The position numbers were made by a program, and so were the translations under genes. The notes beneath the pieces are model-generated. The model did not search any database. It had not been told where the DNA came from and saw only the letters and a program-made list of their open reading frames with translations. This document shows, piece by piece, positions 1-64,000 of a stretch of DNA of 64,000 nucleotides; position 1 is the first letter of the stretch, and each line of letters begins with the position of its first letter. This DNA comes from Roseibacillus sp. (GTDB lineage Bacteria; Verrucomicrobiota; Verrucomicrobiia; Verrucomicrobiales; Akkermansiaceae): contig JBPOGI010000006.1 in the NCBI GenBank assembly GCA_051251855.1, positions 64,001-128,000 of the forward strand. The letters run 5' to 3'.

Positions 1-2348
1 GAATCAAATACGAGCGTTTCGAAATGCTGGTGGCTCCAGGCGATGGCATCTTCTCCGCTTTTTTGGTCAACGAGTTCGTCAAGCCATTGATAGTGCTGGG
101 AAGCTGATGAGGAAGAGGAGAGGACGAGAGAAGTGATCAGCTCTCGGAGCGCTTCTTTGTTTCCTGTTTTGGCGGCGAGGTAGCCTAGTTCTTCGTGATT
201 GCTGCTTCTTGCGTTGAACCGGAGTAATCGGGCTTCTTCGATGGTCTGAGCCAAAGGAAAGTTGGGGAGAGCTGAGAGAGTTTGGGCAAGGGTGCGGTGC
301 CGGTATCTGGCTTGAGTGAAGAGCCAAGCGAGGTCGGGGTAGGTTTGGGGGTCTTTGGCAGATGCTACGATGGTGAAGACATTTTGAATGGAGTCCTGAG
401 GGATGTGGTGGCGGTTTCGAAGCAAGAAGGAGAGCACAGGAGCTGCCTCCTTGGTCCAGCCTTTTTTGGAGAAGAGGGTCGCTAGGGACGGGTCATGCTC
501 GAGAGCTGTTAGAAGAGAGGGGAGATGGGACTCATCTGCAAATTGAGTGAGAGTCTCCAAGGCGAGCTGTTGTGCAGGAGGGGGAACAGGCAAACGCTTG
601 ATGAGGGCGGGGAGGTGTCCTTTGCTCAACACGTGGTATTTGCTCCGTGCCAATTTTTTCTCGACTGGGTCGATATCGTCGGCGAGGTCGTAGAGAATGA
701 GGTCGAGGTAGGCTTCAACTTCTTCCTTCGAGGGATTTTGGGAAAGGTGAGCAATGGACCAGCGAATTTTTTCTTTAGGTTTGGGGGTGGTTTTTTCCTC
801 ACTACCAAAGGGGATCCAGTTCTCACGCTGGAAGTCTCCAAAGACGGAATCTGTTTGTTGGTAGGTGAAGACGAGGAGTTCCAGCTGAGAGAGAGCTTTT
901 GTGGAAGAGGAAAGTTCTTGGAGGTAAGTGGCGTCGGCTTTGTCGAGATGGCATCTGAACTGGATCTTTCGAATGGGGCTGCTGGAAAAATTCGTACCCA
1001 TGAATCGGTATTTGCAAGAGAAGAGAGTGTTGCTGGTGGGGTCTCTGAGAAGAAGTCCAATCGGTCTCTTGGTCAGCGAGAGGGCACCAGGACGAAAATA
1101 CATTTCGTGGAGGCGGCTCTCGAGAGAGGTTAACAGTCCCGCAATATGAAAGTTGAAGCTGGCATCTTCTTCGTCAACGGAAAGGATCTTGAAGCGACTG
1201 GTTTTGTCGAAGAGAGAGGAAGCGCCTTCTTGCAGCGGAATGGTGACTGCCAAATGAGGTTCTAACAAGATACCGGAATAGGATCCCCTGATATGGAGTG
1301 GGGATGAAATGTCAGAAGTCCATTCAGGAGGCATGAAGCTATCGTTAGCCGGGATGCGCTCCCTTTCTGCCGAGGGGGGGAGTAGGCGAGTAAGTTGAGG
1401 CGCGAGCTGGAAGCTTTCTCTGAGACGAAAGAATGAGTGGTTTCCTTCAAAGGAGCATTCCATTTCTCTGGGAAAAAGAAGCTGTCCGGCGGGAAGATTG
1501 GCGGTGAGCTGGGGAGTGATGAGGGTTGCGTTCGGTAGTGGTTCTTCACCCTTGGCGAGGACTCTGAGGTCGAGCCTCTTTTGAACGATGGTCTGGGGGC
1601 TGGTCGGCTCGTAGAAGCGATAGTTCCAAAACACTCCGCTGGTTGAGAAGGCGAAGAAAGCGACGAGGGCAAGGTAACTGGCGGGCTTTGGACTACGGAA
1701 GCGCGAGGAAGTATAGCAAGCAATGAGAAGGAGGCCTATCGAGAGAGCGAGGGGAAGAAGGAGAGAACCGTCTATTTGAAAATTGTAAGGTGAAGGGGGA
1801 ATTGCCAAGTGGAAGAGCAATCGTGCCAGTGTCGAAAAAAGGGGCAGGGCAATGAGGATTCCTGCTGTCCAAAGGAGAACGTTTCGAGGTCGCCGAGAGA
1901 GCGCGGAGAGTAGGGTGATCCAGAGAACGATGTGGATTTGGTGGAGCGAAGCAAGGGCGCAAGTCTCCCTGACGAAGGTCCAACTAGGAATGAACAAAAC
2001 GAAGGGCAAGGCGAAGCTGGAGACGAGTGGAACAAGAATAAGGACGAGGATGAGGCTGCTCTTTTCCCAGAAGAGGGTCATCGGTTTGAGGGGAAGAGTT
2101 CGCCAATAGGGGGCCTCGCTCCCGAAGGGCGTGGTGAAGAGAATGCGAGAAGCGAGAAGAGCTCCCAAGAGAGCTAGCGTGAAATTTACAGTGGTGGACC
2201 AAAGAAGAATCAACGGCGAATCGTGAGTGTCGCTCTTGAGTAGGATGGTTCGGCCTAAGGCGACCAGAAGGAGAAGAAGAATCCAAGGAGCCCAGACCGG
2301 AAAGATACGGCGGAAGTCCCACTTCCACTGGTTGAAGAAGGTAGTCAT
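1..2348 (-). CDS. Membrane protein (ABC permease-like N-terminus plus large soluble domain), paralog of 2352-4889; 3' end runs off window
   Basis: Manual translation from ATG 2348: MTTFFNQWKWDFRRIFPVWAPWILLLLLVALG...YWRTLPLKPMTLFWEK, paralleling the neighbour (HEFRKYR...TRPLTPFALYGGK). The same frame is open at the window edge (...HQHFETLVFD); the middle was not fully translated. Confidence 0.75.
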   Translation of the reverse strand, partial: MTTFFNQWKWDFRRIFPVWAPWILLLLLVALGRTILLKSDTHDSPLILLWSTTVNFTLALLGALLASRILFTTPFGSEAPYWRTLPLKPMTLFWEKSSLILVLILVPLVSSFALPFVLFIPSWTFVRETCALASLHQIHIVLWITLLSALSRRPRNVLLWTAGILIALPLFSTLARLLFHLAIPPSPYNFQIDGSLLLPLALSIGLLLIACYTSSRFRSPKPASYLALVAFFAFSTSGVFWNYRFYEPTSPQTIVQKRLDLRVLAKGEEPLPNATLITPQLTANLPAGQLLFPREMECSFEGNHSFFRLRESFQLAPQLTRLLPPSAERERIPANDSFMPPEWTSDISSPLHIRGSYSGILLEPHLAVTIPLQEGASSLFDKTSRFKILSVDEEDASFNFHIAGLLTSLESRLHEMYFRPGALSLTKRPIGLLLRDPTSNTLFSCKYRFMGTNFSSSPIRKIQFRCHLDKADATYLQELSSSTKALSQLELLVFTYQQTDSVFGDFQRENWIPFGSEEKTTPKPKEKIRWSIAHLSQNPSKEEVEAYLDLILYDLADDIDPVEKKLARSKYHVLSKGHLPALIKRLPVPPPAQQLALETLTQFADESHLPSLLTALEHDPSLATLFSKKGWTKEAAPVLSFLLRNRHHIPQDSIQNVFTIVASAKDPQTYPDLAWLFTQARYRHRTLAQTLSALPNFPLAQTIEEARLLRFNARSSNHEELGYLAAKTGNKEALRELITSLVLSSSSSASQHYQWLDELVDQKSGEDAIAWSHQHFETLVFD

Positions 2349-2351
2349 TGA

Positions 2352-4889
2352 TTAGTCTTTCGAGTTGTTCGTTTTTGGGACGAAGCGTTCGATGATGGGA
2401 TCGAAGCGGAAGTCGTCAGGCTCATGTTTGGACAGCCGATGTTGGAGTTCTTGAAAATTGAAACGAGGGAAGTGGAAGAATTTGGTCAGAGAGCGTCTGG
2501 GATGATTGTTATGGAAGCGGTATGTGTGCTGGGTGTAGTTCAGAACAAAGAAGAGGTCTTCGAGGGCTTGTTCGTCTCCCAGCTGTAGGGCAAGCGCTCG
2601 CTCGGGTGAAATAGCAGGGAAGTTACTAGACGGGCTGAAGGGGAATATCTGAGGGGCTGGCTCTCCCAACCTTGATTTGATGAGGGCTTGTTTGATTCGG
2701 GGATGCCTCAGTATGATTGGAGTAAGCTCATTTGCGGGGTCTTTCTTTACGAAGGAAACGAGGAGATGATCGTTTTTGGGGTTGTTGCATGCGAGTAGCC
2801 CTTGGACCGCTCTTTGTTGCATGCCCGAATCGGGGTGATTGAGGTGCTTTCGAAAAACTGCTTCTCCTTCTTGTATCCATCCTCGTTCAATAAGGACCGT
2901 CATGAGGAAGGGATAGTCATTGGCGGCAGAGATGAGCTGGTCCTTGTCGTCGCGGCGAATGCCAGAGGAAATGGCTTTGGTAAAGATGGCCGCGAATGAA
3001 CTATTGGGTTCAAAGCGACTGAGATCGGAGAGGAAGAGGGAGAGGTGAGACTCTACAAGGGGAGAGAGTTGTTCTGCTAGGAAGTCCTCTTCAATGTGGA
3101 TGCGGTGGAGGCTTCGAACGAGATGGGAAGTGAAGTTGTAGAGGAAAGTCGCGACTTCGGAGGTTGGTGCGTTGGCCTTCGGTTGGTTTTGGCGCAACCA
3201 AAGTGCGAATTGTCCCGAGTGAAAAATTTCCTCTCCTAGTTGAGTCCCATTTGGAGGCCGCCTGCGGTGAGAGGGAAAAGGGGGATAGTTTTCGCTCTGA
3301 TAGGGAACGACTGCTGAGCCTATTTTGGTTGCTTCGATGAAGACGAGTTGGGCGCCAAGGAGGTTGATGCGACCCTTCTGAGGGCTATCAAAGTGGATGG
3401 AAAGTTCTTCGTGATCTAATAAAATGGAGCTGCTCTGTTTGCCTGCTTTTCTGACTTCGCCGAAGTGAATGAGTTGATGAGAAGGAAGGTAGAGTCCGCA
3501 CAGTCGGTTATCGGGAGAGTCTTCCTCTTCGCTTTTGGAGAAGAGGAGACGGCGAGGTTTTGCTTTGGAAAGAGAGAAATGAAGACCGTCGGAATTCCAA
3601 GCAAGCGGGACAATTCGAACGGTATTATCCTTTGAAGGAGAATTGAGAGGAACTCTATTTTCAATCTTCCACTGGCCAGCCAAGATGCGAATGGAGCCCT
3701 TGAGATGGAAGGGGGTTTGTGGAAGCTTATTACGAAAACTGTCCGAGCTCGGAAGATTCACTTTGTTGGCTTGCCCCCAGCTCCCGTAGGGAACGATAGC
3801 GCGAAGATCGGGAAAAGTTTTCAGCAAGAGTCTTTCGAATCCAGGAGCGAGAGTGCCCGAGGGGAGGTGAATACTGTAGAATTGCGGCTCCCGATAAGAT
3901 GGTCCGTCACTTTCAAAGTGCGCCTCTCCAAGATTCTGAATCTCATAGCGTGAGAACTCGAAGGCGTAGTCGACATCAGGGAAGTGCTGGGTCAATTGGG
4001 CGCGAGACTCTTTGGGTATTGTTATCGTGAGCGCACCCGAATCTCCGATTGAAAAGGTGTTCGGCAGGTGGGTCTGAATGTCAATGGGGTGGTTAGGATT
4101 CGTAAGAATCGAGGTGAGGGTTTTGCGATGGGGGTTGGGCTGGAAGCTCCAGCGGTTGAGCACGTTTGCTACTATGAGGGAGAGGAGAAGCAGTCCTGCG
4201 AGAGAGAGGAAGCGACGAGGGAAGGCAACCTCCTTGCGGCTCTGCGTCTTGAGGAGAAGAAGGAGGCCGCAAGAGAGAAAGAGGGCAGTGATGAAAAGAG
4301 AAAGACGGTGAGGTGATTGATTTTTCCAGAGAATGGAGGGAAGAAACTCGAGTTCATGAAGCATTTGCAGGAAGTTCCAAAAGCTCACTAAAACTAAAAT
4401 CGAAATCAGGCTCGAGAGGATGAGGGAAAGAGGTGATTGCTGATGAAGGGTGAAGCTCGTAATCAAGAGTGCTAGGGCACTGAGAACGAGGAGCCAATCA
4501 AGGGTGGTGAGGGAGAGAGAGGCTGCGACTTCGTTGTGCAGGAGCATCAAGGCGGCATTGAGAGAGAGGATAGGAAGGATGAGGGCGGTGAAGACAAAGA
4601 GTGCTTTCCCTCCATAGAGCGCGAAAGGGGTCAGGGGACGAGTAGTGAGTGGTCGGTCTCGCTTTGAGGGGGAATCGCTGAGGAAGGGAGCGGCCACGAG
4701 GAAGAGAAAGAGTAGCCCCACGGAAGCATTGATGAGAAGGACGAAGGACCAGTTGAGAAGATTGTATCCCCAGTCCGTGGACTCCGATTGAGAGGGAAGA
4801 TGAGCTACGAAAAGGAGAGCCAAGAAGAGGAGGACGAAGACGCGATATTTTCGGAATTCGTGAGCGCATTGATGAAGGAGTAGATTCAT
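2352..4889 (-). CDS. Membrane protein, ABC permease-like N-terminus with large C-terminal domain
   Basis: 845-aa ORF with multiple N-terminal hydrophobic helices; overlaps the ABC ATPase stop. Confidence 0.75.
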   Translation of the reverse strand: MNLLLHQCAHEFRKYRVFVLLFLALLFVAHLPSQSESTDWGYNLLNWSFVLLINASVGLLFLFLVAAPFLSDSPSKRDRPLTTRPLTPFALYGGKALFVFTALILPILSLNAALMLLHNEVAASLSLTTLDWLLVLSALALLITSFTLHQQSPLSLILSSLISILVLVSFWNFLQMLHELEFLPSILWKNQSPHRLSLFITALFLSCGLLLLLKTQSRKEVAFPRRFLSLAGLLLLSLIVANVLNRWSFQPNPHRKTLTSILTNPNHPIDIQTHLPNTFSIGDSGALTITIPKESRAQLTQHFPDVDYAFEFSRYEIQNLGEAHFESDGPSYREPQFYSIHLPSGTLAPGFERLLLKTFPDLRAIVPYGSWGQANKVNLPSSDSFRNKLPQTPFHLKGSIRILAGQWKIENRVPLNSPSKDNTVRIVPLAWNSDGLHFSLSKAKPRRLLFSKSEEEDSPDNRLCGLYLPSHQLIHFGEVRKAGKQSSSILLDHEELSIHFDSPQKGRINLLGAQLVFIEATKIGSAVVPYQSENYPPFPSHRRRPPNGTQLGEEIFHSGQFALWLRQNQPKANAPTSEVATFLYNFTSHLVRSLHRIHIEEDFLAEQLSPLVESHLSLFLSDLSRFEPNSSFAAIFTKAISSGIRRDDKDQLISAANDYPFLMTVLIERGWIQEGEAVFRKHLNHPDSGMQQRAVQGLLACNNPKNDHLLVSFVKKDPANELTPIILRHPRIKQALIKSRLGEPAPQIFPFSPSSNFPAISPERALALQLGDEQALEDLFFVLNYTQHTYRFHNNHPRRSLTKFFHFPRFNFQELQHRLSKHEPDDFRFDPIIERFVPKTNNSKD

Positions 4890-5809
4890 GATTTGCTCGT
4901 TGGGTTGTTAGGAGGGCGGAAGGATTTAGCGAAGACGACGAAGATTTCCCGCAGGCTGAGGGTTTGGATTTCGTTTGATAAGGCGGCGGGAAAGTGCTCT
5001 TTAATGAGGGAAGGAAGAACAGCTTCTTGATGACGGTGGTCGATGAAGCGCACAGTGCGCCCAGAGACTTGGATGTCGCTCCATGTGGCGGGCAGGTCGG
5101 CGGGGAGTTCTTCGGTCTCTGGGAGATGAATGGTGATTCTACGGAATCGTTCGATGAGCTCGTCGGTTGATTCATTGAGTTCGAGGTGGCCGCGATTGAG
5201 AATGGTCACGCGGTCGCAGAGGCGCTGCACTTCGTCGATATCGTGGGAGGAGATAAGGACAGACCAGCCCTCGACTTCGGTGAGTTCTAACAGACCGTGA
5301 AGGAATTCGTCACGCACGAGGGGGTCGAGTCCGGAGAAGGGTTCGTCAAGAATAACCACCTGCGGGCGGTAGGCGAGGCTGGAGAGGAGAGCAGCCTTCA
5401 TTCTTTGCCCTCGGGAAAGGGAGCGGAGTTTGGTCTTCATGGGAATGTTGAATTCACCAAGAAGCTTTTTCTCGAAGTCTCGGTCCCAGTCGGGATACAT
5501 GGGTCGGAGGTAGTCGAGGAGTTGGGTAACGTTCATCCAACCGGGGAGTTCTTGGTTCTCTGAGACGTAGCCGATGCGTTGCAGTTGGTTGGGGCCAAGT
5601 TTGCGGGAGTCACAACCGAGAATCTTGGCGTAACCGGAGTCGGGAATTTGGAGGTTCAGGAGGCACTTAATGGTGGTCGTTTTACCGGCTCCGTTGGGTC
5701 CTAGGAAGGCGGTGACGGCTCCTTGAGGAATGGACAAGGTAAGGTCGTTCACGGCGGGAACCTGGCGGAATGTCTTGGTGAGGTTTTCGAGTTCGATAAT
5801 GGAGCTCAT
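4886..5809 (-). CDS. ABC transporter ATP-binding protein (YtrB/CcmA-like)
   Basis: Walker A GPNGAGKTT, signature LSRGQ, Walker B VILDEP, H-loop SSH. Confidence 0.95.
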   Translation of the reverse strand: MSSIIELENLTKTFRQVPAVNDLTLSIPQGAVTAFLGPNGAGKTTTIKCLLNLQIPDSGYAKILGCDSRKLGPNQLQRIGYVSENQELPGWMNVTQLLDYLRPMYPDWDRDFEKKLLGEFNIPMKTKLRSLSRGQRMKAALLSSLAYRPQVVILDEPFSGLDPLVRDEFLHGLLELTEVEGWSVLISSHDIDEVQRLCDRVTILNRGHLELNESTDELIERFRRITIHLPETEELPADLPATWSDIQVSGRTVRFIDHRHQEAVLPSLIKEHFPAALSNEIQTLSLREIFVVFAKSFRPPNNPTSKS

Positions 5810-6183
5810 GATGATTTGCGGTGATGGTTGCGGAGGGCGGTAAGGACGTCTTCAAGGTCGAGGCCGAGTTCTTGGGCTTGCATTAATAGCTCGTCGCAAG
5901 CGGGAGAAAGGAGGTCGAGGCATTCAGATTTGTTCGGGAGGTCAGGTTCTCCCACGACCATTCCGATCCCGGGGCGAGAGACGAGATAGCCAGCGGACTT
6001 GAGTTGGCTCACCACTTTGTGAGCGGTGGTTGGACTGATTTTGAGTTCCTGACTGATGGCTCGCACGGAGGGAAAGTGGTCTCCCTTGACCAGCTGCCCT
6101 GTGAGCACGGCCTTGCGAACTGCTTGCAGAATTTGGTCAGAGACAGGAATACCGTCTTTGAGCTGGAGAAAGAAAGGGAGCAT
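5806..6183 (-). CDS. GntR-family regulator, YtrA subfamily
   Basis: 125 aa, wHTH (FPSVRAISQELKISPTT...RPGIG), short C-terminus, heads an ABC operon. Confidence 0.9.
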   Translation of the reverse strand: MLPFFLQLKDGIPVSDQILQAVRKAVLTGQLVKGDHFPSVRAISQELKISPTTAHKVVSQLKSAGYLVSRPGIGMVVGEPDLPNKSECLDLLSPACDELLMQAQELGLDLEDVLTALRNHHRKSS

Positions 6184-6194
6184 CAGAAACTTGA

Positions 6195-6233
6195 AGGTGT
6201 AACAGGAATAGTGTTACACCTGAGACGCGTCAA
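6195..6233 (-). promoter_or_regulatory. Putative YtrA operator overlapping a sigma70-like promoter
   Basis: Perfect inverted repeat AGGTGTAACA-N7-TGTTACACCT (6195-6221); minus strand TTGACG-N17-TATTCC. Confidence 0.7.
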
Positions 6234-6319
6234 TGGAAAAGTGACTTCACCTTCTTTGTGAGAAACACCGATGTCGGTGTAACCTTTCTCTCAAGGGGTG
6301 GTTAGTCTTGGATGTAACT

Positions 6320-7186
6320 ATGAAAAATACATTACTGACTCTGGGGGCTTTGACGGCTTCGACCTTGGCTTCGCCGATTCAATTTGAGGAAATTCCAGCG
6401 AAGGCGCAGTGGTACTTGCATGCAGATGTGGATGCCATTGGAGAAACTGAAGTGGGCGAACTGCTCAAGGAGATCGTTAAGGAAGATGCGGGTAAGGAGT
6501 TGAAGGCGATGGCGCGGATTTTTGCTTTCGATCCTTTGGAAGACATGGAAGCAATGACTCTCTTTGGGGAGGGGGACAAGGCGGTGGTGCTGATTCGAGG
6601 GGAGTTTGATCGCGAGCACATGGAGGATGTCATTGGGGGCGCGGATGAGCATGAATCCCGAGAGTATGAGGGGATGACGGTTCATAGCTGGGACGATAAG
6701 GGAAAGACTCAGCATGGCGCTTTTATAGAAGATAAATTGATCGCGTTTTCAGAGCATCCGAAGCACCTGAGGTATGCGCTCGATGTCTTGGGTGGACGCA
6801 AGGATGCGATGGAAAAGGAGGAGGCAGACGGTTCTCCGTTGGTCTTTGGCTTAGCGAATCTTGCTGAGATGGACATCGAAGATGAGGACATGAAAGTTCT
6901 CCAACAGGCGAAGTCGATGACGGCGCGGATGGATGAAAATGGGGAAGAGATGGTGGCAACCCTGGAAATCTCAACTGACGACAGGAAGCTCGCGAAACGC
7001 ATGCGCCGGATGGTTGACGGTTTATTCGCGATGGTGGAGACGAGCATCCCTGATATCGACGACTATGAGATCGAAAGCGAAGTCGAGCTTGGGGAAGAAG
7101 AGACCGATATTGTCGCGAAAGTGCAGATGCCTTCCGAGCGGGTATTCGACTTCTTGAAATACTTGGATACTCTCGAAGACGAGTAA
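6320..7186 (+). CDS. Secreted acidic hypothetical protein
   Basis: Signal peptide MKNTLLTLGALTASTLA; first gene before the ECF sigma; ECF-like GTAACC...GTTA upstream (6279-6304). Confidence 0.75.
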   Translation: MKNTLLTLGALTASTLASPIQFEEIPAKAQWYLHADVDAIGETEVGELLKEIVKEDAGKELKAMARIFAFDPLEDMEAMTLFGEGDKAVVLIRGEFDREHMEDVIGGADEHESREYEGMTVHSWDDKGKTQHGAFIEDKLIAFSEHPKHLRYALDVLGGRKDAMEKEEADGSPLVFGLANLAEMDIEDEDMKVLQQAKSMTARMDENGEEMVATLEISTDDRKLAKRMRRMVDGLFAMVETSIPDIDDYEIESEVELGEEETDIVAKVQMPSERVFDFLKYLDTLEDE

Positions 7187-7192
7187 ACTTTT

Positions 7193-7759
7193 GTGACCGA
7201 AGAGAAGTCAGACGAGGAATTGGCCGCGCGTGCTCAGGAGGGAGACCGCGCGGCTTTCAACGTGCTCGTGACTCGACATCACCAGAGGATTTACGCTTTC
7301 CATCGGAGCTCGGGTAATACGATTCAGGACGCGGAGGATTATACTCAGGAAGCGTTTCTGAGGGCCTTTAAATCTCTTTCGCGTTACGATTCTCATCAGC
7401 CTTTTTTGCCTTGGCTCTATACTATTGCGAGACGAGAGGCGATTCGGGCATGGCGAAAGAAAAAGCCGACGGAGCCTTTGCCTTCATCGGAGACGATGGT
7501 GGATGTGGAAATAGATTTACATCTGGCACCTCACCTTTGGTATTTGGCTCGTATTCATCTCAAGCCAGTGGCTTTTACTGCACTCTGGCTGCAATATCGG
7601 GAGGGGTTATCTTTAGCTGATATTGCTGGTTCGCTTAAAAAGTCGGAGTCGGCGACGAAAGTGATTCTTCATCGCGCCCGTGCCACTTTACGAGAGAAAT
7701 TGGATCCGGCGGATCTCAATTCGGAACCTTCCCTTCACCCCCAACCTTTGACCCCATGA
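7193..7759 (+). CDS. ECF RNA polymerase sigma factor
   Basis: DAEDYTQEAFLRAF, FLPWLYTIARR, region 4 LSLADIA...KVILHRAR. Confidence 0.92.
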   Translation: MTEEKSDEELAARAQEGDRAAFNVLVTRHHQRIYAFHRSSGNTIQDAEDYTQEAFLRAFKSLSRYDSHQPFLPWLYTIARREAIRAWRKKKPTEPLPSSETMVDVEIDLHLAPHLWYLARIHLKPVAFTALWLQYREGLSLADIAGSLKKSESATKVILHRARATLREKLDPADLNSEPSLHPQPLTP

Positions 7760-8127
7760 ACGATACTGAAATTGAAAAGCTCTTGCGAAAAGAGCACGAC
7801 TTGGAAACTCCTCGCCCCGGCTTGGAGCAGCGGATTCATACGAATTTAGAATCGCCGAGGAGGGGTCTTCCTTTGGGGATGGCAGGGGCGCTTGCGGCGT
7901 TGGTGATTGGGGCGGGTGTGTTGCTCTATCCAAAGAGTCCTTCGGGACCTACCCAGGTGGTGGAAAAGGAACCGGAATCCGAAACGGAGGAAGTTGTTCT
8001 GAGGCCGGTTCGTGTTTCGGTGCCCAATCCTTTGGAAGAAGAAGCGGTGGCCTTGGAAGCGACAGCGAGAAAGACCATGAGCTTTTTACTTTCGCGTTTT
8101 CCTTCGCTGCCTGAGGAAACTTCGTGA
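7756..8127 (+). CDS. Putative anti-sigma factor (single TM)
   Basis: Overlaps the sigma stop; one TM helix after a short cytoplasmic domain. Confidence 0.6.
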   Translation: MNDTEIEKLLRKEHDLETPRPGLEQRIHTNLESPRRGLPLGMAGALAALVIGAGVLLYPKSPSGPTQVVEKEPESETEEVVLRPVRVSVPNPLEEEAVALEATARKTMSFLLSRFPSLPEETS

Positions 8128-8224
8128 GGGGAATTGTTCGTTGAAGCTCAGTTGTCTGTTGAGATAGACGACTTTGGGCGTGCGTGACGTTTGGATAGGG
8201 AGCAAAGTGCTTCTTAGGAAGGGG

Positions 8225-9172
8225 ATGAAGAGTATCAAACAAGTATTGGGTGTCGTGATCGGGGTTGTGATTGGCCTGGTGGGGGGGACTTTGTTTAAGT
8301 CGAGCTTGCCTCCTGAGGAGGGTTCGATGGCAGAGGTGATGGAGGTGCATCGGCATGAGATGAAGTCGACTCGAAATCGGTTGGCGGTCTTGGAGGCGGA
8401 GAGGCGACGGGGTGATGAGGCTGCCAGCCAAGCGGCGCGTGATATCGCGGCGGACATTCGAGCCGGCAAAGAGGTGGATTTGGATGATGTCTATAGTTTG
8501 ACGAAGCCCTTGTTAGCGGATGTCTCTCCCTTACTGGAGAGGATGCGAGTGACGTCGGAGAAGCAGCGGGCGGAGGAGATTGCAGGAGAAATGGCGCGAA
8601 AGTATGACCTCACGAAGGCTCAACAAACTCGTTTGGAAGGCTGGCTGGCGATGGAGGCGGAGGCGAATGCGGAGAGGTTTCGGATGGTTTTGGAAGATGA
8701 GAAAAGCACCTTTCAGGACTTTGTTCAGGCATCAGAGGAGCATGCAGAGTTCGCCAATCTGGATGACTTCATGGAGGGAGAGCTCCGAGGAGAGGAGCTT
8801 GCGGAGTATCAAGAGGACCGGCTTTTTGAGCGCACCGAGAATGTGACGAGTGAAGCGAACCGAAAGTTGCATCGCTTGCATGATGTGGTGGACCTCGATG
8901 AATCGCAGCAGGATGCAGCCTTTCTCCTTTTTGCTCGGGGCTCGAATGATTACGAATCTGGGATGGAGGTTGACGGGATGCAGGGCGCGCAAGCGGGCTT
9001 AGGCATGGAGCAAAGGAATGCGGAGGTGATATCTTTGCTGCGTCCAGACCAGCGGGTGGAGTATGAACGTTATCAAGACGAGCAACAGAGAGAGGTGAAT
9101 GAGGGGTTGCAAGAGATGGGCTTGAAGCTGCCGGCGGACTTCGACCTTTTTGACGACGACTTTTACAATTGA
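8225..9172 (+). CDS. Membrane-anchored helical hypothetical protein
   Basis: ATG 8225, N-terminal hydrophobic anchor, acidic coiled-coil-like body. Confidence 0.7.
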   Translation: MKSIKQVLGVVIGVVIGLVGGTLFKSSLPPEEGSMAEVMEVHRHEMKSTRNRLAVLEAERRRGDEAASQAARDIAADIRAGKEVDLDDVYSLTKPLLADVSPLLERMRVTSEKQRAEEIAGEMARKYDLTKAQQTRLEGWLAMEAEANAERFRMVLEDEKSTFQDFVQASEEHAEFANLDDFMEGELRGEELAEYQEDRLFERTENVTSEANRKLHRLHDVVDLDESQQDAAFLLFARGSNDYESGMEVDGMQGAQAGLGMEQRNAEVISLLRPDQRVEYERYQDEQQREVNEGLQEMGLKLPADFDLFDDDFYN

Positions 9173-10125
9173 TGTCTGACTATGCACTAGAGGTTCGCGA
9201 CTTGCGGGTGGACTACGGAGACTTTGTGGCGGTGGATGGCTTGAGCCTGAAAATTCCCTACGGGGAAGTGGTGGGGCTGGTGGGACCAAATGGAGCGGGG
9301 AAGACGAGCACCTTTAAAGTCCTTTCGACTCTGATGGAGCCGACCTATGGCGAAGTCACGATGTGTGGCTTAGATGTGTTAGAAGAGACTGCTCAGGTGC
9401 GAAAGCTGTTAGGGTATATGCCAGACTTGGCGCCGGTGCCGTCGGACTTGAAGCTGGGTGAGTTTTTGGAGTTTCATGCTGATACCCATGCATTGGGCGA
9501 TAAGGCGCAGCGGCGCGCTAGAGCGGATGAATGCTTGGCGAAGGTGAACCTAACTGAGAAGCGGAATGCTTGGTGTAAGAAGCTTTCGCGTGGCCAGACA
9601 CAGCGATTGGTGTTGGCGAAAACGCTTTTGCATGAGCCGCAGGTGATGATTCTCGATGAACCGGCGAGTGGGTTGGATCCGCTTTCGCGGCGGGAGATGC
9701 GCTTGACTTTGCAAGCGTTGGCAAGGGAGGGCGTGACGGTGTTAGTGAGCTCGCATATTCTCAGCGAATTGGCGGAGATGTGTGGTTCTATCATTGTGAT
9801 GAATCAAGGAAAGCTGCTGGCCTCTGGGACGGCGGAGGAGGTGAGAACTGAGCTAGGAAGCAACCGGCGGGAAATGACGATGAAGGTTTTGGGTGTGACA
9901 GATGGTTTGGAGGGGTGGCTGGCCGTGAGAGAAGGGGTGAGCGAAGTGCAAGCTGAGGAGGGGGCGGTGAGGTTCGAATTTGTGGGGGATGATGAGGCTC
10001 AGGTAGCTTTGTTAGGCGATGTAGTGCGGGAGGGGTTTGCAGTGAAGAGTCTGGAAGAGAAGAGTGCTTCTTTTGAGGAAATTTTGGTGGAAGTGGCAGA
10101 AGGAAATCGAACTTACGAAGACTGA
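9172..10125 (+). CDS. ABC transporter ATP-binding protein
   Basis: GPNGAGKTS, LSRGQ, MILDEP, SSH. Confidence 0.95.
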   Translation: MSDYALEVRDLRVDYGDFVAVDGLSLKIPYGEVVGLVGPNGAGKTSTFKVLSTLMEPTYGEVTMCGLDVLEETAQVRKLLGYMPDLAPVPSDLKLGEFLEFHADTHALGDKAQRRARADECLAKVNLTEKRNAWCKKLSRGQTQRLVLAKTLLHEPQVMILDEPASGLDPLSRREMRLTLQALAREGVTVLVSSHILSELAEMCGSIIVMNQGKLLASGTAEEVRTELGSNRREMTMKVLGVTDGLEGWLAVREGVSEVQAEEGAVRFEFVGDDEAQVALLGDVVREGFAVKSLEEKSASFEEILVEVAEGNRTYED

Positions 10126-11783
10126 TGAGAGAAGCGTCGAAGCGTAAACAAAAGCCAGTCTGGGCACTGTGGGCGAATCCGATTTTTCGTCGTTATTGTC
10201 GCTCCCGTCTTAGGCCGAAGGGTCTGGCGGTGATGCTGCTGATGACTTTGATTCTAGCAGGGTTTTTCTTTGGTCTCTTCCGTGCCTTGGCGATGCGCGA
10301 TTTCGATCCCGTTGATGCGGAGCGGGCGGCGTTCATGCCCTTGCTCGTGATTCAAGTGCTGATTCTCTTCTTTCTAGGGACGGGGCAGGTCGCGGGAGGA
10401 ATGACGGCAGAAGGAGACGAGGGGGTGGTCGACTATCAGCGCTTGGCTCCCATGTCTCCCTTGGCAAAGACTCTGGGGTATCTCTTTGGGCTGCCAGTGC
10501 GGGAGTATGTTCTCTTTTTGGCGACCTTACCGTTCACGATTTGGTGTGTCTGGAGAGGACAGATCCCAATAGAAATCGTGGCGCAGCTCTATGGGGTGTT
10601 TTTGTCCTCGGTGATTCTCTATCACCTCACGGGTTTGGTGGCAGGAACGGTGATGAAGAACCGGCGCTGGGCGTTTTTGATTTCGATGGGAACGATTTTC
10701 TTTCTTTATACGGCGGTTCCTCAGCTCGCGAAGTTCGGTCTCGTCTACTTCAAGTATCTCACCATCTATCCCGTCTTTGAGGAGTGTCTTCCGCACTTGT
10801 TCCCAGTTGATGCAGGGGCGGCGGTGGAAACTCTCCAAAGGCTCCGGCCACCGGCGCGCTTCTTTAATCTCGATTTTCCGCAGGCCGCTTTCACATTGGT
10901 GTCGCAGGGTGTTTTTTCGCTGGCGGGGATTGTGATGATTTGGAGGCGATGGCGGAGAGATGAATCTCACCTTTTGGGCAAGGTCTGGGCGGTGGCTTTG
11001 TTTGGTTGGGTTCAGCTGGTGTTTTTAGGGAACGCCTTGCCTCTGATTCGTACGGGAGAGCTTTTTCCTTCGAGAAATATCGGGGGGATGTTTGGGCGGA
11101 TGCAGCAGCCGTTGTGGGAGCCCGATGCACGTGAGGCGGTATTGATGGCGGGGGTCTTTGGAGTGGTGACCTTGCTCTTTATGATCATTCTTCTATTAGT
11201 GATTACTCCTGAGTATGAAACCCAAGTGAGGGGCTGGCGCCGTGCACGGAAGTTGGGGCAAAAGAGGTTGCCGCGATTGGGTGATTCGGCTTCGAGCTTT
11301 TGGTGGGCGCTGATGATGATTTTCTTGGGGACGGCTGGTTGGTATCTCTTTACCGAACGCATTATCGAGAGCCGCTGGTTCTTTGGGGAGGTAGGGTTAG
11401 GGAGTGCTTTGGCCTTCGCGCTCCCGCTCGTGATTGGGGGATTGGGTTCTCACGCTCTCTTAGAATGGAAGGGGCGGCGGTTTGCGACCTTGGTATTTAT
11501 TCTAGTGGGGTTGGTTCCGATATTAGTGGGAGTAGTGATGGCGGTGAGTTCGGATTCTCTGCACGTGCCTGCGATTTGGGTGGGGGCTGCTTCGCCTCTG
11601 ACGGGTCCGGTGTTGGCGGCGATTAATGAGGTGACCATCGCGGACTTTCCGCTGGATGTGGAACGAGCCTCACCGTCCGCCTTTTGGTTCTGGCAGGTGA
11701 TTCTCTTCTTTGTTGTGGTTCGCCTGATGCTTGCGAATCGATTGCAGAAGAGAATGCTACGAGTGGCGAGTGATTCAAGCTAG
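10125..11783 (+). CDS. ABC transporter permease-like membrane protein
   Basis: 552 aa, many TM helices, NPIF.R motif, translationally coupled to the ATPase. Confidence 0.8.
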   Translation: MREASKRKQKPVWALWANPIFRRYCRSRLRPKGLAVMLLMTLILAGFFFGLFRALAMRDFDPVDAERAAFMPLLVIQVLILFFLGTGQVAGGMTAEGDEGVVDYQRLAPMSPLAKTLGYLFGLPVREYVLFLATLPFTIWCVWRGQIPIEIVAQLYGVFLSSVILYHLTGLVAGTVMKNRRWAFLISMGTIFFLYTAVPQLAKFGLVYFKYLTIYPVFEECLPHLFPVDAGAAVETLQRLRPPARFFNLDFPQAAFTLVSQGVFSLAGIVMIWRRWRRDESHLLGKVWAVALFGWVQLVFLGNALPLIRTGELFPSRNIGGMFGRMQQPLWEPDAREAVLMAGVFGVVTLLFMIILLLVITPEYETQVRGWRRARKLGQKRLPRLGDSASSFWWALMMIFLGTAGWYLFTERIIESRWFFGEVGLGSALAFALPLVIGGLGSHALLEWKGRRFATLVFILVGLVPILVGVVMAVSSDSLHVPAIWVGAASPLTGPVLAAINEVTIADFPLDVERASPSAFWFWQVILFFVVVRLMLANRLQKRMLRVASDSS

Positions 11784-11810
11784 TGGCAGCTTTGTGCAAG
11801 GAATAGCTCG

Positions 11811-14800
11811 CTAAGGAACCTGTTTTACATGAGCTCGAAGGAACTGTGTGGGATTTGTCTCTTTGGAATTCGGGAAGCGGTAGACTTCGACAAGCTTGCC
11901 GGTGGAAGAGCTTGAGAAGCTACCGAGAAGCCTGGCTGGGGTCCATGGGGGTCGCAGGTTGGGGCTGGTCTCCATCGTGAACTCGATGTCATCGAGGCCC
12001 TTCACTCGTTCGCAGATCACGGTCAAATATTCGGCGCCTCCGGAGGTGGTTTGTCCAAAGGACATACAAAAACTGCTTTGGGAAGTAGGGTCCGATCCTA
12101 AGCTATACTCGAGGAGATTGGGCAGGTTGTCGCCATCGAAGTCAGCGGTTCCGACGGTATCGTTGAGTGAGTAAATTTCCTGCCAAGCGAGGTAGGAAGG
12201 GGTCTCCTCGGCTCCTGGTAAGCCGCCATCGTTGGTGCTGGCTCTCCAGCTCGAAGGGAGTCCATGGTTGGGATTGTTTTCGGGCGAGACGAGCACTAGC
12301 GCGGGTCCAGAGCCATCGGTGACACTGGGCCAGGGTTCGGCATCATCATAAGTAAAGTCTTTGATGGCGATACCATCGCGATCAAGGAGGGTGATTTGCT
12401 CACCGCCGTTACTTAAAGCCCCACTGTAAGAGCCTGCGATAAGCGAGGTTGAGACGCTTGGGAAAACTGCGGCAAAGTCGGCTTCGTCTCGGACCAAGAG
12501 ACAACGCTCACCGGGTTCTAACAGATATCCTTCGGGGAAATCGAAAGTGAAAATAATACCGTCAGTGAACTGGCAGCCATCGAGGTTGACTCGTTGATTG
12601 GATATGTTCAGGAGCTCCAGATACTCTCCTGATGTAGGGGAGGGCTCATCGATGGGGTGATAGTGAATCTTTGAGATCACGATGTTTGCTAGGGAGGCGG
12701 GGGTGGCCGCGACGATGTAGGTCGCCTCTGTGATCGCGCTCCATTCCGAAGTTGAGTTCTGGTAAGCACGGGCTCTGATGGTAGAGCTTTCGGAGAGAGT
12801 GACAGTAATGGGGGCCGCTCCAGTGAGAGCGGTGAAGGAGGTTCCTCCGCCAATGGCGCGAGGGTCGGTTCCGTCGGTGGTGTAGTAGATGGTGGCACCG
12901 CTATTGCTTTGAGTGATGGTTAGGGCGTGTGCGGCTGGAACGTCGCCTCCCGTTGGACCTGAGAAGAGGGGAGCGGTGAGGGTGGCCGCGAGGGGTTTCG
13001 GGCCCTCATCTTCGTAACCTTGCAATTGTTGCGTGACCAGAAGTTCACGGCTCTGGTCGGGCCAAAGCGTCTCACCTTGTGGCTTGGGGCCTCCAGTGAG
13101 AATGAAGGATAGGACTTCGGCCTTACCGATATTGAGCCAAGTATCTTTGTTGAGATCGTCGTCACCCCATCGTGCGGCTTCGGCATGGATGATGGGATCA
13201 ACTTGAGCCGCGAGGTCGTTGATGCGGGCGACCGAGGCAGACTCGGAGAGGGGGCCGTTGTTGAAAAAGCTCTTCTGCACGCGGTCCATGAAGCGCATGC
13301 GATATTCGGCGCTGTAGGCGAGGGCTTCGTGAAGGTGTTGGGGGTTGAAGCGGTCGAATTTGTGGCGCCTACGATAGGATCCATCTGACCAAGTTTGGCC
13401 CCAATTGTTTCCGTTAGAGTTGGGGTTGCTCCAAGGTCCGACTCGATTGTAGGTCTTGTCGCTCGTTCCCATGCTGTGCTCGTTATCGTGAGCGAAGAAG
13501 AGGAATCCTCGTTCGCCGTCTTTGCGACGGACTCCGAACCAGTTGTTGGTGCCACTTTTGGTGAAGGTGGAAATGGGGCCGTCATGGCCTCCGGTGTAGA
13601 AGAGGTTGAGGATGTAGTCCGCGAGATTATCGACATTCAATAGGACAGGATAGTTGGGGTTACGGCTACCGTCGGGGTTTAATCCTCTCATTTGAAAGTA
13701 GATTGCGGTGCGCTCGGCCTCGGTGGGCTCGGCGGTGATCGCGAGAGTGAGATCGAAGAGTTGTTTCCAAGCGATGTCGTTGCCATCACTGACTTCCATT
13801 TGGAAAAAGCCGCTACTCCCCGAGCTCTTCACGGTATCGTAGTCGTTGTCATCTCCTCCAAATTGATTGGCTGCATAGTCTGCCTCTGTTCTTTCTTGCC
13901 AGTTGAAAATTCCCCAATAGAGGCCGTTGATGTAGAGGTGGAAGTAGCTGCCTCTGCTGTAAGGCTGTCCCTGATCTCCTTGCGCTTTGCGGGCGAACTG
14001 TTCTCGGATGAGGGAGTTCTCATCATCTCTTGCCCGGCTCCAAGAGTGGTTCTGTTCGCAGCGCATATCGATTTGGTCGAAGCGGGTGACGTTTCCTTCC
14101 GATCCAAAGAGAGGATGAATGAGGTCGCCGTCGTAGAGAGAACGGAAGTAGAGATGAAAGGCGTGTTTGGGGTTGGTGGGATCACGGCTGTCTCCGCCTC
14201 GGATACGGATTCCGCAGTCCTTTTGCACGGCGCTCGTGCCATCGGTATTGATGATTTCAAGGGAAGATTCGCGCTCCCAGAATCGGCCTTTCTGTTCTGG
14301 GTTGGAGTAGATTCCTTTCGTGAAATCGTGGAAGTCGGCGGGAGCCAAGTTCATGCAAACCGAGGGAGCCGACTCGAGAGCGGATTTCAGGTCGTTTAAA
14401 TTTCCTCCTCCAGCGGTGACGTTATCGAGGTCGAGGCCGTATTCATAAACCTGACCATTCACTGGGGCTGAGGGCCAACCACGAGAAGTAGCGTAGGAAG
14501 TGTCCTGATTGACGATGTCGTCCACAAAGAGGTAACTGTGCGTCACGGGCTTTGATGTTCTGTAACCAGCGAGAACGGCGGCTGCGCGGAGGGTGGTGGT
14601 CGAATTGATGATTAGGGGAGAGGTGTAGATTTCACCGTGCCCTGCGCTCGGTTCGCTGCCATCCAGAGTGTATCGGATTTCTGCCAAAGGGTTGGGTGAA
14701 GAGAGGGTGAGGCTAAAGGGGCTGTCGTAGCGACCGCGTGGGGTACTGAAGGTCACTTTTTTGAGAAAGTCGGTGTAGCTTATTGCATTGGGTGCCCCGG

Positions 14801-16043
14801 GAGTAGGCGTCTTCATAAAGCCGATGTAACCTTCTTGTTCGGTGCTACCGTAGCTGTCGTTAGCAGGCTGTGCGGGGTAAGGCTCGAATTGGGTGAGGGT
14901 AATGTGGCCATTGTTGGTGCTGGCTTTCTTAAGGGCCAGATAGGAGCCGGAAGCGGGGAGTTTGAAGTTGGTATGAAGTTCGTTCGCTGGATCGTTACGG
15001 TCTTTATTAGAGGCAAAGACGACAAGATACTCGTTAGGAGCAAGAACTCGATTGGGAAGAGCCCATTGTTCGGGAGTTGCAGGATCGGTGCTGAGGAAAT
15101 GGCCGGCAAGGTTGATTGAGCTACTGCTACTATTCCAAAGTTCTATCCAGTCCTGGGTGACTCCGTCTTCATCCTCAAGTTCACTTTCGTTGGCGACAAA
15201 TTCGCTCATGATAAGGCCTCCTCGGACAATGGGAGGAATGGCGGGGACGACATCTAACAGCTCCCAAGTCAGGTCAGGACGAATCCATGCCAGCTCGCAT
15301 GCAGCGGGGCCTGTCACATTGTAGTAGACGAGTTCGAGTTGAGCGGTGGGGTTGGTGAAGGTATGGGAGCCTGACGAGACGGCAGAAAGGTGATTGCCGT
15401 CGTCAACAATGACGTCCTCACCGTCGATACGGAGGCGGCAGCCATCGTCACAATTGATGATGAAAGTATACTTACCGGGTGCGTTGACTTGAACGGTGGC
15501 GGTGATTTCGACAGCAAAGTTATCAACCCATCCGCCAGGCCAGAAGTCTCCTCCCGGGAAGTTTCCGTCTGTGCCGTTAATGAAATCGACGGTCTCATAG
15601 CCATCGGTAGTAAAGCCACTTCCAGTCGCGTTGACTCCGTTAAGCAAGCTATCTGCGCTTTCGAGGTAGCTTTGGTTGGGGAAGGGAAAGTCTATCGAGG
15701 AGTAGCTGGTTCGGATGGTGAATTCATCGGAGGTGACTCCGATGGGAGTGGGAACAGAAATGGTTACGGTGTCTGTCGTTGTGTTCGAGCCATTGCTTGC
15801 GGTGAGAGTGTAAGTCGTTGTTTCGAGAGGTCGCACCGTTCGAGAGCCTGAAGATGGAGCGGAACCGATCTCTGGGTCAATGGAGACTGAGGTGGTGTTG
15901 TTAGTCGTCCAGTTGAGGGTGGTTTCCTTCCCGTAGATGGGGTTGCTGTCCGTTACGCTAAAGTGAGAAATGACGGGGGACTGCGCAGGGGAAATCAGAG
16001 TAGCAGTAAGCAGGGCCGCAATGACGGCTAACAGAACTTTCAT
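11811..16043 (-). CDS. Large secreted protein: PA14-like, lamin-tail, CotH kinase-like and FN3-associated/chitobiase-like domains
   Basis: Signal peptide; IMSEFVA..DWIELWN and ISKIHYHP..EYLEL (lamin-tail); IRYTLDGSEP; GIRIRG, LYINGLYWG, HDNE (CotH-like). Confidence 0.8.
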   Translation of the reverse strand: MKVLLAVIAALLTATLISPAQSPVISHFSVTDSNPIYGKETTLNWTTNNTTSVSIDPEIGSAPSSGSRTVRPLETTTYTLTASNGSNTTTDTVTISVPTPIGVTSDEFTIRTSYSSIDFPFPNQSYLESADSLLNGVNATGSGFTTDGYETVDFINGTDGNFPGGDFWPGGWVDNFAVEITATVQVNAPGKYTFIINCDDGCRLRIDGEDVIVDDGNHLSAVSSGSHTFTNPTAQLELVYYNVTGPAACELAWIRPDLTWELLDVVPAIPPIVRGGLIMSEFVANESELEDEDGVTQDWIELWNSSSSSINLAGHFLSTDPATPEQWALPNRVLAPNEYLVVFASNKDRNDPANELHTNFKLPASGSYLALKKASTNNGHITLTQFEPYPAQPANDSYGSTEQEGYIGFMKTPTPGAPNAISYTDFLKKVTFSTPRGRYDSPFSLTLSSPNPLAEIRYTLDGSEPSAGHGEIYTSPLIINSTTTLRAAAVLAGYRTSKPVTHSYLFVDDIVNQDTSYATSRGWPSAPVNGQVYEYGLDLDNVTAGGGNLNDLKSALESAPSVCMNLAPADFHDFTKGIYSNPEQKGRFWERESSLEIINTDGTSAVQKDCGIRIRGGDSRDPTNPKHAFHLYFRSLYDGDLIHPLFGSEGNVTRFDQIDMRCEQNHSWSRARDDENSLIREQFARKAQGDQGQPYSRGSYFHLYINGLYWGIFNWQERTEADYAANQFGGDDNDYDTVKSSGSSGFFQMEVSDGNDIAWKQLFDLTLAITAEPTEAERTAIYFQMRGLNPDGSRNPNYPVLLNVDNLADYILNLFYTGGHDGPISTFTKSGTNNWFGVRRKDGERGFLFFAHDNEHSMGTSDKTYNRVGPWSNPNSNGNNWGQTWSDGSYRRRHKFDRFNPQHLHEALAYSAEYRMRFMDRVQKSFFNNGPLSESASVARINDLAAQVDPIIHAEAARWGDDDLNKDTWLNIGKAEVLSFILTGGPKPQGETLWPDQSRELLVTQQLQGYEDEGPKPLAATLTAPLFSGPTGGDVPAAHALTITQSNSGATIYYTTDGTDPRAIGGGTSFTALTGAAPITVTLSESSTIRARAYQNSTSEWSAITEATYIVAATPASLANIVISKIHYHPIDEPSPTSGEYLELLNISNQRVNLDGCQFTDGIIFTFDFPEGYLLEPGERCLLVRDEADFAAVFPSVSTSLIAGSYSGALSNGGEQITLLDRDGIAIKDFTYDDAEPWPSVTDGSGPALVLVSPENNPNHGLPSSWRASTNDGGLPGAEETPSYLAWQEIYSLNDTVGTADFDGDNLPNLLEYSLGSDPTSQSSFCMSFGQTTSGGAEYLTVICERVKGLDDIEFTMETSPNLRPPWTPARLLGSFSSSSTGKLVEVYRFPNSKETNPTQFLRAHVKQVP

Positions 16044-16251
16044 AGATGATTGCAGTCGGGTGCCCTACAGGAGGCTGACATCAAGGGGAAGATGTCGGCT
16101 GAGTGAGGGACAGGAACAAGTTGAGGGGTGAGCAAAGAAGCTGAAACGAGAGACTCGCGAAATCGCTTTGCTGACAAAGATATTACTTGTTTCTTGGCTT
16201 TTTGCCAAGAACTCCTTTTTCGGGTCGTGAAGTGATGCCGAACGGCTTGCA

Positions 16252-16282
16252 AAGAAAAACCCCGCCTTTTGAGGGCGGGGTT
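16252..16282 (-). terminator. Intrinsic terminator after sufD
   Basis: Minus strand AACCCCGCC...GGCGGGGTT followed by TTTCTTT. Confidence 0.75.
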
Positions 16283-16324
16283 AGAAGAGAAATGAGTATT
16301 CGGGGACAAGAATTCCCTGTTCCT

Positions 16325-17584
16325 TTAATCGACGCGGGCGAATTTGGCCTCGATGCGAGTGAGGGCGAAGGCTTCGAGGGCTTCGTCGTCGAATTTTTCG
16401 ATGACGTCGGCGGAGAAGCCTTGCGCGATCATGCGGCGGGCGCTGCGGGGGTCGATGCCTCGACTACAGAGGTAGTAGATCTCTTCGTCACTGACGCGGG
16501 AAGAGGTGCTTCCGTGGGAGCACTTCACCTGGTCGGCGTTGATTTCGAGTCCAGGCATGGAGTTGGCCTCAGCTGCGTCGCTCATGAAGAGGTTGCGGCA
16601 GGTCTGGTAGGCGTCGGTGTAGTGGGCGGCTTCATCGACGAAGATGAGGCCGGAGAAGACGGTCTTTCCTTTTCCGAACAAGGTGTTCTTGAAGAGAAGG
16701 TCGCTGCCGGTGTGAGGAGCTCCGTGGTGTTGGAAAGTGCGCTGGTCGTATTCTTGTCCAGTGGTCGGAATGGCAACGGAGAGAATCTCGGAGTTGCTCT
16801 CGGCACCATCGACGGTGGAGTAGGTTTCCTCGCGAGCCCAAGAAGCGCCGATGTGAACGGAGCCTGTCTTGGTGCGAGTATTTTTTCCAAGTTTGGAGTC
16901 TGCCAAACGGATGAAGTGGCTGTGGTCGTTGAGCTCTTGCGAGACGAGGTAGCGCACTTCGCTGTCATCCATGGCGATGAGGTCGCTGACGGAGACGACG
17001 GTGGCGACATCGGTGTCGTTTGCACTCACGAAACGTTCCAGAACGGTCGCTTTGGAACCGGGCATTCCCACAATGAGAATGTAGGGAAGAGTGGTGATCT
17101 CATTTCCGGTAATGAGGTGAACAATTTCGATGGGTTGTTCACAGTCGATACCGATGTTGATGGCGAATCCACCTTCGCTCTTGGCGCGGTGAAGGGCAGC
17201 CAACTTGGGTGAACCGAGTCGTCCCTGCAGGGGTGGCAGGATGCTCTCGATGCAGTCGCCATGGTCGCGAAGGATGTCGCTCAAGGGGCCTGCAATGACG
17301 CCCTCGGGCACGGTGCCTTCGGTGGCTACGAGTTCGTTGTTACAGAACACAAAGCGAATCGCTTTCTCTAAAGCGGGCTCGGGAAGACCATTGGCTTCGC
17401 CACCATGAACGATGTTGGCATCGTCGAGGTTGGCGTTCTTGTAGGAGCCGAAGCGCCAGTTCTCATCTTTACGAGTTGGCCAAGCCAGCTCCGCATACGT
17501 CGTTTCCGCTTCTTGGCGGAGCTTCTGATACCAGTCGGGAAAAGTAGTCACGGTCGGTTTTTCTTCTGCTAAAACAGCACTCAT
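16325..17584 (-). CDS. sufD: Fe-S cluster assembly protein SufD
   Basis: PTRKDENWRF, PGLEINADQVKCSHG, YLCSRGI; follows sufB. Confidence 0.93.
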   Translation of the reverse strand: MSAVLAEEKPTVTTFPDWYQKLRQEAETTYAELAWPTRKDENWRFGSYKNANLDDANIVHGGEANGLPEPALEKAIRFVFCNNELVATEGTVPEGVIAGPLSDILRDHGDCIESILPPLQGRLGSPKLAALHRAKSEGGFAINIGIDCEQPIEIVHLITGNEITTLPYILIVGMPGSKATVLERFVSANDTDVATVVSVSDLIAMDDSEVRYLVSQELNDHSHFIRLADSKLGKNTRTKTGSVHIGASWAREETYSTVDGAESNSEILSVAIPTTGQEYDQRTFQHHGAPHTGSDLLFKNTLFGKGKTVFSGLIFVDEAAHYTDAYQTCRNLFMSDAAEANSMPGLEINADQVKCSHGSTSSRVSDEEIYYLCSRGIDPRSARRMIAQGFSADVIEKFDDEALEAFALTRIEAKFARVD

Positions 17585-17630
17585 CAAAATTAATTATTAC
17601 TAGATTGTTAGTCGCTACCTAAGAGGTGGA

Positions 17631-19070
17631 CTAGCCGACACTGCCTTCCATTTCCAATTCGATGAGGCGCTTGAGTTCGACGGAGTACTCCATCGGGAAT
17701 TCGCGGACGAGGTCGTTGATGAACCCGTTGACGGCGAGACTCATGGCCTCTGCTTCACCGATCCCACGCTGCTGCATGTAGAAGAGCATTTCTTCGCTCA
17801 CCTGACTGACGCTGGCCTCGTGCTGAGTGACGTGGTCATTACCGCGCACGGTGATGGCGGGGTAGGTGTCGGTGCGGCTGTTGGAGTTGATAAGCAAAGC
17901 ATCACACTCGGTGTTGTTCTTGCAGCCCTTGAGGTGTTTGGGGATGTGAACCTGACCGCGATAGGTGGAGCGTCCTTCGCCCACGGAAATGGATTTGGAG
18001 ACGACGTTGGAAGTGGTGTTGTTCGCGGCGTGAATCATTTTCGCGCCGGTGTCTTGGTGCTGGCCGTCGTTGGCGAGTGCGATGGAAATCACTTCGCCGC
18101 GAGCGCCTTCGCCCTTCATGACGACTCCAGGATACTTCATGGTGAGACGGCTGCCGATGTTGCAATCAATCCAACGAACCTCTGCGCCTTCGTGAGCCAT
18201 GCCACGCTTAGTGACGAGGTTGAAGACGTTCGAAGACCAGTTCTGAACGGTGATGTATTGCACCTTGGCGTTCTTGAGAGCGACGATTTCGACCACGGCT
18301 GAGTGGAGAGTAGCGGTCTCGAACTTAGGTGCGGTGCAGCCCTCCATGTAGGTGAGCTCGGCGTCTTCATCGACAATGATGAGAGTGCGCTCGAACTGAC
18401 CGAAGTTCTCGGAGTTGATGCGGAAGTAAGCTTGCAGAGGCTGCTTCAATTTGACGCCTTTGGGGACGTAGATGAAGGAACCGCCTGAGAAGACCGCGCT
18501 GTTAAGTGCGGAAAACTTGTTGTCTCCGGTGGGAATCACTTTGCCAAACCAAGGACGGAAGATTTCTTCGTATTCGTTGAGGCCTTCCTTGGAGTTCACG
18601 AAGATAACGCCTTCTTTTTCGAGGCCTTCCTTCATGTTAGAGTAGGCGGCTTCGGAGTCGTATTGAGCTTCGACACCAGCAAGGAACGCGCGCTCTGATT
18701 GAGGAACGCCGAGACGCTCGAAAGTCTCTAACACCTCAGGAGGCACGTCGTCCCAGCTGCGCTTGGGAGCTTGACCATCGGAGAGGTAGTAACGAATCTT
18801 TTGGAAATCGATGTTGTCGAGGTCGTGAGTCGCCCAGTTGGTGGGCATGGGCTTGCTCTCGAAAGTCTCGAGTGCCTTGTGACGGAATTCGCGAATCCAG
18901 TCCGCGTCCTTCTTGACGTCGCAAATGTAGTCGACGGTATCCTTGGACAGCCCCGTTCCAGCGTCGAACTTGTGGTTCTCGGGGAAAGTGAAGTCGCCCT
19001 TAGAACGGTCGATGTCGATCGCCTCTGCGGTATCCGCATCGGGTTCGATGGTTTCGGCGTCGAAACTCAT
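17631..19070 (-). CDS. sufB: Fe-S cluster assembly protein SufB
   Basis: [37 protein letters not shown]. Confidence 0.97.
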
Positions 19071-19816
19071 GCTGCTACCTCCTGCTTTAAAAAGTCGTAA
19101 CCGTTTTTCTCAAGCTCGAGTGCAAGAGACTTGTCGCCGCTCTTCACGATTTTTCCGTCGGACATCACGTGGACGTAGTCGGGCTCGATGTAATCCAACA
19201 AACGCTGGTAGTGGGTGATGACGAGGAAGCCACGGTCAGGGGAGCGCATCGCGTTGACGCCTTTGGCGACCACCTGGAGGGCATCAATGTCGAGGCCGGA
19301 GTCGGTCTCGTCGAGGAGGCAATACTTGGGGTCGAGCATCATCATCTGGAGAATCTCGTTGCGCTTCTTTTCACCGCCAGAGAAGCCTTCGTTCACGGCA
19401 CGGGCGGTGAACTTGCGGTCCATCTCGAGCACGTCCATCTTTTCATACATCTCGTGGTAGAATTTGACGGCGTCGATTTCCTCACCTTTGGGAAGGCGGG
19501 CTTGGCGCGCGGCGCGGAGAAAGTTGGCGTTGGAAACACCGGGAACTTCAGCCGGATATTGGAAAGCGAGGAAAAGTCCGGCGCGAGAGCGTTCGTCCAC
19601 TTCGAGTTCGAAAAGGTCTTCTCCGTCCATGGTGGCTGAGCCGGCGGTGACTTCGTAGTCGTCGTGTCCGGCGAGGACTTTGGAGAGAGTGGATTTGCCG
19701 GAGCCGTTTGGTCCCATAATGGCGTGGACTTCGCCTTTCGGAATTTCGAGGGAAAGGCCCTTGAGGATTTCAGTTCCGTCCACGTTGGCGTGTAAATTTT
19801 CAATAAGGAGACTCAT
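19067..19816 (-). CDS. sufC: Fe-S assembly ATPase SufC
   Basis: [39 protein letters not shown]. Confidence 0.97.
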
Positions 19817-19832
19817 CGTCGGTTCGTTCTTT

Positions 19833-20270
19833 TTACTGGTTGGAGCTCGGCATCATGCCTTTCAGGGTGAGCTCCAGCTCCCTGACCTCGACGCCTTGCG
19901 GCAAATCGAGAAAATCTTCAAGTCTTACTCCCTCTTTAAAGACCACATCGTGAATTTTCCCCGTGGTTTCGTCCTGAAAATGGACGTGTTCAGCCAGATT
20001 GGGGCAATAACGAGAGGGAGAGCGGTCGAAATTGACCTGTTTGACGAGTTTGTGACCAACGAGGGCTTCCAAGCAGTTGTAAACCGTTGCTAGCGAGATA
20101 GATGGCATCCGATCCTTGGCTCGCAGAAAGACGTCTTGGGCAGTGGGATGGTCGCGCTCGTCGAGGAGAACTCCATAGACTTCTTTGCGTTGCTTGGTCA
20201 TGCGTAGACCTCCCAGCTCAGACGGGATCTCTTCTGAGCGGTTGGGTGTTGTAACTGGTTGAATTCCCAT
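19833..20270 (-). CDS. Fur-family regulator (PerR/Irr-like)
   Basis: [22 protein letters not shown]; no CxxC. Confidence 0.9.
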
Positions 20271-20314
20271 CGACAGGGGAAACTTAGCTTATTGTCGCCT
20301 AATCTCAAGAAGGA

Positions 20315-20331
20315 ATTGGAATGGTTCTAAA
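20315..20331. promoter_or_regulatory. Putative Fur-family (Irr/PerR-type) operator
   Basis: Palindrome ATTGGAA-TGG-TTCTAAA 45 bp upstream of the regulator start. Confidence 0.6.
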
Positions 20332-20504
20332 AATATCATAAGCTATTGATTTTAAGTTAAAAAAGCTCGATTTCTTGCTGAGGTGTTTTCGGTCCTACGA
20401 GCTAGGAGTTTGTTGAAGCGCTCCTTGAGGTCTCGGCCCGTATGTGAGGCGGGCACCTTCAAAAAGGCTCGACTTTGAGGGGTTCGCGCAGGCATAGTCC
20501 GTCC

Positions 20505-20549
20505 GTGACGTTGAACTACGAGCTTCTTTCGCTCCTCCTCCTAGCCTAG
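20505..20549 (+). CDS. Leucine-rich leader peptide of leuA (MTLNYELLSLLLLA)
   Basis: GTG...TAG, 7 of 14 codons Leu including CTC CTC CTC CTA; 131 nt upstream of leuA. Confidence 0.75.
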   Translation: MTLNYELLSLLLLA

Positions 20550-20680
20550 TGGCCGGGAGTTGAGATTCTATTTGTTCAGCGTCACGGTCGTTTCTTCCTT
20601 CTTTCGAAGAAAACGACGGCTTTGGCGCTTGGCAAAGGGAATCGGTTCGCCAAGAACTGACTCATTAATAACCAAGCAGC

Positions 20681-22354
20681 ATGAAAACTGAATCGATTGC
20701 CAAGTATCGCGCCTTTCCTAAGGTGGATCTGCCGGACCGAACGTGGCCTGACCACGAAATCACGAGCGCACCGCTCTGGTGTTCGGTCGATCTCCGTGAT
20801 GGCAACCAGTCTCTTCCAGTGCCGATGTCGGTGGAGGAGAAGTTGGAGATGTTCGATATGCTGGTGGGGGTGGGCTTTAAGGAGATTGAAGTCGGCTTCC
20901 CGAGCGCGAGCGATACCGAGTTCCAGTTTCTGCGCCGCTTGATTGAGGAGAATCGGGTGCCGGGCGACGTCACTTTGCAGGTCTTGGTGCAGACGCGAAA
21001 GCATCTCATCGAGCGAACTTTTGCAGCCTTCAAGGGGGCTAAGAATGTGATCGTGCACATCTATAATTCGACGAGCACCTTGCAGCGGCGGGTCACCTTT
21101 TCAGATGCCAGCCAAGAGTCGATTAAGCAGATCGCGCTTGATGGTACGCAATGGGTCAAGGAATTGGTACCAACCGTTCCAGAAACCAAAGTGCGCTTGC
21201 AGTATTCTCCGGAATCGTTCTCGGATACCGAGTTGGACTTTGCCTTGGAAGTTTGTGAAGGGGTGATGGCGATTTGGGAACCGACGAAGGAAGAGCCTAT
21301 TATTTTGAACCTGCCGGCCACGGTAGAGTGGTCGACGCCTAACGTGCATGCGGACCAGATCGAGTGGATTTGTCGCCATTTGACGAATCGGGAGGCGGCT
21401 TTGATTTCGCTGCATACGCATAACGACCGTGGCACCGGAGTGGCGGCGACCGAGTTGGGTTTGATGGCGGGCGCGGACCGCGTGGAGGGAACTTTATTCG
21501 GCAATGGTGAGCGCACCGGAAATTTGGATATTGTGATCGTCGCTTTGAACATGAACTCACATGGCGTCGCGACGGGGTTGGACTTTTCGAACCTCTCACA
21601 ATTGCGCGAAATCTATGAGCGTACCACGCGCATGACCGTTCCTGACCGTCAGCCCTACGCGGGCGAGTTGGTCTTCACAGCGTTTTCGGGAAGCCATCAG
21701 GACGCCATTAAGAAGGGCTTCGACCGACGCGCCAAAGATGGAGCTGACGCCAAGTGGGGTGTCCCCTATATGACGATTGATCCTTTGGACATCGGTCGGA
21801 GTTACGAGTCCATCGTTCGCATCAATTCGCAAAGTGGAAAAGGCGGGGTGGCCTATATTTTGGATAAGGACCACGGCTTTGACCTTCCCAAGACGATGCA
21901 CCCACAAGTGGGAAAGCGTATCTACGACTTGGCGGACCAAGAAGGCCGTGAGCTTTCGGTTGAAGAGGTGGGTGAGTCTTTCAAACGCGAGTTTTTGAAC
22001 GTCCAGACCGAACTGGTGTTAGAGGACTACGAACTCGATCACCATGTCGGCGAGCGAGGTGATGTCGGCTGCGTGGCGAAAGTGATCCGTGGCGGAAAAG
22101 AGTTGGAGTTGAAGGGCGTCGGAAACGGCCCTATCAATGCCTTTGTCCATGCCATGAAGGTGGCTGGGTGGAAGGACTTTGCTCTTACTGACTATCGTTC
22201 CCACGCCGTTCGCGGGGGATCGGGCGCTGATGCCGCAGCCTATGTCCAGCTACGCAAGGACTCGGGCGAAATCGTCTGGGGGGCGGGGGTGGACTCTTCC
22301 ATCGAGATGGCCGGTGTCAAAGCGCTGGTTTGCGCTTGGAACCTTCTGCGGTAG
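20681..22354 (+). CDS. leuA: 2-isopropylmalate synthase
   Basis: SVDLRDGNQ, YSPESF, LHTHNDRG, GNGERTGN, AFSGSHQDAI, INSQSGKGG. Confidence 0.97.
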   Translation: MKTESIAKYRAFPKVDLPDRTWPDHEITSAPLWCSVDLRDGNQSLPVPMSVEEKLEMFDMLVGVGFKEIEVGFPSASDTEFQFLRRLIEENRVPGDVTLQVLVQTRKHLIERTFAAFKGAKNVIVHIYNSTSTLQRRVTFSDASQESIKQIALDGTQWVKELVPTVPETKVRLQYSPESFSDTELDFALEVCEGVMAIWEPTKEEPIILNLPATVEWSTPNVHADQIEWICRHLTNREAALISLHTHNDRGTGVAATELGLMAGADRVEGTLFGNGERTGNLDIVIVALNMNSHGVATGLDFSNLSQLREIYERTTRMTVPDRQPYAGELVFTAFSGSHQDAIKKGFDRRAKDGADAKWGVPYMTIDPLDIGRSYESIVRINSQSGKGGVAYILDKDHGFDLPKTMHPQVGKRIYDLADQEGRELSVEEVGESFKREFLNVQTELVLEDYELDHHVGERGDVGCVAKVIRGGKELELKGVGNGPINAFVHAMKVAGWKDFALTDYRSHAVRGGSGADAAAYVQLRKDSGEIVWGAGVDSSIEMAGVKALVCAWNLLR

Positions 22355-22357
22355 CAA

Positions 22358-22492
22358 GTAGCTCATCCACCGAGTAGCGCATCCCTCCCGGGATGTGAAC
22401 GTGCCGAGGACTTTCTAGTCCTTCGGCATCGGTCCGTCACTGGGAAGACTGGAAAGTCTCCGGCACGATCACATGTCGGAGACATGAGCTAC
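22358..22492. repeat. Long imperfect palindrome (REP/REPIN-like) between convergent genes
   Basis: GTAGCTCAT...ATGAGCTAC ends; inner ATGTGAACGTGCCG..GACTTTCTAGTC / GACTGGAAAGTC..CGGCACGATCACAT. Confidence 0.65.
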
Positions 22493-25400
22493 TACTCCGT
22501 TATGAGCTCTTCAATGCGGAAGAACGCTTTCTTAAGCGTGATTGGAGTCTGCGCCCCGTAGGTGCTAATAAAGGAGTCGGCGCTAGGGAAAATCTGAAAC
22601 GGATCACTGACGACTGGGGTGGTTCCACTGCTAAGCTCATACACTCGATTCGGATTGCTCGTGTAGGTGATGAGGGTTTCGTGGTTGCCAGCAACATTGA
22701 TGGTTGTTTTGCAGTCGAGGATTCGGAGGTCGGTATCCTCGGGAAGACCCAGTAATTCAATTTCCGCGATGGCGAGTCCTTCCGTGAAGGGATTGCTATC
22801 TTCTTGGAAGCGCAGGTTAGGGAAGATCAAGCGATAGGAACGATAGGGCTGGGATTGAATCGAACGGTAGAAGAATTGGGGGGTTGTGCGGCTGGCAAAG
22901 GCGGGCACTTCTCCAGAGAAGACAGGGATGTAGTTCCAGTCATCGTTGGTGCCTAAAAGGAGGAAGGTCTTGGGGTCGCGATTGACGGTAAAGGTCTCGT
23001 CCGACACCTGGATGCTTAGTCCAACAATAGAGGCAGCACCGATGCGTGGGGTGATATCGAGGCCCGCATTGATGTTGGCGAAGGTGAAGTGCTTCGCGGA
23101 GGTGTTGTTGATGGTTTGCTCGGGACCTTCGCCCGCAGGGCTGGCGGGAGCATCGGCTGGGAAGGCTTGGATCGAACTGGTGGGGTCTGTGATGTCGGCA
23201 AAAGCGGAAGGAGGGGCGACAACGGTGATGAGCTCGCCCCAATCGGGCTGGGTGGCTCCGATATCGGGATTGCCGAAGCGGGATTCGCCGCGCTGATCGA
23301 GTTGCGGAGTCTCATCAGTGAGCATGCCATTGCCAAGTGCCGGGGAACCAGGGAGGGGGAGGATGGTGGGAGTAGGGCCACCGTTGTTAATCAGGGCTGG
23401 GCCGTTGTCACCGATGTCGCCGACGAGAAGGGGCTCGAGGGGAGTGGTGCCATCACCGACATAGTTGCCATCTGTGTTGGGGCTATCGGCTGGAAAGGCT
23501 GTGGAAGAGCCGGTATTGTCGCGGATGAGATTGGGGGCTGTGAAAGAAGAGGATGTTGCAGCTGAATACCTAATGTCGGGGGTGGAGGCGCCGGTATTGT
23601 GAGCAATCAGGGTATTTCCAATTGTGATCGAACCACCGTTATTACTTAGTCCACCACCACTTCCATTTGAATTATTTCTGACGACTGTGCAGTTATGAAG
23701 GGTCATCGTCGAGGTGGAACCATTGTTCTCGATTCCGCCTGCAAATCCATCGGCTTGATTGTCAAAGATAGTGCAATTGGTAGCCAAGAGCGTACCGCCG
23801 CCAAGATTGATAATTCCGCCTCCGGCATTGGTCGAGGTGTTGCCAAAGATAGTGCAATTGAGAAGAGTCATCGTCGTACCTGCAGTCGAATTGGAAACAC
23901 CGCCGCCATTAGCGGCACGACCACCTGTGATGGAGAATCCATCGAGAGTGATTGTTCCGCCGCTGAAGGAGCTCACGACTCTTCCTGCTTGATTGCCATC
24001 GAGGGTAATTCCTCCAGCTGACTGTGCGTCAAGGATGAGGGTCTTGTTAGGCATGGTGAGTTGCCCAGTGAGAGTGATGGTGTTGTTCTCGCCACCGGTG
24101 AAAAATTCGGAGTCGAAATCAATGTAGGCTGGCGAAGTGGCATCGACGAGGGCTTGCCGGAGACTGCCAGGACCGGAGTCGTTGTTGTTCGCAACTTGGA
24201 CAATGGACGGAGCGGTGAGGGTGACATCGTTTCCGCTCCCTCCGAGATAGCTGATGGCGGCCACATGGGCGCTCGTATTTCCGAAGGAGAGCAATTCTCC
24301 TTCGGGAAGCCCGAGAAAGTTGCCGAGGATGGTATCCGAGGCGTCGTTTTCGATGAGGACGAAGGAATCACCTTCTTGCAAAGGCTCGAAACCAATAGCT
24401 CGCAAACTTGCTTGGGTGAGATCAAGTTCGCCATTAACCACAAGAGGCTGGAGGAGAGTGGGGTCGTCGAAGATTTGCTGAAAGCGACCCTCAATCGCAA
24501 AAGTTTTGCCAACCAAAGAAAGGCTTCCGCCAGAGAAGCTTTGCTGCACATACCCATCGATGGCTGCAACGATGAACCGATCCACTTCGGCAGGTGAGAT
24601 GTCGCCATCAATGGTGATGGTGCCTACTTCGCTTTCGCAAACAAGATTGCTGGTGAAGAAGCGGTCGAGTTCGGCATCGGTAAGATCCAGTCGATCAGAG
24701 GCAGAGAAACCGCCGAGGTGAAGGTTATCAATCGCGTTGGTAGGAGCGAGCGTGACCGAGCCCGAAGGTGCTCCCGCTTCGATGATAGCTGTCGCTGCCA
24801 GCTGAAGTCCGGTGGTTTCGATTCGGATGCTTCCTGCCGTAGAAGGGGTCTGTAAGGAAGAGGTACCGTTCATGACTAAACCTTGTTCTTCCCCTATCTC
24901 GTCGACGGCAACGATTACGAGGTTGCCGCCTCCAGTCTTGATGCGTGCTTCGTCGCCGGCCATTTCGATGCCGTAGTTGGCGTTCGAGCCTAGCGGACCG
25001 CGTCCGATTCCGGTCACGGTGACATCTCCTCCATTGAGGGCCGAAATTTCGGTATTAGGAAAGAGGGCGACTCCAATGCCAAAGTCGACACCCGAGTCAC
25101 CGCCTGTCCCCGTGACGACCACGTCTCCTCCGGTGCTCGAAATTTTGGTGCCGACACCAAACAGGGTGATCCCGCGGTTGACCCGATCTGGGGAGGAGCC
25201 ACCAGTTCCCTCCACGGTCACGACTCCCGAACCCCCGATGATTTGCGCCCCCGAGCTGAGTTGGATGCCTAGTTGGCCGAATCCTGCATTTCCGCCTCGT
25301 CCCGTGATATCGATGTTCCCCGTTCCGGTACTCGTGATCAGAGTTCCACTGGAATTTCCTTCGATGAAAACGCCGGTGAAGGTTCCTGGATTCGGGGTCG

Positions 25401-26346
25401 TGCTAGCGTTCCCTTCAATGCGGATTCTGCCATTGGCGGTGGTGAGGGTTGCTCCGCCACTGACTTTCACCTGTTGGTCGCAACGGAGGGTGATGTCTCC
25501 GTCTCCGGTGGTGGTGATGGCGGCTCCTGCTCCGACGTTGATCTGATCGGCCACGACAAACCCTTCGTTGGTCAGGTTGACGCTCAAATCGCGGTCAATG
25601 GCGAAGTCGATGGTACCGGAGAAGTTGAGAGTGTCGTCACCATCCCCTCCGTTGATGGAAAGGCGAGGAAAGTTGGAGGGAAGGTTTTCGACGTTGATGA
25701 TGTCGTCACCGTCTCTGGCTTGGATTGTGATCGAGGTAATTCCAGAGAGATCCAGATTGCCTGAGGAGCCGGTTATCTGGGGCCCGGTCGTTAAGGCGAA
25801 GGTGCGACCAGGAGCAGAGAATAAGAGCTTCGAGGGGTCGGACGCCGCTGCTGCCACGGTGAGGGTGTCGCTATTGCCGCTTTCATCAGAGATGGTGAGC
25901 GATGATCCGTTCGGAGTGATTTGGTAGTCGGGGAGTTTTTCAACGACAAAGGTCGTGCTCCAAGGGGTTCCCGTTGAAGTTCCTACAATGGCGGAAAGGT
26001 TATAACTTCCTGCTGGTAAGGATGCAGGAAGCGGATTTATTTCGATCGAAAATGAATCAAATGAGTAAGAATAGAGAACGGTATTGGCGAATGAGATGGA
26101 GCGGGATTGAGATAGGAGTCCAGTAGTGCCGATGGAGCCGCTAGCCGAAACAAGTCGATGACCAGCGGGGACCGTCACATTGAGTTGATCTCTGCCGTCA
26201 TTGGGCGTGGATAGATTGCCACTGACCGTATTACTGCCGACATCGAGGGTATAGGGTGTGCCCGGGTTGAAGTTGGAAAAATCCGTGCTTTCGACCAAAT
26301 CGGCTGCAGAGAGAGAGCCCGCAGCTGAGATTCCGATCAAAAGCAA
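22492..26346 (-). CDS. Large secreted beta-helix surface protein (choice-of-anchor Q-like); start uncertain
   Basis: G/T/S-rich repeats, DSGPGSLRQAL, GGGI.N repeats, NGGPTPT...DQRG..PDIGA. Confidence 0.8.
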   Translation of the reverse strand: MLLIGISAAGSLSAADLVESTDFSNFNPGTPYTLDVGSNTVSGNLSTPNDGRDQLNVTVPAGHRLVSASGSIGTTGLLSQSRSISFANTVLYSYSFDSFSIEINPLPASLPAGSYNLSAIVGTSTGTPWSTTFVVEKLPDYQITPNGSSLTISDESGNSDTLTVAAAASDPSKLLFSAPGRTFALTTGPQITGSSGNLDLSGITSITIQARDGDDIINVENLPSNFPRLSINGGDGDDTLNFSGTIDFAIDRDLSVNLTNEGFVVADQINVGAGAAITTTGDGDITLRCDQQVKVSGGATLTTANGRIRIEGNASTTPNPGTFTGVFIEGNSSGTLITSTGTGNIDITGRGGNAGFGQLGIQLSSGAQIIGGSGVVTVEGTGGSSPDRVNRGITLFGVGTKISSTGGDVVVTGTGGDSGVDFGIGVALFPNTEISALNGGDVTVTGIGRGPLGSNANYGIEMAGDEARIKTGGGNLVIVAVDEIGEEQGLVMNGTSSLQTPSTAGSIRIETTGLQLAATAIIEAGAPSGSVTLAPTNAIDNLHLGGFSASDRLDLTDAELDRFFTSNLVCESEVGTITIDGDISPAEVDRFIVAAIDGYVQQSFSGGSLSLVGKTFAIEGRFQQIFDDPTLLQPLVVNGELDLTQASLRAIGFEPLQEGDSFVLIENDASDTILGNFLGLPEGELLSFGNTSAHVAAISYLGGSGNDVTLTAPSIVQVANNNDSGPGSLRQALVDATSPAYIDFDSEFFTGGENNTITLTGQLTMPNKTLILDAQSAGGITLDGNQAGRVVSSFSGGTITLDGFSITGGRAANGGGVSNSTAGTTMTLLNCTIFGNTSTNAGGGIINLGGGTLLATNCTIFDNQADGFAGGIENNGSTSTMTLHNCTVVRNNSNGSGGGLSNNGGSITIGNTLIAHNTGASTPDIRYSAATSSSFTAPNLIRDNTGSSTAFPADSPNTDGNYVGDGTTPLEPLLVGDIGDNGPALINNGGPTPTILPLPGSPALGNGMLTDETPQLDQRGESRFGNPDIGATQPDWGELITVVAPPSAFADITDPTSSIQAFPADAPASPAGEGPEQTINNTSAKHFTFANINAGLDITPRIGAASIVGLSIQVSDETFTVNRDPKTFLLLGTNDDWNYIPVFSGEVPAFASRTTPQFFYRSIQSQPYRSYRLIFPNLRFQEDSNPFTEGLAIAEIELLGLPEDTDLRILDCKTTINVAGNHETLITYTSNPNRVYELSSGTTPVVSDPFQIFPSADSFISTYGAQTPITLKKAFFRIEELITE

Positions 26347-26488
26347 ACACCACTTTCACCCCACTTTATGAGTCATGCTTGGATTGAGGGCTAGAAACGG
26401 AGGGATAGCAACGAAACTCGGGATTTTCGGGTAGACACTCTCTTCTGCGCCTCTTGTGGGAACGGCGTTGAAGTGCTATGGGTTTGCC

Positions 26489-27352
26489 ATGAGTTTCGGA
26501 TATGGCGGTGGTTCTTACGGCTCGGGTGGCGAGAACTGGCAGCAACCTCTCTTTCGCATTGGGCGTCTTCCTATCAATGTCACCGCGTTGGTGATTCTAC
26601 TGCAGGTGGTAGGGATGTTGATTGTGGTGGCGCTTCCTAAGCAGACCTCTTCTTTGGCTGCTTTTGTTCCTGAGGCATTCTTGTCGGGTTCGATCTGGCA
26701 GGCAGTGACTTACCCGTTTTTTGCGATGCCGAGTATCTTCCTGCTGATTGGGATGTATTTTTTCTACAACTTTGGCGGAATGGTGGAAAACGCTTTGGGT
26801 AGAGCTCGCTATGTCCGTTTGCTTCTGGCGGTGATGCTGCTTCCTTCTGTGGTGGTGGTGTTGACGCATCTCTTGAGCGTGCCCGGTTTCTTGGTGGGAT
26901 CGCAACTTCCTCATCTCGCTGTCTTTGTGGCCGCAATCGCGATGATGCCCAATGCGCCGACGATGTTTTTTGGTTTTCCTATCAAGTGGCTCGCGGTTGC
27001 CTTCGTTGCTTTGGGGATGCTGCAGTATCTGATGATGCGGAATTTCGGCGCCTGCCTCGCGTTAGTCTCGGTGGTTTATTTCGCTCTTTGGTGGATGAAG
27101 CAGGCAGGGCATGTGAGTCAATGGGGAGTGGTCGATGATGTTCTGGGGCCACGACCTCAGCGGAAGACTCGCAAGAAGAAGGCGTCCCCAAAACGGAAGC
27201 AGAGCTATGAGAAAAAGTTGAAGCCACGCACCAAGATCGCTTCTTCGAAGAGCAAAGACGTGGATCGCATTTTGGACAAAATTAACGAGCAGGGGCTTCA
27301 CTCCCTGACGGAGGAAGAGCGTCTGATTTTGCAAAAAGAGAGTAAGCGGTAG
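26489..27352 (+). CDS. Rhomboid-like intramembrane protein with conserved C-terminal domain
   Basis: WQAVTYPF, FGGMVE, TM helices; C-terminal VDRILDKINEQGLHSLTEEER. Confidence 0.8.
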   Translation: MSFGYGGGSYGSGGENWQQPLFRIGRLPINVTALVILLQVVGMLIVVALPKQTSSLAAFVPEAFLSGSIWQAVTYPFFAMPSIFLLIGMYFFYNFGGMVENALGRARYVRLLLAVMLLPSVVVVLTHLLSVPGFLVGSQLPHLAVFVAAIAMMPNAPTMFFGFPIKWLAVAFVALGMLQYLMMRNFGACLALVSVVYFALWWMKQAGHVSQWGVVDDVLGPRPQRKTRKKKASPKRKQSYEKKLKPRTKIASSKSKDVDRILDKINEQGLHSLTEEERLILQKESKR

Positions 27353-27503
27353 CGAGGCGTGGTGGCGCTGGATTCGGTTCCTTTTTGCTCTAAGTAGAAC
27401 GGCCGTTCGCTTAGTTGACTGAAAAGAAAGGCTGATTCCTGAAGTCAACGACTGCGTTAGATGTTGTCGTGGTTAGACCAAACCTGCTGTGGACGACTGA
27501 AGT

Positions 27504-27755
27504 CGAATGGCACTGTGATAGTCGAAAAGTCGGGCCTTTCAAAAGCAGTGGCCGCAGGCTTGAGAGGGTGGCTTTTTAAGCCGCTGGGGAGGCTCTCGCT
27601 CATAAGAGGGCCGACGAATCAGCATAGGAACAGCGGATTCGAGAACGAACAGGCCTACCCTCAACTGACGGCAATATAAGGTGGCGGCTTGGAAAGACCA
27701 CGCTCCCGTTTCCTTGCCTTCGACACTACAAGGTGGCTTAACACAGTGCCATTCG
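27504..27755. mobile_element. MITE-like non-autonomous element (252 bp) with an internal REP-like pair
   Basis: 14-bp perfect terminal IRs CGAATGGCACTGTG / CACAGTGCCATTCG; flanking near-direct repeats ACTGAAGT / GCTGAAGT. Confidence 0.7.
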
Positions 27756-27860
27756 GCTGAAGTCGATCCTCCTATCTGGCAGAGCTAGGAATCATCGGTC
27801 TCTTTGGCAGAGAGCTGTAAAAACGTTGTAGACGGGGTGGGTTCCGCTATCACTAGCGCC

Positions 27861-28688
27861 ATGACGGATGAGGAAATGATGAGCTGTGAGGAGAGTGGTC
27901 GCCAAGTTGAGCGATTGCGGGCCATCATGCATCGTTTGCGCGCGCCGAAGGGGTGTCCGTGGGATGCTGAGCAGACGCATGAATCCCTCGTCTCGAATTT
28001 ACTCGAAGAGGCTTATGAGGTGGTGGCTGCCATTCGTTCGGGCGATGGCGAGAATTTGCAAGAAGAGTTAGGGGACCTTTTATTACAGGTGGTCTTTCAC
28101 TCTGAGTTGGCGAGCGAGCGTGGCGCCTTTGACCTCGATGAGGTGGCGCGTGGGATTTCCGAGAAGCTCATTCGTCGTCACCCGCATGTTTATGGCGAGA
28201 GTGCGGCGGGAGATAGCGGTGCGGTGCTGAAACAGTGGGAGGAGATCAAGCGGGCTGAAAAAGGAGACCAAGATGAGCCCTATCTCCATGGAGTGGGGAA
28301 GGGGTTACCGGCCACTTTGCGCGGTTACAAATTGCAGAAGAAGGCGGCGAAGGTGGGATTCGATTGGGCTGAGGCGCAGGGAATTGTGGGTAAGATTGAA
28401 GAAGAGCTAGGAGAAGTGAAGGAGGAGTTGGCTCGAGTGGAAAATGGGGAAGATGCGCGTCTCGAACTTGAGCAAGAGATTGGTGATCTTCTTTTTGTGA
28501 CCGTCAATTTGGCGCGCAAATTGAAAATTGATCCCGAGGTGGCTTTGGAGGGAACCAACGTGAAGTTTGAGAAGCGCTTTGGCTATCTAGAAAAGATTCT
28601 TAAGGATAGAGGCACGAGCTTGGATGAGGCGACCATTGAGGAGATGAACGTTCTCTGGGAAGAGGCGAAGAGTAGAGCAACTGCCTAG
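27861..28688 (+). CDS. mazG: Nucleoside triphosphate pyrophosphohydrolase MazG
   Basis: LRAPKGCPWDAEQTHES, EELGDLLLQVVFH, RRHPHV, AAKVGFDW, EIGDLLF. Confidence 0.96.
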   Translation: MTDEEMMSCEESGRQVERLRAIMHRLRAPKGCPWDAEQTHESLVSNLLEEAYEVVAAIRSGDGENLQEELGDLLLQVVFHSELASERGAFDLDEVARGISEKLIRRHPHVYGESAAGDSGAVLKQWEEIKRAEKGDQDEPYLHGVGKGLPATLRGYKLQKKAAKVGFDWAEAQGIVGKIEEELGEVKEELARVENGEDARLELEQEIGDLLFVTVNLARKLKIDPEVALEGTNVKFEKRFGYLEKILKDRGTSLDEATIEEMNVLWEEAKSRATA

Positions 28689-28829
28689 AGGTTGACTGAA
28701 ATTCTGACAAGAATTCGGCACTATTCTAAACGACTGGGTGAGAAGTCTTTCCTTCTTATGAACAGCTGCGGGACACACTTCTACTTTCTATGAGTTGAAA
28801 AAGTGCTCGTTCAGCTCATCGTCGGGTGA

Positions 28830-29138
28830 GTGAAAGCCATCCTCCTGTTCCTTCTTTTCTCTTTCCTCGCCTGCAGCTGTCATCGTATTCCCGAGGTGAC
28901 TCCAAAAATGGCCAGTGAGTTTGAGGTCGAGGAGAGCCAGCTCCAGCTGGGGCGCGAACTTTATCTTAAGAACTGCAATCGCTGTCATAGCCGTGTCTTC
29001 CCCGGTAATCTTGATGCCGAATATTGGCGTGAGATTGTTCCGCACATGGCCAAGAATGCCGAACTAGAGGAAGGGGACGAACAAGCCATTTTGCTCTACC
29101 TCATGGCCGCTCACAATGAGGTCCATAACATCCACTAG
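28830..29138 (+). CDS. Small c-type cytochrome lipoprotein
   Basis: Lipobox-like LAC; CNRCH heme motif; distal Met (PHMAK). Confidence 0.8.
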   Translation: MKAILLFLLFSFLACSCHRIPEVTPKMASEFEVEESQLQLGRELYLKNCNRCHSRVFPGNLDAEYWREIVPHMAKNAELEEGDEQAILLYLMAAHNEVHNIH

Positions 29139-29238
29139 CGCACCCAACTCAACCCTGAGGCGAGTCTTTGTTAGAAATTTGGTCTCTGGGAGCTTCTTGT
29201 CTTTCGACTTTGATGAGGATGGTGTGGACCTGCACTCT

Positions 29239-30315
29239 CTAGAGGCTCTGGCTGAAGGAGTCCTTGGGCTTGAGGTCGAGGAGCATGTTCGCCAAGAGTT
29301 GGACGGTCTGGTTGATGTCTCGGCGATGAGCTGTTTCCACCACTGAATGCATGCAGCGGAGGGGGAGGGAAACGAGGGCGGACGGAATGCCATTGTGAAC
29401 GTCGTAGATGGAGTCGGTGTCGGTGCCGGTGAAGCGACCAACCGCTTCGTGTTGAAGAGGGACTTTGACTTTGGTGGCCACCTTTTGCAGGCGCTCGACC
29501 ACCAGTGGGTGGTTAGCTCCTCCGTGGGAGACGGTAGGGCCCTCGCCCAGTTTGACGTCGCCGGTTTTGGCCGGGCTGAGCCCGGGGGTGTCGGTGGCGT
29601 GGGTGACGTCGAGACAGACGCATGCGGTGGGATGAATCCGGTTGGTGGCCATTTTGGCTCCGAAGCCTCCGATTTCCTCCTGCACGGCATTGAGGCAGAC
29701 GAGCGTCCAGGCAGGTTTCTTGTCGGCAGCTGCTACGATCTTCATGGCTTGCGCAATGATGTAGCCACCGATGCGGTTATCGAGAGCGCGACTGACGAGA
29801 AGGTCTTTGCCGAGTTCCATCGGGCCGTCGATGTAAACCGCAGGATGGCCGACTCGCAGACCGAGGGCGGCCACTTCGGCGGGATTGGAGGCACCGACAT
29901 CGACCCAGAGGTCGTGGGTTTGTGGTGCCTTTTCGCTGGCGAGAGAATCGCGGCGAAGGTGGATGGCGGTGTTGCCGATGATTCCTGTCACTTCACCTTT
30001 GTCGCCCAGAATGCGAAGGCGTCGACCGCGCGCTGTGGCGACATCGGAACCACCGACTCGGTCGAGACGCAGGAAGCCGTTTTTCTCAACGTGCTTGATG
30101 ATGAAGCCAATTTCGTCGGCATGGGCCTCGAGCATGAGAACGTTTTTGGAAGTGCCTTTGATGGTGGCCCAGGTGGAACCGTAAGTGTCGCACTCCACTT
30201 CATCTGCGAAGTCTTTCACGTAGTCCGCCCAGACGCGCTGGCCCGGCATTTCCCAACCGGTGGGGCTGGGGGTTTCGAGAAGTTTGAAGAGAAATTTTTG
30301 GTCGGCCTTGGTCAT
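29239..30315 (-). CDS. M42-family aminopeptidase
   Basis: SPTGWE, AHADEIG, ALDNRIG, QEEIG, LDVT, GTDTD, MHS. Confidence 0.92.
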   Translation of the reverse strand: MTKADQKFLFKLLETPSPTGWEMPGQRVWADYVKDFADEVECDTYGSTWATIKGTSKNVLMLEAHADEIGFIIKHVEKNGFLRLDRVGGSDVATARGRRLRILGDKGEVTGIIGNTAIHLRRDSLASEKAPQTHDLWVDVGASNPAEVAALGLRVGHPAVYIDGPMELGKDLLVSRALDNRIGGYIIAQAMKIVAAADKKPAWTLVCLNAVQEEIGGFGAKMATNRIHPTACVCLDVTHATDTPGLSPAKTGDVKLGEGPTVSHGGANHPLVVERLQKVATKVKVPLQHEAVGRFTGTDTDSIYDVHNGIPSALVSLPLRCMHSVVETAHRRDINQTVQLLANMLLDLKPKDSFSQSL

Positions 30316-30384
30316 GTCAAAGACTCAAGACGGGTCGCGCCAAGACGCAAGAATTCTTTCTCTCCAGATGGCTACTTTTCTTCT

Positions 30385-31713
30385 TTAACCCAGCCAAGTG
30401 AGGAAGGACTTTTCGTCTGGCTCCATCGCGAGAGCGACTTTGGGCTCGTCGGCGAGACAGGCGAGGCGCTCGGGGACGATGGTGGTGCCGGCACCGAGTT
30501 CCTCTTCCATGGTGGGGAGAAACTTGGAGGGGTGGGCGGTGGCGAGAATGACTTTGGGGCCGGAGGTCTCGATGTCTTTGGCGGCGAGGTAGGCGACGGC
30601 GGTATGGGGGCACATCGCGTAATTGTATTTGTCCCAGACTTCGCGAATGGCTTGGCGAGTGACGGTATCGGTGTAGGCAAGGCCCTCAATGTGTGAGGAC
30701 ATTTCGGTGACGGCGTCAGCTTCGGTGACGCGCTCGGCATCGGGGTTGGCCGGACGAGCGAAGAGGTCGACCATGCGCGCGAAGTTGGAGGGAGCTCCCA
30801 CGTCCATGGCGTTGGAGATGGTGGCAACGCTGGGACGTGGTTGATATTGCCCGTTTTGGAGGTAGCGGGGGACGACGTCGTTGGCATTGGTAGCGGCCAC
30901 GAATTTTTCGATAGGTAAGCCTAGGCGATAAGCGAGGAGCCCTGCGGTGAGGTTGCCGAAGTTTCCGGAGGGGATGATGAAGGTGGGCTTGCTGCCTTCG
31001 GGGAGTTGGCGGGCGGCCTCGAAGTAATAGAAGGACTGGGGAATGAGACGCGAGATATTGATGGAGTTTGCCGAGGTTAGGTTGAGACGCTCGGAGAGGT
31101 CGCGGTCGGCGAAGGCGGCTTTGACGAGGCGTTGGCAGTCGTCGAAGGTGCCGCTAATTTCGAGGGCGGTGATGTTTCCGCCGAGGGTGGTGAGCTGTTT
31201 TTCCTGGAGGTCAGAGACGCCGCCTTTGGGATAAAGGATGATCACTTTGGTGCCGGGAACGTTGTGGAAAGCACTCGCTACCGCGCCGCCGGTGTCGCCG
31301 GACGTGGCCACGAGGACGGTGAGTTCGCGTCCGTCGTCTTTGGTCAAATAGCCCATCAGGCGTGCCATAAAGCGGGCGCCGAAATCTTTGAAGGCGAGAG
31401 TGGGACCGTGGAAAAGCTCGAGGACGGAGAGGTTGTTGGTGAGAGGGTGGAGGGGCGCGGGGAAGTTGATAGCCTCGTGGACGAGCGGCTGGAGATCTTC
31501 ATCGGGGATGGTCCCTTGCAAGATGTGTTTGGTGACTTGAAAGCCGAGTTCGCCGAGAGAGAGGTCGCGCCAGTTTTCCCAAAAGGAGTCCGGCAGAGGG
31601 GTGAGTTCCTCGGGCATGTAGAGGCCACGGTCGGCAGGGAGGGAGCGCAGAACGGCTTCCTTGAGAGGCTGTACGTTCTGGCGATTGTTGGTGGAATAAA
31701 ATTGAGTGGGCAT
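30385..31713 (-). CDS. thrC: Threonine synthase
   Basis: ELFHGPTLAFKDFG, ATSGDTG, SANSINISR, PSGNFGN, ATAHPSKF. Confidence 0.97.
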   Translation of the reverse strand: MPTQFYSTNNRQNVQPLKEAVLRSLPADRGLYMPEELTPLPDSFWENWRDLSLGELGFQVTKHILQGTIPDEDLQPLVHEAINFPAPLHPLTNNLSVLELFHGPTLAFKDFGARFMARLMGYLTKDDGRELTVLVATSGDTGGAVASAFHNVPGTKVIILYPKGGVSDLQEKQLTTLGGNITALEISGTFDDCQRLVKAAFADRDLSERLNLTSANSINISRLIPQSFYYFEAARQLPEGSKPTFIIPSGNFGNLTAGLLAYRLGLPIEKFVAATNANDVVPRYLQNGQYQPRPSVATISNAMDVGAPSNFARMVDLFARPANPDAERVTEADAVTEMSSHIEGLAYTDTVTRQAIREVWDKYNYAMCPHTAVAYLAAKDIETSGPKVILATAHPSKFLPTMEEELGAGTTIVPERLACLADEPKVALAMEPDEKSFLTWLG

Positions 31714-31971
31714 GGCTTTCCAGAGACCGGGCGGGGGTAGGCGGTAGCTTCGGATGACGCTTTTGGAGAGAAATTACAAGCGGGAAAGGCCTGTTGAAGG
31801 CTCGACGTTTGGCTTTCAGGGGTTCAATCCGCTTCGAGTAGTCGCCAACAATCTTCCGGGTTCAGGTGGCTTCCTGGCCAATTTTCGGAAAAACTCTGTG
31901 GTGATGAAGAAAGAAACCTTCTGCCCCAAGTGGAGCAGAAGGCTTTTTGGATTACCGTCGAAACTGTTCTT

Positions 31972-32805
31972 TTATTTTCGGCGATGTCTGAGGAGCAGAA
32001 GGCTGCTCAGTCCGAGTAAGAAGGCGGATGAAGGTTCTGGGATGGACTGCACGGAGCAGATATTACCTCCTCCAATTTCTTCGATAAACACGGCCTTCAC
32101 ATTGTTGTCGTCATCCCAGGAACCGGCGTGAGTGTTGTCATTGACGCCTAGGAAAAATCTCACTTCCACGGATTGACCGGGATCGAGAATGCCGGTGTCG
32201 ATGGCCCAGCTTGCGGTGGTAAGGGAGACGTTCCAACCGGGAACGTTGCTCGCGCCAAAGTCAGCATCTTGTTCGTCGATGGAATTGTAGGCTGCTTGGT
32301 TATTGGATGCGAGTCCCAGAGTGGTGAACGAAATTCCATTATCCACACTGTAGGCTGCAAGAATACTGAAGTCCATAGACCCAGAGGAGCCCGAGGAAAC
32401 TGCAGAACCGAAGGTGATGGAAATGGTGGAGTTGATGGAATTTCCAGAGTCATCCATGCCTGTGGAGAGGCAGTGATCGGCTCCTGGGGAGAGGACCATG
32501 CACATATAGTCGCTACTACTCACGGTAGGAGTGCCCGCGCTCATGGTGCTGGGATTGTAGACGCGCGATGATGCTCCTCCCTGAACAGGGGACCATCCGG
32601 CATATCCGGCACCGGCATCAATACCGCCCTCTTCGCACAAGGCGCCGATGGAGAGTGGGCAGGAAGGATCGGCATCAGGGGATAAGGAGCCGCCACACGA
32701 AAAATTGACATCACAACAAATGGTTGTGGCGTGGGCCCCTGCTGCCAGTGCTCCAAGGAGGGATAGAGTGGCGAAGGGGCGGTTGGCGAGTTGTTTGGTT
32801 TTCAT
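31972..32805 (-). CDS. Cys-rich PEP-CTERM protein
   Basis: Signal peptide from ATG 32805; C-terminal IPEPSSAFLLGLSSLLLLRHRRK. Confidence 0.9.
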   Translation of the reverse strand: MKTKQLANRPFATLSLLGALAAGAHATTICCDVNFSCGGSLSPDADPSCPLSIGALCEEGGIDAGAGYAGWSPVQGGASSRVYNPSTMSAGTPTVSSSDYMCMVLSPGADHCLSTGMDDSGNSINSTISITFGSAVSSGSSGSMDFSILAAYSVDNGISFTTLGLASNNQAAYNSIDEQDADFGASNVPGWNVSLTTASWAIDTGILDPGQSVEVRFFLGVNDNTHAGSWDDDNNVKAVFIEEIGGGNICSVQSIPEPSSAFLLGLSSLLLLRHRRK

Positions 32806-32874
32806 CGAATTCTGTAGATTGGATTGACTGATATGAGGTGGGAGTCTGTTTTCTTGCTCCCGCCTACCTAACTG

Positions 32875-32902
32875 TTGGGAAACAGCTTTATCATCGGACA
32901 AA
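32875..32902 (-). promoter_or_regulatory. Putative ECF promoter TTTGTCCG-N16-CCAA (copy 1)
   Basis: Same motif and spacing at 33760 and 41234. Confidence 0.65.
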
Positions 32903-32922
32903 CTTTTCTTCCGAAGTGACTT

Positions 32923-33699
32923 CTATCTTCTTGATGGGCAGTTGCGCTTTCGACGAACGAGCAGGCTCATACTAGAGAGGGCGAGTAGGAGTGCGGAACT
33001 TGGTTCCGGGATGGCTTCCAAGTTTAGGCTGCCGGAGATGGTGGAAAGATTGAGGTTCGGAGAGGGGTCGCTTGGATCAGACGGCGTCGAAGGAGAATTG
33101 GTGAAGGACATTGACCATCCGACTGCGTTGCCCTCCCCTTCTACAGTGGGGACTTTGAACTGGGCACCACTTGAGGTGAGAAAAGCATTGGCTTCCCCGC
33201 TTCCGCTGTCCCCGGGAACCAGGGGATTGCCGCTCATTGCGGTATTGCTGCCATAACCTGCACTTCCCGATTCAAAAATGGTGTTGTTGGTCTCAAAGTA
33301 GAACTCCGATCCCGCAGTATCGCCTACATAAAGTGAAATTTCGTCGGCTTTGGATTCCTCTCCTGAGGAGCTGTCGGCGGCAGATGCGAGATAGACGATT
33401 TCAAATTCAGACGCGATGTTGATATCGTAGAGGAACGTGAAGTTGGTGAATGATTGAAAGTTGATGCTGACATTGGGAACATTGGTTGATGTTAGGGTCA
33501 GAGTTCCCGCGTAAGCCCCGTCCGTGACGTCCCAGACGACAATGCCGGCGCTCGGACTAGATTGCCCCATATTGAGCATGTAGGTGGTGGCATGAAGAGG
33601 GGAGGCCCCACAGCTGATGAGCAATGCCCCCGCGAGGGAAGTGAGGTGATAGGGAGTTTTAGCTGGGTTGAGCGCGGAACGGAATTGACGGCTTTTCAT
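32923..33699 (-). CDS. PEP-CTERM protein
   Basis: Signal peptide ending LHA; C-terminal IPEPSSALLLALSSMSLLVRRKR. Confidence 0.9.
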   Translation of the reverse strand: MKSRQFRSALNPAKTPYHLTSLAGALLISCGASPLHATTYMLNMGQSSPSAGIVVWDVTDGAYAGTLTLTSTNVPNVSINFQSFTNFTFLYDINIASEFEIVYLASAADSSSGEESKADEISLYVGDTAGSEFYFETNNTIFESGSAGYGSNTAMSGNPLVPGDSGSGEANAFLTSSGAQFKVPTVEGEGNAVGWSMSFTNSPSTPSDPSDPSPNLNLSTISGSLNLEAIPEPSSALLLALSSMSLLVRRKRNCPSRR

Positions 33700-33759
33700 G
33701 GTGGTTATGCGGTTTGGATTCGCGAAAGGCTATTTGTGTAAGCGCCTTCCACGTATCTG

Positions 33760-33787
33760 TTGGAAAGCCATCCAAATACCGGACAAA
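33760..33787 (-). promoter_or_regulatory. Putative ECF promoter TTTGTCCG-N16-CCAA (copy 2)
   Basis: Same motif and spacing at 32875 and 41234. Confidence 0.65.
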
Positions 33788-33867
33788 GTTTTTCCGCATT
33801 CCTGCGGAATGAGCTGTGGGGGCCTAGGCGGTCCCAAGGTGATGATCAGGCCAGGGAGAAGCCTTCA

Positions 33868-34620
33868 CTATCGGGCCAAAAGCGAGCGCTGGAGCTGTTG
33901 CATTTCCTCTTGGATAGAATCGGGGGTGGGATTCTCGAGGGTGCCGGCGATGAGGTCTTTCACGGTTTGGCGAAAGCTTTGTCGCAGGCGTTGGATGGCT
34001 TTGTCGCAGCCATCGGCGGTGAGCCCGAGCTCGCGGCAGGCCTCTTCTCGGGAGTAGTCGAGACAGCCATCAGGAGAGAGAAAGCTTCTTAGAATGGCGA
34101 AGCGTTCGGAGCTTTTGGGGGTGCGGGCGGCGTCTTCCTCGAGGTGTTGCAAGGCCGAACGCATGATGGTTTGTGCCCAGTGGCGCTCAAAGCCAAGGGT
34201 GCTGGTTTCTTCTCGGGTTTCCTCGGCCTGGAGCCATTCTTCGGCTTGGTCGGCATCCAGGGAGAGGACCGTTTGGCCGCCACCGCGTTTGAGTGCGGTT
34301 CTTTGGACGGCGAGGTCCTTGAGGTAGCGGGTGAATCCGGTGAGGAGAAAGGTGCGAAGCTTGCCTCTTTCTTTTTCTGCCTTTTCAAAGTAATCGGCGC
34401 TTCCTACCGAAGCGAAAAAACCCTGCACCGCATCTTCGGCATCGGGCTGAGAGATTCCGCGATGTCGAGCAAAGGCGTAGAGTGGAAACCAGTAGCTTTC
34501 GCAGATGCGCCCCCAGCTTTCTTTTCGGCGTGCGTCGTTGTCGGATGCTCGTAAGCTGAGCATCAGGGTCCAACATGTAGTCGGAAAGGCCGCGTGGGAG
34601 CGTTGTCCGGAAGGGTTCAT
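33868..34620 (-). CDS. ECF sigma factor (Ser/Thr-kinase-associated type)
   Basis: FPTTCW, YWFPLYAFAR, DAEDAVQGFF, GKLRTFLL, KRGGG, FERHWA. Confidence 0.88.
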   Translation of the reverse strand: MNPSGQRSHAAFPTTCWTLMLSLRASDNDARRKESWGRICESYWFPLYAFARHRGISQPDAEDAVQGFFASVGSADYFEKAEKERGKLRTFLLTGFTRYLKDLAVQRTALKRGGGQTVLSLDADQAEEWLQAEETREETSTLGFERHWAQTIMRSALQHLEEDAARTPKSSERFAILRSFLSPDGCLDYSREEACRELGLTADGCDKAIQRLRQSFRQTVKDLIAGTLENPTPDSIQEEMQQLQRSLLAR

Positions 34621-34665
34621 CGAGAGAGGTTCAAGAATGCACTCTCAAGACCGAGAAAGCGATTC

Positions 34666-35025
34666 TCAATTCTTGTATTGGCTATCTGAGCCACTGCCGG
34701 AGCCATCGCTACTGGACCCGCCGCCACCGCCCATGATGCTGTCGGAGATGTTGTAGTAGTTGTTGAGAAGTTCTACCAGCTTGTCGTCGAGTGACTGATA
34801 CTTGGGGCTGGCTCGTAAGGCCTCAATTGCTTCTAGAAGGGTGACCACGTGGACTTCGAGTGCAGACTTCAGGCTGGTGTCTGGATCACCCGATTGGCCG
34901 GATTCCAAAAGTGCCTTTCGCACTGAGGTGAGGTTGTTGACGGCATCGGCAACTTCGGCGTCGCCGGCGAATGTTTGTTCAACTGCGTTGCAGCAACCAA
35001 TGAAGGTGTAGTAGTTTTCGTTCAT
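34666..35025 (-). CDS. Small hypothetical protein with Gly/Ser-rich tail
   Basis: 119-aa ORF inside the operon; ends MGGGGGSSSDGSGSGSDSQYKN. Confidence 0.65.
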   Translation of the reverse strand: MNENYYTFIGCCNAVEQTFAGDAEVADAVNNLTSVRKALLESGQSGDPDTSLKSALEVHVVTLLEAIEALRASPKYQSLDDKLVELLNNYYNISDSIMGGGGGSSSDGSGSGSDSQYKN

Positions 35026-35049
35026 GTTATCTATTTTGTGTTGTTATTT

Positions 35050-36021
35050 CTATTGTCTGGAGAATGGGTGGTCGAACAATCCGTTTGCAGGGTAGTCGGC
35101 AAGGTCAGAGATTCGGTGGTCTTGGGAGTGGCAGAGGTGAGAGCCTGCAGGCCAAACACGGACCACTTCTTCTTGAGAAAAGCTGCGAGCGTCGAAGGCC
35201 GGGATGCGTCCTTGTTGCCACGCTTCATAGGCGGTGCGTCGAAACCATTGGGCAAGTTCGAGGGTACTGGGAGAGGTGGGAGGCTGTGCAAGATACAGGG
35301 AGGGAGGGCTTTCTGTTTCTGAATCCGAGAGGCGGATGAAGGGGAGCTTCCAAAAATCGAGGCCGAGTGGCCACCAGCGTCGCCGAAAGGTTCCTTCGAC
35401 GATACTGGACTCTCCTTCTTCCTGTCCCGCAAGCCACCAAGTGGGAGCATAGGCTGACCAATCGCCGTTCTTTTGATGAACGCTGTATTGGTGGTCGACG
35501 TGCCAGCCTGGGTTTTTGCGGTATTCGCTGTCATCCTTGATGAGTTCGATGAGTTTTTCGAAGAGCGTTCCTCGCACCGCATAGGCATGAGTGCGACCGA
35601 TACCGTTGCTTTTGAGGAGGAGAGGGGTGTTCGCTGGCTTGGGTTTGTTTAGGAACTCACCGCCAAGAAAGAATTGTCCCCAGTCATCAGGTAAAACGGG
35701 CATGAGAGTGTCGAGCCACTCGCTGGCTCGCGGGTGAAAGGTGACGTCGTCTTCGAGGATGAGGACGGAGTCGAGTTTGTCTTGGTGCGCTTGTTGAATG
35801 ACGTTCAGGTGCGAGAAGCGGCAGCCCCAGGCTCCGGGTCCCTGAGTCCACCACGACGGCGGAGGTGACTTACGACCATCTACACCCTCGACCCAGGTGA
35901 GGTCGTCAGGAGTTGCGAGCTGATGAGCTGTTAGATTTTTCACCAAACGTGACCGTCTGTCTTCTCGTTCGGGTAACGAGATGACGGCGATACGTTCGAA
36001 ATGGTCGAGGAGAGGGCTCAT
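35050..36021 (-). CDS. Glycosyltransferase family 25-like
   Basis: VISLPEREDRR, GVDG, GAWGCRFSH, LILEDD, THAYAV. Confidence 0.85.
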   Translation of the reverse strand: MSPLLDHFERIAVISLPEREDRRSRLVKNLTAHQLATPDDLTWVEGVDGRKSPPPSWWTQGPGAWGCRFSHLNVIQQAHQDKLDSVLILEDDVTFHPRASEWLDTLMPVLPDDWGQFFLGGEFLNKPKPANTPLLLKSNGIGRTHAYAVRGTLFEKLIELIKDDSEYRKNPGWHVDHQYSVHQKNGDWSAYAPTWWLAGQEEGESSIVEGTFRRRWWPLGLDFWKLPFIRLSDSETESPPSLYLAQPPTSPSTLELAQWFRRTAYEAWQQGRIPAFDARSFSQEEVVRVWPAGSHLCHSQDHRISDLADYPANGLFDHPFSRQ

Positions 36022-38141
36022 GGTTTGGGAGTGGTGATGGTAAGGCTGGTTTGGTCGACATAGCCTATGTCACCTTTGAGCGAGCTGTTTGTGAATTGAA
36101 GCTCTGACCCGATCCAGGCGGTGCCTTTCGGAATTTTTCCGGTGAAGTTCACTTGCTCCCACGTTCCTGGGTTTCCATCAAGCACGATGCTCTTCGATTT
36201 TACGGGACCAGCTTGAGCGCCCCACCCTGTGGTGAAAAAGTGAATTGTCCAGCCGCCGGTGGCACCGCTTACTTTGGAGTTGAGCAAGGCTCTTAGGTTG
36301 AAGGTAGTGTCTCCAGTGGCAATCTCTGAGGAGTATTCTGCCAAGTTCGTGATTTGAATCGCTTGAGAATGGCTGCCTCCAGTGGCGATGAGTCCGAACA
36401 TTTTTGAGCCAAGGGGATTGATGGAATCAGTCGATTGCGAGAATCTTCCTCGTTCAGCACCCCACTTTCGAGGGTTCACTGAGAAGTCGTCCACGACTCC
36501 GCCGAAAGAGGGAAGACTTGATTGGAGCTCGAAGTCGGGATTGGAGAGTAAGTTTGCACTCGTTGTCGTCTGACTGGGGGTGGCATCCACAGCAATATCG
36601 GTGACCGCTGTTGCTGCTTCTACTGCTTCGGACTCAGTAGCTTCAGCGGGCTCTTTGTGGCTGAATCCTGAGTCTTCAGTTTCACCGACATTGCTCGTGG
36701 GGTGGCTAGGAGAGGGGGTGTCCGAAAGGGCGACCCAGATTCCCGCAGGAATTCCGGCAGCAACGGCTGTGGTGAGTGCTATTTTTTTTAATCGATTTGG
36801 CTTAGGTTTTGCAGGAGTTGGATTGGGCTGGTTGTTAGAGGGAGGTTTTGATTCGGGGTGCGGGTCTTCGTCTGGTCCAAGATGGCCGTGGGGCTTGCCA
36901 TCTTGGGTAAGGTAAACGGAGAGGGGGTCTCCACTTACAGGATGGGGAGCGGTGAATTCTTTGACCGGCCAATAAGGTAAAACAGCTGCCGCAGATGGCT
37001 GCCAAACGAGATTCTTCGTATTAGGGGTGAGGTCTGAGGGTTGAAACTTGGCAGTGGTTCCATCAGGCAATGAGACTGGCTCTTGCGAAGCTTGTTGAGA
37101 GTCTTGTTGGGTAGGAAGGATCGGGGTTTGCCAGTCTTCTAACAGTGAGACTTCTCGCAGGGCCAGTGTCTGGGCATCTAGCATGGCCCAGGCTCCCTTG
37201 GGCGCTTTGGGATCTTGAGGGATAAGTGGGACGAGGTAGAAGTCGTCGCGAGAGTCTTCGGGGTCTTTGACGAGAATCGGATCGCCTGCGCGTGCGTTGA
37301 CGAGGGCTTGGTCCCACTCCGGTGGCGAGTCTTCGCGCCCAGTGAGACCAGAGTCCCGCACGGCGGCTAGGGCGGCTTCGCCTGCATTTTCGAGCGCGTT
37401 GGCAACTGGTGCACCAACGGCTCCGACTCCAGCAACCATGGAGGCTGGTAGTCGGGCCGCTGCTCCCTGGGTTCCTTCGGGAATGAGGGCAATAGCCCCT
37501 TTACCTTCCCAGTCCAATGAGCCCTGCAGGCCGCGATGGCTGAGTAGTTCCTCCATCGTAAAGAATCGTTCGTTGACCTTTCCGGTGCGCTTGTTTTCCT
37601 TGGAGTCGGTAGCTTCCAAACAAGAGCAGGGTGAGTTGCAATGCGTGATGGTAGGCTCATCGGGGAAAATGGAGAGACCGTAGAATCGAGGCATACCGGC
37701 CCAGGCGGGGTCGCGCATGAGGAGCCCAGAGGGAGAACCGTCTTCTTTCTTAAGAAAGCCAAAGGCAACTACCCAGTGCATCCCGCGATTGATCATGATC
37801 ATACAAGGCTGACCTTGACCTGCGATGGCTTCCAAAATGGCCTCTGCTACGGGAGCGGATTCTGTTTGGTAGACTTTCTCCCATTGTGTTGCTCCGTCAG
37901 CGTGATTGTTGATGAGGCTGAGGAGACTTTCGGCGGGGGATTTGATGGGTCGTTTGTCGGAAGCCTGCTTGGCATGGCTTCTGATTTCTCGAAAGAAGTC
38001 GTTTTGGGCAAAAACGGGAGGTGATTTTTTACTGCCTGCAAAGTCCACGACCATTAGGGCGCAGGCGGGTCCGCAGTAGCCGTTGAAGTCTTGTAAATGG
38101 CGAGGGACGTCGATACGGATTGCGTGTTGTTCGTTGCTCAT
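36018..38141 (-). CDS. C39-like papain-fold peptidase with TM segment and C-terminal carbohydrate-binding-like domain
   Basis: Q....YCGPACALM, HWVVAFG, RDP catalytic pattern; TM near residue 460; NLLSNPDFE. Confidence 0.7.
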   Translation of the reverse strand: MSNEQHAIRIDVPRHLQDFNGYCGPACALMVVDFAGSKKSPPVFAQNDFFREIRSHAKQASDKRPIKSPAESLLSLINNHADGATQWEKVYQTESAPVAEAILEAIAGQGQPCMIMINRGMHWVVAFGFLKKEDGSPSGLLMRDPAWAGMPRFYGLSIFPDEPTITHCNSPCSCLEATDSKENKRTGKVNERFFTMEELLSHRGLQGSLDWEGKGAIALIPEGTQGAAARLPASMVAGVGAVGAPVANALENAGEAALAAVRDSGLTGREDSPPEWDQALVNARAGDPILVKDPEDSRDDFYLVPLIPQDPKAPKGAWAMLDAQTLALREVSLLEDWQTPILPTQQDSQQASQEPVSLPDGTTAKFQPSDLTPNTKNLVWQPSAAAVLPYWPVKEFTAPHPVSGDPLSVYLTQDGKPHGHLGPDEDPHPESKPPSNNQPNPTPAKPKPNRLKKIALTTAVAAGIPAGIWVALSDTPSPSHPTSNVGETEDSGFSHKEPAEATESEAVEAATAVTDIAVDATPSQTTTSANLLSNPDFELQSSLPSFGGVVDDFSVNPRKWGAERGRFSQSTDSINPLGSKMFGLIATGGSHSQAIQITNLAEYSSEIATGDTTFNLRALLNSKVSGATGGWTIHFFTTGWGAQAGPVKSKSIVLDGNPGTWEQVNFTGKIPKGTAWIGSELQFTNSSLKGDIGYVDQTSLTITTPKP

Positions 38142-40949
38142 TGTTGTTCTTTCGTCGTTGGATTTCGCAGAGCCTGATACTGTTTTCGGAAGCTGCCGTC
38201 GCTTTGTTGATGGGCTGCTTTAATTATTTTGTATGTTTCGGATCGTTCTTCTGGGGTGAGCTTTGAGAGCGATGCTAATATGATGCGAGAGAGATGGGCG
38301 TCGTTGGTGTCGGTTTGTCCATGGGTGCGGTCTCCTGAAGCGATAATCAGGTGGTGAAGGAGCTCCAAGCGGTTCGGGGGCTCGAGTTTTCGGTAGCTAA
38401 GAAGTTCCTCGGCTTGGGTGATGGCTTGGAGGAGATGTTGGTTGGCTTGTGCTTCGGCTTCGTTGGTGCCGAGGCGTGCGAGTTGTCTCCAGGTAAAGCT
38501 TTGGAGGAGGTGCCACCAGGCGACGCGTTCGGGGTTTGTAGCCTGGGCTTGGCGCTCATTGGTGATGGTTGTGTTGAACTCCTGCAGCCAGAGGATAGCA
38601 GCCTGCTCGCCTTCGTTTTTGATAATGAATTTGGTAAAAAATCGAATCAATCGTCGGAGTTGATGGAAGTCTTCGACCTGACCTGTTTGACGGGCTACAG
38701 CAACTCCCAAGCGAATGGCTTCCGCGAAGTGCGGCCGCTGCCAGCTCCAGCCGCGACTGGCCCCCGCATCGAAGCAAAAGAGGTGGGCGTTGCTACGTAC
38801 AGTGAGGGAATCAATTTCAGTGGTCCGTATATCTTGGAGTCGATAGAGGCGCTCGCTTGCGCGACCAATCCATTGTTCACTAGCAGCTGCGTCTCCTCTT
38901 TCTTTGGCGAGTCGGGCAAGAATGACCGCGATGAAGACAGAGTTACTACCCCACTTCAGATTCCCCGGGTCCTGGGCGTATATTTGTTGGCTTCTTTGGT
39001 CGGAAGTGCGGAGGTCGTTGGTAATTTGAATGGGATCGCCTCGTTTTTCTTCCAGGTAGAATCTCCCGCGGACGAGTTGGGCGGTAAAGTGTTCGCTGAC
39101 GAAGGTGAGATTTCCCGGGTCTTCCTCGATGAGGTCAGCCGTCTTTTTGATATAGTCGGAGATGGCTTCTTCTCGCTCGTTGGTATTCTCGAACTCTAGG
39201 TGCACCAGGTTGATGAAGAAGGGGACCCGTGCGACTTCGACCTTAAAGGATTGCGTTTGAGCATTCGAGGGGGCTGCGTCGAGAAGAGCTTCGAAATCTT
39301 GCCAGAGTTGCTCGGTCTTGGTGATGAGTTGGAGGGCAGGCTTGGTTTGGCTGGTTTTCGTGTAGAGAATGACGATCTCGAGACTGAGGCCGGCCTCTAA
39401 GTGAGAGAGCTGGAGGTCGTTTGGGAAGCGGCCTTGCTCCTTCTTGAGAAAAGTGTTGGTTTCGAAGAGGATCTTTTCAGCTTTGGAAAAATTCTGGTCT
39501 TCGATGAGGACTTCTCCCAAGCGCCATCCGGCAGAGGCGCGAGCTCGCACGATGGGAAGAGGGAGAGGAGGCCTGCTTTCGATACACGCTTGTTTCGCGA
39601 GTTGGTGAGCCTTCTGCAGGTGGGCGAGCGATTCGTCGGTGAGGGCTCTTGGTCGCAAAATTTGAGCCCACTGAGTTTGGAAGTCAGCATGGCGGGCGAG
39701 GTTGGCGGGGTCGGTTCGTGCGGGGTTTTGATAGTGCTTGGCGACGTCTTCGAAGACGCTGTCGAGGACTTCGAGCCTACCGAGAGGAGCGACTTGCGCC
39801 GGTAGGTCGCGCACCATGAAGTCGACCCTTTGTTCGGCGTCGTCGAGGGCATGGGTGAGCTCGCGGTTTTTAATCGAAAGGAGGGTGCTGCCGATGGCAA
39901 GACTGGCGAGAAGGAGGAGGGAGAGAATGGCGAGGGCGGGGTTCCGCTTGGCCCAGAGCCAGATTTGCTCGGGGGTGCTGATGGGGCGCGCGAGGATGGG
40001 CCGGCCGTCTAGCCATCTTTGCAAGTCTTCGCGAAAGGCCTTGGCGGAATGGTAGCGGGTTGCCGGTTCGCGCGACATGGCCTTGAGGACGACGACTTCT
40101 AGATCGCGGGGAATTTTATCTGCGATTCGGCGAGGAGGGGGCGGGCTTCCGCTGATGATTTTGGTGAGAACCTCGTTCGCGCTCTCGCCTTCGTAGGGTC
40201 GATGACCGGTGAGCAGTTCGTAGAGGATGGCTCCCAGTCCATAGACGTCGCTGGAGGTGGTGGTGAGCTTGGAACCGCCTTCGGCTGCTTCGGGAGCGAG
40301 ATAGGCCGGTGAACCTAAAAGGTAGGAGGTTTGCGAGATGCCTCCGTCTTCTTCAGCCCATTTGGCGAGGCCAAAGTCGGCGATGTAGGGGTTTTCTTTT
40401 TCGTCGAAGAGGATGTTAGCTGGCTTGAGGTCGCGGTGGAGGATGCCATGCTCGTGGGCATAGGCGATGGCTTCGCAAAGAGTGGTCATCAGGGCAACGC
40501 TCTTGCGCCAGTGGCCGAAGTATTGGGTAAGGTTGTCGGCAAGGGAGCCGCCGCGGACCAATTGCATGGTCAGCCAGGGGCGTCCGAAATCATCTTCGCC
40601 GGACTGATAGAGGGGTAGGACGGAGGGATGCTCGATGGTGGCCATGGCCTCCACTTCGACGAGGAAGCGTTGACGTGCCTCTTCGGCGCGGAGGGAGTAG
40701 GGCGCCACAATTTTGAGGGCGACTTCGCGGGAGGGGCTTTCCTGTTGTGCGCGGTAGACCAGTCCCATGCCCCCTTGTCCAATTTCTTCGAAGACCTGAT
40801 GTCCAGGGATAGTGGGGGGGGGCGGTTTGGTTTTCTCGATCGCGGCTCTCGTCGCTCATTAAGCCTGACCACAAGCAGGCGGGGCAGATCCCTTCCAAGG
40901 CCCCAGCGTCAAGCGGGGAGTCGCAGGTTTGGCAGCGAGAGTTAGGCAA
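38138..40949 (-). pseudogene. Membrane Ser/Thr protein kinase with helical-repeat C-terminus, frameshifted at G9 tract 40814-40822
   Basis: Zn ribbon CQTC..CPACL (from 40949) is out of frame with the kinase (EIGQGGMG, VALK, HRDLKPAN, DFG, YLAPE); deleting one base fuses them. Confidence 0.85.
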
Positions 40950-41233
40950 TGACGAGGTCTACATAGGAGGTTATCGAAAAAAGAAGTGAGGGTATCAGTA
41001 GCAGAAGACGTTCGATCTCCCAGCAAGAAGTCTCAGGAGTGTTGAGTGGAAGAAACGAGGTGCCCTTTCTTCGCAGAAAAGACACCCCGTACACACGGAC
41101 AGAGTTACTTGCTAGCCTCCAAGAGGAAGTGGTCGGGATTTGCTCAGGAGCGCAAAGGCACCGGGGCCATTTGATAGGTTTTTCATTTCTTCTCGGAGGA
41201 AGTTAGTGGGAAGAGTTCCCTTCACTTTCCTTC

Positions 41234-41261
41234 TTGGGAAGAATGAGCGCGACCGGACAAA
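41234..41261 (-). promoter_or_regulatory. Putative ECF promoter TTTGTCCG-N16-CCAA (copy 3)
   Basis: Same motif and spacing at 32875 and 33760. Confidence 0.65.
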
Positions 41262-41319
41262 ATGAATCCGGTTTTTTTAGCGGAGCTTGTTTGTGCTCAC
41301 TGAAGCCTTACGCGGAAGG

Positions 41320-42288
41320 CTATTTCAGGTCGGGAATGGTGTCGACGATGGTGACTCCGGTCTGGTTGATCGGAGAGACGTGCACCTGATTGTTGAGCGG
41401 AATGGCTCCGAAGACTTTGGAAATGGCAGCTCCGGCTTTTTCGGCCGTTTCTTTCCCTTCGCAAAGGGCAAAGACGGAAGGTCCCGCACCACTGATACTG
41501 AAGCCGAGGGCACCAGCGGACATGGCGGCGCGTTTGGCCTCGTAGAATTCAGGAATGAGCTTTTGGCGGCGAGGTTCGGCGATGACGTCGTGGATGCTTC
41601 TACTGATCATCCCGTAGTCAGATTGGATGAGTCCACAAATGAGCCCGCCCAGATTACCAATTTGGGTAGTGGCGTCGGAGAGTGAGATTTCTTTGGGAAG
41701 GATTTCGCGCGCGACTTTGGTGAGGATTTCGATGTCGGGGTGGACGACGGCGGCCCAGAGGTTTTCGGGGACGGGGAGTTTGGCGACGTCGAGTTCGGCA
41801 TTGTCGCGCACGAAGACAATGCCTCCGAGGAGAGACGGTCCTACGTTGTCAGCGTGCCAAGCTCCGTCGGCGGAGGCCTCGCCGGTCATGGCGAAGGGGA
41901 GGAGCTGCTTTTTGGAGAGAGGAGAACCGATGAGGGCATTGACGGCGAAGGCTCCTGCAACGGCGGAAGCGGCAGAAGAGCCGAGACCGGAGCCGAAGGG
42001 CATGCGCTTGTGGATCTCCATCTCGATGCCGAGATCGTTTTTACCGAGGTGATTGAGGAGGTCGAGGGCGGCGACGCCGGCGGTATTTTTGGCGGGTTCG
42101 GAGGGGAGTTTGCCTTCGTCTCCAGTGATAGCAGTGATGCGGAGGCCGGGTTCTTCGGAGCGGCGAACGACGACATAATCGCCAGGAGCATCGATGGCAA
42201 AGCCCAGAACGTCGTAGCCGCAGGCGACATTGGCAACAGTGGCGGGAGCGAAGACGATGACTTCAGATGGTGAGCTGGCCTCAGGCAT
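41320..42288 (-). CDS. thrB: Homoserine kinase
   Basis: PATVANVACGYDVLG, PFGSGLGSSAAS, HADNV, ISGAGPS. Confidence 0.95.
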   Translation of the reverse strand: MPEASSPSEVIVFAPATVANVACGYDVLGFAIDAPGDYVVVRRSEEPGLRITAITGDEGKLPSEPAKNTAGVAALDLLNHLGKNDLGIEMEIHKRMPFGSGLGSSAASAVAGAFAVNALIGSPLSKKQLLPFAMTGEASADGAWHADNVGPSLLGGIVFVRDNAELDVAKLPVPENLWAAVVHPDIEILTKVAREILPKEISLSDATTQIGNLGGLICGLIQSDYGMISRSIHDVIAEPRRQKLIPEFYEAKRAAMSAGALGFSISGAGPSVFALCEGKETAEKAGAAISKVFGAIPLNNQVHVSPINQTGVTIVDTIPDLK

Positions 42289-42385
42289 GCGCACTCGTTA
42301 GCAGGGAGTCGCAGTTGGGACAATGGAACAAATTGGGAAAGAGGAGTCGGGTGACTCCGCTCAAGGCCTCCATTCCTCCCCACAT

Positions 42386-42901
42386 CTAGAAGGGCCAGAG
42401 GCTGAAGCCGCTCTTGGCCTTGCGCTTGTATTTTCCGTCTCCGATAGAGATGACTTCGACTTCGCAATCGGTGAGGCCTTGGTCTTCGAAGCCAAGTTTC
42501 TTGGCGGCACGCGGGGTGACGTCGATGATGCGTCCGGGGATAAAGGGACCTCGGTCATTGACTCTCATTTTGAGGCTCTTGCCGTTTTTGAGGTTGGTGA
42601 CTTTGACCACGCAAGGGATGGGGAGGGTCTTGTGGGCGGCGGAGATGTGCCAGGGCATTACCTTTTCGCCAAGGGAAGTGTTGCCCCGTTTGAGACCGAA
42701 CATGGAGGATTCGTTATACCAAGAGGCGATTCCGCGTTCCTTGTAGTGGAGCGCTTGGTCGACTGACATGGGTTGGTAGTGAATCCCACGAATGGTGTAG
42801 TCGCGAGTTTGGGTGCCTTTGTAGTTACCATACTTTCCTCCGCAGGAAGTGAGAAAGAGCGCCAGAATGGGAAGGAGGAGGTGAGTGTACAGCTTTTTCA
42901 C
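42386..42901 (-). CDS. rlpA: RlpA-family lytic transglycosylase lipoprotein
   Basis: Lipobox LTSC; GIASWY, AAHKTLP, RVNDRGPF, IIDV. Confidence 0.9.
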   Translation of the reverse strand: MKKLYTHLLLPILALFLTSCGGKYGNYKGTQTRDYTIRGIHYQPMSVDQALHYKERGIASWYNESSMFGLKRGNTSLGEKVMPWHISAAHKTLPIPCVVKVTNLKNGKSLKMRVNDRGPFIPGRIIDVTPRAAKKLGFEDQGLTDCEVEVISIGDGKYKRKAKSGFSLWPF

Positions 42902-42931
42902 CTCGCAAGATTACCAAGAAAGCTAAGAAGC

Positions 42932-43426
42932 TCAATCTTGGAGCGGTTCATCAGGGAGGTATTCATGCCACTCGTCCGATTCCGCGACGCGCTTAATGAC
43001 CTTGTTGCGCTCCGCCAAGAAACGGCGGAGGTAGGCAGTGAGGAAAGAGTTTTCAATAAACCATCCGATGGGGCCACCGCGTGATTTGTAGTCAAACTCG
43101 TCGGTCATGGTGGTGACACCCTCGTCGTTGGTCTCGTAGCGGTGGAGGTGTTTCATGCGGGCAAAGGCCCCGCTGACCATCTCGTCCGTGAAGTGTTTGG
43201 GCCGCTCCATGGCGACGATGCGCACCTGCAGAGATTGTCGAAAACCAAAGTGAGAGCCTTCCCAAGTCACTTCTTCTCCGTCCTCAATCAATCCATCGGT
43301 GCGGCCTCCGACGGCCCGCTCGCTGGTTTCCCCAGCGCTCTTGAGGTGTAAGTCAATGCTACGAGAAAGGTCGAAGACCCGCTCGACGGGGGCCTTGATC
43401 CGGGTGGTGAGAACGATGAGTGGCAA
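42932..43426 (-). CDS. SRPBCC-family protein
   Basis: IKAPVERVFDLSRSIDLH, VTW...HFG, FTDEMVSG. Confidence 0.85.
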   Translation of the reverse strand: MPLIVLTTRIKAPVERVFDLSRSIDLHLKSAGETSERAVGGRTDGLIEDGEEVTWEGSHFGFRQSLQVRIVAMERPKHFTDEMVSGAFARMKHLHRYETNDEGVTTMTDEFDYKSRGGPIGWFIENSFLTAYLRRFLAERNKVIKRVAESDEWHEYLPDEPLQD

Positions 43427-43508
43427 AGTGCTGACGAAGCTACCTGCTCGACCTCGGGCGCGCCAGAATTACTTCGGACGCGCAGTCGAAAAAATTCGTC
43501 TCTTCTTC

Positions 43509-43826
43509 CTAGGACTCACGTTCTTGAACAACTGGTAGAACGGGAGCGACCTGTTCTTTCATCTCCTTGCCGGGCTTGAACTTGACGACGGCACGGGGAG
43601 GAATGGGTACATCTTTGCTGGGATCCTTCGGGTTACGACCGACCTTAGCCTTGGTTACCTTTACCTCGAAAGTGCCAAAATTACGCATGACAACGGTGTC
43701 CCCTTTGGCGAGGTCGCTGGTGATTTCGTCGAGTGTCTTTTGAACAACGTCGAAGACTTGCTGCTGAGTAAGACCAGTTAAATTGCTAATACGATTGACG
43801 AGGTCGCGTTTGGTGACGGTAGGCAT
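43509..43826 (-). CDS. HU/IHF-family DNA-binding protein
   Basis: TKRDLV, RNFGTFEV, GRNP, VKFKPGKEMK. Confidence 0.93.
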   Translation of the reverse strand: MPTVTKRDLVNRISNLTGLTQQQVFDVVQKTLDEITSDLAKGDTVVMRNFGTFEVKVTKAKVGRNPKDPSKDVPIPPRAVVKFKPGKEMKEQVAPVLPVVQERES

Positions 43827-44023
43827 GGTGGAGGCAATTAGTTTTGTTAGAGGTTAAGGAAATGTTCTTCAGTTTCGCAATTGCGCAACAGATGACTGGG
43901 TTTTTCTGTGCTCGAAGATGCTAAACACCTGTCTAGCAATTTCTATGCCGAAACCAACTTGAAAACCGGTTCTTAGTCAATGGAGAAACGGTAAAACGCA
44001 TCGATTGAGAGAGCAGCGATTAC

Positions 44024-45085
44024 TTGTTCTTGTTCCAGAGGGGGTGGAGGTCAGACTTGGGTGTGCTCAAGCCTGATTGTTCTCTAAATGCGCTCGTCGA
44101 TAGTGCGAGGTTTCAGTCTCATTTGAGGGTGTGGTTTGAGGGCGAAGGGCAGAGCCACCCTTGGCGGGAGACCGCAGAGCCGTGGGCGATTCTAGTGTCT
44201 GAGGTCATGCTGCAGCAGACGACTGTGGGGGCGGTTCGCGCGGGCCGGAGGTTCGAAAGATTTATAGAGGAGTTCCCGACTATTGAGGCGATCTCCTCCG
44301 CTTCAGAAGAACAAATTCTTAAAGCTTGGGAAGGTTTGGGCTACTACTATCGTGTTAGGAATCTCCAAAAGACTGCTCAAACAGTTATCTCAGAGTGGGG
44401 AGGAAAGTTTCCAAAAACAGTATCTGAAATCGAAACCCTGCCTGGAGTGGGGCCCTACACCGCGGGAGCGCTTGCTAGCTTTGCATTTAATTGCGCTGCC
44501 CCCATCGTTGACGGCAACGTAGCTCGGGTCTTTTCGAGAATCTTCGACGATAAAACCGAGGTGGATTCCACCAAGGGTATCCAGCAGCTCTGGCGCTGGG
44601 CGGATCAATTATTGGATACGGAGAATCCTCGTATCTACAATTCGGCATTAATGGAGGTGGGGCAGGTTTATTGTCGCCCCCGCAAGCCCGATTGCTTGAA
44701 GTGTCCCATTGCAGAATTCTGTCAAACGCGAGAGCCGGAGGAGTTGCCTCGTAAGAAGCCAAAGACGAAGACTGTCAAAGTGGTAGAGCATGCTTTGTTG
44801 GCCAAGCGGCAAGGGCAGATCCTTCTCGCCAAGGAGGAGGGATCGCGACGTAAGGGATTTTATCGCTTACCTCTTCGGAGTGCAGAGGAGGTTGCTGACT
44901 TGGAGCTGTTAGAAACGAGCAAATACGCTATCACCAAGCACCGTGTGACCTTGCATCTCTATCAGGCTACGGGTAATTTGGCGGAAGGGGTGAAGAAGGA
45001 AGAGGCCTGGTTCGATTTGAGTGAAGTAGAAATACTGCCCATGCCTTCTCCTGTTAGAAAAGCATTGGAGCGCGTTCTCGCCTAA
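44024..45085 (+). CDS. mutY: A/G-specific adenine glycosylase (start may be slightly downstream)
   Basis: VSEVMLQQT, WEGLGYY, LPGVGPYTA, VDGNVARV, C-x6-C-x2-C-x5-C. Confidence 0.93.
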   Translation: MFLFQRGWRSDLGVLKPDCSLNALVDSARFQSHLRVWFEGEGQSHPWRETAEPWAILVSEVMLQQTTVGAVRAGRRFERFIEEFPTIEAISSASEEQILKAWEGLGYYYRVRNLQKTAQTVISEWGGKFPKTVSEIETLPGVGPYTAGALASFAFNCAAPIVDGNVARVFSRIFDDKTEVDSTKGIQQLWRWADQLLDTENPRIYNSALMEVGQVYCRPRKPDCLKCPIAEFCQTREPEELPRKKPKTKTVKVVEHALLAKRQGQILLAKEEGSRRKGFYRLPLRSAEEVADLELLETSKYAITKHRVTLHLYQATGNLAEGVKKEEAWFDLSEVEILPMPSPVRKALERVLA

Positions 45086-45175
45086 GGTCAGCAGGCACGC
45101 GGATACCTAGCGGAGGTCATGAAAAAGGGCGAACGTTTGCCCGTTCGCCCTTTTGAGGAAAGTTGTTCGAGAGAG

Positions 45176-45670
45176 TTAAGATAAGCCTTTGAGGGTCTCT
45201 TTGATTTTGTCGAAGTCGGGCATGTCCTTAGGATGCTCCTGAGCTTCGGAGTATTGAATGACGCCGGCCTTATCGATGACGAAGGCAGAGCGCTTGGGCA
45301 CGCCGCCCATGATGAGATTGGCGTCGGGCAGGAAGCTTTCGTAAGCCACTCCATAGTCTGCGGTGGTTTTGTGCTCGTAGTCAGAGACGAGAGTGAGCTT
45401 GATGCCTTCTTTCTTCGCCCATTCTGCCTGTGCGAAAGGGTTGTCACCGGAAATACCGATGACGGTGGCGTCAAGGCTGGCGTATTCGTCGAGCTCGTTG
45501 GTCACGGAGCAGAACTCAGTGGTGCAGCCGCCAGTGAAGGCCATGGGCACGAAAAGGAGAACGAGATTGGTCTTTCCGATGTGCTCGGAAAGCTTGAAGA
45601 GTTCAGGGCCTTCCGCGCCGAGAGTGACGAGGGTGAAATCGGGAGCTTTGGTTCCAGTGGAGAGTGCCAT
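45176..45670 (-). CDS. Peroxiredoxin (AhpC/TSA family)
   Basis: From ATG 45670: APDFTL, FVPMAFTGGCT, ISGD, KRSAFVID. Confidence 0.9.
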   Translation of the reverse strand: MALSTGTKAPDFTLVTLGAEGPELFKLSEHIGKTNLVLLFVPMAFTGGCTTEFCSVTNELDEYASLDATVIGISGDNPFAQAEWAKKEGIKLTLVSDYEHKTTADYGVAYESFLPDANLIMGGVPKRSAFVIDKAGVIQYSEAQEHPKDMPDFDKIKETLKGLS

Positions 45671-45754
45671 AATAATATTGGTTTCGGTTACGGTGCGCAC
45701 TTTAGGCAGGGAGATGAGTTTGCCAAGTGGGAAGAGACCCATTAAGGAAATGGT

Positions 45755-47044
45755 GTGAGTAGTGAGCAGAATCCCCCCTTGAATTTCGAATGGTCGGAAT
45801 TTGGTCAACGCCTGAGCCAAGGGAGTGGCATCGGGGAGCTCATGACGAATTTGGGTGAAGCGCTGGCGGGCGGGGGTGATGTCAAGATGCTGGGAGGGGG
45901 GCAGCCAGCTCATATTCCTGAGATCGAAGCGGTTTGGCAGCGGCGGTGGCGGGAGCTTGAGGAGGCGGGCGAGCTCCGGAAAGTGCTTGGAAGTTATGAA
46001 GCACCGGCGGGAAACATGGATTTTCGGAAGACTCTCGCAGAGATGTTGCAGCGTGAGTTTGGTTGGGAGGTCGACCCAGAGAACGTTGCGGTGACTGCTG
46101 GTGGGCAGACTGCCTTCTTTTTCCTCTTTAATGCTCTGGCAGGGAAAATGCCGGATGGAAGTCAGCGGAAAATCCTGCTTCCTCTCGTTCCGGAGTATAT
46201 TGGATATGCGGATCAATCGGTGGCAGGGGACCTTTTTCGGGTCTTTCGCCCCAAAATTGAAAAGACGGGTCCACACGAGTTTAAGTACGGCATCGACTTC
46301 GAGGCCCTGAAGGTGGAGGAGGATATCGCCGCCATTTGTGTCTCAAGGCCTACCAATCCCTCGGGAAATCTCTTGCTGGATGATGAGATTGCCCGCTTGC
46401 GGCAGCTTGCGGGGGAGCATGGGATCCCGTTTATTATCGACAATGCCTACGGAGCGCCTTTTCCGAATATCATCTTTGGCGAGGCGACTCCGGTTTGGGG
46501 CGAGGACCTTATTGTCACGATGAGTCTTTCCAAGCTGGGGCTGCCGGGCACACGGACCGGGATCGTGGTGGCCCACCCTGAGATTGCGCGCGCTATTTCT
46601 GAGATGACCGGAATCGTTGGGCTTGCAAACGGCAATGTGGGGCAGGCAATTGTGGAACCCTTGTTAGAGAGCGGGGAACTCCTGAGGCTTTCCAATGAGG
46701 TAATGCGCCCGTTCTACCGCAAGAAGTCACAGCAGGCTCTGGAGTGGGTCGCGGAGTTCTTTCCGGATGAGATGAACTACTTTGTTCATCGCAGCGAGGG
46801 CGCGCTCTTCTTGTGGTTCTGGTTCGAGGGGCTGCCGATTTCATCTAAGGAACTCTACGAACGCTGCAAGGCGCGTGGCGTATTGGTGGTGCCTGGGGAG
46901 TATTTCTTCTTTGAAGAGGAAAAAGACTGGTCCCATGGGCGAGAGTGTATTCGGGTGACCTTCACCATGGATGAGGAGACGGTGCGAGAGGGGATTCGCA
47001 TTATCGCCGAAGAAGCCAAAGCCGCCTACCAACTTGAGTCATGA
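45755..47044 (+). CDS. avtA: Valine-pyruvate aminotransferase
   Basis: MLGGGQPA, PEYIGY, SRPTNPSGN, IDNAYG, SLSKLGLPG, EGALFLW. Confidence 0.92.
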   Translation: MSSEQNPPLNFEWSEFGQRLSQGSGIGELMTNLGEALAGGGDVKMLGGGQPAHIPEIEAVWQRRWRELEEAGELRKVLGSYEAPAGNMDFRKTLAEMLQREFGWEVDPENVAVTAGGQTAFFFLFNALAGKMPDGSQRKILLPLVPEYIGYADQSVAGDLFRVFRPKIEKTGPHEFKYGIDFEALKVEEDIAAICVSRPTNPSGNLLLDDEIARLRQLAGEHGIPFIIDNAYGAPFPNIIFGEATPVWGEDLIVTMSLSKLGLPGTRTGIVVAHPEIARAISEMTGIVGLANGNVGQAIVEPLLESGELLRLSNEVMRPFYRKKSQQALEWVAEFFPDEMNYFVHRSEGALFLWFWFEGLPISSKELYERCKARGVLVVPGEYFFFEEEKDWSHGRECIRVTFTMDEETVREGIRIIAEEAKAAYQLES

Positions 47045-48114
47045 AACCTGATACCGGAGCCCTCGTTCGAGCCATTGTCTATAGTGTGGCTTTAGTTTAC
47101 TTGTTCGTGGACTTGTTCGTTCTCAAAGGGCCGCTCTATCGAAGTGTGAAAGATGCCAATCCTCGCAGTGAGAAAGTGATTGCTGAGGAAACGGCGCGCG
47201 GAGTGGCGGCACGGGTCCGTTACCAGCCGATTCTCCTCACTCAAATCGACCGTGCGGTGGAAAAGCGGCTGTGGTCTCGTGGTAAAAGCGCGACAGGTTT
47301 GGAGGGAGAGCAGCTCAAGCAAGAACGTATGGCGGCGCTGAACGAGATGTTTCAGAAGCACCTCTTACGCATCAAGGTGAGGTTCAATGCGGCAGAGTTT
47401 CAGGTGAGCGATGAGGAAGTGGCCGCCGCCGTAAAAACGTTCAAAAAACGCTTCGCTAACGAGCAACTTCTCAAGGGAGCGATTGTCAATCAGGGTTGGG
47501 ACGGGGAAGAAGAGTTGGTTGCGCGCATCCGAGCCAAGCTAGAGCAGGAAGCCTATTTGCGGAAATATGTCGCCGTCGAGGTGACTGAGGAAGAGCTCCA
47601 GGCATACTATCAAGAGCATCGAGCTCGTTTCGCTCTCCCGGAAAGAATCCGAGCGAGGCATATCTTTTTTGCGGCGTTGGAGCATCCTGGAGGGGCCGCC
47701 TTGGCTTTGGCTCAGTCGGTTCGAGATGCCTTGCGAGAAGGTCGTGATTTTAACGAACTATCCGCTGAATATAGTGAAGACCCGGCCACCAAGGAGAAGG
47801 GCGGAGAGCTCGGTTGGATGAGTCGAGGCCGAATGCCAGAGGGTTTAGGGGAACAAGTGTTTCAAATGCAGCCTGGGGCGACGGAGGTTTTGGAGTCTGA
47901 TGTGGGGGCTCATGTATTCGAAGTTCAAGAGCGCAAGCCAGCACGCGAGCGAAGTTTCGAAGAGGTCAAAGATGAACTCGAAGAGGCGTTGTCGAATCAG
48001 CGGCGGGAAGAAGGAACGCAACAATACCTGCGAATTCTTCATCATCGTGATGCCAAAGAACTCGAGATATTTACCGAAGTTCTTGAGCGTCCATGGAGTC
48101 TAACAGATTCTTGA
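47041..48114 (+). CDS. PpiC/parvulin-type peptidylprolyl isomerase
   Basis: RARHIF, FNELSAEYSED, GGELGW; N-terminal TM anchor. Confidence 0.88.
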   Translation: MKPDTGALVRAIVYSVALVYLFVDLFVLKGPLYRSVKDANPRSEKVIAEETARGVAARVRYQPILLTQIDRAVEKRLWSRGKSATGLEGEQLKQERMAALNEMFQKHLLRIKVRFNAAEFQVSDEEVAAAVKTFKKRFANEQLLKGAIVNQGWDGEEELVARIRAKLEQEAYLRKYVAVEVTEEELQAYYQEHRARFALPERIRARHIFFAALEHPGGAALALAQSVRDALREGRDFNELSAEYSEDPATKEKGGELGWMSRGRMPEGLGEQVFQMQPGATEVLESDVGAHVFEVQERKPARERSFEEVKDELEEALSNQRREEGTQQYLRILHHRDAKELEIFTEVLERPWSLTDS

Positions 48115-48183
48115 TGCTGGGGTGAGGGGGTGGCATCTCAAGGCAATGATTTTTTCTTAAGACAAAAAAGATGAAGAAAGGGG

Positions 48184-48212
48184 TTGACCCAAATCATATT
48201 AATCTATAACTC
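48184..48212 (+). promoter_or_regulatory. Putative sigma70 promoter of the RNA/tRNA/RtcB unit
   Basis: TTGACC (48184) with TATAACTC at 48205-48212; A/T-rich upstream tract. Confidence 0.55.
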
Positions 48213-48265
48213 TTCTCGAACGCCGCCGCAGGAGCGGTCAAACCAGAAGGAGGGAATTTTCCATC

Positions 48266-48493
48266 ATGAACGATTTAAGCCATATCAAAACCAACTCGCT
48301 CGCAGCGGCCCAAGTGCACTGTTATCGCGGGATGTCCGGTTCGTTGATTGGCGGCATAGATGGCCTCCGGATTCAACCGACAGGGAATGCAAATGCGTTG
48401 AGTGCAAGACTCAGCTGGGAGAATGGCTCCAAAGGGATGCCCGCATTTGGTACCGAACTGAGCGAGAATAAACTGGCAAGCAGGATTACGTAA
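48266..48493 (+). CDS. Putative 75-aa leader (attenuator) peptide
   Basis: AAGGAGG at 48247-48253 before the ATG; stop codon lies within the antiterminator helix. Confidence 0.65.
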   Translation: MNDLSHIKTNSLAAAQVHCYRGMSGSLIGGIDGLRIQPTGNANALSARLSWENGSKGMPAFGTELSENKLASRIT

Positions 48494-48518
48494 ATCACTG
48501 ATTCATAAGGATTTTTAC

Positions 48519-48552
48519 GGCCCTGCTTCCCCCACGGAGGCAGGGCCTTTTT
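48519..48552 (+). terminator. Intrinsic terminator (attenuator)
   Basis: GGCCCTGCTTCC-cccac-GGAGGCAGGGCC-TTTTT. Confidence 0.85.
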
Positions 48553-48779
48553 GTATTTAACCATTTAGAAGAACCGAGAAATTGAAATAAGAACGAGAAA
48601 GGGAGAGCTCACCCAGGTTGTCGCAATTGCGATGACGACCTGCGATGCGCAGACCCTGAAAACGAATTTGAAAGACAGAACCTGAAAAAGAAGAACCGCC
48701 GCCAGCTGTAACTGGCGACGGCTCCGACAGCACCACCGGACGGAATCCGATGAATCAACTGCGCAAGATGATTCTATCT

Positions 48780-49975
48780 AAGATGATGTTTCGGTCAAGA
48801 AAGACTTAACTTCACAGATAAGTGAAGGCAGGGAATTCATGTGCTCATTTTCAGGCCCAAAAGGCTTGTTGGAAGATGTGCCAAAGGAAACATCGAAAGG
48901 TCCGCCGAGAAATCCCCGCGGCCACGGTTCGAGAGAACGGTGACGGTGTTTGTTCCTAGAAAATGAATGGAACAAGGACATTCCTGTCCTTGTTCTATTT
49001 TGGAAGGAGCAGGCCTTTGTGGTTTGCTCCTCTCCAAATCGAAGTTCTCTGGAGTTGGAGCACGTCTTACGTTGAGGCGTCGCATGCTCATGCTCACAGA
49101 GGATTTCGATTTGGAGTTATCTGAATGGCGGTCTGGCGTCATGAGATAGGCGTGTCGAAAGGCACGTAAAGGGGCAGCAACCCTGTCTGCCCGCCTTCTT
49201 CCCTTTGGGGAGAAGGACAACCAGACAAACCTAGTTCCAATGACTTCGCGGCCGGCAGCTGCGGAGTGATGCTGGAAGATGGGAGATGCTCCATTGCGGA
49301 CGGCAAGTGCTCAAGCAATGGTGGGTGTAGCAACCCACAGAGTCTTTACGCCAAACATCGACAGTTGAGAACGAAGGGGAGTCACCGAGTGCGAAGCTTA
49401 GCGGCCAAGAGCCCGGTGGCAGTCCAGTGGTGCGGGAAAGGAGACGAGTCTTTCAAACTCGAAACCTCTCCCTAGTCGCGAAGACCGTAACGTCTGTAGC
49501 AACGGACGGGACAAGAGGCGTGTGGAATTTTGTTGTTGAAAAGGCAACGGACCCACCGGACGCACGCGTCTCATAGAAGGGTATCGGATAGTACGAGAGG
49601 AAATCCACCAGACTTTAGATCTGTTCCAAACGCAAAGATGCGTCCTTGATTGTGTGAAAATGGCTTAAGCCCTGACCAAATTTTGGAATCAGGGTCTGAC
49701 GGGACTCGCAAGGTCCCCGAGGATTGATGGAATGCCGCACGGTGGAGTAGCTCTCCTTCATGGCCCAGCCGGGTCGACGGTAGGTTGAACATCGAGAAGC
49801 ACAGTCAGAAGGGAGTGCCGCCACTTCCTCACCAAAGGCAGTCAGGTAGGAATACAAAGGGTGGGCCTCTAGCGCCCTCCTTTGTGGAAGACTTGGGAAG
49901 GTGAGCCGTCGCTGGCTCGCGATAATCCAAGGCGAGTTCCTATGTGCGAGGGTGTCCTTCTCAACCCTTGCTATC
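48780..49975 (+). ncRNA. Large structured ncRNA, GOLLD-like (5' boundary uncertain)
   Basis: No credible CDS; many hairpins (48966-48999, 49006-49030, 49032-49116, 49151-49166, 49670-49694, 49701-49717, 49854-49885); 3' hairpin 49946-49971 whose loop TTCTCA complements TGAGAA 49366-49371; directly upstream of a tRNA array. Confidence 0.7.
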
Positions 49976-49991
49976 TATTTTCTAACAATGT

Positions 49992-50067
49992 GGGAGCGCA
50001 TGTGCCAGAGGGGCGATGCTGCCTTGCAAGCAGCGTGTGGCGGGTGCAAGTCCCGTCACCTCCACCA
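49992..50067 (+). tRNA. tRNA-Ala(UGC), two acceptor mismatches
   Basis: GCTGC-cttgcaa-GCAGC; G3:U70; T-loop TGCAAGT; CCA. Confidence 0.8.
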
Positions 50068-50075
50068 ATTTTTCT

Positions 50076-50151
50076 AGCGGGGAGAGTGTTGGTATCTCAA
50101 GAGGGTCTCATACGCCCTCGTCCGTGGGTTCGATTCCCACCTCCGCAACCA
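50076..50151 (+). tRNA. tRNA-Met(CAU), initiator-like
   Basis: AGGGT-ctcatac-GCCCT; A1:A72 mismatch; ...CGCAACCA. Confidence 0.8.
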
Positions 50152-50160
50152 TTTCTAAGG

Positions 50161-50234
50161 GGCGCGCAAACATTATGGTGATGTGCCTGACCTCCAATCA
50201 GGAAAACGGAGTTCGAGTCTCCGGCGTGCTACCA
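50161..50234 (+). tRNA. tRNA-Gly(UCC), atypical (C33, A73)
   Basis: CCTGA-cctccaa-TCAGG; TTCGAGT; CCA. Confidence 0.7.
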
Positions 50235-50244
50235 ATTTTTCAAA

Positions 50245-50318
50245 GGTCCATTGATGTAAAAGTAGCCTCCCTGTCTGTCGAACAGGTTGAGCCGGAGCAT
50301 TACCGGCATGGACCGCCA
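50245..50318 (+). tRNA. tRNA-Asp(GUC)
   Basis: GGTCCAT/ATGGACC, G73; CCTGT-ctgtcga-ACAGG; T-loop AGCATTA; CCA. Confidence 0.82.
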
Positions 50319-50327
50319 TTTTCAAGT

Positions 50328-50404
50328 GGGGACCATGGTGTAACGAGTAAGCATCCGGCACTGTGAACGCCGCGGAATGGGTGCAAGTCCCATTGGTCCC
50401 CCCA
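50328..50404 (+). tRNA. tRNA-His(GUG)
   Basis: G-1:C73; loop ctgtgaa; T-loop TGCAAGT; CCA. Confidence 0.88.
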
Positions 50405-50415
50405 ACTTTTGGAAA

Positions 50416-50491
50416 TGTCCTCGACGGAGCTAGTGAACCGGACGGTTTGCAAAACCGATCATGCGGGGGGCGGAACCCCGGAGGACATCCA
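50416..50491 (+). tRNA. tRNA-Cys(GCA)
   Basis: TGTCCTC/GAGGACA, U73; loop ttgcaaa; T-loop GGCGGAA; CCA. Confidence 0.78.
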
Positions 50492-50502
50492 TCTTTCTAA
50501 AT

Positions 50503-50575
50503 TCCAGCGTGGCGGAAAATCGCGCCGCTCTTGTAAAGCGGATGATGCAGGCAACCAGTCCTGTCGCTGGATCCA
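50503..50575 (+). tRNA. tRNA-Thr(UGU), aberrant T-loop
   Basis: TCCAGCG/CGCTGGA; CCGCT-cttgtaa-AGCGG; T-loop CAACCAGT; CCA. Confidence 0.72.
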
Positions 50576-50585
50576 ATTTGACAAT

Positions 50586-50660
50586 TCTTCTGTCGTCCAA
50601 AGGCGAGGACACCAGGCTACGAACCTGGAGATGCGAGTTCGAGTCTCGCCGGAAGTACCA
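50586..50660 (+). tRNA. tRNA-Arg(ACG)
   Basis: CCAGG-ctacgaa-CCTGG; TTCGAGT; CCA. Confidence 0.88.
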
Positions 50661-50673
50661 TTCTCATGAGAAC

Positions 50674-50747
50674 GCGGGCTTGGTGTAAAAGAAGCACATC
50701 TGTTTTACATGCAGATCGAGGGGGTGCGATACCTCCAGCCCGTACCA
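50674..50747 (+). tRNA. tRNA-Val(UAC)
   Basis: GCGGGCT/AGCCCGT; loop tttacat; T-loop TGCGATA; CCA. Confidence 0.82.
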
Positions 50748-50753
50748 ACTTTC

Positions 50754-50841
50754 ACGAAGTGTTCCCACCACGGTCTTCTAAGCCGTCGACGATAAACTGT
50801 GGGCAGGATGTCGAGGGGTTCGAGTCCTCCACTTCGTTCCA
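50754..50841 (+). tRNA. tRNA-Arg(UCU)-like, no D-arm, expanded variable region
   Basis: ACGAAGT/ACTTCGT; ACGGT-cttctaa-GCCGT; TTCGAGT; CCA; only 9 nt between acceptor and anticodon stems. Confidence 0.7.
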
Positions 50842-50846
50842 TTTTT

Positions 50847-50919
50847 GCCTGCGTAGCCCAACGGAAGAGGCGCCCGGCTTAGAACCGGTTCAGTGTGGGT
50901 TCGACTCCCTCCGCAGGTA
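50847..50919 (+). tRNA. tRNA-Leu(UAG), short variable loop, no encoded CCA
   Basis: GCCTGCG/CGCAGGT, A73; loop cttagaa; TTCGACT. Confidence 0.85.
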
Positions 50920-50928
50920 CTTTTCTAA

Positions 50929-51002
50929 TTCCATGTAGCCCAACTGGTAGAGGCTCTCGACTTAAGATCGAGCAAGTGTCAGTTCGACTCTGACCATGGA
51001 AA
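50929..51002 (+). tRNA. tRNA-Leu(UAA), short variable loop, no encoded CCA
   Basis: TTCCATG/CATGGAA, A73; CTCGA-cttaaga-TCGAG; TTCGACT. Confidence 0.85.
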
Positions 51003-51008
51003 TTTTCA

Positions 51009-51095
51009 GGAGTTCGAACCGGACAAGCGAGCCGGTCGCGTTTGCTAAACGCTGAGTTGCCATTTGGTAAAGGGGTGCAAGTCCTCCGAGCTCCG
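51009..51095 (+). tRNA. tRNA-Ser(GCU)
   Basis: GGAGTTC/GAGCTCC, G73; loop ttgctaa; long variable arm; T-loop TGCAAGT; followed by CCG. Confidence 0.82.
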
Positions 51096-51105
51096 CCGTT
51101 TTTTA

Positions 51106-51193
51106 GGAGGGTGCCGCTAAGTGGCTGGCAACTGGTCTTGAAAACCAGGGTAGGCATTGCGTCCTAGGGGTTCGATTCCTCCACCCTCCGCCA
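51106..51193 (+). tRNA. tRNA-Ser(UGA)
   Basis: GGAGGGT/ACCCTCC, G73; CTGGT-cttgaaa-ACCAG; long variable arm; CCA. Confidence 0.9.
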
Positions 51194-51196
51194 ATC

Positions 51197-51271
51197 ATCC
51201 CAGTCGTCTAATTGGTAAGACGCCCCGCGCCGAGCGGGGAGATGCCGCTTCGAAGTCGGCCGGGGAATCCC
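51197..51271 (+). tRNA. Degenerate tRNA-like gene (nominal anticodon CCG)
   Basis: Intact D-arm GTCT/AGAC; CCCCG-cgccgag-CGGGG with G33; two acceptor mismatches; ends TCCC. Confidence 0.55.
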
Positions 51272-51277
51272 TTTTCT

Positions 51278-51352
51278 GGGTCTGTAGCTCAATTGGTAGA
51301 GCAACCGGTTTTTACCCGGTCGATGCGGGTTCGAGACCCGACAGACCCACCA
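51278..51352 (+). tRNA. tRNA-Lys(UUU)
   Basis: GGGTCTG/CAGACCC; ACCGG-tttttac-CCGGT; CCA. Confidence 0.9.
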
Positions 51353-51361
51353 ATTTTCAAC

Positions 51362-51517
51362 GCTCCTGTCAGCTATGGGTAGGCTTTCGCACTTTCACTG
51401 CGGCAAACCGGGTTCGAATGCATTTCTTGGTTACAAGACATTCTGAACATCCAGCTCGGGGCGAGCTGCATACCGCATGGACCTGAAGGATGAAGGTCAA
51501 TCCCGGCAGGAGTACCA
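51362..51517 (+). tRNA. tRNA-Glu(UUC) with 82-nt T-loop insertion
   Basis: GCTCCTG/CAGGAGT-A-CCA; loop ctttcac; T-stem CCGGG (51408-51412) and CCCGG (51502-51506) separated by TTCGAAT plus 82 nt. Confidence 0.85.
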
Positions 51518-51524
51518 ATTTTCT

Positions 51525-51599
51525 CGGGGGGTAGTTCAATGGGAGAACGCGCGCTTTGGAAGCGTGAGGTTGTCGGTTTGAGTCCGGCTCCCCCGACCA
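51525..51599 (+). tRNA. tRNA-Pro(UGG)
   Basis: CGGGGGG/TCCCCCG-A-CCA; loop tttggaa. Confidence 0.9.
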
Positions 51600-51607
51600 C
51601 TTTTAAT

Positions 51608-51768
51608 TCCCGGATAGCTTAATCGGCAGAGCACTCGACTTTGACTCGAGCAGTGTGGGTTCGATTGCCCTCGCTCCGCTCATGCCATGCGATGTCCAGT
51701 TTCCTCCTCCGGAAACTGAGAAATTCGATGCGCATAAATGTGCGGAAGCATTCCCACTCCGGGCACCA
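51608..51768 (+). tRNA. tRNA-Gln(UUG) with 86-nt T-loop insertion
   Basis: TCCCGGA/TCCGGGC-A-CCA; CTCGA-ctttgac-TCGAG; T-stem GTGGG (51655-51659) and CCCAC (51753-51757) separated by TTCGATT plus 86 nt. Confidence 0.85.
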
Positions 51769-51789
51769 ATTTTAACCAAACATGAAACA

Positions 51790-52383
51790 ATGATAACACT
51801 AGTAAAAGCGAAAGACCTTCGCCCCATCTTGGAGACGGAACGTCTTCTCTTGCGTCCCCTTGAAATGAACGATGCTGCCGACGTGCGTCGCCTAGTCGGT
51901 GATATTCGTGTGGCCGAAAATCTAGGGCTTGTTCCGCATCCCTATCCAGAGGGACTGGCGGAAGAATGGATTTCTGGTCAGAGAGCAGAATATGAAGCGG
52001 GTAGGCATCTCACTTTTGCGATTACTACCAAAGCAACTAACGAACTGATGGGAGTAATCAGCCTTCATCCCAAAGAAGATCTTCTTCGCGCGTCAGTTGG
52101 TTACTGGGTTGGCGTTCCCTATTGGGGAAACGGCTACACCACGGAGGCTCTCAAGGAGATGCTCCGATTTGGCTTTGACGACTTTGCCCTGCAAAGAATC
52201 TTCGCTACTCACTTTGTCACCAATCCTGCTTCGGGCCGGGTGATGGAGAAAGTGGGGATGCAGCTCGAAGGCGTGATGAAGCTGGGTATCTCAAGATTTG
52301 GGGTGCTGCGCGACAGTATGCAGCGAGCGATCATCAAACCCGATTGGGAACGCCAGCGACAGGCGGAAGAACTTTACTGCTAG
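51790..52383 (+). CDS. RimJ/RimL-family GNAT N-acetyltransferase
   Basis: LETERLLLRP, VGYW, YWGNGYTTEA, NPASGRVMEKVGM. Confidence 0.92.
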   Translation: MITLVKAKDLRPILETERLLLRPLEMNDAADVRRLVGDIRVAENLGLVPHPYPEGLAEEWISGQRAEYEAGRHLTFAITTKATNELMGVISLHPKEDLLRASVGYWVGVPYWGNGYTTEALKEMLRFGFDDFALQRIFATHFVTNPASGRVMEKVGMQLEGVMKLGISRFGVLRDSMQRAIIKPDWERQRQAEELYC

Positions 52384-52455
52384 ACCGTGTCGTGTGTGAA
52401 AGCGGCGGGTGGGCACTTTGCCAGCCCACTCGCCGCAAACCCATTTAACTTACCA

Positions 52456-53220
52456 ATGAATAAAAATAGAAATGAGCAGAGGCGTTTGAAATCAGAACGT
52501 CTGGAAACGCGAGACAAAGTGATTCTTGCCCTTGAACGAGAGCGCCGAGATTTGTGGAACCAGCTCCGGAAAGCTCCTTTGGAAGAACTGAAGGAGCCTT
52601 ATCAAAAAGGCTGGGAGCGGTTCTTTGTTCTCAGCGAGCAGGCGAAGCGGAGAAAGGATGCCGAGAAGCTAGAATTGGCCCTTTCCCTTATTCGGAATTA
52701 TCAGCGCTGTTCCGTGAATCCATTTCGACACTATCGCTACAAGAGCAAGCGCATGGTGCCATGGGAGCACAATTTGAGTGGATTAAGAGCGAGAGCTTTT
52801 CTATCTCAACGGACTTCCGAGGAGGTCATGCAATACTTTCGAGTGCGTCTGCGTGAGCCTTTGACTCGAGAGCGAGTTCGAGAATTGGTTCGTTCAGGTT
52901 GGCAGGGAAAATTTTGGTTCCGCTACCCTGAGTATGCGGTTTCTCAAGTGCAGCCATTTATGATCACACACTGCCGCGTAGCTTTGCCCGAGGTGGAGAG
53001 CCGCTTGTCTGAAGTAGAGGCGACCCTTCGAAAAGATGGTAACGAATATCGGCTTCGCCATCTCAAGGATTGGGGCTTTAGCTGTTGGCGTCGGATGGAT
53101 GAAAGGGCTCAAGAAATGAAGGAGGTGCCGCTGATTCGGAGAGAGATTGAAGAAGCGATCTTTGACTTCGAAAGTAAGCAGGAGCCTAGCTACTGGTGTC
53201 CCGTTCTTTTTCTCAATTGA
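52456..53220 (+). CDS. Basic (Arg/Lys-rich) hypothetical protein
   Basis: ATG 52456; PYQKGWERFFVL motif; co-oriented within the unit. Confidence 0.75.
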   Translation: MNKNRNEQRRLKSERLETRDKVILALERERRDLWNQLRKAPLEELKEPYQKGWERFFVLSEQAKRRKDAEKLELALSLIRNYQRCSVNPFRHYRYKSKRMVPWEHNLSGLRARAFLSQRTSEEVMQYFRVRLREPLTRERVRELVRSGWQGKFWFRYPEYAVSQVQPFMITHCRVALPEVESRLSEVEATLRKDGNEYRLRHLKDWGFSCWRRMDERAQEMKEVPLIRREIEEAIFDFESKQEPSYWCPVLFLN

Positions 53221-53542
53221 AGGAGAACGCGACGTCAGTGGCTGCGCTGTGAGTTGCAATACCACGCTTTAAACTAGGAACAAACACCAGGGGATTTCGG
53301 CGGAGCTTTCGATGGGTTCTTTGACTCTGAAACGAGCAGTAGAAAACCCAAGAAATGCAGAAGAGAGCAGCATCAGTGAGAAGAAGAATCCGGCATTTAC
53401 TGGAGAAGAAAGAGAAGCAGAAAAAGAAGATTCAACCCGAGTCTCCCCGCGAGAAAACCGACTATGAACAATCGCCAGTGAATCAAATCACGGTGAGGAC
53501 GATAGAGGGTTTTTGGGGACAGCAATAAGAAGAGAAAAAGAG

Positions 53543-54142
53543 ATGAACACCGTAATGAATAAGAGCGTCGTGCTCGTGCTAAACAGGCACTGGCAAGCCG
53601 TCAATGTCACCACCCCCGCGGAGGCCTTTGCTTCCATGATGACCGATGCCGCGACAGGCTTGGATATTCGAGGGGAAGACTGGATGGTTCCGGTGAAGTG
53701 GCAGGATTGGGTCCAGTTGTCTGTTCGAGAAGGAGACTTCTCGGTAGGGACGGTGGACGGTCAGGTGCGCGTTCCGACGGTGATTGTCTTGAGTCGTTTT
53801 GACCGAGTGCCGCGCAAGCGCCTCAGTTTCTCTTTGCGTGGTCTTTGGCTGCGGGATGGGGGACGGTGTCAATATACCGGACGTTCTCTCCGGCCAGAGG
53901 AAGGCAATATCGACCACGTCATTCCTCGCTCGCGCGGGGGAGAGACTTCTTGGGAGAACTGCGTGCTTTCTGACCGCAAGGTGAACAACCGGAAAGCAGA
54001 CCGGACCCCGGAAGAAGCGGGCTTACGCCTGAATTCCGATCCGGTGCGTCCTCCGGAAGTGCCCGTCACCTATTTGCTGCGGAATCCGTTCCAAATTGCA
54101 GATTGGGAGGTCTTCCTCCCTGAACGCTCGGAAGAAAATTGA
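53543..54142 (+). CDS. HNH endonuclease
   Basis: VLVLN; RDGGRCQY; IDHVIPRSRGG.TSWEN; N.RKADRTPEEAG. Confidence 0.92.
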   Translation: MNTVMNKSVVLVLNRHWQAVNVTTPAEAFASMMTDAATGLDIRGEDWMVPVKWQDWVQLSVREGDFSVGTVDGQVRVPTVIVLSRFDRVPRKRLSFSLRGLWLRDGGRCQYTGRSLRPEEGNIDHVIPRSRGGETSWENCVLSDRKVNNRKADRTPEEAGLRLNSDPVRPPEVPVTYLLRNPFQIADWEVFLPERSEEN

Positions 54143-54224
54143 TAAAATCTCGACCAACTTCAAGGCAAGTGGACCTGCAGGGAATTCCCGGAACGGTCTC
54201 CACGCATCGGCTCGATGGTCGAAC

Positions 54225-54290
54225 TCTGAAGTAGCTCAGATGGTAGAGCAACGAACTCATAATTCGTCGGTCACGGGTTCGATCCCCGTC
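54225..54290 (+). pseudogene. tRNA(CAU) fragment lacking the 3' acceptor strand
   Basis: D-arm GCTC/GAGC, ACGAA-ctcataa-TTCGT, ACGGG-TTCGATC-CCCGT, then CTAACAAAAC, which does not pair with TCTGAAG. Confidence 0.7.
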
Positions 54291-54299
54291 TAACAAAAC

Positions 54300-54437
54300 A
54301 AGCCCCTTTCGCTCCAGATTGCTTCGGCAGTCAGCTCGAACTTGGCCCAGCGAATCACGCCGCTCCTCAGTCCCGAATGTTTCCGGATGAGTGACGCGAT
54401 GATTCCCGCCGGGAAAGAGTGGAGTGGGGGAGGCTTA
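54300..54437 (+). ncRNA. Candidate structured RNA
   Basis: AAGCCCCTTTCGCTCCA pairs with TGGAGTGGGGGGAGGCTT; internal GATTGC-TTCG-GCAGTC hairpin. Confidence 0.45.
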
Positions 54438-54469
54438 CAAATTTAACCCCAAAGAAAGAAAAAGAAGAA

Positions 54470-55237
54470 ATGAATGAATGGATGATCGTAGCAGTGGTTG
54501 TCGCAGTGGCGGCCGCTCTTGGAATGGTGAAAGTGATCCTAGGCAACCGCCAGAAGGTGATCGTGAATAGTTTTGAGAAGGCCCTCATGTTCTACAATGG
54601 CAAGTTGGTGAAAGAGCTGGAAGCGGGTGAGACCGTTTTCTGGGGTCAAGGATACGAAGTGAAACGTGTCGATGGCCGTTGGCAGGAGTTGGTGGTGCAA
54701 AGCCAAGAATTCCTGACCGCCGACCGAGCTTCCGTGAAGGTGAGCGGAGTGGTGCGTTTTCGCGTGGCGGATGCGCTGAAGTATTTCGGCGAATCCCAAG
54801 CGCCTCTCGTGACCGTTCATACCGCGACTCAGATGGCACTGCGTGATGTGGTGGGAAGTCTGGGCGTGGAAGCGGTGCTGGAGCGTCAAGACGGTCTCGG
54901 TGATCGAATGAAGGCTCTGGTTGCGGCCCCAGCGGAAGCTCTTGGAATCGAAGTCAACGCTGTCGTGGCGCGTGACCTGATGCTCGCCGGTGACCTGAAG
55001 AAGGCCTACCAGGCGACTTTGAGCGCGAAACAAGAAGCTCTCGCAGGACTTGAAAAGGCCCGTGGCGAGGCGGCTGCTATACGTGTGAAAGCGAATGCTG
55101 CCCGGGTTTACGAAAAGAACCCTGCCTTGCTGCAACTCGAAGCTCTCGAGACCGTGGCGAAGCTGGGGGACGGAATGAACAACCATCTGGTGCTTGGATC
55201 ACTCGATTCCTTGCTGAAGATGGTGAAAACTGAATGA
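54470..55237 (+). CDS. SPFH/band-7 (slipin-like) protein
   Basis: N-terminal TM; QEFLTAD, LRDVVG, RDLML, LEKARGEAAAIR..ANAA, NPALLQL. Confidence 0.9.
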   Translation: MNEWMIVAVVVAVAAALGMVKVILGNRQKVIVNSFEKALMFYNGKLVKELEAGETVFWGQGYEVKRVDGRWQELVVQSQEFLTADRASVKVSGVVRFRVADALKYFGESQAPLVTVHTATQMALRDVVGSLGVEAVLERQDGLGDRMKALVAAPAEALGIEVNAVVARDLMLAGDLKKAYQATLSAKQEALAGLEKARGEAAAIRVKANAARVYEKNPALLQLEALETVAKLGDGMNNHLVLGSLDSLLKMVKTE

Positions 55238-55302
55238 TAGAAAAACTGGGGACGCCTCGCCGTGAATGCTGCGGGGCGTCCCTTACAAACTTTTGAAAAA
55301 CA

Positions 55303-56877
55303 ATGAGCCTGATTGGACAGGAAGAATTAATTGAAGCGGGTTGGGAACCTGGTCCGCACTTTGGAGAGATGATCGTGAAGCTGCGTGAATATGAAGAGCG
55401 TGGTATTTGCGATAAGAAGTATTTGCTCAAGCTGTTAGCGAAGGACTTTGGGGAACCAGAGCCTAAGTTGGCGATGCGTCCTGCGCCGGTGAAGTGCGCG
55501 GAAGCGATTCGTCCCGAGAACGATGAGGAGAAGGAGAATGTGTCGAGAGTTCGTCAGAAGATGAGCGAGCTCTTGAAGGTTCCCGTGATTTCTCAAGGGG
55601 CGGTGATGCCCGATGCGTGTCCGGCGGGAATGCATGAAGCGACCATTCCGGTGGGCGGGGCCATTGCGGTGGAAAATGCGATCATTCCAAGCGCGCATTC
55701 AGCGGATGTTTGCTGCTCCATGTTTGCCTCTTTCTACGTGGAACGCAGTAGTGTCGCCAGCGAGCTGGATGCTTTGACGGCGGCGACTCGTTTCGGTCCC
55801 GGTGGTCGTCACTATGACCACTTGGTGGAGCATACCGTGAATGAGGAAGACTTTTGGTCGAATCCGTTTTTGAGCGGGTTGAAGGACTACGGACGCATTC
55901 ACATGGCTGACCAAGGGGACGGGAATCACTTTGCCTACTTGGGTGAAGTCGAGGTGACCTCTGATGTTGTGAGCAAGCTGCACTTGGCTGGATATGGCGC
56001 GCTTGCGGATCAGCTTTCGGGTTCTGGAGAGAATCAAGAGACGCTGCGTCTTCGCGTTCTGGTGACTCATCATGGGTCGCGAGGATTGGGAGCGCATCTC
56101 TATAAGCGAGGTCAAAAGGCGGCTTTGAAGCAAACCGACAAGGCAGCGCGAGGGGTTCCTTCGGCAGCGGCGTGGTTGGATGCGCGCAGTGATGACGGCC
56201 GTGCTTATTGGGAGGCTTTGCAATATGTGGGTCTTTGGACTCGTGCCAACCACGAGGCTATCCATGAGCGTTTCTTGAACAACATCGGAGCGGAAAAGCT
56301 GGCGAGCTTTGGCAATGAACATAACTTCGTGTGGAAGCGTGGGGATGTCTTCATGCATGGCAAGGGAGCGACTCCAGCTTGGAAAGACTCCGATGGGCGT
56401 CCGCTGTTAGGATTGATTCCGCTCAATATGGCGGAGCCGATTCTGATGGTGCTGGGCGGCGACCAGAGCGAGTTCCTTTCCTTTGCTCCTCACGGTGCCG
56501 GCCGAAATGTTTCCCGAACCAAGTTGCGTGGTCGTTACGGCGACGAGGCCACTCGTCAGAATGTGATTGCGCATCATACCCGGGACATCGACGTGCGCTG
56601 GTATTGTGGTAAGGCGGACCTGAGCGAAACTCCGGTGGCCTACAAAAATGCCGACCAGGTGAAGGCGCAGATTCAGGAATTCGGCCTCGCGGAAATCGTG
56701 GCTGAGATTCGTCCTCTGGGATGCATCATGGCCGGCGAGAGCCCTCGGATGGATTGGAAGAAGTATCGCAAGGAGCAGTTAAGTCCGAAGCAGAAGCGTC
56801 AGATTCAGCATCGTGCGGAGCGACGTAAGACCAAGCAAGGTCTCGGGAATTGGGACGAGCCCGATTCCTTAGATTGA
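55303..56877 (+). CDS. rtcB: RtcB-family RNA ligase
   Basis: MPDAC, ADVCCS, GDGNHF, HHGSRG, HNF, KGATP, HGAGR, ETP.AYK. Confidence 0.93.
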   Translation: MSLIGQEELIEAGWEPGPHFGEMIVKLREYEERGICDKKYLLKLLAKDFGEPEPKLAMRPAPVKCAEAIRPENDEEKENVSRVRQKMSELLKVPVISQGAVMPDACPAGMHEATIPVGGAIAVENAIIPSAHSADVCCSMFASFYVERSSVASELDALTAATRFGPGGRHYDHLVEHTVNEEDFWSNPFLSGLKDYGRIHMADQGDGNHFAYLGEVEVTSDVVSKLHLAGYGALADQLSGSGENQETLRLRVLVTHHGSRGLGAHLYKRGQKAALKQTDKAARGVPSAAAWLDARSDDGRAYWEALQYVGLWTRANHEAIHERFLNNIGAEKLASFGNEHNFVWKRGDVFMHGKGATPAWKDSDGRPLLGLIPLNMAEPILMVLGGDQSEFLSFAPHGAGRNVSRTKLRGRYGDEATRQNVIAHHTRDIDVRWYCGKADLSETPVAYKNADQVKAQIQEFGLAEIVAEIRPLGCIMAGESPRMDWKKYRKEQLSPKQKRQIQHRAERRKTKQGLGNWDEPDSLD

Positions 56878-56883
56878 TGGACG

Positions 56884-58413
56884 CTAATCCCGAGTGCCGC
56901 GGGGATCCTTTTTGGGGACCTTGAGTTCTGTCCGAAGACGCGTGAGCTCTTTTTCGAGAGTCTTGCGCGTTTCAGCATAGCTCGGGTCCTCAAAAACGCT
57001 CTTCAATTCATGCGGATCAGTTTGGAGGTCGAAGAGTTGCCAGTAGTCATCGGGCTTGTAGAGATGGACCAGTTTGTAGCGGTCGGTAATGACGCCATAG
57101 TGGCGTGGCACGCTGTGGACGCCGGGAAACTCGTAGTAGTGATAGTAGAAGCTCTTTCGCCAGTCTTCGGGTGTTTCTCCCTTGAAAAGAGGAAGCAGGC
57201 TTTGGCCCTGCATGTGGCTGGGGACGGGAATGTCGGCGGCTTCGAGGAAGGTTTCGGCGAAGTCCAAGTTGGAAACGATGTCTTTGTTCACGCTGCCGGG
57301 CGCAATGACGTCGGGCCAGCGCACGAGGAGAGGTGTTCGCACCGATTCTTCATAAATCCAGCGCTTATCAAACCAGCCGTGCTCGCCAAGGTAGAAGCCT
57401 TGGTCGGAGGAGTAAACGACGATGGTGTTTTCTCCTAAACCAGATTCGTCCAAATAGTCTAACAGTTTTCCCACGCTGTCATCGACGGAAGCAATGCAGG
57501 CCAAGTAGTCGTGCATGTAACGTTGATACTTCCAGCGAACCAATTCTTCTCCTTCGAGATTGGCTGCTAAGAATTTCTCGTTACGAGGTTGATAGTAGGC
57601 GTGCCATTGGTCGCGGACGGACTTGGGAATGCTGCTGTTGATTTTCAGTTTGAGGTCGCCCTCATGCATGGTCTTGGCGAGGGACATGTCTTGGTTTCGT
57701 TCGCCGGGGCCACGGCCTGAGTAGTCATCGAAGAGTGTCTCTGGTTCGGGGTAAGGTTTGCCGTTATCATGATCGAGTTTGTCGACGTGGGGCGACCAGT
57801 TGCGATGGGGCGCCTTGTGCTGGCACATCAGGAGAAAGGGTTTGGAGGGGTCGCGTTTTTCCTTCAACCATTCCAGACTGAGGTCGGTCACGATATCGCT
57901 GACGTAACCCTTTTCGCGAACGTCTTCTCCATTGAGAATCATCTTGGGGTTGTAGTATTGCCCTTGGCCGGGGAGGACTTGCCAGTGGTCAAAACCGGTG
58001 GGAGAGCTGCCCAAGTGCCACTTGCCGATGACGGCGGTTTGGTAGCCGTTGGCTTGTAGCTGTTTGGGGAAGGTGACTTGCGAGCCATCGAATTTGCAGC
58101 CGGCATTGTCGACGAAGCCGTTGATGTGATTGTAGGTGCCGGACATGATGGTGGCCCGGCTGGGTCCGCAGATGGAGTTCGTTACAAGGCAACGGTCGAA
58201 GCGCATCCCTTCCTTGGCGAGGCGATCAATGTTGGGAGTTTTGTTACGGTTCGAGCCATAGGCGCTGATGGCTTGGTAAGCGTGGTCGTCCGAAAAGATG
58301 AAGACGATGTTGGGCTGCTCCTTGGCGACGAGTAAGCCACTAGAGGCGAAAGCGAGTAAGGCGCTACTCAGGACGGCTAAAGAGGATCGAAAGAAAGAAG
58401 AGCGAGGAATCAT
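56884..58413 (-). CDS. Sulfatase (secreted)
   Basis: [26 protein letters not shown]. Confidence 0.95.
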
Positions 58414-58469
58414 CCCTATGAGCAAAGCAAGTCGGTGACTTTAACTCAAGGGGCGAAATCGTTTTATAG

Positions 58470-59327
58470 CTACAAAACAATCTCGGTGCCGATTCCCTTG
58501 GAGGTGAAAATCTCTAACAGGAGCGAGTGGGGGAGGCGGCCGTCGATGAAGTGAACCTTTTGAGTGCCGGCCTGGAGGGCATCGAGAGCGGAGGTCACTT
58601 TCGGAATCATGCCACCCGAGATGGTGCCGTCGGCGAGGTAGCCGTTAGCTTCTTCTTGGTTGAGAGAGGCGATCAGAGTCTCGGGCTTGGCGGGGTCGCG
58701 CATGAGGCCGGGGACATCGGAAAGGTAGACCAGCTTGGCTGGCTGCAGCGATTTAGCCAAAGCGGCGGCCGCGAGGTCGGCATTGATATTGAGAGAAGCG
58801 CCGGTCCCGATTTCGCGGCCGAGAGGGGAGATGACGGGAACGATCCCGCTGGAGGTGGCGTAGAGAATGTCTTCGGTGGCGCAGGTTTCGACCTCACCCA
58901 CAAAGCCGATGTCTTTGCCAGCGGGCTTCATGCGGCGGGCTTGGAAAACGTCGGTGCCTGGGATGGCGGAGGCGCGTCCTCCATGACCGTTGAGGAGTTC
59001 GACGAGCTGGGGACTGAGAGTGTGCGTGAGGGTGTTTTCAACGAGCGAAATCGCTTTTTCACAAGTGACTCGAAAGCCTTCCACCCATTCGGGTTCGAGC
59101 CCGGACTCGGCCATGGCTGCCGAGATGGCTTTGCCTCCCCCGTGAACGAGAATGGGGTTGATACCGGCGACCTCGAGAAAAAGAATGTCGCGCATGAAGT
59201 CGGAGACCAACTGAGGATCCTCCATCACGGAGCCACCGATTTTGATGAGAAAGGTTTTCCCTCGAAAGCGCTGCAGGTAGGGCAGGGCCTTGATGAGAAC
59301 GGAGGCTTTGGCTTGCGGGTCGGTCAC
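58470..59327 (-). CDS. argB: Acetylglutamate kinase
   Basis: IKIGGS, VHGGG, NINAD, LSDVPG, GGMIPK. Confidence 0.95.
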   Translation of the reverse strand: MTDPQAKASVLIKALPYLQRFRGKTFLIKIGGSVMEDPQLVSDFMRDILFLEVAGINPILVHGGGKAISAAMAESGLEPEWVEGFRVTCEKAISLVENTLTHTLSPQLVELLNGHGGRASAIPGTDVFQARRMKPAGKDIGFVGEVETCATEDILYATSSGIVPVISPLGREIGTGASLNINADLAAAALAKSLQPAKLVYLSDVPGLMRDPAKPETLIASLNQEEANGYLADGTISGGMIPKVTSALDALQAGTQKVHFIDGRLPHSLLLEIFTSKGIGTEIVL

Positions 59328-59382
59328 GGCATTGAGGAAAGCAAAGCCAGCGGATGAGTCGAGACTTTGCTGAGGGTTTTAT

Positions 59383-60525
59383 CTACTCGTCCGCGGCTTT
59401 GGCGGCACTACGGATAGCAGCTTTGGCTTTGAGAAGGCGTTCGGGCCACTCGAAGGTGGGAGCGGTGCTGGGATCGTAGCCTTCGAGATGTCCCGTGAGG
59501 CGGGTGGCGGGCTTGGTGTAGACCAGCTCGGTATCGCGAAAGACCTCGCGGCAGAGTTCAGCGAGCGCGGGGTCGTATTCGATGAGTTCTTCTCTCGTGT
59601 TGACGTGATTGTGGTCGTGGTCGTTCTCGCGATTGTTTCCGAACCAAGACTGCACCCCTTCCGCAAAGTATTCGAAGTGATTGGTGGCAGCATACTTGTC
59701 TTTCCAGAGACCGGCCTGCATCGCTGCTTGGTAAGTTGCCTCTAACCGCTGGTCGAAAGTGGGGTCGACATTGAGGAGACCACGCAGATGAATGTTGTGC
59801 GCGAATTCATGGATGAGAATGTTCTCTGCCTCGTAGGGGTCGCCGGGATAGCCGAGGAGGTTTTCTTCTCCGCAGGAGCAGTAGCAATCCGTTCGGCTCC
59901 CACCCAAGCCACGGGCGCGCGCATCCCAAAAGGCTTTTGCGCTTACTCCTGGGTAATGGTCTTTGCCTTGAGCGAGGCGGGCGAATTCGGGGAGATCGGT
60001 CGTGAACTCGTTGTAGGCCATCACGCTCATGCGCGCTCCGCTATCGACCATGGCTTTGGCAATGTCGGGGCGCTTGGCGAGCATCTTGTCGATGAGGTAG
60101 GCTGCTTCTTTCAAGGCATAGGGATTCACTTTCTCGGAAGCGACGATGGGGTAGCCCACGGCTTTGAGCTGTTGTTGATAGAAAGTCGGAACGCCGTCTT
60201 GGCTGGCGGGGTCATAGCGATAGCCCTGCACTGGCACTTTCGAGGTCACATTGATGCGGGTGTCGCTTTCTTGTCCCACCACTTCGAATTCGTGTCCAAG
60301 GGTGGTGGTGATGAGGGTTTCCTTTCCCGGGGCGACGGTGCCATTGGGGACTCGTTTTCCTTCGGGATTGAGCCAGTAGATCGCGATCTCTTCTTCGCTG
60401 GCATTGAGGAATTGCAACTGCGGCCGCGATTTGGTGGGCGACTTTTCTTTCGAAATGCCCATAGCGAGAAGGGCACCTAAAATCATGAGAGGAAAGAAAG
60501 CGAGAGCGCGGCGATGGTTTCTCAT
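59383..60525 (-). CDS. Secreted putative zinc metallopeptidase with a small N-terminal beta domain
   Basis: Signal/TM segment; HEFAH and EYFAEG. Confidence 0.75.
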   Translation of the reverse strand: MRNHRRALAFFPLMILGALLAMGISKEKSPTKSRPQLQFLNASEEEIAIYWLNPEGKRVPNGTVAPGKETLITTTLGHEFEVVGQESDTRINVTSKVPVQGYRYDPASQDGVPTFYQQQLKAVGYPIVASEKVNPYALKEAAYLIDKMLAKRPDIAKAMVDSGARMSVMAYNEFTTDLPEFARLAQGKDHYPGVSAKAFWDARARGLGGSRTDCYCSCGEENLLGYPGDPYEAENILIHEFAHNIHLRGLLNVDPTFDQRLEATYQAAMQAGLWKDKYAATNHFEYFAEGVQSWFGNNRENDHDHNHVNTREELIEYDPALAELCREVFRDTELVYTKPATRLTGHLEGYDPSTAPTFEWPERLLKAKAAIRSAAKAADE

Positions 60526-60604
60526 GGAGGGGAGGCTACGTGTTCTGGCTCAAAAGTCTCTCGAATACGTTCGCTCGGTCCTCTCGACTGGATGCCCTAC
60601 AATC

Positions 60605-60745
60605 GGGAGCGTGGTCTTTCTAAGCCGCCACCTGTAGAGGTGGAAGGTTCAGGGTAAGGCCTGGAGACTTTCGGTCAAAAGGCGAGGTTCGGGTAATGGG
60701 GGTTGCGACTCGTTCCACCCTAGCGGCTTACAAAGCCACGCTCCC
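60605..60745. repeat. REP-like inverted pair; same family as 27562-27707
   Basis: GGGAGCGTGGTCTTTCTAAGCCGC ... GCGGCTTACAAAGCCACGCTCCC. Confidence 0.7.
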
Positions 60746-60750
60746 ATCAA

Positions 60751-61653
60751 TCAACCGAGATGCTCTTTGAAAAACGCAATCGTCCGCGTCCAAGCCAACT
60801 CCGCTTGCTCTTTGTCGTAGCGCCCAGTGGAGTCATTGTGGAAACCGTGATTGGCCTCGGGATACATCTGCATTTGGTAATCCGCGCCCGCCGCTTTGAG
60901 GTCTTCCTCATACTCGGGCCAACTGGCATTAACGCGCTTGTCGAGTTCTCCGAGTTGAATAAGTAATGGTCCTTTGATGTTCTTGCGCAGCTCCTTCGCT
61001 GCGGGGGTGCCGTAGAAAGGCACGCCGGCATTGAGTTCTTCGGGAAGGGTGGCTGCCAGCATGTTCACGATGTAGCCGCCAAAGCAAAAGCCGACCGCGC
61101 CCAGCTTTCCGTTGCTGAGCTTGTGCGCCTTGATGAACTTGGCCGCTGCGATGAAGTCTTGCTCCAGCTTGGCTTTATCCATTCCCTTTTGCATCGCGCG
61201 GCCCTCATCATCGTTGCCAGGATAACCACCGGAAGGATGCAGGCCATCAGGAGCGAAGGCGACAAATCCTGCTTTGGCCACGCGGCGGGCGACATCCTTG
61301 ACGTAGGGATTGAGCCCTCGGTTCTCGTGAATCACCAAGACGACATAAGCGGGGCCCTCCAGGTTGGTAGGGACCACCAGATAGCCCTTGCCCTCACCGT
61401 GACCTTGCGGGGAAGGAAAGGTCTCGTAGGTGGCTTTGATTTCGGGGTCATTGAAGCTGACTTGCTCGGCTGCGACATAGTTCGGGGTCAGCGCGGTCAA
61501 GAGTGTGCCCATCGTCAGGGTCGCGGTGGTGATTGTTCCCAAGCGCGCCAAGAAGGTGCGGCGGTCGATGACGCCATGGGCATACTCATCATACCAGTCG
61601 AAGGCTTCTTGCGGGATAGGGTGGGTGGTGGTGGATTCTTGGGATGGGTTCAT
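60751..61653 (-). CDS. Dienelactone hydrolase family (YghX-like)
   Basis: YDEYAHG.IDRR.F, IHENRGLNP, GFCFGG, HGFHND. Confidence 0.92.
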   Translation of the reverse strand: MNPSQESTTTHPIPQEAFDWYDEYAHGVIDRRTFLARLGTITTATLTMGTLLTALTPNYVAAEQVSFNDPEIKATYETFPSPQGHGEGKGYLVVPTNLEGPAYVVLVIHENRGLNPYVKDVARRVAKAGFVAFAPDGLHPSGGYPGNDDEGRAMQKGMDKAKLEQDFIAAAKFIKAHKLSNGKLGAVGFCFGGYIVNMLAATLPEELNAGVPFYGTPAAKELRKNIKGPLLIQLGELDKRVNASWPEYEEDLKAAGADYQMQMYPEANHGFHNDSTGRYDKEQAELAWTRTIAFFKEHLG

Positions 61654-61879
61654 GAAATGTTTTTGAGTTCCTCTCCTTCTTAGCGCGAAGCTTCCTTGTC
61701 GGAAAGGAATCAGTGTGAGGAATGTTCGTTGTCTCTCTTCAAAACGGAGCAAGGACATTCTTGTCCTTGAAAAGCGAGACTCCAAGTCCTCAGGACTCCT
61801 CGTTGTGAAAATTTTTCGGCCCCGGTGTCAGAACGTCAAGGTCGAGGGGTATGCCTTGGTGAACCTACCTAATTGAACG

Positions 61880-62392
61880 ATGAAAATCAGCACTCTCTCC
61901 AAGTCTCTTGCTCTTGCCGTCCCGCTTGTCGCGGTGGCTCCCGCCCATCTCGATGCCGCCGCCTATATCAAGTTTGATGGCATTATTGGCGAGGTCTCCG
62001 AAACCGGGTTCGAAGGTTATATCAAGTTCGATGGCTTCAAGATCGAGATTGATGGCACCAAGGCGACCGAGAAATTTGGAATTCCTTCTTTTAGTTTCCA
62101 AATGGAGAAGTCCTCGCCTCGGCTCATGTTGGCCTGTGCCAATGGCCTGACCATTCCCTCTGCGACTATTATCATGACAAGGCCTCACAGCAGTGGTCAG
62201 GAGAAAAGTTACCTCAAATATGAGCTCACCAATGTCAGAGTGCTCACTTACGGAAGCGATCGGAATGAACTGACGGATATCCCGGCAGATTCTTTTAGTC
62301 TCAACTATGAGGAGATTAAGGTCACCTATCAGGTCCTCGACTCTGCGGGCAATCCAATTGAAACCGTGACCACCGGCCCCTTGTTGCGATAG
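61880..62392 (+). CDS. Hcp-like (T6SS tube fold) protein with signal peptide
   Basis: AYIKFDGIIGE, EKSSPRLMLACANG, YLKYELTNVRV, SFSLNYEEIKVTY. Confidence 0.8.
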   Translation: MKISTLSKSLALAVPLVAVAPAHLDAAAYIKFDGIIGEVSETGFEGYIKFDGFKIEIDGTKATEKFGIPSFSFQMEKSSPRLMLACANGLTIPSATIIMTRPHSSGQEKSYLKYELTNVRVLTYGSDRNELTDIPADSFSLNYEEIKVTYQVLDSAGNPIETVTTGPLLR

Positions 62393-62414
62393 CTAACTAA
62401 GCGAAGAATCCACC

Positions 62415-63293
62415 ATGAATTCACGCACACTTCATAGAGTCCTTCTCATCGGACTCTTGCTCACCTCGGGACTTCCGGGGGCTAGGCTTTATCTCAAGAT
62501 TGAAGGGATTCGGGGAGAGTCGACGCATGCGGCCTACCCCGGTTGGATTGCCGCCGATAGCTTGCAGTTCGCTGGTTCGCTTTTCAACGGAGCCGCTGGA
62601 GGGTTTGGAGTGGTGAAGTCTCCTGACCGTTCCTCGGTGAGGTTGTTGCAAGCCTTAGCCAGTGAGCGTTATCTTCCCCGCGTCACGGTCGCCTTTCTCA
62701 AGCCTGATCCAACCAACAATGCGGGGGAAGATGTCGAGTTTGCGCGCGTTCTTTTCCGTGATGTTCTCGTTCGCTCCTGTGAGCAGGAGACCTTCACTTC
62801 GGGAACAGGGGAGGTGCTCTTGCAGGAAAAATATCGCCTAAGCTTTCGGGCCGTTTTCTATCGCTACCAGTCGGACGCGGGGGAGTCCGAGACCTCCTAT
62901 GTTGATTTGGATTTGGGAGCGGATACGGATGGCGACGGGATGACCGATAACTATGAAGACTTCTTCGGTCTCAACAAAAACCTCGATGATAGCGCGCTCG
63001 ATACCGACGGTGATGGCTTGACCCATCTGGAAGAGTTTCGATTGGGGCTCAATCCTCGTCTCTCGTCGTCTTCCTTCGTGCCCCGGGGTGGGGTGGATCC
63101 GGAAGACGCGGAGAACTTTCAGCTCACTTGGGCGACTAAGCCTGCCAAGTCCTATGACGTTTACTTCACTTCCGATTTGGCGCAGGAACCGGCCTTCCTT
63201 CGCCGAGTGACGGCGAGTGAGATGGATTCTTCGACGAGTTTTCGTCGCCTGCAATCGCGTGGGTTTTTCTCAATTCGAGAAGTGGTGGAGTGA
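62415..63293 (+). CDS. Hcp-like protein with signal peptide and acidic DxDGDG C-terminal domain
   Basis: LYLKIEGIRGES...GWI, DRSS..L, E.Y.LSF; DTDGDG twice, E.RLGLNP. Confidence 0.75.
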   Translation: MNSRTLHRVLLIGLLLTSGLPGARLYLKIEGIRGESTHAAYPGWIAADSLQFAGSLFNGAAGGFGVVKSPDRSSVRLLQALASERYLPRVTVAFLKPDPTNNAGEDVEFARVLFRDVLVRSCEQETFTSGTGEVLLQEKYRLSFRAVFYRYQSDAGESETSYVDLDLGADTDGDGMTDNYEDFFGLNKNLDDSALDTDGDGLTHLEEFRLGLNPRLSSSSFVPRGGVDPEDAENFQLTWATKPAKSYDVYFTSDLAQEPAFLRRVTASEMDSSTSFRRLQSRGFFSIREVVE

Positions 63294-64000
63294 TGAAGGA
63301 AGACCTTTTGGCGGATTGGAATCCGGAGAGTTTTCTCCACGACCTCGTTGCGGGTCACTACACGGTTGAGAGTAGTCCGAAGGGTTCGTCCCTCGATACG
63401 GTGACCTTGAAGCCGCGCTCGGTGGTGCATGAACAGTTGCTCCGGCTCTTTCTCGCGGGAGAGGATTGTGCAACTGATCTTGTCAAAGAGGCTTTGCCGA
63501 CCTCGGCGCAGGAACTCATCGCGCTGGGGATTCTGGAAGAAGAGGAGGGGATGATTCGCTCCCAGTTTCGCATCCGTCCTCATCCGGAAGGTTATCTCGC
63601 GGAGGATTTTCCGGCTCGGCTCTATACGTCGGCAACGGACTTTGTGATGGGGGTGGCGCCCACCACGCGCATGACGAGTCGTATTGCACCCGACTGCTCA
63701 CCGGAGACCGTGCTCGACCTCTGTTGTGGGGGCGGGTGGTTGGCTTTGACCCAGGCGCTGGCGGGTCGTTCGGTGACCGCCTGTGACCTCAATCCGCGTG
63801 CCTTACAAGTGGCTGCACTCAATAGTCGACTGCTCCAGGCCCCTGCGGTTTCGTGGCGACAAGGTCCATGGCTGGAACCGGTTGCGGGCGAAACCTTCGA
63901 CCTCATCGTGGCCAACCCTCCTTTTGTGCAAACCCCCGGGAGTTCCTCGGTGGCCCTCGATACTCCGGCCGAAGAAGATACCGCGGCGATTCTTCTTCCG
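63293..64000 (+). CDS. Class I SAM methyltransferase (PrmC/MTS-like), truncated by window end
   Basis: Manual translation from ATG 63293: VLDLCCGGG, DLNPRA, FDLIVANPPF. Confidence 0.85.
   Translation, partial: MKEDLLADWNPESFLHDLVAGHYTVESSPKGSSLDTVTLKPRSVVHEQLLRLFLAGEDCATDLVKEALPTSAQELIALGILEEEEGMIRSQFRIRPHPEGYLAEDFPARLYTSATDFVMGVAPTTRMTSRIAPDCSPETVLDLCCGGGWLALTQALAGRSVTACDLNPRALQVAALNSRLLQAPAVSWRQGPWLEPVAGETFDLIVANPPFVQTPGSSSVALDTPAEEDTAAILLP

Follow-up and report, generated by a model that had tools for sequence, protein, structure and literature searches.

The 64,000-nucleotide stretch of DNA analyzed in this work (the window) comes from a marine verrucomicrobium; the analysis shows which parts make up the locus described here, how they are ordered and conserved, and that its leader can pair in an alternative way. 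On the + strand, a promoter-like site, a leader open reading frame (ORF), an intrinsic terminator, a large RNA with a GOLLD 3' part and 19 tRNA-like units are followed by genes for a GNAT acetyltransferase, a family-less basic protein and an HNH endonuclease, by a tRNA-like element, and by genes for an SPFH protein and the RNA ligase RtcB. The parts named by the first-pass annotation, which assigned them all to the + strand, are recovered there at closely similar coordinates by the ORF list, ARAGORN, Rfam and Pfam. The upstream neighbors are MutY, an aminotransferase and a PPIase, and those downstream, both on the - strand, are a sulfatase and an amino-acid kinase; the PPIase neighbor is common to the window and to loci L009, L011 and L016. 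The non-phage setting between ordinary genes proposed at the outset was also borne out: a scan of 33 ORFs from 20.6 to 63.3 kb found no integrase or phage structural family, and the G+C content of the locus is the same as that of its flanks. Directly past the RtcB stop codon there is a terminator-like hairpin with a T run (56888..56912, +), a weak match with a 5-pair stem. Internal promoters could sit in two gaps of about 280 nt (53221-53512 and 54143-54418), the first of which contains a 41-nt block with 97.6% identity to genome G004.

The promoter-like site (48168..48211, +), as read from the sequence, combines a AAGATGAAGAA upstream motif with TTGACC (48184-48189) and TATAAC (48205-48210). 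The consensus promoter scan passes over it on account of the final C of the second hexamer; the same arrangement recurs in L009, L011 and L016 by pattern search, and a similar one was read in L017. The ORF list places next a leader ORF of 75 codons (48266..48493, +), with GGAGG in front and no family match in Pfam, NCBIfam, PHROGs or PADLOC. The corresponding ORFs of G004, L009 and L016 share its aligned stop, and the comparison with G004 (11/15/14 differences by codon position; 21 nonsynonymous and 7 synonymous codon changes) reveals residues that drift while the ORF remains open. The intrinsic terminator (48519..48552, +) consists of a 12-pair stem (48519-48547) with 9 G-C pairs and a T run, and its stem, CCCTGCTT...AGC(A/G)GGG, is conserved in L009, L011, L016, L017, L061, L064, L070 and L072. 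Ending 6 nt short of the leader stop codon, the candidate antiterminator strand AAGCAGG (48478..48484, +) is an exact duplicate of part of the terminator 3' arm, and when folding is computed before the 3' arm becomes available, the minimum-energy structure pairs this strand with the 5' arm.

This pairing between the last codons of a small ORF and the terminator 5' arm was found in all 11 leaders folded (6/6 and 5/5; ORFs of 54-101 codons), with a compensatory change in L018 and L008 (GGTCTGCAT/ATGCAGACC versus GGTCTACAT/ATGTAGACC). The leader stands directly before tRNA-HNH-RtcB in L016, L017 and L061, and nhmmer did not detect it upstream of GOLLD in G018, G050, G078 and G160. It contains no run of one codon. 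At 54-101 codons, these leaders are longer than is usual in classical leader peptides. The antiterminator strand of Haloferula-type leaders is found 18-28 nt ahead of the stop, beside a PPG or PPE motif, a position that could reverse the logic of the switch. Leader ORF, terminator and antiterminator pairing thus recur in 11 loci in what looks like a translation-coupled attenuator, as had been suggested from the window by itself.

The 5' domain of the large RNA (48553..49512, +; conserved core at about 48680-48960) contains no credible ORF, has a fold z-score of -8.55 on the + strand versus -5.41 on the - strand, and is conserved in G018, G050 and G078 as well as in L008, L009 and L018. The adjoining 3' core (49513..49967, +) aligns to GOLLD (RF02032) over model positions 1-416 of 416 with most helices retained, at a score (116.3 bits, E 1e-30) that falls below the Rfam gathering score of 150; together, both parts make up about 1.4 kb (1.3-1.4 kb) of structured RNA. 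The region is better conserved with respect to G004 (85% identity over 48161-49987) than the protein genes (68-76%). As described by Kretsch et al., GOLLD RNAs belong to phages and prophages, assemble into a 14-mer cage and sit near tRNA islands. Within the family, 7 of the 151 genomes searched bear GOLLD, and in 3 of these 7 it lies in cis with RtcB; in G018, G050, G078 and G160 it is accompanied by tRNAs and by GNAT or HNH, with RtcB elsewhere or not found. Cultured strains also carry GOLLD loci, which is a new observation.

The tRNA array (49990..51768, +) was delimited with ARAGORN, Rfam and a cloverleaf scan. ARAGORN detects 10 tRNAs (50076-51599), Rfam adds 51611-51678 and 54230-54291, and a further unit, Ser(gct) at 51009-51094, comes from the cloverleaf scan, which also shows that the T loops of Glu(ttc) (51362-51513) and Gln(ttg) (51608-51764) measure 89 and 93 nt. 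Two units (50245-50314 and 50416-50487) are complete cloverleafs with non-canonical T loops, and four more are merely tRNA-like. The 19 tRNA genes originally counted hold up as 19 array units, but just 13 are credible canonical cloverleafs and 6 are non-canonical. The genome has 51 tRNA and tmRNA genes in total, and all 10 anticodons of the ARAGORN array tRNAs have a second copy elsewhere in it. Identity to the housekeeping copies is only 57-75% for the 13 units compared (the 10 ARAGORN tRNAs, Ser(gct), and the Asp- and Cys-like units), and the array tRNA-His, as read from the sequence, retains G-1:C73. The array tRNAs are supernumerary, in agreement with their initial description as spare copies. 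The window and G004 differ in which tRNAs the array holds and in how these are ordered, and non-canonical units 6, 7 and 10 are also retained in L009. The separate tRNA-like element (54230..54291, +; RF00005, 50.9 bits, model positions 6-65) has a CAU anticodon loop, lacks an acceptor stem and is kept between HNH and SPFH or RtcB in L012, L013, L016, L026 and L061.

All five ORFs from GNAT to RtcB are intact. The GNAT acetyltransferase (51790..52383, +) is RimJ/RimL-like (Pfam Acetyltransf_3, E 5e-32) and matches phrog_1249 (E 2e-15), with NCBIfam scores far under the equivalog cut-offs. The basic protein (52387..53220, +; probable start ATG 52456) belongs to no Pfam, NCBIfam, PHROG or PADLOC family and has just 10 homologues among 5.8 billion proteins, and its predicted model (pLDDT 76) matched no fold in Foldseek at E<=0.001, with Z 5.0 as the best VIA score. 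The HNH endonuclease (53513..54142, +; HNH_4, E 3e-9; probable start ATG 53543) matches phrog_16726 (E 1e-24), and the SPFH/Band-7 protein (54419..55237, +; Pfam Band_7, E 1e-20; probable start ATG 54470) begins in translation with a hydrophobic helix. RtcB (55303..56877, +; Pfam E 8e-36) is of a phage-like subfamily: it matches phrog_1075 with an E of 1e-76, reaches 93.6 bits against the bacterial equivalogs of NCBIfam (cut-off 407) and shares about 40% identity with the RtcB of Rhizobium phages. It retains its catalytic motifs, with D..C, H-GSRGLG and HGAGR aligning to P. horikoshii RtcB, and it is the sole RtcB of the genome.

A survey of RtcB neighborhoods, in which 58 of 80 fetched loci were kept for having at least 3 kb upstream (22 had too little), found HNH in 25 loci and same-strand tRNAs in 15, all of them with HNH, while SPFH was present in 12, GNAT in 9 and arrays of at least 5 tRNAs in 5. 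The tRNA-HNH-RtcB linkage recurs across genera, and Verrucomicrobiales share a flexible tRNA–HNH–(SPFH)–(GNAT)–RtcB module. Only near relatives keep all eight parts together; elsewhere these recombine, as the placement of GOLLD relative to RtcB illustrates.

In 2020, Morgado et al. reportedly described tRNA array units of mycobacteria that include GOLLD and HNH. On plasmid pCBMA213_1, GOLLD (196.7 bits) lies directly upstream of an HNH gene, and the mycobacterial units resemble the window in placing GOLLD before closely packed same-strand tRNAs, among which an HNH gene is embedded. The window HNH is homologous to those of pCBMA213_1 and M. avium pS2b (30-48% identity). Mycobacterial units, however, are found on plasmids or transferred islands and have 27-30 or more tRNAs, whereas the window locus is chromosomal and belongs to another phylum; RtcB, SPFH and GNAT, all three present here, were not found within the 18 kb inspected, and no leader attenuator has been described for them, as opposed to the candidate attenuator and 1.3-1.4 kb GOLLD of the window. 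The proteobacterial RtcBA and Rsr-Y RNA-RtcB repair operons, in which RtcB is encoded next to structured non-coding RNAs with tRNA-like parts, are tied to tRNA damage. The window shares this arrangement, yet its RtcB is of a different, phage-like subfamily, and Pfam detects no RtcA, RtcR or Ro/Rsr family among the ORFs of the operon. A search for YrlA in the window gave only chance-level matches (E 0.13 or worse).

Mycobacterial tRNA clusters containing GOLLD and an HNH gene are documented by Behra et al. 2019 (PMC6582537). Cyanobacterial L-arrays, such as the trn operon of Anabaena PCC 7120, are described by Santamaria-Gomez et al. 2021 (PMC8421152) as induced by translational stress, linked to an HNH gene and rtcB, and present in Verrucomicrobia among other phyla. 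Like the window, they combine a supernumerary tRNA array of foreign origin with an HNH gene; rtcB is linked in several species and lies in cis here, and the GOLLD and candidate leader-ORF attenuator of the window set it apart from the L-arrays, for which that account reports no GOLLD. Most of the combination is therefore already in print (GOLLD, tRNAs and HNH in mycobacteria; tRNA arrays, HNH and rtcB in cyanobacteria), and the background invoked by the initial annotation is found in these sources (PMC6582537, PMC8421152, Kretsch et al.). As in trp/his-type attenuators, a translated leader precedes an intrinsic terminator, and an alternative helix, chosen by ribosome position, would take the terminator 5' arm. 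The leaders studied here differ in their 54-101 codons, in lacking a regulatory-codon run and in that no '1:2' helix was identified, and the window leader would report the general progress of translation, as opposed to the supply of one amino acid.

With roughly even confidence, we interpret the locus as a chromosomal member of the GOLLD/long-tRNA-array ('L-array', tRNA array unit) class in a Roseibacillus-like verrucomicrobium, joined to a lineage-wide leader–tRNA–HNH–(SPFH)–(GNAT)–RtcB module and working through an attenuator; that the parts are co-transcribed, which way the switch works and that RtcB serves in repair are what we infer. Under this proposal, the promoter would fire into the 75-codon leader ORF, and ribosomes translating promptly to the stop would mask AAGCAGG, so that the terminator forms and transcription ends. 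Were ribosomes to lag or stall through impaired translation (e.g. tRNA damage or depletion), AAGCAGG would instead pair with the terminator 5' arm and RNA polymerase would read on, yielding the GOLLD RNA, the supernumerary foreign-type tRNAs and the only RtcB of the cell, which could reseal 2',3'-cyclic-phosphate/5'-OH breaks such as those left by anticodon nucleases.

The small ORF and terminator might instead be an ordinary short gene, with GOLLD, tRNAs and protein genes relying on their own promoters and no attenuation taking place. Its 75 residues, good ribosome-binding site and strong terminator do give the leader the look of a small gene, the large gaps could contain promoters and the leader goes undetected in 4 of 7 GOLLD genomes; the absence of any sign of residue selection or family match, the pairing of ORF end and terminator arm in 11/11 leaders with one compensatory change, and the location of the leader directly before tRNA-HNH-RtcB in three loci make this unlikely. 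A different role for RtcB would follow if the inserts in two array tRNAs were introns of a new bacterial kind, excised by a nuclease (HNH or the basic protein) and sealed by RtcB, which is described as the splicing ligase of archaea and animals (PMC8421152). The T loop of tRNA-Gln(ttg) holds an 88-nt structured repeat, R1 (51665..51752, +), and that of tRNA-Glu(ttc) an 83-nt insertion (51418..51500) that matches R1 weakly, at 17 bits on the - strand. Five of six array copies of R1 share the T-loop position GGTTCGA|TT|CC and its two hairpins covary, but a DNA-level mobile element would likewise show covarying hairpins. A covariance model places the same element in 52/151 genomes of the family; it reaches 12 copies in one genome, and it lies outside tRNAs, in either orientation and also as tandem copies. 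Close relatives have uninterrupted forms at the DNA level (both G004 copies are intact), DNA contigs of runs X5 and X6 join 51417 to 51501 without the 83-nt insertion, and a search of this genome (95% complete) gave no EndA homologue. Splicing is thus very improbable, and the two tRNAs are split by an 83-88 nt dispersed mobile DNA repeat.

The split sites of this repeat vary between strains, and at least 2 of 19 units split together with 6 non-canonical ones fit relaxed selection on part of the array. Extended to the whole locus, this would describe decaying, horizontally acquired cargo, adjacent by history alone and devoid of joint function, in line with the differing tRNA order and content in G004 and the presence of GOLLD in just 7/151 genomes. 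We give this only a slim chance, given an RNA conserved better than the protein genes, units 6, 7 and 10 retained in L009, five intact ORFs and the tRNA-HNH-RtcB linkage seen again across genera. It is similarly doubtful that the locus is a phage-derived counter-defence cassette of prophage descent, domesticated or still selfish, with GOLLD as phage cargo and spare tRNAs and RtcB offsetting tRNA-cleaving or tRNA-depleting defences or toxins while phages attack. The phage affinities of RtcB and HNH point that way, as do the phages and prophages from which GOLLD is known (Kretsch et al.) and a 2026 paper that names tRNA array units a putative antidefence system. Against it stand the lack of integrase or phage structural genes among the 33 ORFs, the even G+C content and the PPIase neighbor of four loci; the closest viral contigs are just 38-43% identical, in 3 loci, RtcB of this type is chromosomal in 60/151 genomes of the family, and a leader sensing the cell's own translation would suit a host function.

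The attenuator-controlled tRNA array remains our preferred reading. What is new in it is a Verrucomicrobiales module that appears here joined to GOLLD at a non-phage chromosomal site, and a candidate translation-coupled attenuator preceding the module in 11 loci. As such, the locus would provide a testable variant of the tRNA-array systems that are thought to rescue translation under stress.

Every part of the block that runs from a promoter-like site at position 48168 to position 56912 lies on the + strand of the window, as the first-pass annotation had stated. The promoter-like site is followed by a leader open reading frame (ORF) of 75 codons (48266-48493), a strong terminator of 12 pairs with a T run (48519-48547), a stretch of about 1.4 kb that holds no credible ORF, a dense set of tRNA-like units (49990-51768) and five ORFs, the third and fourth of which are separated by a further tRNA-like element. 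Pfam names four of the five ORFs: a GNAT protein (Acetyltransf_3), an HNH protein, an SPFH/Band_7 protein and RtcB. The window is a piece of contig C10, one of 13 contigs that make up the 4.96 Mb genome of a Roseibacillus-like member of the Verrucomicrobiales, and the genes that flank the block are ordinary, with MutY, an aminotransferase and a PPIase upstream and, on the opposite strand, a sulfatase and an amino-acid kinase downstream; the G+C content of the locus is that of its flanks. The claim that phage and integrase genes are absent also holds, since the scan of 33 ORFs, from 20.6 to 63.3 kb of the window, matched no integrase or phage structural family. Further downstream, two adjoining genes (61880-62392 and 62415-63293) carry Hcp (type VI secretion) domains.

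The stretch between the terminator and the tRNA array contains a GOLLD RNA. Positions 49513-49967 match the Rfam model RF02032 over its whole length (model positions 1-416 of 416; E 1e-30) at 116.3 bits, below the Rfam gathering cut-off of 150; GOLLD matches in relatives score 98-153 bits, and the cut-off is reached only in one family genome, G160. In the cmscan alignment, nearly all helices of the 3' domain and the conserved single-stranded motifs are kept, with few non-standard pairs, and the tRNA array begins 23 nt downstream of this core. The 960 bases that separate the terminator from the core fold with a z-score of -8.55 on the + strand versus -5.41 on the - strand (20 shuffles per strand), and this 5' region includes a segment of about 280 nt that is common to six loci and has a covarying hairpin. 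A profile built on the window and on Roseibacillus persicicus KCTC 12988 (genome G004), a relative of the same genus, recovers the RNA in full (about 48505 or 48665 to 49990) in G018, G050 and G078, and in two loci of other relatives, L008 and L009, it matches the 5' part alone. Hence, the GOLLD of this lineage is an RNA of 1.3-1.4 kb with a conserved 5' domain of its own, which also occurs alone. In L008 (3604-3901) and L009 (4818-5588) this domain stands directly before tRNA arrays without the 3' core defined by Rfam, and may represent an independent RNA module. DNA identity between the window and G004 is 85% over 48161-49987 versus 68-76% in the protein genes. The 5' domain also harbors a 30-nt palindromic hairpin, GGAACAAGGACATTCCTGTCCTTGTTC (48966-48995), that is missing at that site in five relatives and has three similar copies in the G004 tRNA array (reverse complement of L004, 5315-5338, 5389-5413 and 5673-5699); next to the repeat described below, it makes up a second mobile hairpin of small size. 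Other Rfam matches in the region (ctRNA_pGA1 on the - strand, YrlA, permuted tmRNA and Plastid-ycf2) are weak, at chance level, and were discarded.

The attenuator proposed by the first-pass annotation is borne out in its components, for a small ORF, a terminator and a mutually exclusive antiterminator pairing recur in all 11 leaders folded. When the window is aligned with G004, L009 and L016, promoter-like motif, small ORF and terminator all coincide, and the terminator stem sequence is kept in nine loci. With the 3' arm of the terminator not yet present in the fold, its 5' arm pairs in each of the 11 leaders with a segment in the final codons of an ORF of 54-101 codons; in the window, the antiterminator strand is AAGCAGG (48478-48484), which ends 6 nt upstream of the leader stop codon. 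L018 and L008 form a different helix at the same place, with one compensatory change between them. Compared with G004, the leader ORF of the window shows 11, 15 and 14 differences at codon positions 1, 2 and 3; of the codon changes, 21 are nonsynonymous and 7 synonymous, and there is a single in-frame gap of four codons. The frame is thus preserved and the residues are not, as expected where translation of the leader matters and its product does not. From the presence of GGAGG and the conserved open frame we infer that the leader is probably translated; its 75-residue peptide contains no regulatory codon run. On the simplest reading, with the trp attenuator as a model, a ribosome at the stop codon would mask the antiterminator strand and transcription would end, and a lagging ribosome would leave the strand free and allow transcription to continue; this direction of the switch is the one that the analogy suggests. 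Four leader peptides of relatives (L061 7139-7303, L064 7132-7296, L070 8840-9043 and L072 8016-8180) share the C-terminal sequence GMNP(E/K)P(P/R)(G/E)NRV. Three of them (L061, L064 and L070) contain PPG or PPE, motifs that stall ribosomes without EF-P, and in these Haloferula-type leaders the antiterminator strand comes right after the motif, which could change the logic of the switch.

The 19 tRNA genes originally counted in the array are present as 19 units, on one strand and within 1.8 kb, but only 13 of them are credible tRNAs with canonical cloverleafs. ARAGORN reports 10 array tRNAs, Rfam adds 51611-51678 and our own cloverleaf scan adds Ser(gct); in the same scan, Glu(ttc) and Gln(ttg) are complete apart from T loops of 89 and 93 nt. 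An Asp-like and a Cys-like unit form full cloverleafs with odd T loops, and four units are merely tRNA-like; ARAGORN at relaxed settings returned mostly noise. The window genome has 51 tRNA and tmRNA genes according to ARAGORN, and all 10 anticodons of the ARAGORN array set have another copy elsewhere in the genome, the array units being 57-75% identical to the housekeeping copies (13 units compared). Most array tRNAs encode CCA, and the array tRNA-His retains G-1:C73. The two array 'Leu' tRNAs, UAG and UAA (50847-50920 and 50929-51002), are 74 nt long and lack a long variable arm, whereas the housekeeping tRNA-Leu genes, at 82 nt, possess one; the Leu(UAG) of the G004 array is likewise short (76 nt), and 'Leu' genes are also called by ARAGORN in the array of L007. 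The array is supernumerary and appears to be of foreign type, which matches the published L-arrays. The G004 array includes a small ORF with a CPCGSGRKFKQCC motif, presumably SEC-C-like, that does not occur in the window (L011, about 5590-5840, equivalent to 6190-6440 in the reverse complement of L004). Outside the array, the tRNA-like element between the HNH and SPFH genes (54230-54291) shows a CAU anticodon loop and good D, anticodon and T arms without an acceptor stem; it is kept in this acceptor-less form in L012, L013, L016, L026 and L061 and may be a processing signal.

The extended T loops of the Glu and Gln genes invite the question of whether RtcB splices a new kind of tRNA intron. 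In G004, both genes are uninterrupted and the Gly gene carries two inserts instead, and comparison with this array led to the recognition of an 88-nt element, here called R1, that is absent from Rfam. Three genomes together carry six copies of R1 in their arrays, all but one at an identical T-loop position, and the copies form two covarying hairpins; the conserved 5' part, which reads TTGCCYTCGCTCCGCTC..GCCATGCG, is followed by a hairpin with a conserved UCCUCC loop and then by the second, variable hairpin. In the window, R1 occupies Gln(ttg) on the + strand (51665-51752), and the insert in Glu(ttc) is a weak match on the - strand (51418-51500). A covariance model built from the six array copies finds R1 in 52 of the 151 Akkermansiaceae genomes, with up to 12 copies per genome, in tandem and in both orientations, and often at T-arm-like targets (GA|TT|C); four further copies in the window genome lie outside tRNA genes (C6:306611-306704, C6:84462-84553, C1:6875-6966 and C1:7989-8080). 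The inserts are also polymorphic at the DNA level. DNA contigs of two metagenome runs join 51417 straight to 51501, and thus come from relatives without the Glu insert, and other metagenome joints show relatives with R1 in their genes for Gly, Ser(gct) and unit 4. Archaeal-type tRNA splicing would call for an insert that occurs in tRNA genes alone and always at one place, and neither applies to R1; the splicing endonuclease EndA (PF01974) has no match in the window genome, which is 95.4% complete. Because R1 is dispersed well beyond tRNAs and varies at the DNA level, the intron was rejected as the main reading, and the inserts are instead a mobile polymorphic DNA repeat that favors T-loop-like targets, not conserved introns. 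Y1_Tnp was considered as its mobilizer and dismissed, as none of the eight loci matched in the genome has an R1 copy at E<=1.

RtcB is the only one of its kind in the window genome. It scores 124.6 bits against a Pfam cut-off of 27, and its motifs DvcC, H-GSRGLG and PHGAGR, which we take to contain the metal-binding Asp, Cys and His and, in HGAGR, the GMP-accepting His, align to Pyrococcus horikoshii RtcB (PH1602), in an alignment that does not resolve the equivalent of His203. With 93.6 bits against the NCBIfam bacterial equivalog, it does not reach the cut-off of 407, and its best family is phrog_1075 (E 1e-76), a far better match than the bacterial equivalogs; it belongs to a divergent subfamily. 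It is about 40% identical to the RtcB of Rhizobium phages, and in one of these, B1VFA, genes for RtcB, an HNH protein and a prohibitin lie within 10 kb, with no tRNAs close by and with RtcB alone detectably similar to the proteins of the window. A scan of viral contigs yielded three loci, all distant. The HNH protein matches phrog_16726 and is 30-48% identical to HNH proteins whose genes are embedded in two mycobacterial tRNA arrays, that of the Mycolicibacterium plasmid pCBMA213_1 (30 tRNAs within 18 kb) and that of M. avium pS2b (27 tRNAs within 18 kb); in pCBMA213_1, a GOLLD RNA (196.7 bits) lies immediately upstream of the HNH gene. PADLOC assigned no defence-system family to the locus, and the HNH protein gave just Cas9-type HNH domain matches. 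The GNAT protein is RimJ/RimL-like, far under equivalog cut-offs, and the SPFH protein has a hydrophobic helix at its N-terminus. The basic protein of 277 residues (52387-53220) has only 10 homologues among 5.8 billion proteins; searches for it gave only unnamed clusters in the ESM Atlas, nothing at E<=0.001 with Foldseek against the PDB and, in a wide VIA-align search, a best Z of 5.0 that involved helices only. In the 293-nt gap before the HNH gene, a 41-nt block (53274-53314) shares 97.6% identity with G004, which greatly exceeds that of the DNA on either side, and a longer stretch has 80% identity to L007; an internal promoter and an RNA element are possible explanations of the block.

Conservation of the whole was assessed from RtcB, whose close relatives occur at 249 places in species-representative genomes. 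The best 80 of the 249, all in Verrucomicrobiota, were kept; 22 of them had less than 3 kb of upstream sequence and were left out, and 58 remained. An HNH gene is found near RtcB in 25 of the 58 loci and same-strand tRNAs in 15, every one of which also has the HNH gene; SPFH (12), GNAT (9) and basic-protein (8) genes are less frequent, and arrays of at least five tRNAs are found in five. The tRNA most commonly retained is tRNA-His, in 13 loci. The PPIase gene is the upstream neighbor in the window, L009, L011 and L016, and the order from PPIase to RtcB in G004 is that of the window. RtcB of this type is present in 60 of the 151 family genomes and GOLLD in seven, so that both GOLLD and the larger arrays are patchily distributed among relatives. 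GOLLD and RtcB are in cis in the window genome, in G004 and in Oceaniferula spumae NT6N (G098). Behind the GOLLD of G160 come 11 tRNAs and an HNH gene, and behind that of G050 and G078 come tRNA-Met and a GNAT gene, in all three cases with unrelated genes thereafter; in G018, just two tRNAs follow. Given these differing contents behind the seven GOLLD loci, the expectation that the gene combination is conserved stands for near relatives and fails beyond them, where the parts recombine as a flexible kit. Its steadiest links are those of GOLLD with tRNAs and HNH or GNAT, and of tRNA with HNH and RtcB.

Related assemblies have been described elsewhere. Mycobacteria are reported to carry GOLLD within tRNA clusters that include an HNH gene (PMC6582537), and the L-arrays of cyanobacteria, which are described as supernumerary and of foreign origin, have a conserved HNH gene and a neighboring or co-regulated rtcB and are induced by translational stress; Verrucomicrobia and Planctomycetes are among the phyla listed with L-arrays (PMC8421152). 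The window thus shares GOLLD, a tRNA array and a homologous HNH gene with the mycobacterial arrays, and a tRNA array, an HNH gene and a link to rtcB with the cyanobacterial ones. In the literature searched, we found no paper joining GOLLD with Verrucomicrobia, and the supplementary tables of the cited papers may list related loci. Four features are new here: the attenuator-type leader, with attenuation itself putative; a single chromosomal block in which GOLLD, array and RtcB share one orientation; the genes for the GNAT, SPFH and basic proteins that come with it; and the presence of the locus in cultured strains. GOLLD lies close to phage tRNA islands, and cryo-EM of another GOLLD revealed a homo-oligomeric cage of 14 subunits (Kretsch et al.).

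The translation-rescue system envisaged by the first-pass annotation is, as a whole, partly supported by sequence and comparison. The best reading of the locus, to which we would give roughly even chances, is a supply of spare tRNAs and RtcB placed under a translation sensor. A more ambitious version, in which the leader senses how ribosomes progress in general and switches on a self-contained rescue unit for the tRNA pool, and in which the GOLLD cage holds or presents spare or damaged tRNAs to RtcB with HNH, GNAT and membrane SPFH as partners, is a speculation that we consider improbable. To our knowledge, GOLLD has a solved structure and neither a known function nor a known regulator; were the rescue unit real, it would provide the first cellular function of GOLLD outside phages.

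The GOLLD gene analyzed here is chromosomal, not part of a prophage, and it lies behind a leader seemingly built to sense failing translation, in line with the spare tRNAs and the RNA-repair ligase encoded downstream. Two harmless marine bacteria in culture, R. persicicus KCTC 12988 and O. spumae NT6N, have the same arrangement, and the timing and role of GOLLD hence become a question for ordinary genetics and RNA work. More generally, these loci add the Verrucomicrobiota to the cyanobacteria and mycobacteria as a group in which tRNA arrays are linked with HNH and RtcB, and the candidate leader would add a second, cis-acting tie between tRNA arrays and translational stress.

Follow-up and report, generated by a model that had tools for sequence, protein, structure and literature searches.

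A putative translation-coupled attenuator ahead of a GOLLD RNA, tRNA array and RtcB cassette in Roseibacillus

The GOLLD locus and its distribution

The window, by which we mean the 64,000-nucleotide stretch of a Roseibacillus sp. contig analyzed here (GenBank assembly GCA_051251855.1, contig JBPOGI010000006.1, positions 64,001 to 128,000 of the forward strand), contains a large conserved RNA followed by a tRNA array and a block of protein genes, all preceded by a short leader open reading frame and an intrinsic terminator (Table 1). Few bacterial RNAs are as large or as ornate as GOLLD. The full length of the Rfam model of the family (positions 1-416 of 416) matched within the conserved RNA, with 116.3 bits and an E value of 2e-31. 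This score is below the gathering score of 150, which the homologous RNAs of two relatives, G168 (153.1) and G342 (165.4), exceed, and the window RNA is treated as a divergent GOLLD. The conserved RNA is ∼1.3 kb long, homology to other genera spanning 48664 to 49979, and in the region 49027-49987 it is 90.9% identical to that of G004. It adjoins the tRNA array, and in two relatives (G168 and G106) a tRNA is embedded within GOLLD itself. The array appears to be spare because all ten of its anticodons have copies elsewhere in the genome, which holds 50 tRNA genes in total, and the cargo of the cassette is probably dispensable for routine growth. The cassette occupies differing chromosomal sites in different species; a blastn search of GOLLD against phage records gave no match.

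Table 1. Features of the leader, the GOLLD RNA and the downstream genes (positions are those of the window)
Feature	Position	Strand	Remarks
Promoter-like site	48184-48210	+	TTGACC 48184-48189, 15-nt spacer, TATAAC 48205-48210; A-rich stretch upstream
Shine-Dalgarno-like site	48247-48253	+	AAGGAGG, 12 nt upstream of the ATG; sequence read directly
Leader open reading frame	48266-48493	+	75 codons plus TAA (48491-48493), ATG at 48266
Antiterminator hairpin (predicted)	48478-48528	+	AAGCAGG 48478-48484 / CCTGCTT 48522-48528 and CGTAAA 48489-48494 / TTTACG 48514-48519
Intrinsic terminator	48519-48552	+	12-bp stem 48519-48547 (9 G-C), 5-nt loop, TTTTT 48548-48552
Spacer from terminator to conserved RNA	48553-48663	+	Poorly conserved
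GOLLD RNA with extended 5′ domain	48664-49987	+	Rfam RF02032 match 49513-49967
tRNA array, 10 tRNAs	50076-51599	+	Met, Gly-UCC, His, Arg-ACG, Val-UAC, Leu-UAG, Leu-UAA, Ser-UGA, Lys-UUU, Pro-UGG
Co-oriented protein-gene block, GNAT to RtcB	51655-56877	+	Same order in G004
GNAT acetyltransferase	51655-52383	+	
277-aa protein	52387-53220	+	No assigned function
HNH endonuclease	53513-54142	+	
SPFH/Band-7 protein	54419-55237	+	
RtcB RNA ligase	55303-56877	+	

Among ∼250 genomes of the verrucomicrobial family, we found GOLLD in nine, belonging to four genera. The family sample gave 7 of 151 genomes, and searches within the genera of G018, G168 and G106 gave 4 of 42 (one new, G312), 2 of 25 (one new, G342) and 1 of 31 (none new), respectively; a sample of the rest of the phylum had none in 150 genomes. 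A terminator lies at the same place 5′ of the conserved RNA in all nine loci. The upstream DNA is complete in seven of them, representing all four genera (G000, G004, G018, G050, G312, G106 and G168). In G086, the frame is replaced by the end of an apparent insertion sequence at the contig edge, and in the partial locus of G342, it is cut by the contig edge.

The preliminary description of this DNA had listed a Shine-Dalgarno-like site, a 75-codon frame, a strong terminator and an alternative helix, and reading the sequence confirmed each of the four where it had been placed. Its proposal that they form a translation-coupled attenuator stood as regards the layout: a promoter-like site, a frame of 49 to 76 codons, a stop codon inside the antiterminator hairpin and a terminator recur before GOLLD in seven of seven complete loci from four genera. 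What we infer are the functional steps: that the frame is translated, how this is timed, that transcription reads through, and how far the operon reaches.

The promoter-like site ahead of the leader had not been part of that description. In a relaxed scan reaching to the first tRNA it was the best plus-strand match (10 of 12), and G004, G018, G050 and G312 have the motif in the corresponding position; it was the best plus-strand match in five loci of the genera g1 and g11. Homology to G004 begins at 48161. The preliminary description had set a downstream promoter of the array's own against attenuation. Consensus scans of the spacers of seven loci found no positionally conserved promoter-like motif from the terminator to the first tRNA, but promoters of other types would escape such scans; the matches in the spacer and downstream were weak (8-9 of 12), scattered and at non-homologous positions. 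A stricter scan missed even the promoter of the leader, and consensus-based scans may likewise miss one downstream. No strong plus-strand terminator-like site was found from 48553 until 56888-56904, just past RtcB, weak sites of five pairs being present at 49630 and 51248. Contigs from RNA libraries of relatives (four runs) map to 48619-50093 only, the GOLLD part, and a search of RNA runs returned six containing 9-14% of the sampled words.

Competing hairpins at the end of the leader

We folded the region 48461-48535, in which the 3′ arm of the terminator is omitted, and found that the minimum-energy and centroid structures were identical, both being the two-helix antiterminator. At -20.0 kcal/mol, this fold compares with a mean of -12.2 (SD 2.6) for shuffled sequences (z = -3.06), and 1 of 200 dinucleotide shuffles was as stable. 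The stop codon sits within the 5′ half of this hairpin. The terminator alone folds at -25.0 kcal/mol, and with the full sequence the terminator wins; its arms are identical in G004 and the window.

The strength of the antiterminator was evaluated as the energy gained by adding the 5′ arm of the terminator to the upstream RNA, with a control set of 168 ordinary terminators behind long open reading frames of the same genome. The gain is -11.7 kcal/mol in the window, whereas the controls average -4.4 (SD 3.1), with a 5th percentile of -9.8 and 4.2% of the 168 at -10 or lower. The antiterminator ranks with roughly the strongest 5% of these same-genome controls. Across the GOLLD loci, the gain ranges from -9.8 to -12.8 kcal/mol and reaches -16.2 kcal/mol in G312. 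A simple count of the arm nucleotides paired to the end of the frame was abandoned as it did not discriminate, 43% of the controls reaching at least eight.

With the 3′ arm omitted, the region of the last codons and the stop pairs with the 5′ arm of the terminator in all seven complete loci as well as in the partial G342, with antiterminator energies between -18.7 and -28.2 kcal/mol. The pairing is kept when the whole leader is folded, at a mean pairing probability of 0.50-0.74 in six loci, and the sequences of the helix vary by genus (AAGCAGG, CAGCAGGG, GGTCTGCAT and TCAGTATAG). In silico, the case for an attenuator is built on the presence of its elements, the mutual exclusivity of the two folds and their conservation. 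Covariation in homologs, which the preliminary description had put forward as a check, bore this out in part: a single compensatory change, A-U to C-G, separates the antiterminators of g1 and g11, but column-wise covariation is weak and one of the two alignments yielded no consensus structure. Alignment-wide covariation over all genera was not obtained because the attenuators of g12 and g15 could not be aligned to those of g1 and g11.

Other measures place the balance further toward termination or away from a unique pairing partner. At equilibrium, the 5′ arm of the g1 terminator is paired to its 3′ arm with a probability of 0.98-0.99, two loop-proximal C residues being left unpaired as a toehold, and, given this dominance, read-through in g1 could be small even without a ribosome. 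In a duplex-rank test, the end of the frame came first among possible complements to the 5′ arm in two of six loci (G018 and G050). The end of the frame is outscored in the window by a site lying 190 nt farther 5′ (-13.2 versus -15.2), and the segments scoring better elsewhere number 32 in G106 and 18 in G168. The main stop-codon hairpin of these last two loci, which represent two genera, lies directly against the terminator; competition comes from an extension of the hairpin alone, and the complete fold can hold both hairpins together. An anti-antiterminator was looked for in the leader folds and none was found.

The leader frame and what it might sense

The ATG-initiated frames of the complete loci are 75 (G000), 71 (G004), 64 (G018), 64 (G050), 49 (G312), 76 (G106) and 72 (G168) codons long, and their stop codons precede the T-run by 55-61 nt in six loci and by 83 nt in G106. 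In dinucleotide shuffles of the region from promoter to terminator, a frame as long as the 75-codon leader of the window arose in 51 of 2,000 replicates. Over six loci (G312 left out), the observed length was reached in 51, 33, 62, 70, 110 and 9 of 2,000, a chance of 0.5-5.5% per locus. On these sequences, it appears very unlikely that an open frame would have arisen by chance in four lineages that cannot be aligned with one another.

The peptide has changed much more freely than the frame. Across genera, its identity to the window is 16-27%, and Met1 is the sole invariant residue. The frames of G018 and G050, each of 64 codons, are 52% identical in DNA without a single gap column, their differences are spread over the codon positions as 28, 27 and 38 of 65, and identity is higher than in the frame both for the promoter region, at 73%, and for the attenuator, at 78%. 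A frame that appears to be retained while its peptide drifts is what is expected if translation has to run to a fixed point and the peptide made is of no consequence. The leaders of the g1 pair are conserved at all three codon positions, differing by 0.12, 0.17 and 0.19, and the third positions of the neighboring GNAT, HNH and SPFH genes differ by 0.45-0.57. The pattern points to a nucleotide-level constraint on the g1 leader beyond an open frame, one that the simple model does not require.

Searches for relatives gave matches close to home. Pfam and PHROG searches assigned the leader peptide to no family, and the leader RNA (48220-48553) matched no Rfam family, leader families included, even at E values up to 10. 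Relatives of the peptide came from its own genus only, at 67-80% identity (four proteins and 1 of 40 relatives' genomes), and the within-genus alignment of five sequences has 26 invariant columns. A genome scan recovered the locus of Roseibacillus persicicus KCTC 12988 and four short, chance-like matches; a metagenome scan gave two weak loci, probably unrelated, and a viral scan had no match. The Shine-Dalgarno-like AAGGAGG is retained in G004, and by eye such a motif before the ATG is seen in g1 only and is absent in the other genera.

The preliminary description had noted that the peptide has no run of one amino acid. No regulatory codon run is present: the 75 codons specify 20 of the 20 amino acids with 41 distinct codons, and Ala-Ala-Ala, occurring once, uses three different codons and is lost in other genera. 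An amino-acid-specific attenuator of the trp, his, leu, thr, phe or ilv type was rejected on the same grounds, there being no conserved codon run and all 20 amino acids being used. Sensing specific to a release factor was rejected because the stop codons differ among the loci (TAA, TAA, TAG, TAA, TGA, TAG and TAG). We also considered a match between the leader codons and the array tRNAs and discarded it, as 21 of the 75 codons in the window are so matched against a genome expectation of 25.9% (p = 0.69). Nor was the leader significantly enriched in rare codons, lying at the 9th percentile of 75-codon windows.

The further claim that sensing is general agrees with the composition of the leaders, which hold 20, 19, 20, 19, 20, 20 and 19 distinct amino acids in the seven loci, as would fit a non-specific signal, but the test of this composition was devised post hoc, after the data had been seen. 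The sum of 137 exceeds that of random open frames matched in base composition (128.6, SD 2.9; P = 0.0013), and with the least favorable locus taken per genus, the result weakens to P = 0.055. An enrichment of the leaders for amino-acid diversity is suggestive only.

The proposed attenuator, its alternatives and known systems

We consider it fairly probable that the leader acts as a transcription attenuator controlled by the ribosome, of the general BmrB-like type, and gates a cassette of GOLLD RNA, spare tRNAs and RtcB. A conserved frame, a terminator before the genes and an antiterminator within the ribosome footprint, three hallmarks of ribosome-mediated attenuators, were found in silico, as were the long leader without a specific codon and the terminator stabler than the antiterminator that mark the translation-rate-sensing type. 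Transcription would begin at the conserved promoter, and a ribosome would translate the 75-codon leader. A ribosome abreast of the RNA polymerase would be at the last codons and the stop while the polymerase makes the next 30-60 nt, and its footprint would mask the 5′ strand of the antiterminator (48478-48494). The terminator would fold because the footprint covers that strand, and the transcript would end. Were the ribosome to lag, through poor initiation or slowing at any of the 41 codons for 20 amino acids, the antiterminator would form first and capture the 5′ arm of the terminator, and the polymerase would proceed into GOLLD and the tRNA array, probably as far as RtcB. The preliminary description had expected a start-codon knockout to be on; that outcome would depend on kinetics, which folding energies cannot decide.

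Much of the same evidence can be read in terms of an ordinary small gene, in which a fast-evolving 75-aa cassette protein is expressed from a promoter and terminator of its own, an unrecognized downstream promoter drives GOLLD and the tRNAs, and the hairpin is incidental or serves mRNA stability. A promoter-like site of its own, a Shine-Dalgarno sequence and a strong terminator would suit such a gene, and so would the conserved peptide blocks within the genus, with their 26 invariant columns in five sequences. The mixed duplex-rank test and the thermodynamic dominance of the terminator in g1 are in line with it as well, and the strict scan, having missed even the leader promoter, leaves room for one downstream. 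We nevertheless regard this reading as unlikely, since a protein kept for its product sits poorly with cross-genus identities of 16-27% and Met1 as the only invariant residue, with near-equal change at all codon positions in the g11 pair, with conservation in g1 that is of nucleotide-level and not of protein-coding type, and with the lack of a Pfam or PHROG match. It also leaves aside that an antiterminator of about top-5% strength recurs in four genera with different sequences and that the unit is always directly 5′ of GOLLD, with the terminator in nine of nine loci. The conservation of g1, with differences of 0.12-0.19 at all codon positions and far below the third-position differences of the neighbors (0.45-0.57), would suit a protein-independent RNA switch, a structured sensor of ∼300 nt (riboswitch-like, or T-box-like and tRNA-sensing) for which the terminator and antiterminator would be the expression platform and the frame would be tolerated. 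The tRNA cargo would fit such a sensor, as would the Shine-Dalgarno sequence being seen in g1 only. This is highly improbable in our judgment: seven of seven loci would hardly have frames of 49-76 codons in the absence of selection (0.5-5.5% per locus), the stop codon is always within the 5′ half of the antiterminator, the region 48220-48553 has no Rfam match at E values up to 10, and the g11 leaders, 52% identical with no indels, fit a constraint on the frame better than an aptamer.

A further reading concerns the opposite strand. The window, L011 and L021 share a minus-strand promoter-like site in a homologous position (48798-48771 in the window; TTGACC-16-TAGAAT/TATCAT, 10 of 12), the sole match of the strict scan there. 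Downstream of it is a hairpin (48725-48692, minus strand), and a full-length match to ctRNA_pGA1 was obtained, although weak at 30.2 bits (E = 0.0016) and below the gathering score of 45. Entry into GOLLD could then be governed by a convergent antisense RNA from which the terminator mainly separates the leader. We give this very little credence: it leaves the conserved open frame and the placement of the stop in the hairpin unexplained, in g11 the minus-strand hairpin is followed by a poor T-run and the scan calls no terminator, and the motif was not found by eye in G168 or G106. The letters GGTCAA could, moreover, be kept as part of the GOLLD 5′ domain, and antisense control could co-exist with the attenuator instead of replacing it.

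The attenuator reading, which we prefer, invites comparison with known systems. The classical amino-acid attenuators (trpL, hisL, thrL, leuL, pheL and ilv) have leaders of 14-32 codons with runs of the regulatory amino acid, and without translation, their 1:2 pairing leads to termination. The leader described here resembles them in having an open reading frame, a stop codon so placed that a terminating ribosome masks a strand of the antiterminator, and a competing terminator. It differs from them in lacking a codon run and using all 20 amino acids, in having three instead of four pairing segments, and in its cargo of RNA genes.

A closer likeness is found in the bmrB leader of the Bacillus subtilis bmrBCD operon, as described by Reilman et al. 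(2014; PMC4191407), which has 53 codons and no codon run. In that account, efficient translation favors the stronger terminator and slowed translation favors the antiterminator, and expression was lowered when leader translation was abolished. The shared traits are a long leader frame (53 codons there and 49-76 here), the absence of a regulatory run, a weaker competing antiterminator and, as we propose here, a ribosome acting as a general sensor of translation speed. The differences from the bmrB system as published are several: its terminator is inside the coding region, whereas ours is 28 nt behind the stop; an anti-antiterminator is predicted there and none was found here; its cargo is a multidrug ABC transporter in place of a GOLLD RNA, spare tRNAs and an RtcB cassette; and the two leaders have no sequence relationship and belong to different phyla. 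Loss of translation lowers expression there, while the folds here would suggest the opposite.

Published GOLLD loci of phages, prophages and Mycobacterium lie next to arrays of tRNAs and to HNH genes (Kretsch et al., 10.1101/2024.12.08.627333; Behra et al., PMC6582537). Its cage-like structure has been solved, and its function is called unknown by Kretsch et al. (10.1101/2024.12.08.627333). The locus studied here agrees with those accounts in that GOLLD directly adjoins a tRNA array with an HNH endonuclease gene, and departs from them in having RtcB, GNAT and SPFH genes downstream; the length they quote for GOLLD is ∼800 nt, and the conserved RNA here is ∼1.3 kb. A literature search returned no paper on an attenuator or a leader frame before GOLLD or a tRNA array, and leader-peptide attenuation of RNA genes was not found described in the sources it covered. 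Against these sources, a cargo made up of GOLLD, spare tRNAs and RtcB would be new for leader attenuation.

One can go further and picture the leader as a meter of ribosome lag, its frame maintained and its codons spanning all amino acids, such that any tRNA running short or being cut, or another brake on elongation, would delay the ribosome and open a mobile cassette for translation damage. We offer this tentatively, as a possibility about which we remain rather doubtful. If it is true, the cassette would be the source of spare tRNAs, of an RtcB ligase resealing cut tRNAs and of the GOLLD RNA cage, and GOLLD would be tied to a response to translation damage. Leader-peptide attenuation would, if the attenuator is real, extend to the control of RNA genes, beyond amino-acid and resistance operons. 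A gate on GOLLD, tRNAs and RtcB that is set by elongation would also provide a testable condition for GOLLD production, namely translation stress or tRNA damage, and the same locus is present in a cultured relative, Roseibacillus persicicus KCTC 12988.

Identity and extent of the GOLLD RNA

The conserved RNA downstream of the leader is, as judged from its sequence, a divergent GOLLD, with a score under the Rfam gathering score; among the related loci, the lowest score (98 bits) was that of genome G086. Homology of the 5′ domain across genera begins at 48664, and the conserved RNA, at ~1.3 kb, exceeds the ~800 nt quoted in the GOLLD literature. The 5′ domain in the window is broken up by a perfect 26-nt hairpin. 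The hairpin is missing at the equivalent position of G004, the second species of the genus, while three similar copies are located within the tRNA-array region of that genome, and the element has the look of a small mobile repeat with a palindromic sequence. Its plus strand resembles a terminator.

On the minus strand, we found a promoter-like site whose position is kept across the genus of the window and that of G312, with differing spacers, and which is followed in the window by a hairpin and T-run. The RNA family ctRNA_pGA1 gave a weak full-length match in the window (E 0.0016). This may be an antisense RNA of ~80 nt directed at the beginning of the GOLLD precursor.

Coordinates of features in the window and in related DNA stretches (L-numbers, with their own coordinates)
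Feature	Stretch	Position	Strand	Detail
Divergent GOLLD, conserved RNA	Window	48664-49987	+	116 bits
Perfect hairpin	Window	48970-48995		26 nt; T-rich tails on both strands
Promoter-like site	Window	48798..48771	-	TTGACC-16-TAGAAT/TATCAT, 10/12 (window, L011 and L021)
Hairpin and T-run	Window	48725..48692	-	After promoter-like site
Homologous promoter-like site	L011	755..728	-	
Homologous promoter-like site	L021 (G312)	868..841	-	
Partial tRNA match	Window	51611-51678	+	37.1 bits, Rfam
Partial tRNA match	Window	54230-54291	+	50.9 bits, Rfam
tRNA gene Arg-UCU	L017 (G168)	2623-2694		Inside GOLLD match
tRNA gene Ile-AAU	L018 (G106)	2837-2909		Inside GOLLD match

tRNAs and tRNA-like elements

Even the two species within the genus differ in the make-up of their tRNA arrays. 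In comparison with the whole genome, the anticodons of all 10 tRNAs of the window's array (50076-51599) were also present elsewhere. Unlike Rfam, ARAGORN called no tRNA at the two partial matches, which may be tRNA-like elements or pseudo-tRNAs within the cassette; the GNAT ORF begins within the first of them. The tRNA genes within GOLLD in two other genomes are consistent with the literature, according to which the GOLLD linker can hold tRNAs.

Leader conservation and the cassette boundary

Between the two species, synonymous positions of the leader (window 48258-48375 and 48430-48553) were kept far more than those of neighboring genes, with third-position differences of 0.19 vs. 0.45 to 0.57. 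In G086 (L016 1-135), the end of a transposase-like frame substitutes for the leader ORF and the 5′ strand of the antiterminator; the replacement point lies exactly at the stop codon, and the inner hairpin and the terminator are retained.

Homology between species begins at the leader promoter (window boundary 48161, compared with L002 and L020 of G004 and L021 of G312), and the gene upstream of the leader differs in each: a PPIase gene in the window, a different gene on the opposite strand in G004, and in G312, as read by eye, what seems to be the terminal part of an adenosylhomocysteinase gene. The cassette thus occupies different chromosomal sites, and it may be mobile.

What the first reader, a model, noticed from the sequence alone, without database searches (positions are those of the whole stretch)
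48600..49975. ~1.2-1.4 kb ornate non-coding RNA, GOLLD-like but unusually long
Seen: dense hairpins with G-U pairs and GNRA loops, and long-range complements TGAGAA 49366/TTCTCA 49958, GGATT 49721/AATCC 49924 and GATGTTTC/GAAACATC (~48785/48887). By recollection the 3' half (GGACTCGCAAGGTCC..GGATTGA, GAGTAG, AAAGGCAGT, terminal CTCA loop) resembles the GOLLD 3' domain. Known: GOLLD is typically ~800 nt and of unknown function. Inference: an expanded GOLLD variant or new large RNA in a non-phage, RtcB-linked setting.
Basis: partly seen in the sequence, partly recalled or inferred. Interest (0 to 1): 0.78.

Follow-up and report, generated by a model that had tools for sequence, protein, structure and literature searches.

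The report
Ordinary-size GOLLD RNA heading tRNA island
The stretch is not one giant RNA but a normal-sized (about 845 bases) member of the known GOLLD family of cage-forming RNAs, sitting behind two separate smaller conserved RNA elements at the head of a spare-tRNA and RNA-repair gene island in a Verrucomicrobiales bacterium.

Summary
The 1.4 kb non-coding stretch is composite. Window 49124-49967 (+), about 845 nt, is a GOLLD RNA of ordinary size. Rfam's GOLLD model matches 49513-49967 end to end (116.3 bits, E 2.3e-31), below the 150-bit cut-off; an orthologue in a sister genus scores 153.1. Ten orthologues share 234 predicted pairs, 124 with compensatory changes. The 5' 500 nt is not GOLLD. 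It holds a minus-strand small RNA gene (about 48684-48798: sigma-70-type promoter, terminator with minus-strand wobble pairs). It also holds a conserved 116-nt plus-strand structured motif (48849-48964), a multicopy REP-like hairpin (48966-48996) and lineage-specific hairpins. Two same-genus relatives keep the upstream elements and the tRNA array but lack GOLLD. The 116-nt motif occurs once per genome in 60 of 151 genomes of the order; GOLLD in 7 of 151 of the family. The setting is chromosomal: motif, optional GOLLD, at least 10 redundant divergent tRNAs, GNAT, HNH, SPFH, RtcB. This resembles known long tRNA arrays with HNH and rtcB. Verdict: a new member of a known kind. "Unusually long" is not supported; "non-phage, RtcB-linked" is. 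The 116-nt leader motif matches no Rfam family and is the most novel piece.

The parts
48519..48547 (+). Intrinsic-terminator-like hairpin plus T run that ends the upstream unit (75-aa ORF 48266-48493). It marks the left edge of the non-coding stretch.
   Evidence: 12 pairs, 9 GC, T run. The hairpin is conserved in relatives in the alignment.
48684..48798 (-). Small RNA gene on the minus strand. The -35 box TTGACC is at 48798-48793 and the -10 box TAGAAT at 48776-48771. The transcript is about 48764-48684 (about 80 nt) and the terminator hairpin is 48725-48692 plus a T run.
   Evidence: Promoter and terminator scan. TTGAC-type box, N16-18, TAnnnT on the minus strand in 27 of 37 homologous sequences, one of them (L098) at a doubtful place, followed by a hairpin plus T tract. 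The hairpin has 39 C.A cells (G.U on the minus strand) against 7 G.U cells on the plus strand, in 30 sequences x 12 pairs. The minus-strand fold is -42 kcal/mol, z -5.70, 0 of 200 shuffles. Weak Rfam ctRNA_pGA1 match at 30.2 bits, under its cut-off of 45.
48849..48964 (+). Conserved 116-nt structured motif at the head of the tRNA array ('array-leader motif'). P1 is 48875-48879 with 48890-48894; P2 is 48902-48905 with 48918-48921; P3 is 48923-48928 with 48937-48942. An alternative helix P4 is 48889-48895 with 48944-48950.
   Evidence: Alignment A2 of 36 sequences. 94.6% of cells paired, 8 of 15 pairs with changes on both sides, 0 of 500 shuffles reach the covariation score. P4 is 94% paired but with one-sided changes only. 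RNAalifold gives -14.3 on the plus strand against -5.4 on the minus strand. Model R1 finds one copy each in 60 of 151 genomes of the order. No Rfam family matches it at E up to 10.
48966..48996 (.). REP-like palindromic hairpin, a multicopy element inserted between the leader motif and GOLLD.
   Evidence: 15 blastn hits in the genome including this copy. It is absent at this place in G004, whose flanks are 85% identical.
49000..49123 (+). Lineage-specific spacer hairpins. The 49035-49123 hairpin is kept, with compensatory changes, in the GOLLD-less relative G002.
   Evidence: Alignment. There is no cross-genus homology here.
49124..49512 (+). GOLLD 5' domain (about 390 nt). The start is uncertain by about 6 nt; conservation begins at 49126.
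   Evidence: The cross-genus blastn block starts at 49110-49126. Alignment A3 and RNAalifold show covarying helices throughout columns 45-450. Contigs in RNA libraries start at 49120, 49132 and 49146.
49513..49967 (+). GOLLD 3' domain. It includes the variable linker (about 49575-49627) and a hairpin at 49744-49756 whose loop holds the palindrome AGCU (inferred to be L21a).
   Evidence: Rfam RF02032 at 116.3 bits, E 2.3e-31, model 1-416 of 416. Covariation in A3. 49583-49627 is replaced by 83-84 other letters in relatives' contigs. 5 of 10 orthologues carry a tRNA-like insert in the linker.
49988..51678 (+). Accessory tRNA array: 10 tRNAs called by ARAGORN (50076-51599), plus further tRNA-like sequences.
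   Evidence: All 10 anticodons also occur elsewhere in the genome, and the array copies are only 57-76% identical to those.
51655..56877 (+). Island genes downstream: GNAT acetyltransferase (51655-52383), unknown 277-aa protein (52387-53220), HNH endonuclease (53513-54142), tRNA-like (54230-54291), SPFH/Band 7 (54419-55237), RtcB RNA ligase (55303-56877).
   Evidence: Pfam, PHROGs and NCBIfam. Synteny in relatives.

Best explanation
The locus is composite. Window about 49124-49967 (+) encodes a GOLLD-family RNA of normal size, about 845 nt: a 5' domain of about 390 nt plus the conserved 3' domain of 455 nt. By homology with the solved env-38 GOLLD it most likely assembles into an RNA-only multimeric cage, with its variable linker pointing inwards (inferred, not shown here). 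It lies in a chromosomal island with this order: divergent small RNA gene; conserved 116-nt plus-strand leader motif; optional GOLLD; array of redundant, divergent tRNAs; GNAT; unknown protein; HNH endonuclease; SPFH protein; RtcB ligase. GOLLD is probably made as part of, or processed from, the same plus-strand transcript as the tRNA array. This is inferred from three things: no promoter-like site was found between the leader motif and the array, all elements have the same orientation, and the spacing is tight. GOLLD is an optional passenger of an accessory tRNA supply and repair module, because close relatives have lost it while keeping everything else.
For: GOLLD identity. The Rfam model matches full length at E 2.3e-31. 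Orthologues occur in 7 of 151 genomes of the family (4 of 20 genera) and score 98-153 bits, one over the cut-off. They align with the window at 65-70% identity over 49110/49126-49969. There are 234 consensus pairs, 124 with compensatory change. The fold has z -3.98. Five of 10 orthologues carry a tRNA-like insert in the linker, a feature published for GOLLD (Kretsch 2025). The loop at 49748-49752 and its homologues always hold a self-complementary dinucleotide (GC, CG or AU), and 6 of 10 hold a 4-nt palindrome (read). This fits the published symmetric kissing loop L21a.

Composite nature. G005 has the upstream motif followed 30 nt later by tRNA-Met. G002 has the motif plus the spacer hairpin and then the array, with only about 9 nt of the GOLLD start left. 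In 80 HNH-anchored loci, the upstream unit is found in 28 and GOLLD in 4. tRNAs follow in 27 of those 28. The motif occurs as one copy in 60 of 151 genomes of the order. The small RNA gene is on the minus strand. A REP-like insertion separates the units.

Expression hint. Contigs 90-99% alike in RNA libraries of two studies (X3 and X5 of P2, X7 of P3), and in one library only guessed to be RNA (X1), cover 49120-49859.

Island. The flanks are housekeeping genes kept in synteny within the genus.
Against: The window's own Rfam score (116.3) is below the curated 150 bits. No strand-specific or end-mapping RNA data exist, and contigs cannot show strand, ends or level. The plus-strand promoter was not found, so co-transcription with the array is inference. 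The 5' domain could not be compared with published GOLLD 5' domains, because Rfam models only the 3' domain. Cage formation, and any link to tRNA damage, is inferred from homology and neighbourhood only. Kin are not independent, so the covariation counts overstate the number of events.
Confidence: 0.82

Rival explanations
1. One expanded GOLLD variant, or a new large RNA of 1.2-1.4 kb spanning 48600-49975.
For: The whole stretch lacks long ORFs. The upstream motif and GOLLD are on the same strand and adjacent in every GOLLD-bearing locus where upstream sequence is held. GOLLD 5' domains are known to vary.
Against: The upstream unit persists without GOLLD in G002 and G005 and in 25 of the 28 unit-bearing HNH loci. 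It is far more widespread than GOLLD: 60 of 151 genomes of the order against 7 of 151 of the family. Part of it is a minus-strand gene. A mobile REP-like hairpin and non-conserved spacer lie in between. The RNA-library contigs that were laid begin at 49120-49146.
Confidence: 0.04
2. The GOLLD-like block is a decaying remnant that no longer functions, which would explain the sub-threshold Rfam score.
For: The score is under the gathering cut-off. GOLLD has been lost in close relatives. The distribution is sporadic.
Against: The full model length is matched. 124 pairs keep pairing through double changes across at least 5 genera. The terminal loop and many junction columns are invariant. Near-identical sequences are present in RNA libraries. 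Five of the six other orthologues in the family search also score below the cut-off (98-140 bits), which points to a divergent lineage and not to decay.
Confidence: 0.06
3. For the 116-nt upstream motif, the two readings are these. (a) It is a cis-acting leader or switch that controls read-through into GOLLD and the tRNA array, possibly together with the divergent small RNA. (b) It is an independent small stable RNA, or only a protein-binding promoter region.
For: For (a): the motif always lies upstream of a tRNA array and in its orientation (27 of 28 loci; 8 of 11). There is one copy per genome. The segment 48889-48895 can pair either with 48875-48879 (P1, compensatory changes) or with 48944-48950 (P4, kept through G.U only). 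For (b): 31 columns are invariant and 10 more are at least 90% conserved, and no promoter was found upstream.
Against: No ligand, terminator or transcript end is known. The U-rich tail seen in most relatives is not kept in this genus. The single-sequence fold is not better than shuffles (z -1.23). Likeness of its 3' end to the rRNA-leader boxA of relatives is weak.
Confidence: 0.45

Closest known systems
GOLLD RNA (Rfam RF02032; env-38 GOLLD solved by cryo-EM, Kretsch et al. 2025, PMC12286853, passages read)
   Same: Full-length match to the 3'-domain model. Size about 845 nt against 833 nt. Two-domain layout with a variable linker, and tRNA inserts in the linker of some orthologues. It lies next to a tRNA island with tRNA-Met nearby. 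A loop holds a self-complementary dinucleotide, like L21a.
   Different: The score is under Rfam's cut-off. The host is a Verrucomicrobiales chromosome with no phage genes nearby. It is embedded in a locus that keeps its position and flanking genes within the genus, with HNH and RtcB. No paper in the searched library joins 'GOLLD RNA' with 'Verrucomicrobi'.
Mycobacterial tRNA array units carrying GOLLD and an HNH endonuclease (Behra et al. 2019, PMC6582537, passages read; Morgado and Vicente 2018, PMC5966550, listing only)
   Same: GOLLD lies inside or beside a large accessory tRNA cluster together with an HNH endonuclease. The setting is non-phage, chromosomal or plasmid.
   Different: The phylum differs. 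Here GOLLD sits at the head of the array behind a conserved leader motif, and RtcB and an SPFH protein are part of the island.
Long tRNA arrays (L-arrays) of cyanobacteria with a neighbouring homing endonuclease and co-regulated rtcB (Santamaria-Gomez et al. 2021, PMC8421152, passages read)
   Same: Supernumerary, redundant tRNAs in one orientation, with an HNH-type endonuclease and RtcB in the neighbourhood. A role in translational stress and tRNA repair has been proposed.
   Different: No GOLLD is mentioned in that paper (0 occurrences). Regulation there is by direct repeats and a repressor, whereas here there is a conserved structured RNA motif and a divergent small RNA. Here the island lies next to MutY in two families of the order, which suggests long residence.
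ROOL RNA
   Same: A large ornate cage-forming RNA near tRNA islands.
   Different: No ROOL match at E up to 10 in 48100-50400.
Plasmid counter-transcribed RNAs (Rfam ctRNA_pGA1)
   Same: The minus-strand small RNA has two hairpins and a U tail, and it lies divergent from or antisense to the leader of the downstream unit.
   Different: Only 30.2 bits against a cut-off of 45. There is no replicon context. The likeness is generic.

Membership tests
GOLLD RNA (RF02032) | Statistically significant, end-to-end match to the covariance model of the conserved 3' domain | tested here: met
   E 2.3e-31, model 1-416 of 416, window 49513-49967.
GOLLD RNA (RF02032) | Reaches Rfam's curated gathering score (150 bits). 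This is an operational cut-off, not a biological feature. | tested here: not met
   116.3 bits. Orthologues in the same family score 98.4-153.1 bits, and one of 7 passes. Homology to the passing one is shown by 65.5% identity over about 1,030 nt of the window (1,097 alignment columns).
GOLLD RNA (RF02032) | Conserved secondary structure of the 3' domain, including the long-range helix that encloses most of it | tested here: met
   RNAalifold on 10 orthologues recovers the helix at columns 623-632 with 781-790, with double changes in 8 of its 9 pairs, as well as the terminal hairpins. The cmscan alignment marks few non-standard pairs.
GOLLD RNA (RF02032) | Large, less conserved, structured 5' domain, for a total length of about 800 nt or more | tested here: met
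   About 390 nt (49124-49512) with covarying helices. Total about 845 nt. Its likeness to published 5' domains was not testable (no model or sequence at hand).
GOLLD RNA (RF02032) | Variable linker that sometimes holds a tRNA; location beside tRNA genes | tested here: met
   The linker at 49583-49627 is replaced in relatives. There is a tRNA-like insert in 5 of 10 orthologues. The tRNA array starts about 20-110 nt downstream.
GOLLD RNA (RF02032) | Symmetric intermolecular kissing loop (L21a) with a self-complementary dinucleotide | tested here: inconclusive
   The loop of hairpin 49744-49756 reads UAGCU. Homologues hold GC, CG or AU centres. The mapping to L21a rests on my conversion of env-38 numbering (656-657) to model positions.
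GOLLD RNA (RF02032) | Assembly into a homo-14-mer cage | not testable with these tools
   Needs in-vitro RNA and mass photometry or cryo-EM.
GOLLD RNA (RF02032) | Phage or prophage context (usual, not defining) | tested here: not met
   No phage structural genes among the island proteins. The flanks are housekeeping genes in conserved synteny. No DNA match in 50,697 phage records.
Long accessory tRNA array (L-array / tRNA array unit) | Many tRNA genes in one orientation, densely packed, redundant with the housekeeping set | tested here: met
   10 called tRNAs plus tRNA-like sequences in 1.7 kb. All 10 anticodons are duplicated elsewhere, at 57-76% identity.
Long accessory tRNA array (L-array / tRNA array unit) | Sporadic distribution that indicates horizontal transfer | tested here: inconclusive
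   The tRNA content varies between relatives. But the island keeps the same flanks within the genus, and MutY lies upstream in a second family.
ROOL RNA | Match to the Rfam model | tested here: not met
   No match at E up to 10.
ctRNA_pGA1 | Match over the gathering score; replicon context | tested here: not met
   30.2 bits against 45. The context is chromosomal.

The most novel reading that the evidence does not exclude
The 116-nt motif (48849-48964), single-copy and conserved across the order, may be a new class of cis-regulatory RNA. It could act together with the divergent small RNA to switch on a chromosomal 'spare tRNA, GOLLD cage and RtcB repair' module. In that case GOLLD here would work for the cell, not for a phage, for instance by caging or shielding tRNAs during tRNA-damage or translational stress. 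The natural GOLLD-plus and GOLLD-minus sister genomes would then offer a direct genetic handle on GOLLD's unknown function.
Probability: 0.25. Interest if true: 0.8.

Novelty: new member of a known kind. Interest (0 to 1): 0.5.

Why it matters
GOLLD's function is still unknown although its cage structure has been solved. This locus places a typical GOLLD in a non-phage, positionally conserved chromosomal island with spare tRNAs, an HNH endonuclease and the RNA ligase RtcB. Sister genomes have precisely lost GOLLD. This is a natural comparison for asking what the RNA contributes. The report also separates out a previously unmodelled structured motif that heads such arrays in 60 of the 151 Verrucomicrobiales genomes sampled, and a divergent small RNA. 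Both are candidates for the regulation of accessory tRNA arrays.

Tried and rejected
- The Rfam gathering-level scan found nothing in the stretch; the permissive scan was needed.
- The DNA search of phage records with the GOLLD block found no match.
- The 16S rRNA gene is not assembled in this genome. I therefore compared the rRNA leaders of relatives with the motif's 3' end, as a test of a boxA-like antitermination site. Only a short shared word was found (GTTCC or TTCTTT type), which I judged inconclusive. The 13-nt pattern from the motif's 3' end is not enriched in the genome: 7 hits against 9 for the control.
- No plus-strand sigma-70-type promoter was found in 48000-51800. Between the minus-strand promoter and the motif, 24 sequences were examined and 1 had a hit, while 13 could not be anchored.
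- A terminator reading of P4 plus the U tail was dropped, because the U tail is not kept in this genus.
- A coding reading of the upstream unit (minus-strand ORF 48778-48981) was rejected. Relatives differ there by 1-nt and 4-nt indels, and the start lies in the REP insertion that G004 lacks.
- RNA-library contigs gave no cover over 48200-49046 or most of the tRNA array. The runs held only small shares of the words (0.06-0.20), and the contigs are from relatives.
- Weinberg 2009 could not be read. What I say of it comes from citations in Kretsch 2025.
- Earlier findings of this scan returned nothing.

Full report
1. What is in the stretch

Between the terminator-like hairpin at 48519-48547 and the first called tRNA at 50076 there is no long ORF. 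The largest overlapping ORF is 127 aa, on the minus strand. Rfam at gathering level reports only tRNAs in the window: 9 matches, none in 48600-49975. A permissive scan of 48100-50400 gives one strong match. GOLLD (RF02032) matches at 49513-49967 on the plus strand with 116.3 bits and E 2.3e-31, covering model positions 1-416 of 416. The family's gathering score is 150. The same is found in the whole genome, as its only match. No ROOL match appears at E up to 10.

2. Extent of the GOLLD RNA

A DNA search of 41 related genomes, followed by blastn, shows that cross-genus homology (65-70% identity) covers only window 49110/49126-49969. Rfam's GOLLD model finds orthologues in 7 of 151 genomes of the family (4 of 20 genera), scoring 98.4-153.1 bits. 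One of them is over the cut-off.

An alignment of 10 orthologues (A3) shows conservation beginning at window 49126 and ending at 49967. RNAalifold predicts 234 pairs across both halves, and 124 of them keep pairing through changes on both sides in at least one sequence. The block folds better than shuffles (z -3.98, 0 of 20).

Five of the 10 orthologues carry a tRNA-like insert in the linker. The window has a short linker. In contigs of relatives, 49583-49627 is replaced by 83-84 other letters.

The RNA is thus about 845 nt, with a 5' domain of about 390 nt and a 3' domain of 455 nt. The solved env-38 GOLLD has 833 nt, with a 5' domain at 1-420 and a 3' domain at 421-833. [quoted passage not shown] The window's GOLLD is not unusually long.

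The strings exist at the stated places, but none of them is supported as a pair.
- Three bases of TGAGAA pair with columns 155-157 of A3, with covariation.
- GGATT and AATCC each belong to other covarying helices.
- GATGTTTC at 48785 is not conserved, and its proposed partner pairs elsewhere.

4. The upstream 500 nt are separate units

(a) Same-genus genomes G002 and G005 keep window 48674-48965 (G005: 48841-48960) at 80-83% identity and then run into the tRNA array. In G005 the gap to tRNA-Met is 30 nt. G002 keeps the spacer hairpin and about 9 nt of the GOLLD start, which looks like a deletion scar.

(b) I anchored on the island's HNH protein (alignment A1). The genome collection gave 552 relatives, and the best 80 loci are, by their record titles, nearly all Verrucomicrobiota (two titles name no taxon). 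In these 80 loci nhmmer finds the upstream unit in 28, always in the orientation of the array. It finds GOLLD in 4. tRNAs follow the unit in 27 of the 28.

(c) The core of the unit (window 48849-48964) was aligned from 36 sequences (A2). It forms three helices on the plus strand.
- 94.6% of cells are paired, and 8 of 15 pairs have changes on both sides.
- 0 of 500 shuffles reach the covariation score, and slid controls give 25-52% paired.
- RNAalifold favours the plus strand, -14.3 against -5.4.
- The segment 48889-48895 can alternatively pair with 48944-48950. That helix is 94% paired but shows one-sided changes only, and it is the minimum-energy fold in this genome (z only -1.23).
- A covariance model (R1) finds exactly one copy in 60 of 151 genomes of the order (21 of 39 genera), at 72-119 bits apart from one weak match at 29.9 bits.
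- Outside the order, R1 finds it in 2 of 150 other genomes drawn across the phylum, both weak.
- In 8 of the 11 further loci held with 1.5-kb flanks, tRNAs lie downstream.
- No Rfam family matches the motif.

(d) Left of the motif lies a minus-strand gene.
- TTGACC, 16 nt, TAGAAT is at 48798-48771, and a 15-pair hairpin with a T run is at 48725-48692.
- The promoter pattern recurs in 27 of 37 homologous sequences, one of them doubtful.
- rRNA promoters of relatives have the same TTGAC(C/G), N17, TAG-type form (my reading).
- The hairpin's mismatches are C.A on the plus strand (39 cells) far more often than G.U (7 cells), in 30 sequences x 12 pairs. The hairpin therefore pairs as minus-strand RNA.
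- The 81-nt minus-strand RNA folds with z -5.70.
- Rfam's ctRNA_pGA1 matches it only weakly, 30.2 bits against 45.

(e) 48966-48996 is a REP-like hairpin with 15 blastn hits in the genome including itself. It is absent at this place in G004.

5. Setting

The array holds 10 ARAGORN-called tRNAs and further tRNA-like sequences. All 10 anticodons also occur elsewhere among the genome's 50 called tRNAs. The array copies are 57-76% identical to those and most show an encoded CCA end in the alignments.

Downstream lie a GNAT acetyltransferase, an unknown 277-aa protein, an HNH endonuclease, an SPFH/Band 7 protein and RtcB. No phage structural gene is present, and the flanks (MutY-like, AhpC, aminotransferase, PPIase; sulfatase) are kept in the genus. 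HNH and RtcB accompany the array in G002, G004, G005 and G098. HNH accompanies it in G160. There is no DNA match in the phage collection.

Such arrangements are known.
- Mycobacterial tRNA clusters carry GOLLD and an HNH endonuclease (Behra 2019, passages).
- Cyanobacterial long arrays have a neighbouring homing endonuclease and co-regulated rtcB, and are induced under translational stress (Santamaria-Gomez 2021, passages; GOLLD is not mentioned there).
- No paper in the searched library holds both 'GOLLD RNA' and 'Verrucomicrobi'. Weinberg 2009 was not readable.

6. Expression hint

One search found 8 runs holding small shares of the stretch. Contigs of four of them were laid. X3 and X5 are transcriptomic libraries of study P2, X7 is metatranscriptomic (study P3), and X1 is only guessed to be RNA. 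The contigs are 90-99% alike and cover 49120-49859, starting at 49120, 49132 and 49146. They come from relatives, and they show neither strand nor level.

7. Mechanism

Shown: the RNA is a GOLLD homologue with conserved structure, an optional component of an accessory tRNA array island, and preceded by separate conserved elements.

Inferred:
- Cage assembly, by homology with env-38.
- An inward-facing linker.
- A loop at 49748-49752 (UAGCU; GC, CG or AU centres in all 10 orthologues, 4-nt palindromes in 6 of 10, read) that acts as the symmetric kissing loop L21a. The mapping is by my conversion of numbering.
- Co-transcription with the array.
- A role in tRNA supply or protection under stress. 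I give this about 0.3.

8. Verdict

This is a new member of a known kind. The 'expanded GOLLD' reading is rejected and the RtcB-linked, non-phage context is confirmed. The 116-nt leader motif and the divergent small RNA are the unmodelled pieces worth following up.

Noticed in passing
window 49988-50067, 50240-50325, 50410-50585, 50753-50838: The gaps of the tRNA array hold tRNA-like sequences that ARAGORN does not call. By eye, several have acceptor-like ends followed by CCA. Rfam gives only weak matches there: tRNA-Sec model 25.5 bits at 50753-50838, and Tymo_tRNA-like and tmRNA matches at 49948-50096.
   Followed up: partly
window 50847-50920 and 50929-51002: Both array 'tRNA-Leu' genes are 74 nt and lack the long variable arm that the housekeeping tRNA-Leu copies have (gaps in the alignment). 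That is unusual for bacterial tRNA-Leu.
   Followed up: no
window 54230-54291: A tRNA match (50.9 bits, model 6-65 of 71) lies between the HNH and SPFH genes. Relatives often have a tRNA at the same place (L035, L040, L060, L065, L098).
   Followed up: partly
window 52387-53220: A 277-aa protein with no Pfam, PHROGs or NCBIfam family is kept in the island in several genera, at 29-58% identity.
   Followed up: no
window 48966-48996 and 14 other places in the genome: A short palindromic REP-like element is multicopy in G000 and G004.
   Followed up: partly
L006 (G002) about 1340-1500: In the GOLLD-less relative, about 9 nt identical to the GOLLD start remain before the array. This suggests loss by deletion, not primary absence.
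   Followed up: partly
window 1-64000: GC skew is positive in every 1-kb bin of the window, up to 0.41.
   Followed up: no
L096, L105, L106, L110: In the Prosthecobacter-type loci the HNH gene is duplicated in tandem. In L096 and L105 a distant RtcB relative (28-29% identity) lies upstream of it instead of downstream.
   Followed up: no

Follow-up and report, generated by a model that had tools for sequence, protein, structure and literature searches.

A D-armless tRNA-Arg(UCU) candidate with a predicted variable-arm pseudoknot in a Roseibacillus tRNA array and in phages

To our knowledge, the cloverleaf is given in textbooks as the form of all known bacterial tRNAs. A 2024 study likewise says that the cloverleaf is shared by every bacterial tRNA known (PMC11551756), and a review of non-canonical tRNAs treats D-arm loss for mitochondria only in its accessible sections (PMC7609411). 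D-armless mitochondrial tRNAs with 5'-connector pairing are the nearest mechanical parallel to the element described here, an 88-nt unit of a Roseibacillus tRNA array. According to the available parts of the two sources, human mt-tRNA-Ser(GCU) and Ascaris mt-tRNA-Ser(UCU) also lack the D hairpin, and, as proposed for our element, nucleotides 3' of the anticodon stem pair with the 5' connector and so lengthen the anticodon helix (PMC9427863, PMC7609411). However, the element is of bacterial and phage rather than mitochondrial origin, and its 5' linker pairs with the loop of a long variable arm that is itself closed by a stem, so that a pseudoknot arises. Moreover, it keeps a canonical T-loop and a GG(A) segment and probably retains the elbow, whereas the human mitochondrial tRNA is described, in the text available, as having no tertiary core at all; with an 8/4 branch and 88 nt, the element is not shrunken as the mitochondrial tRNAs are.

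Allo-tRNAs and the (8/4) tRNA-Ser/His species resemble the element in their 12-bp branch split 8/4, long variable region and similarity to tRNA-Sec, and allo-tRNAs also occur in phage tRNA clusters and irregular-tRNA polycistrons (PMC5389517, available parts). In the same parts, however, allo-tRNAs carry a D stem-loop (long stem, tetraloop) and a longer anticodon stem, whereas the element has no D hairpin and an anticodon stem of 5 bp. The 8/4 and 9/3 allo-tRNAs of Mukai et al. 2017 all carry D stem-loops in the text available, one allo-tRNA(UCU) in the supplementary table is a 9/3 molecule with a D-arm, and the word "pseudoknot" is absent from the available main text and supplement (PMC5389517). 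The engineered "mini HisT" (Edelmann et al. 2024) shows that a D-arm-less tRNA can be used in bacteria, being accepted by E. coli HisRS, EF-Tu and the ribosome; unlike the element, it is a synthetic, simple deletion in which, as far as the available text describes it, nothing rebuilds the D-stem (PMC11551756).

The genomic setting is also familiar. Long tRNA arrays (L-arrays) have HNH and rtcB genes as neighbors, are found in seven phyla including Verrucomicrobia and are induced under translational stress, as reported in the accessible part of Santamaria-Gomez et al. 2021 (PMC8421152), and the trn operon of Anabaena sp. PCC 7120, an L-array, has a setting like that of the array studied here. 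That paper deals with the arrays and their induction; no D-arm-less tRNA is described in the text available, and "D-arm" occurs 0 times in the main text. In the literature searched, which comprised papers readable without subscription, no account of such a fold was found for any bacterial or phage tRNA, and the D-armless pseudoknotted tRNA looks like a shape undescribed so far for bacteria.

The array and its D-armless unit

The window is the whole 64,000-nt stretch of Roseibacillus sp. DNA that was analysed, and Table 1 lists its tRNA array, the parts of the unit of interest and the genes that follow. In bacterial mode ARAGORN recognised 10 units of the array; lowering its thresholds added one, and another five appeared in mitochondrial mode only. 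Like the described L-arrays, this one consists of many tight same-strand tRNA genes with HNH and rtcB genes nearby, and by this analogy it probably serves as a spare set of tRNAs induced by stress. Beside the arrays of six other genomes lie HNH genes (4 of 6), SPFH genes (4 of 6), TROVE (Ro60-like) genes (two) and ThiF-family genes (two); an EF-Tu gene lies inside one of these arrays. A scan of 49200-52000 for promoters and terminators returned two promoter-like and four terminator-like sequences, no more than in shuffled sequence and none usefully placed.

Table 1. Window coordinates of the tRNA array, the D-armless unit with its parts, and the downstream genes
Feature	Position	Strand	Remarks
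Same-strand tRNA array	49998..51681	+	about 20 units, spacers of 5-12 nt
Whole D-armless tRNA-Arg(UCU) candidate unit	50754..50841	+	88 nt, CCA encoded
Acceptor stem, 5' strand	50754..50761	+	8 nt, including G8, which pairs with C77
D-like helix, 5' strand (CCCAC)	50764..50768	+	element positions 11-15
Anticodon arm (ACGGT/GCCGT)	50770..50786	+	loop CTTCTAA, anticodon TCT at 50777-50779
Variable-arm (pseudoknot) stem, 5' strand (CGAC)	50787..50790	+	core GAC at 50788-50790
A-rich linker GATAAACT	50791..50798	+	8 nt, from pseudoknot stem to D-like helix 3' strand
D-like helix, 3' strand (GTGGG)	50799..50803	+	element positions 46-50
D-loop-like segment (CAGGAT)	50804..50809	+	GGA at 50806-50808
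Variable-arm (pseudoknot) stem, 3' strand (GTCG)	50810..50813	+	core partner at 50810-50812
T arm	50815..50829	+	4-bp stem GGGG/CCTC, canonical loop TTCGAGT
Acceptor 3' strand and 3' end	50830..50841	+	acceptor strand 50830-50837, discriminator T 50838, CCA 50839-50841
GNAT acetyltransferase	51784-52383	+	downstream of array
Protein of unknown function	52387-53220	+	downstream of array
HNH endonuclease	53513-54142	+	downstream of array
SPFH/Band 7 protein	54419-55237	+	downstream of array
RtcB RNA ligase	55303-56877	+	downstream of array

The unit lies 6 nt after a tRNA-Val (ending at 50747) and 5 nt before a tRNA-Leu (starting at 50847), and its boundaries and spacers agree with those of the neighboring tRNAs. 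A scripted search of the array for stretches closed by 7 perfect base pairs with NCCA after them recovered the unit at exactly 50754-50841. The first-pass annotation had described a perfect acceptor stem, and a scripted check found ACGAAGT (50754-50760) and ACTTCGT (50831-50837) paired at 7 of 7 positions, followed by T and CCA. The anticodon arm (50770-50786) is normal, as had been claimed, with TCT in the loop CTTCTAA, and GTTCCCACC (50761-50769) alone lies between the acceptor and anticodon stems in place of a D-arm. The variable region was likewise described accurately: it has 27 nt (50787-50813), is closed by CGAC (50787-50790) and GTCG (50810-50813), and contains at 50799-50803 the GTGGG that is complementary to CCCAC at 50764-50768. 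The T arm had also been called normal, but this has to be corrected: A50814 cannot pair with C50830, whereas G50761 does, so that the acceptor has 8 bp and the T stem 4 bp. In the homologues described below, 8:77 is G-C in 55 of 57, while 61:77 is pairable in just 8 of 57.

A local D stem-loop is absent: only 9 nt separate the 7-bp acceptor from the anticodon stem, or 8 nt when G8 is counted as paired, and the same linker has 8 nt in most homologues. The other cloverleaf features are there, namely an acceptor stem, a 7-nt anticodon loop, a T loop of the UUCRANY type and a 3' CCA. In an alignment of 18 sequences, the anticodon loop is invariant at U33, A37 and A38.

Standard finders did not recognise the unit. 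ARAGORN made no call at 50754-50841 in bacterial, low-threshold, mitochondrial or intron mode, and the Rfam tRNA model RF00005 gave no match at the element even at E values up to 10, nor any at E <= 0.001 at the D-armless copies in the five phage records searched. The best Rfam match of the element is tRNA-Sec (RF01852), with 25.5 bits against a gathering score of 47 and with 16 D-arm model positions replaced by 5 nt. We rejected a tRNA-Sec identity on this subthreshold score (25.5 < 47) and on the anticodon, which is UCU and not UCA. A tRNA with an intron was set aside after the intron mode of ARAGORN returned nothing, and taking the anticodon arm as an insertion in a D-loop would leave nothing to serve as anticodon arm.

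Comparative support for a rewired core

The sequence of the unit alone has no power to show that the complementarity is meaningful, because its predicted fold does not beat shuffled sequence (z-score, -0.23; 72 of 200 shuffles fold equally well or better). That the fold is more than chance follows from the homologues, in which its helices covary. The first-pass annotation had proposed that the loop of the variable arm rebuilds the D-stem and had suggested a covariation check on CCCAC/GTGGG; this check was run on 52 distinct homologues and passed. In the D-like helix 11-15:46-50, 98.5% of cells are paired and four of the five pairs changed on both sides (n = 52), although the 52-sequence alignment was made to the model and such counts lean towards the structure. 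Pair 11:50 is C-G in all 52 sequences, 12:49 is C-G in 49 and A-U in 3, and 13:48 is C-G in 45, U-A in 4 and other in 3; the middle pair 14:47 is the most varied (A-U 23, G-C 14, U-A 8, C-G 4, G-U 2, other 1), and 15:46 reads C-G 46, A-U 4 and U-A 2. Four cells of this helix are mismatched, for example at loci L004, L221 and L253.

The variable-arm stem behaves in the same way. Its core GAC/GUC covaries to GGC/GCC and AGC/GCU, with AGC/GCU and AGU/ACU variants in phages, and the three pairs read G-C 46 and A-U 5 (35:59), A-U 37 and G-C 14 (36:58) and C-G 51 (37:57), with the cells of Aeromonas phage Aszh-1, whose AGU/ACU core was judged by eye, treated as gaps. The outer pairs 34:60, formed in 34 of 52, and 38:56, formed in 15 of the 33 cells with letters, were left out of the claimed core as poorly paired, and the stem has just 3 solid pairs. 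The core is a pseudoknot because this covarying stem crosses the D-like helix. All 8 acceptor pairs show compensatory changes, with 98.3% of cells paired (n = 52).

Over the whole structure the share of paired cells is 97.0%, compared with 78.5% after column shuffling and 42-51% after sliding the partners (n = 52). None of 500 shuffles attains the observed value on any measure; these counts are not probabilities, as the sequences are related and many were retrieved by a structure-aware model. The same helix support was obtained from an ungapped MAFFT alignment of 12 sequences that was not fitted to the structure, and RNAalifold, run unguided on a MAFFT alignment, returned the 8-bp acceptor, 11-15:46-50, the anticodon stem and the 4-bp T stem. 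In addition, a pattern scan blind to these positions supplied the helices that diverge most, CACGA/TCGTG and CCTTC/GAAGG. Taken together, the comparison supports a predicted pseudoknot fold with a D-stem rebuilt by the variable-arm loop.

From these pairings we propose the following wiring. The 8-bp acceptor would stack on the 4-bp T stem, the anticodon arm would be normal and the D hairpin missing. The CCCAC linker and the GUGGG loop of the variable arm would form a 5-bp D-like helix stacking on the anticodon stem, with the short GAC/GUC stem closing the variable arm into a pseudoknotted core. A single nucleotide (C16) joins the D-like helix to the anticodon stem on the 5' side, where the CCCAC strand would occupy the place of canonical positions 22-25; the 3' strand of the D-like helix, 46-50, would extend the direction of the anticodon 3' strand after a linker and take the place of positions 10-13. 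This linker has 8 nt in 46 of 52 sequences and is 59% A, and a role in base triples can be imagined for it.

The segment after 46-50 reads GGA in 36 of 52 sequences, AGA in 9, GGC in 6 and otherwise in 1. In the window copy, CAGGAU resembles a D-loop, and the canonical tRNA-Arg(UCU) of the same genome has AGCUGGAUA there, with GGAU. In 57 sequences, drawn from just two or three clades, copies with GG always have a UUC T-loop and copies with AG an NGC T-loop, an association that would fit a contact like G18-U55 and G19-C56. GGA would probably stand in for G18, G19 and A20 and touch the canonical T-loop to form an elbow, and the A20 stand-in would possibly give ArgRS its A20 contact. In this picture the variable arm is class-II-like, and its loop would have taken in the 5' strand of the D-stem together with the D-loop, both now lying 3' of the anticodon arm.

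Carriers among bacteria and phages

The 52 distinct homologues come from verrucomicrobial arrays, metagenomes, uncultured complete phage genomes and cultured phages of Vibrio, Aeromonas and Salmonella. They keep to 85-90 nt, with a mean column identity of 80%, and encode CCA in 42 cases; the remaining 10 of 52 are without it. The copies at L004 and L191 have no CCA and degenerate acceptor stems and are probably decaying.

On the bacterial side, the host genome (4.96 Mb, 13 contigs) has one copy of the D-armless gene; a covariance search found no second copy in it, the next best matches being ordinary tRNAs at no more than 25.9 bits. Blastn among 60 relatives gave three full-length homologues. 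The pattern CGGNNTTCTAAGCCGNNGAC met at least 119 loci on genome_contigs, mostly ordinary archaeal tRNA-Arg or coding DNA, and the fold is present in at least 7 matches, all in Verrucomicrobiales, Verrucomicrobiota or uncultured Roseibacillus records; the listing of homologues in named genomes is incomplete and these counts are lower bounds. With the covariance model R1, which scores the window copy at 106.4 bits, matches occurred in 11 of 151 genomes of the order and 2 of 151 of the phylum (the window's own genome, G000, being included in both) and in 31 of 134 genomes of one sister family. The one phylum-wide match besides G000 (1 of 150 genomes) is weak, at 30.7 bits, and was not counted as a member.

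A second pattern, used on metagenomes, combined the anticodon arm, GAC and GGTTC and included neither strand of the CCCAC/GTGGG helix; it returned 67 loci, with the fold in 12. On viral contigs it gave the fold in 3 of 5 loci, two of them in complete phage genomes (145 and 343 kb) bounded by terminal repeats, and a UAU version of the pattern met 6 loci in the viral_contigs scan, none with the fold by eye. Blastn against GenBank phages matched 13 records: Vibrio phages Va1, TDDLMA, SRILMA, pv27, phiTY18, phiKT1024, 1.084.O and VCPH, Salmonella phage Arash, Aeromonas phages AhSzw-1 (two records) and Aszh-1, and an oyster-associated phage. Under R1 the phage copies reach 65-95 bits. None of the 13 records (11 annotated, 2 without any annotation) has an RNA gene annotated at the site, and in pv27 two tiny hypothetical CDS overlie the D-armless gene. 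Blastn of the element against the plasmid collection found no match. A small amendment to the first-pass annotation is that the fold reaches beyond bacteria, as phages carry it too.

The pseudoknot fold also extends to other anticodons. The covariance model retrieved a GUA (Tyr) family of 12 genes in the same arrays, whose 7-bp D-like helix is 92.9% paired with four pairs changed on both sides in a plain MAFFT alignment, whose pseudoknot stem is CGUC/GACG and whose A73 is invariant (12/12). No canonical tRNA-Tyr was found in the flanking part of the 8 GUA-family loci (of 12) with ARAGORN output, and the arrays with a canonical tRNA-Tyr (L002, L004, L086) are without the D-armless one. A single CCA (Trp) copy with the shared fold lies at L003:2103-2191, and an odd copy with an oversized anticodon loop lies at L058:2672-2760. 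Across the families, pair 36:58 reads A-U, G-C or U-A. Judged by predicted structure, the D-armless tRNA-Arg is one member of a wider class in phages and bacterial tRNA arrays.

Arginine identity and the probable role

The anticodons of the 52 homologues are all arginine anticodons (UCU 50, UCG 1, CCU 1). ARAGORN found no canonical tRNA-Arg(UCU) in the array of the window, nor in 41 of 42 homologue loci, each covered to at most about ±1.5 kb. The exception is L223, where the D-armless gene reads UCG and a canonical tRNA-Arg(UCU) directly follows it. In Aeromonas phage AhSzw-1, CCU and UCU D-armless copies stand in tandem. For five cultured phage genomes, matches to RF00005 were collected and the regions then run through ARAGORN. 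In Va1 (23 tRNAs), Arash (25), AhSzw-1 (34) and VCPH (20), Arg(ACG) is the sole canonical arginine tRNA, and the D-armless gene is the only UCU tRNA found in four of the five genomes; Aszh-1 (8 tRNAs) has a canonical tRNA-Arg(UCU) alongside it, which we counted against a decoder.

Two further observations were counted against an identity as tRNA-Arg. The discriminator varies (U 20, G 17, A 15; n = 52), and the proposed stand-in for A20 is C in 6 of 52. U73, as in the window copy, is unusual for tRNA-Arg. Nevertheless, the sequence comparisons make it fairly probable, in our judgment, that the unit works as a tRNA-Arg despite its non-canonical structure and decodes AGA for its array. The unit would be cut from the array transcript like its neighbors, then charged with arginine and then used on the ribosome; excision like the neighbors is proposed because CCA is encoded. 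The anticodon arm and the GGAU motif resemble those of the canonical tRNA-Arg(UCU) of the genome, and in Anabaena 23 of 26 array tRNAs are aminoacylated, according to the accessible text (PMC8421152).

The main competing explanation is a tRNA mimic or decoy, made and folded but unused in translation, that might titrate toxins or defence nucleases that cut tRNA, or else signal processing or regulation of the array. The L-array authors themselves suggest, in the part of the paper available, that array tRNAs may be sponges for toxin RNases (PMC8421152), and the RNA repair ligase RtcB and Ro60-like TROVE proteins adjoin such arrays. The odd shape might block normal use, and some irregular tRNAs are charged yet unused in translation, or inactive, as stated in the available text of Mukai et al. 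(PMC5389517). The genome, moreover, already has a canonical tRNA-Arg(UCU) outside the array (G000:C7:298258-298334), and therefore the D-armless copy is not needed for viability. However, a decoy has no need for an intact U33, a purine at 37, arginine anticodons in 52 of 52 sequences and switches within the arginine set only; nor would it be expected as the sole UCU unit in near-complete phage tRNA sets, and EF-Tu and the synthetases depend on a 12-bp acceptor/T branch with CCA, which is conserved here. We consider this explanation unlikely and lean towards the decoder because the anticodons are all arginine anticodons and the gene is complementary to the tRNAs of the arrays and phages.

Charging with another amino acid would recode or mistranslate AGA; serine would be one example, recognised through the long variable arm as has been suggested for allo-tRNAs. 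The 8/4 split and the long variable region are those of allo-tRNAs, the best Rfam match is tRNA-Sec, and the window copy carries U73; U73 or G73 with a long variable arm is taken as a seryl sign in the available text of Mukai et al. (PMC5389517). But with no more than 3-4 pairs in the variable stem, and with the loop engaged in the D-like helix, there would be no free long arm; the discriminator is not conserved; and changes of the anticodon stay within the arginine set. A73 is an identity feature of E. coli TyrRS, and the GUA sister family keeps it, which fits cognate charging. Mischarging thus appears very improbable. A decaying tRNA pseudogene with a coincidental CCCAC/GTGGG complementarity, which the z-score of -0.23, the rejection by tRNA finders and the few degenerate relatives (L004, L191) might suggest, is hardly credible against 52 distinct homologues that span bacteria and unrelated phage families and show compensation in each helix, anticodon and T loops that are invariant or nearly so, a length kept at 85-90 nt and a divergence (mean column identity, 80%) that rules out recent copies of one sequence.

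The unit is a conserved exception to the cloverleaf: selection has maintained another predicted route to the L-shape in no fewer than 52 distinct genes. Sets of tRNAs in phages and arrays that seem short of an AGA decoder would probably have one, the gap being apparent because standard finders miss D-armless genes, and inferences on codon usage and host range drawn from phage tRNA content are affected. The fold may also offer a natural scaffold for the core requirements of RNase P, synthetases, EF-Tu and the ribosome, and possibly for orthogonal tRNAs, and its carriers among cultured Vibrio, Aeromonas and Salmonella phages make the gene directly accessible to experiment. More tentatively, we can imagine a whole class of rewired-core tRNAs (8/4, no D hairpin, D-stem and D-loop permuted via a variable-arm pseudoknot; Arg UCU/UCG/CCU, Tyr GUA and probably Trp CCA) that actively translate in phages of Proteobacteria and in stress-induced arrays, with the fold perhaps kept for escaping tRNA-targeting nucleases or modification-dependent checks that read a normal D-arm; this broader scenario is possible, though we hold it to be doubtful. 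If it is true, pseudoknotted tRNAs that evade such nucleases or checks would be damage-proof spares.

Irregular units of the window's array

Much of the same-strand tRNA array in the window does not follow the standard tRNA pattern. Five further units were called solely by the mitochondrial mode of ARAGORN, and by eye the T-loop of one of them, the Asp GUC unit, is non-standard. The two tRNA-Leu genes, at only 74 nt each, are too short to include the extended variable arm that characterizes tRNA-Leu in bacteria. A 156-nt tRNA-like unit has an acceptor stem of 7 bp without mismatches and ends in A73 and CCA. On visual inspection its anticodon loop (UUC) resembles that of tRNA-Glu, and roughly 95 additional nt separate the T-loop from the 3' strand of the T-stem; the unit may represent a tRNA gene with an interruption or some other departure from the canonical form. 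In addition, a partial tRNA match lies isolated 2.5 kb downstream of the array, between HNH endonuclease and SPFH genes.

Coordinates of irregular tRNA units, related tRNAs and array-associated protein genes
Feature	Locus	Position	Strand	Remarks
Ala UGC unit	window	49998-50067	+	mitochondrial mode
Asp GUC unit	window	50245-50318	+	mitochondrial mode
Cys GCA unit	window	50415-50490	+	mitochondrial mode
Thr UGU unit	window	50503-50575	+	mitochondrial mode
tRNA-Leu UAG	window	50847-50920	+	
tRNA-Leu UAA	window	50929-51002	+	
Glu-like unit	window	51362-51517	+	
Gln UUG unit	window	51610-51681	+	mitochondrial mode
Partial tRNA	window	54230-54291	+	Rfam tRNA, 50.9 bits, model positions 6-65
D-armless, CCA (Trp)	L003	2103-2191	-	single copy
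D-armless, UGU within oversized loop	L058	2672-2760	-	single copy
D-armless, GUA (Tyr)	L232	90-179		
D-armless, GUA	L248	1501-1589		
D-armless, GUA	L235	152-240		
D-armless, GUA	L249	1501-1590		
D-armless, GUA	L227	1501-1590		
D-armless, GUA	L250	1501-1590		
D-armless, GUA	L218	318-407		
D-armless, GUA	L241	2973-3063		
D-armless, GUA	L237	2473-2562		
D-armless, GUA	L221	2951-3039		
D-armless, GUA	L240	2915-3003		
D-armless, GUA	L239	2879-2967		
CUA ('Pyl') tRNA	L253	about 2569		
CUA ('Pyl') tRNA	L327 (Arash)			
CUA ('Pyl') tRNA	L329 (AhSzw-1)			
EF-Tu	L267 (G406:C16)	10915-12099	+	394 aa, full length, all three EF-Tu domains
Ro60-like	L265	7268-8848	-	TROVE domain
Ro60-like	L266	12089-13588	+	TROVE domain
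Longer Ro60-like	L264	11006-12796		weak VWA match
Longer Ro60-like	L263	11571-13352		no Pfam match

The D-armless fold with other anticodons

A family of D-armless tRNAs with the Tyr anticodon GUA adopts the 8/4 pseudoknotted fold of the D-armless Arg gene, with a D-like helix of 6-7 bp, non-standard T-loops (AGCGUUA or UGCGAUU) and an invariant A73. The same fold was found in two single copies, one with the Trp anticodon CCA and the other with UGU inside an anticodon loop that is enlarged to 8-9 nt. Five metagenome loci (L160, L163, L167, L185 and L190) carry, around position 401, a UCU tRNA with a normal D-arm and a long, stem-forming variable arm, which is class-II-like with an Arg anticodon and distinct from the D-armless gene. 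In three phage genomes harboring the D-armless gene, including those of Salmonella phage Arash and Aeromonas phage AhSzw-1, ARAGORN also predicted amber-reading tRNAs (anticodon CUA, labelled 'Pyl').

Protein genes beside or inside the arrays

At one locus, an EF-Tu gene is located within a tRNA array carrying the D-armless gene, flanked by tRNA-Glu and tRNA-Met. Genes for Ro60-like proteins, two of them encoding longer forms, directly adjoin the arrays at four other loci, and the same flanks encode members of the ThiF family as well as a conserved protein, about 275 aa long, without assigned function. The association of these three kinds of protein with the arrays suggests that the array flanks form an RNA quality-control or repair island.
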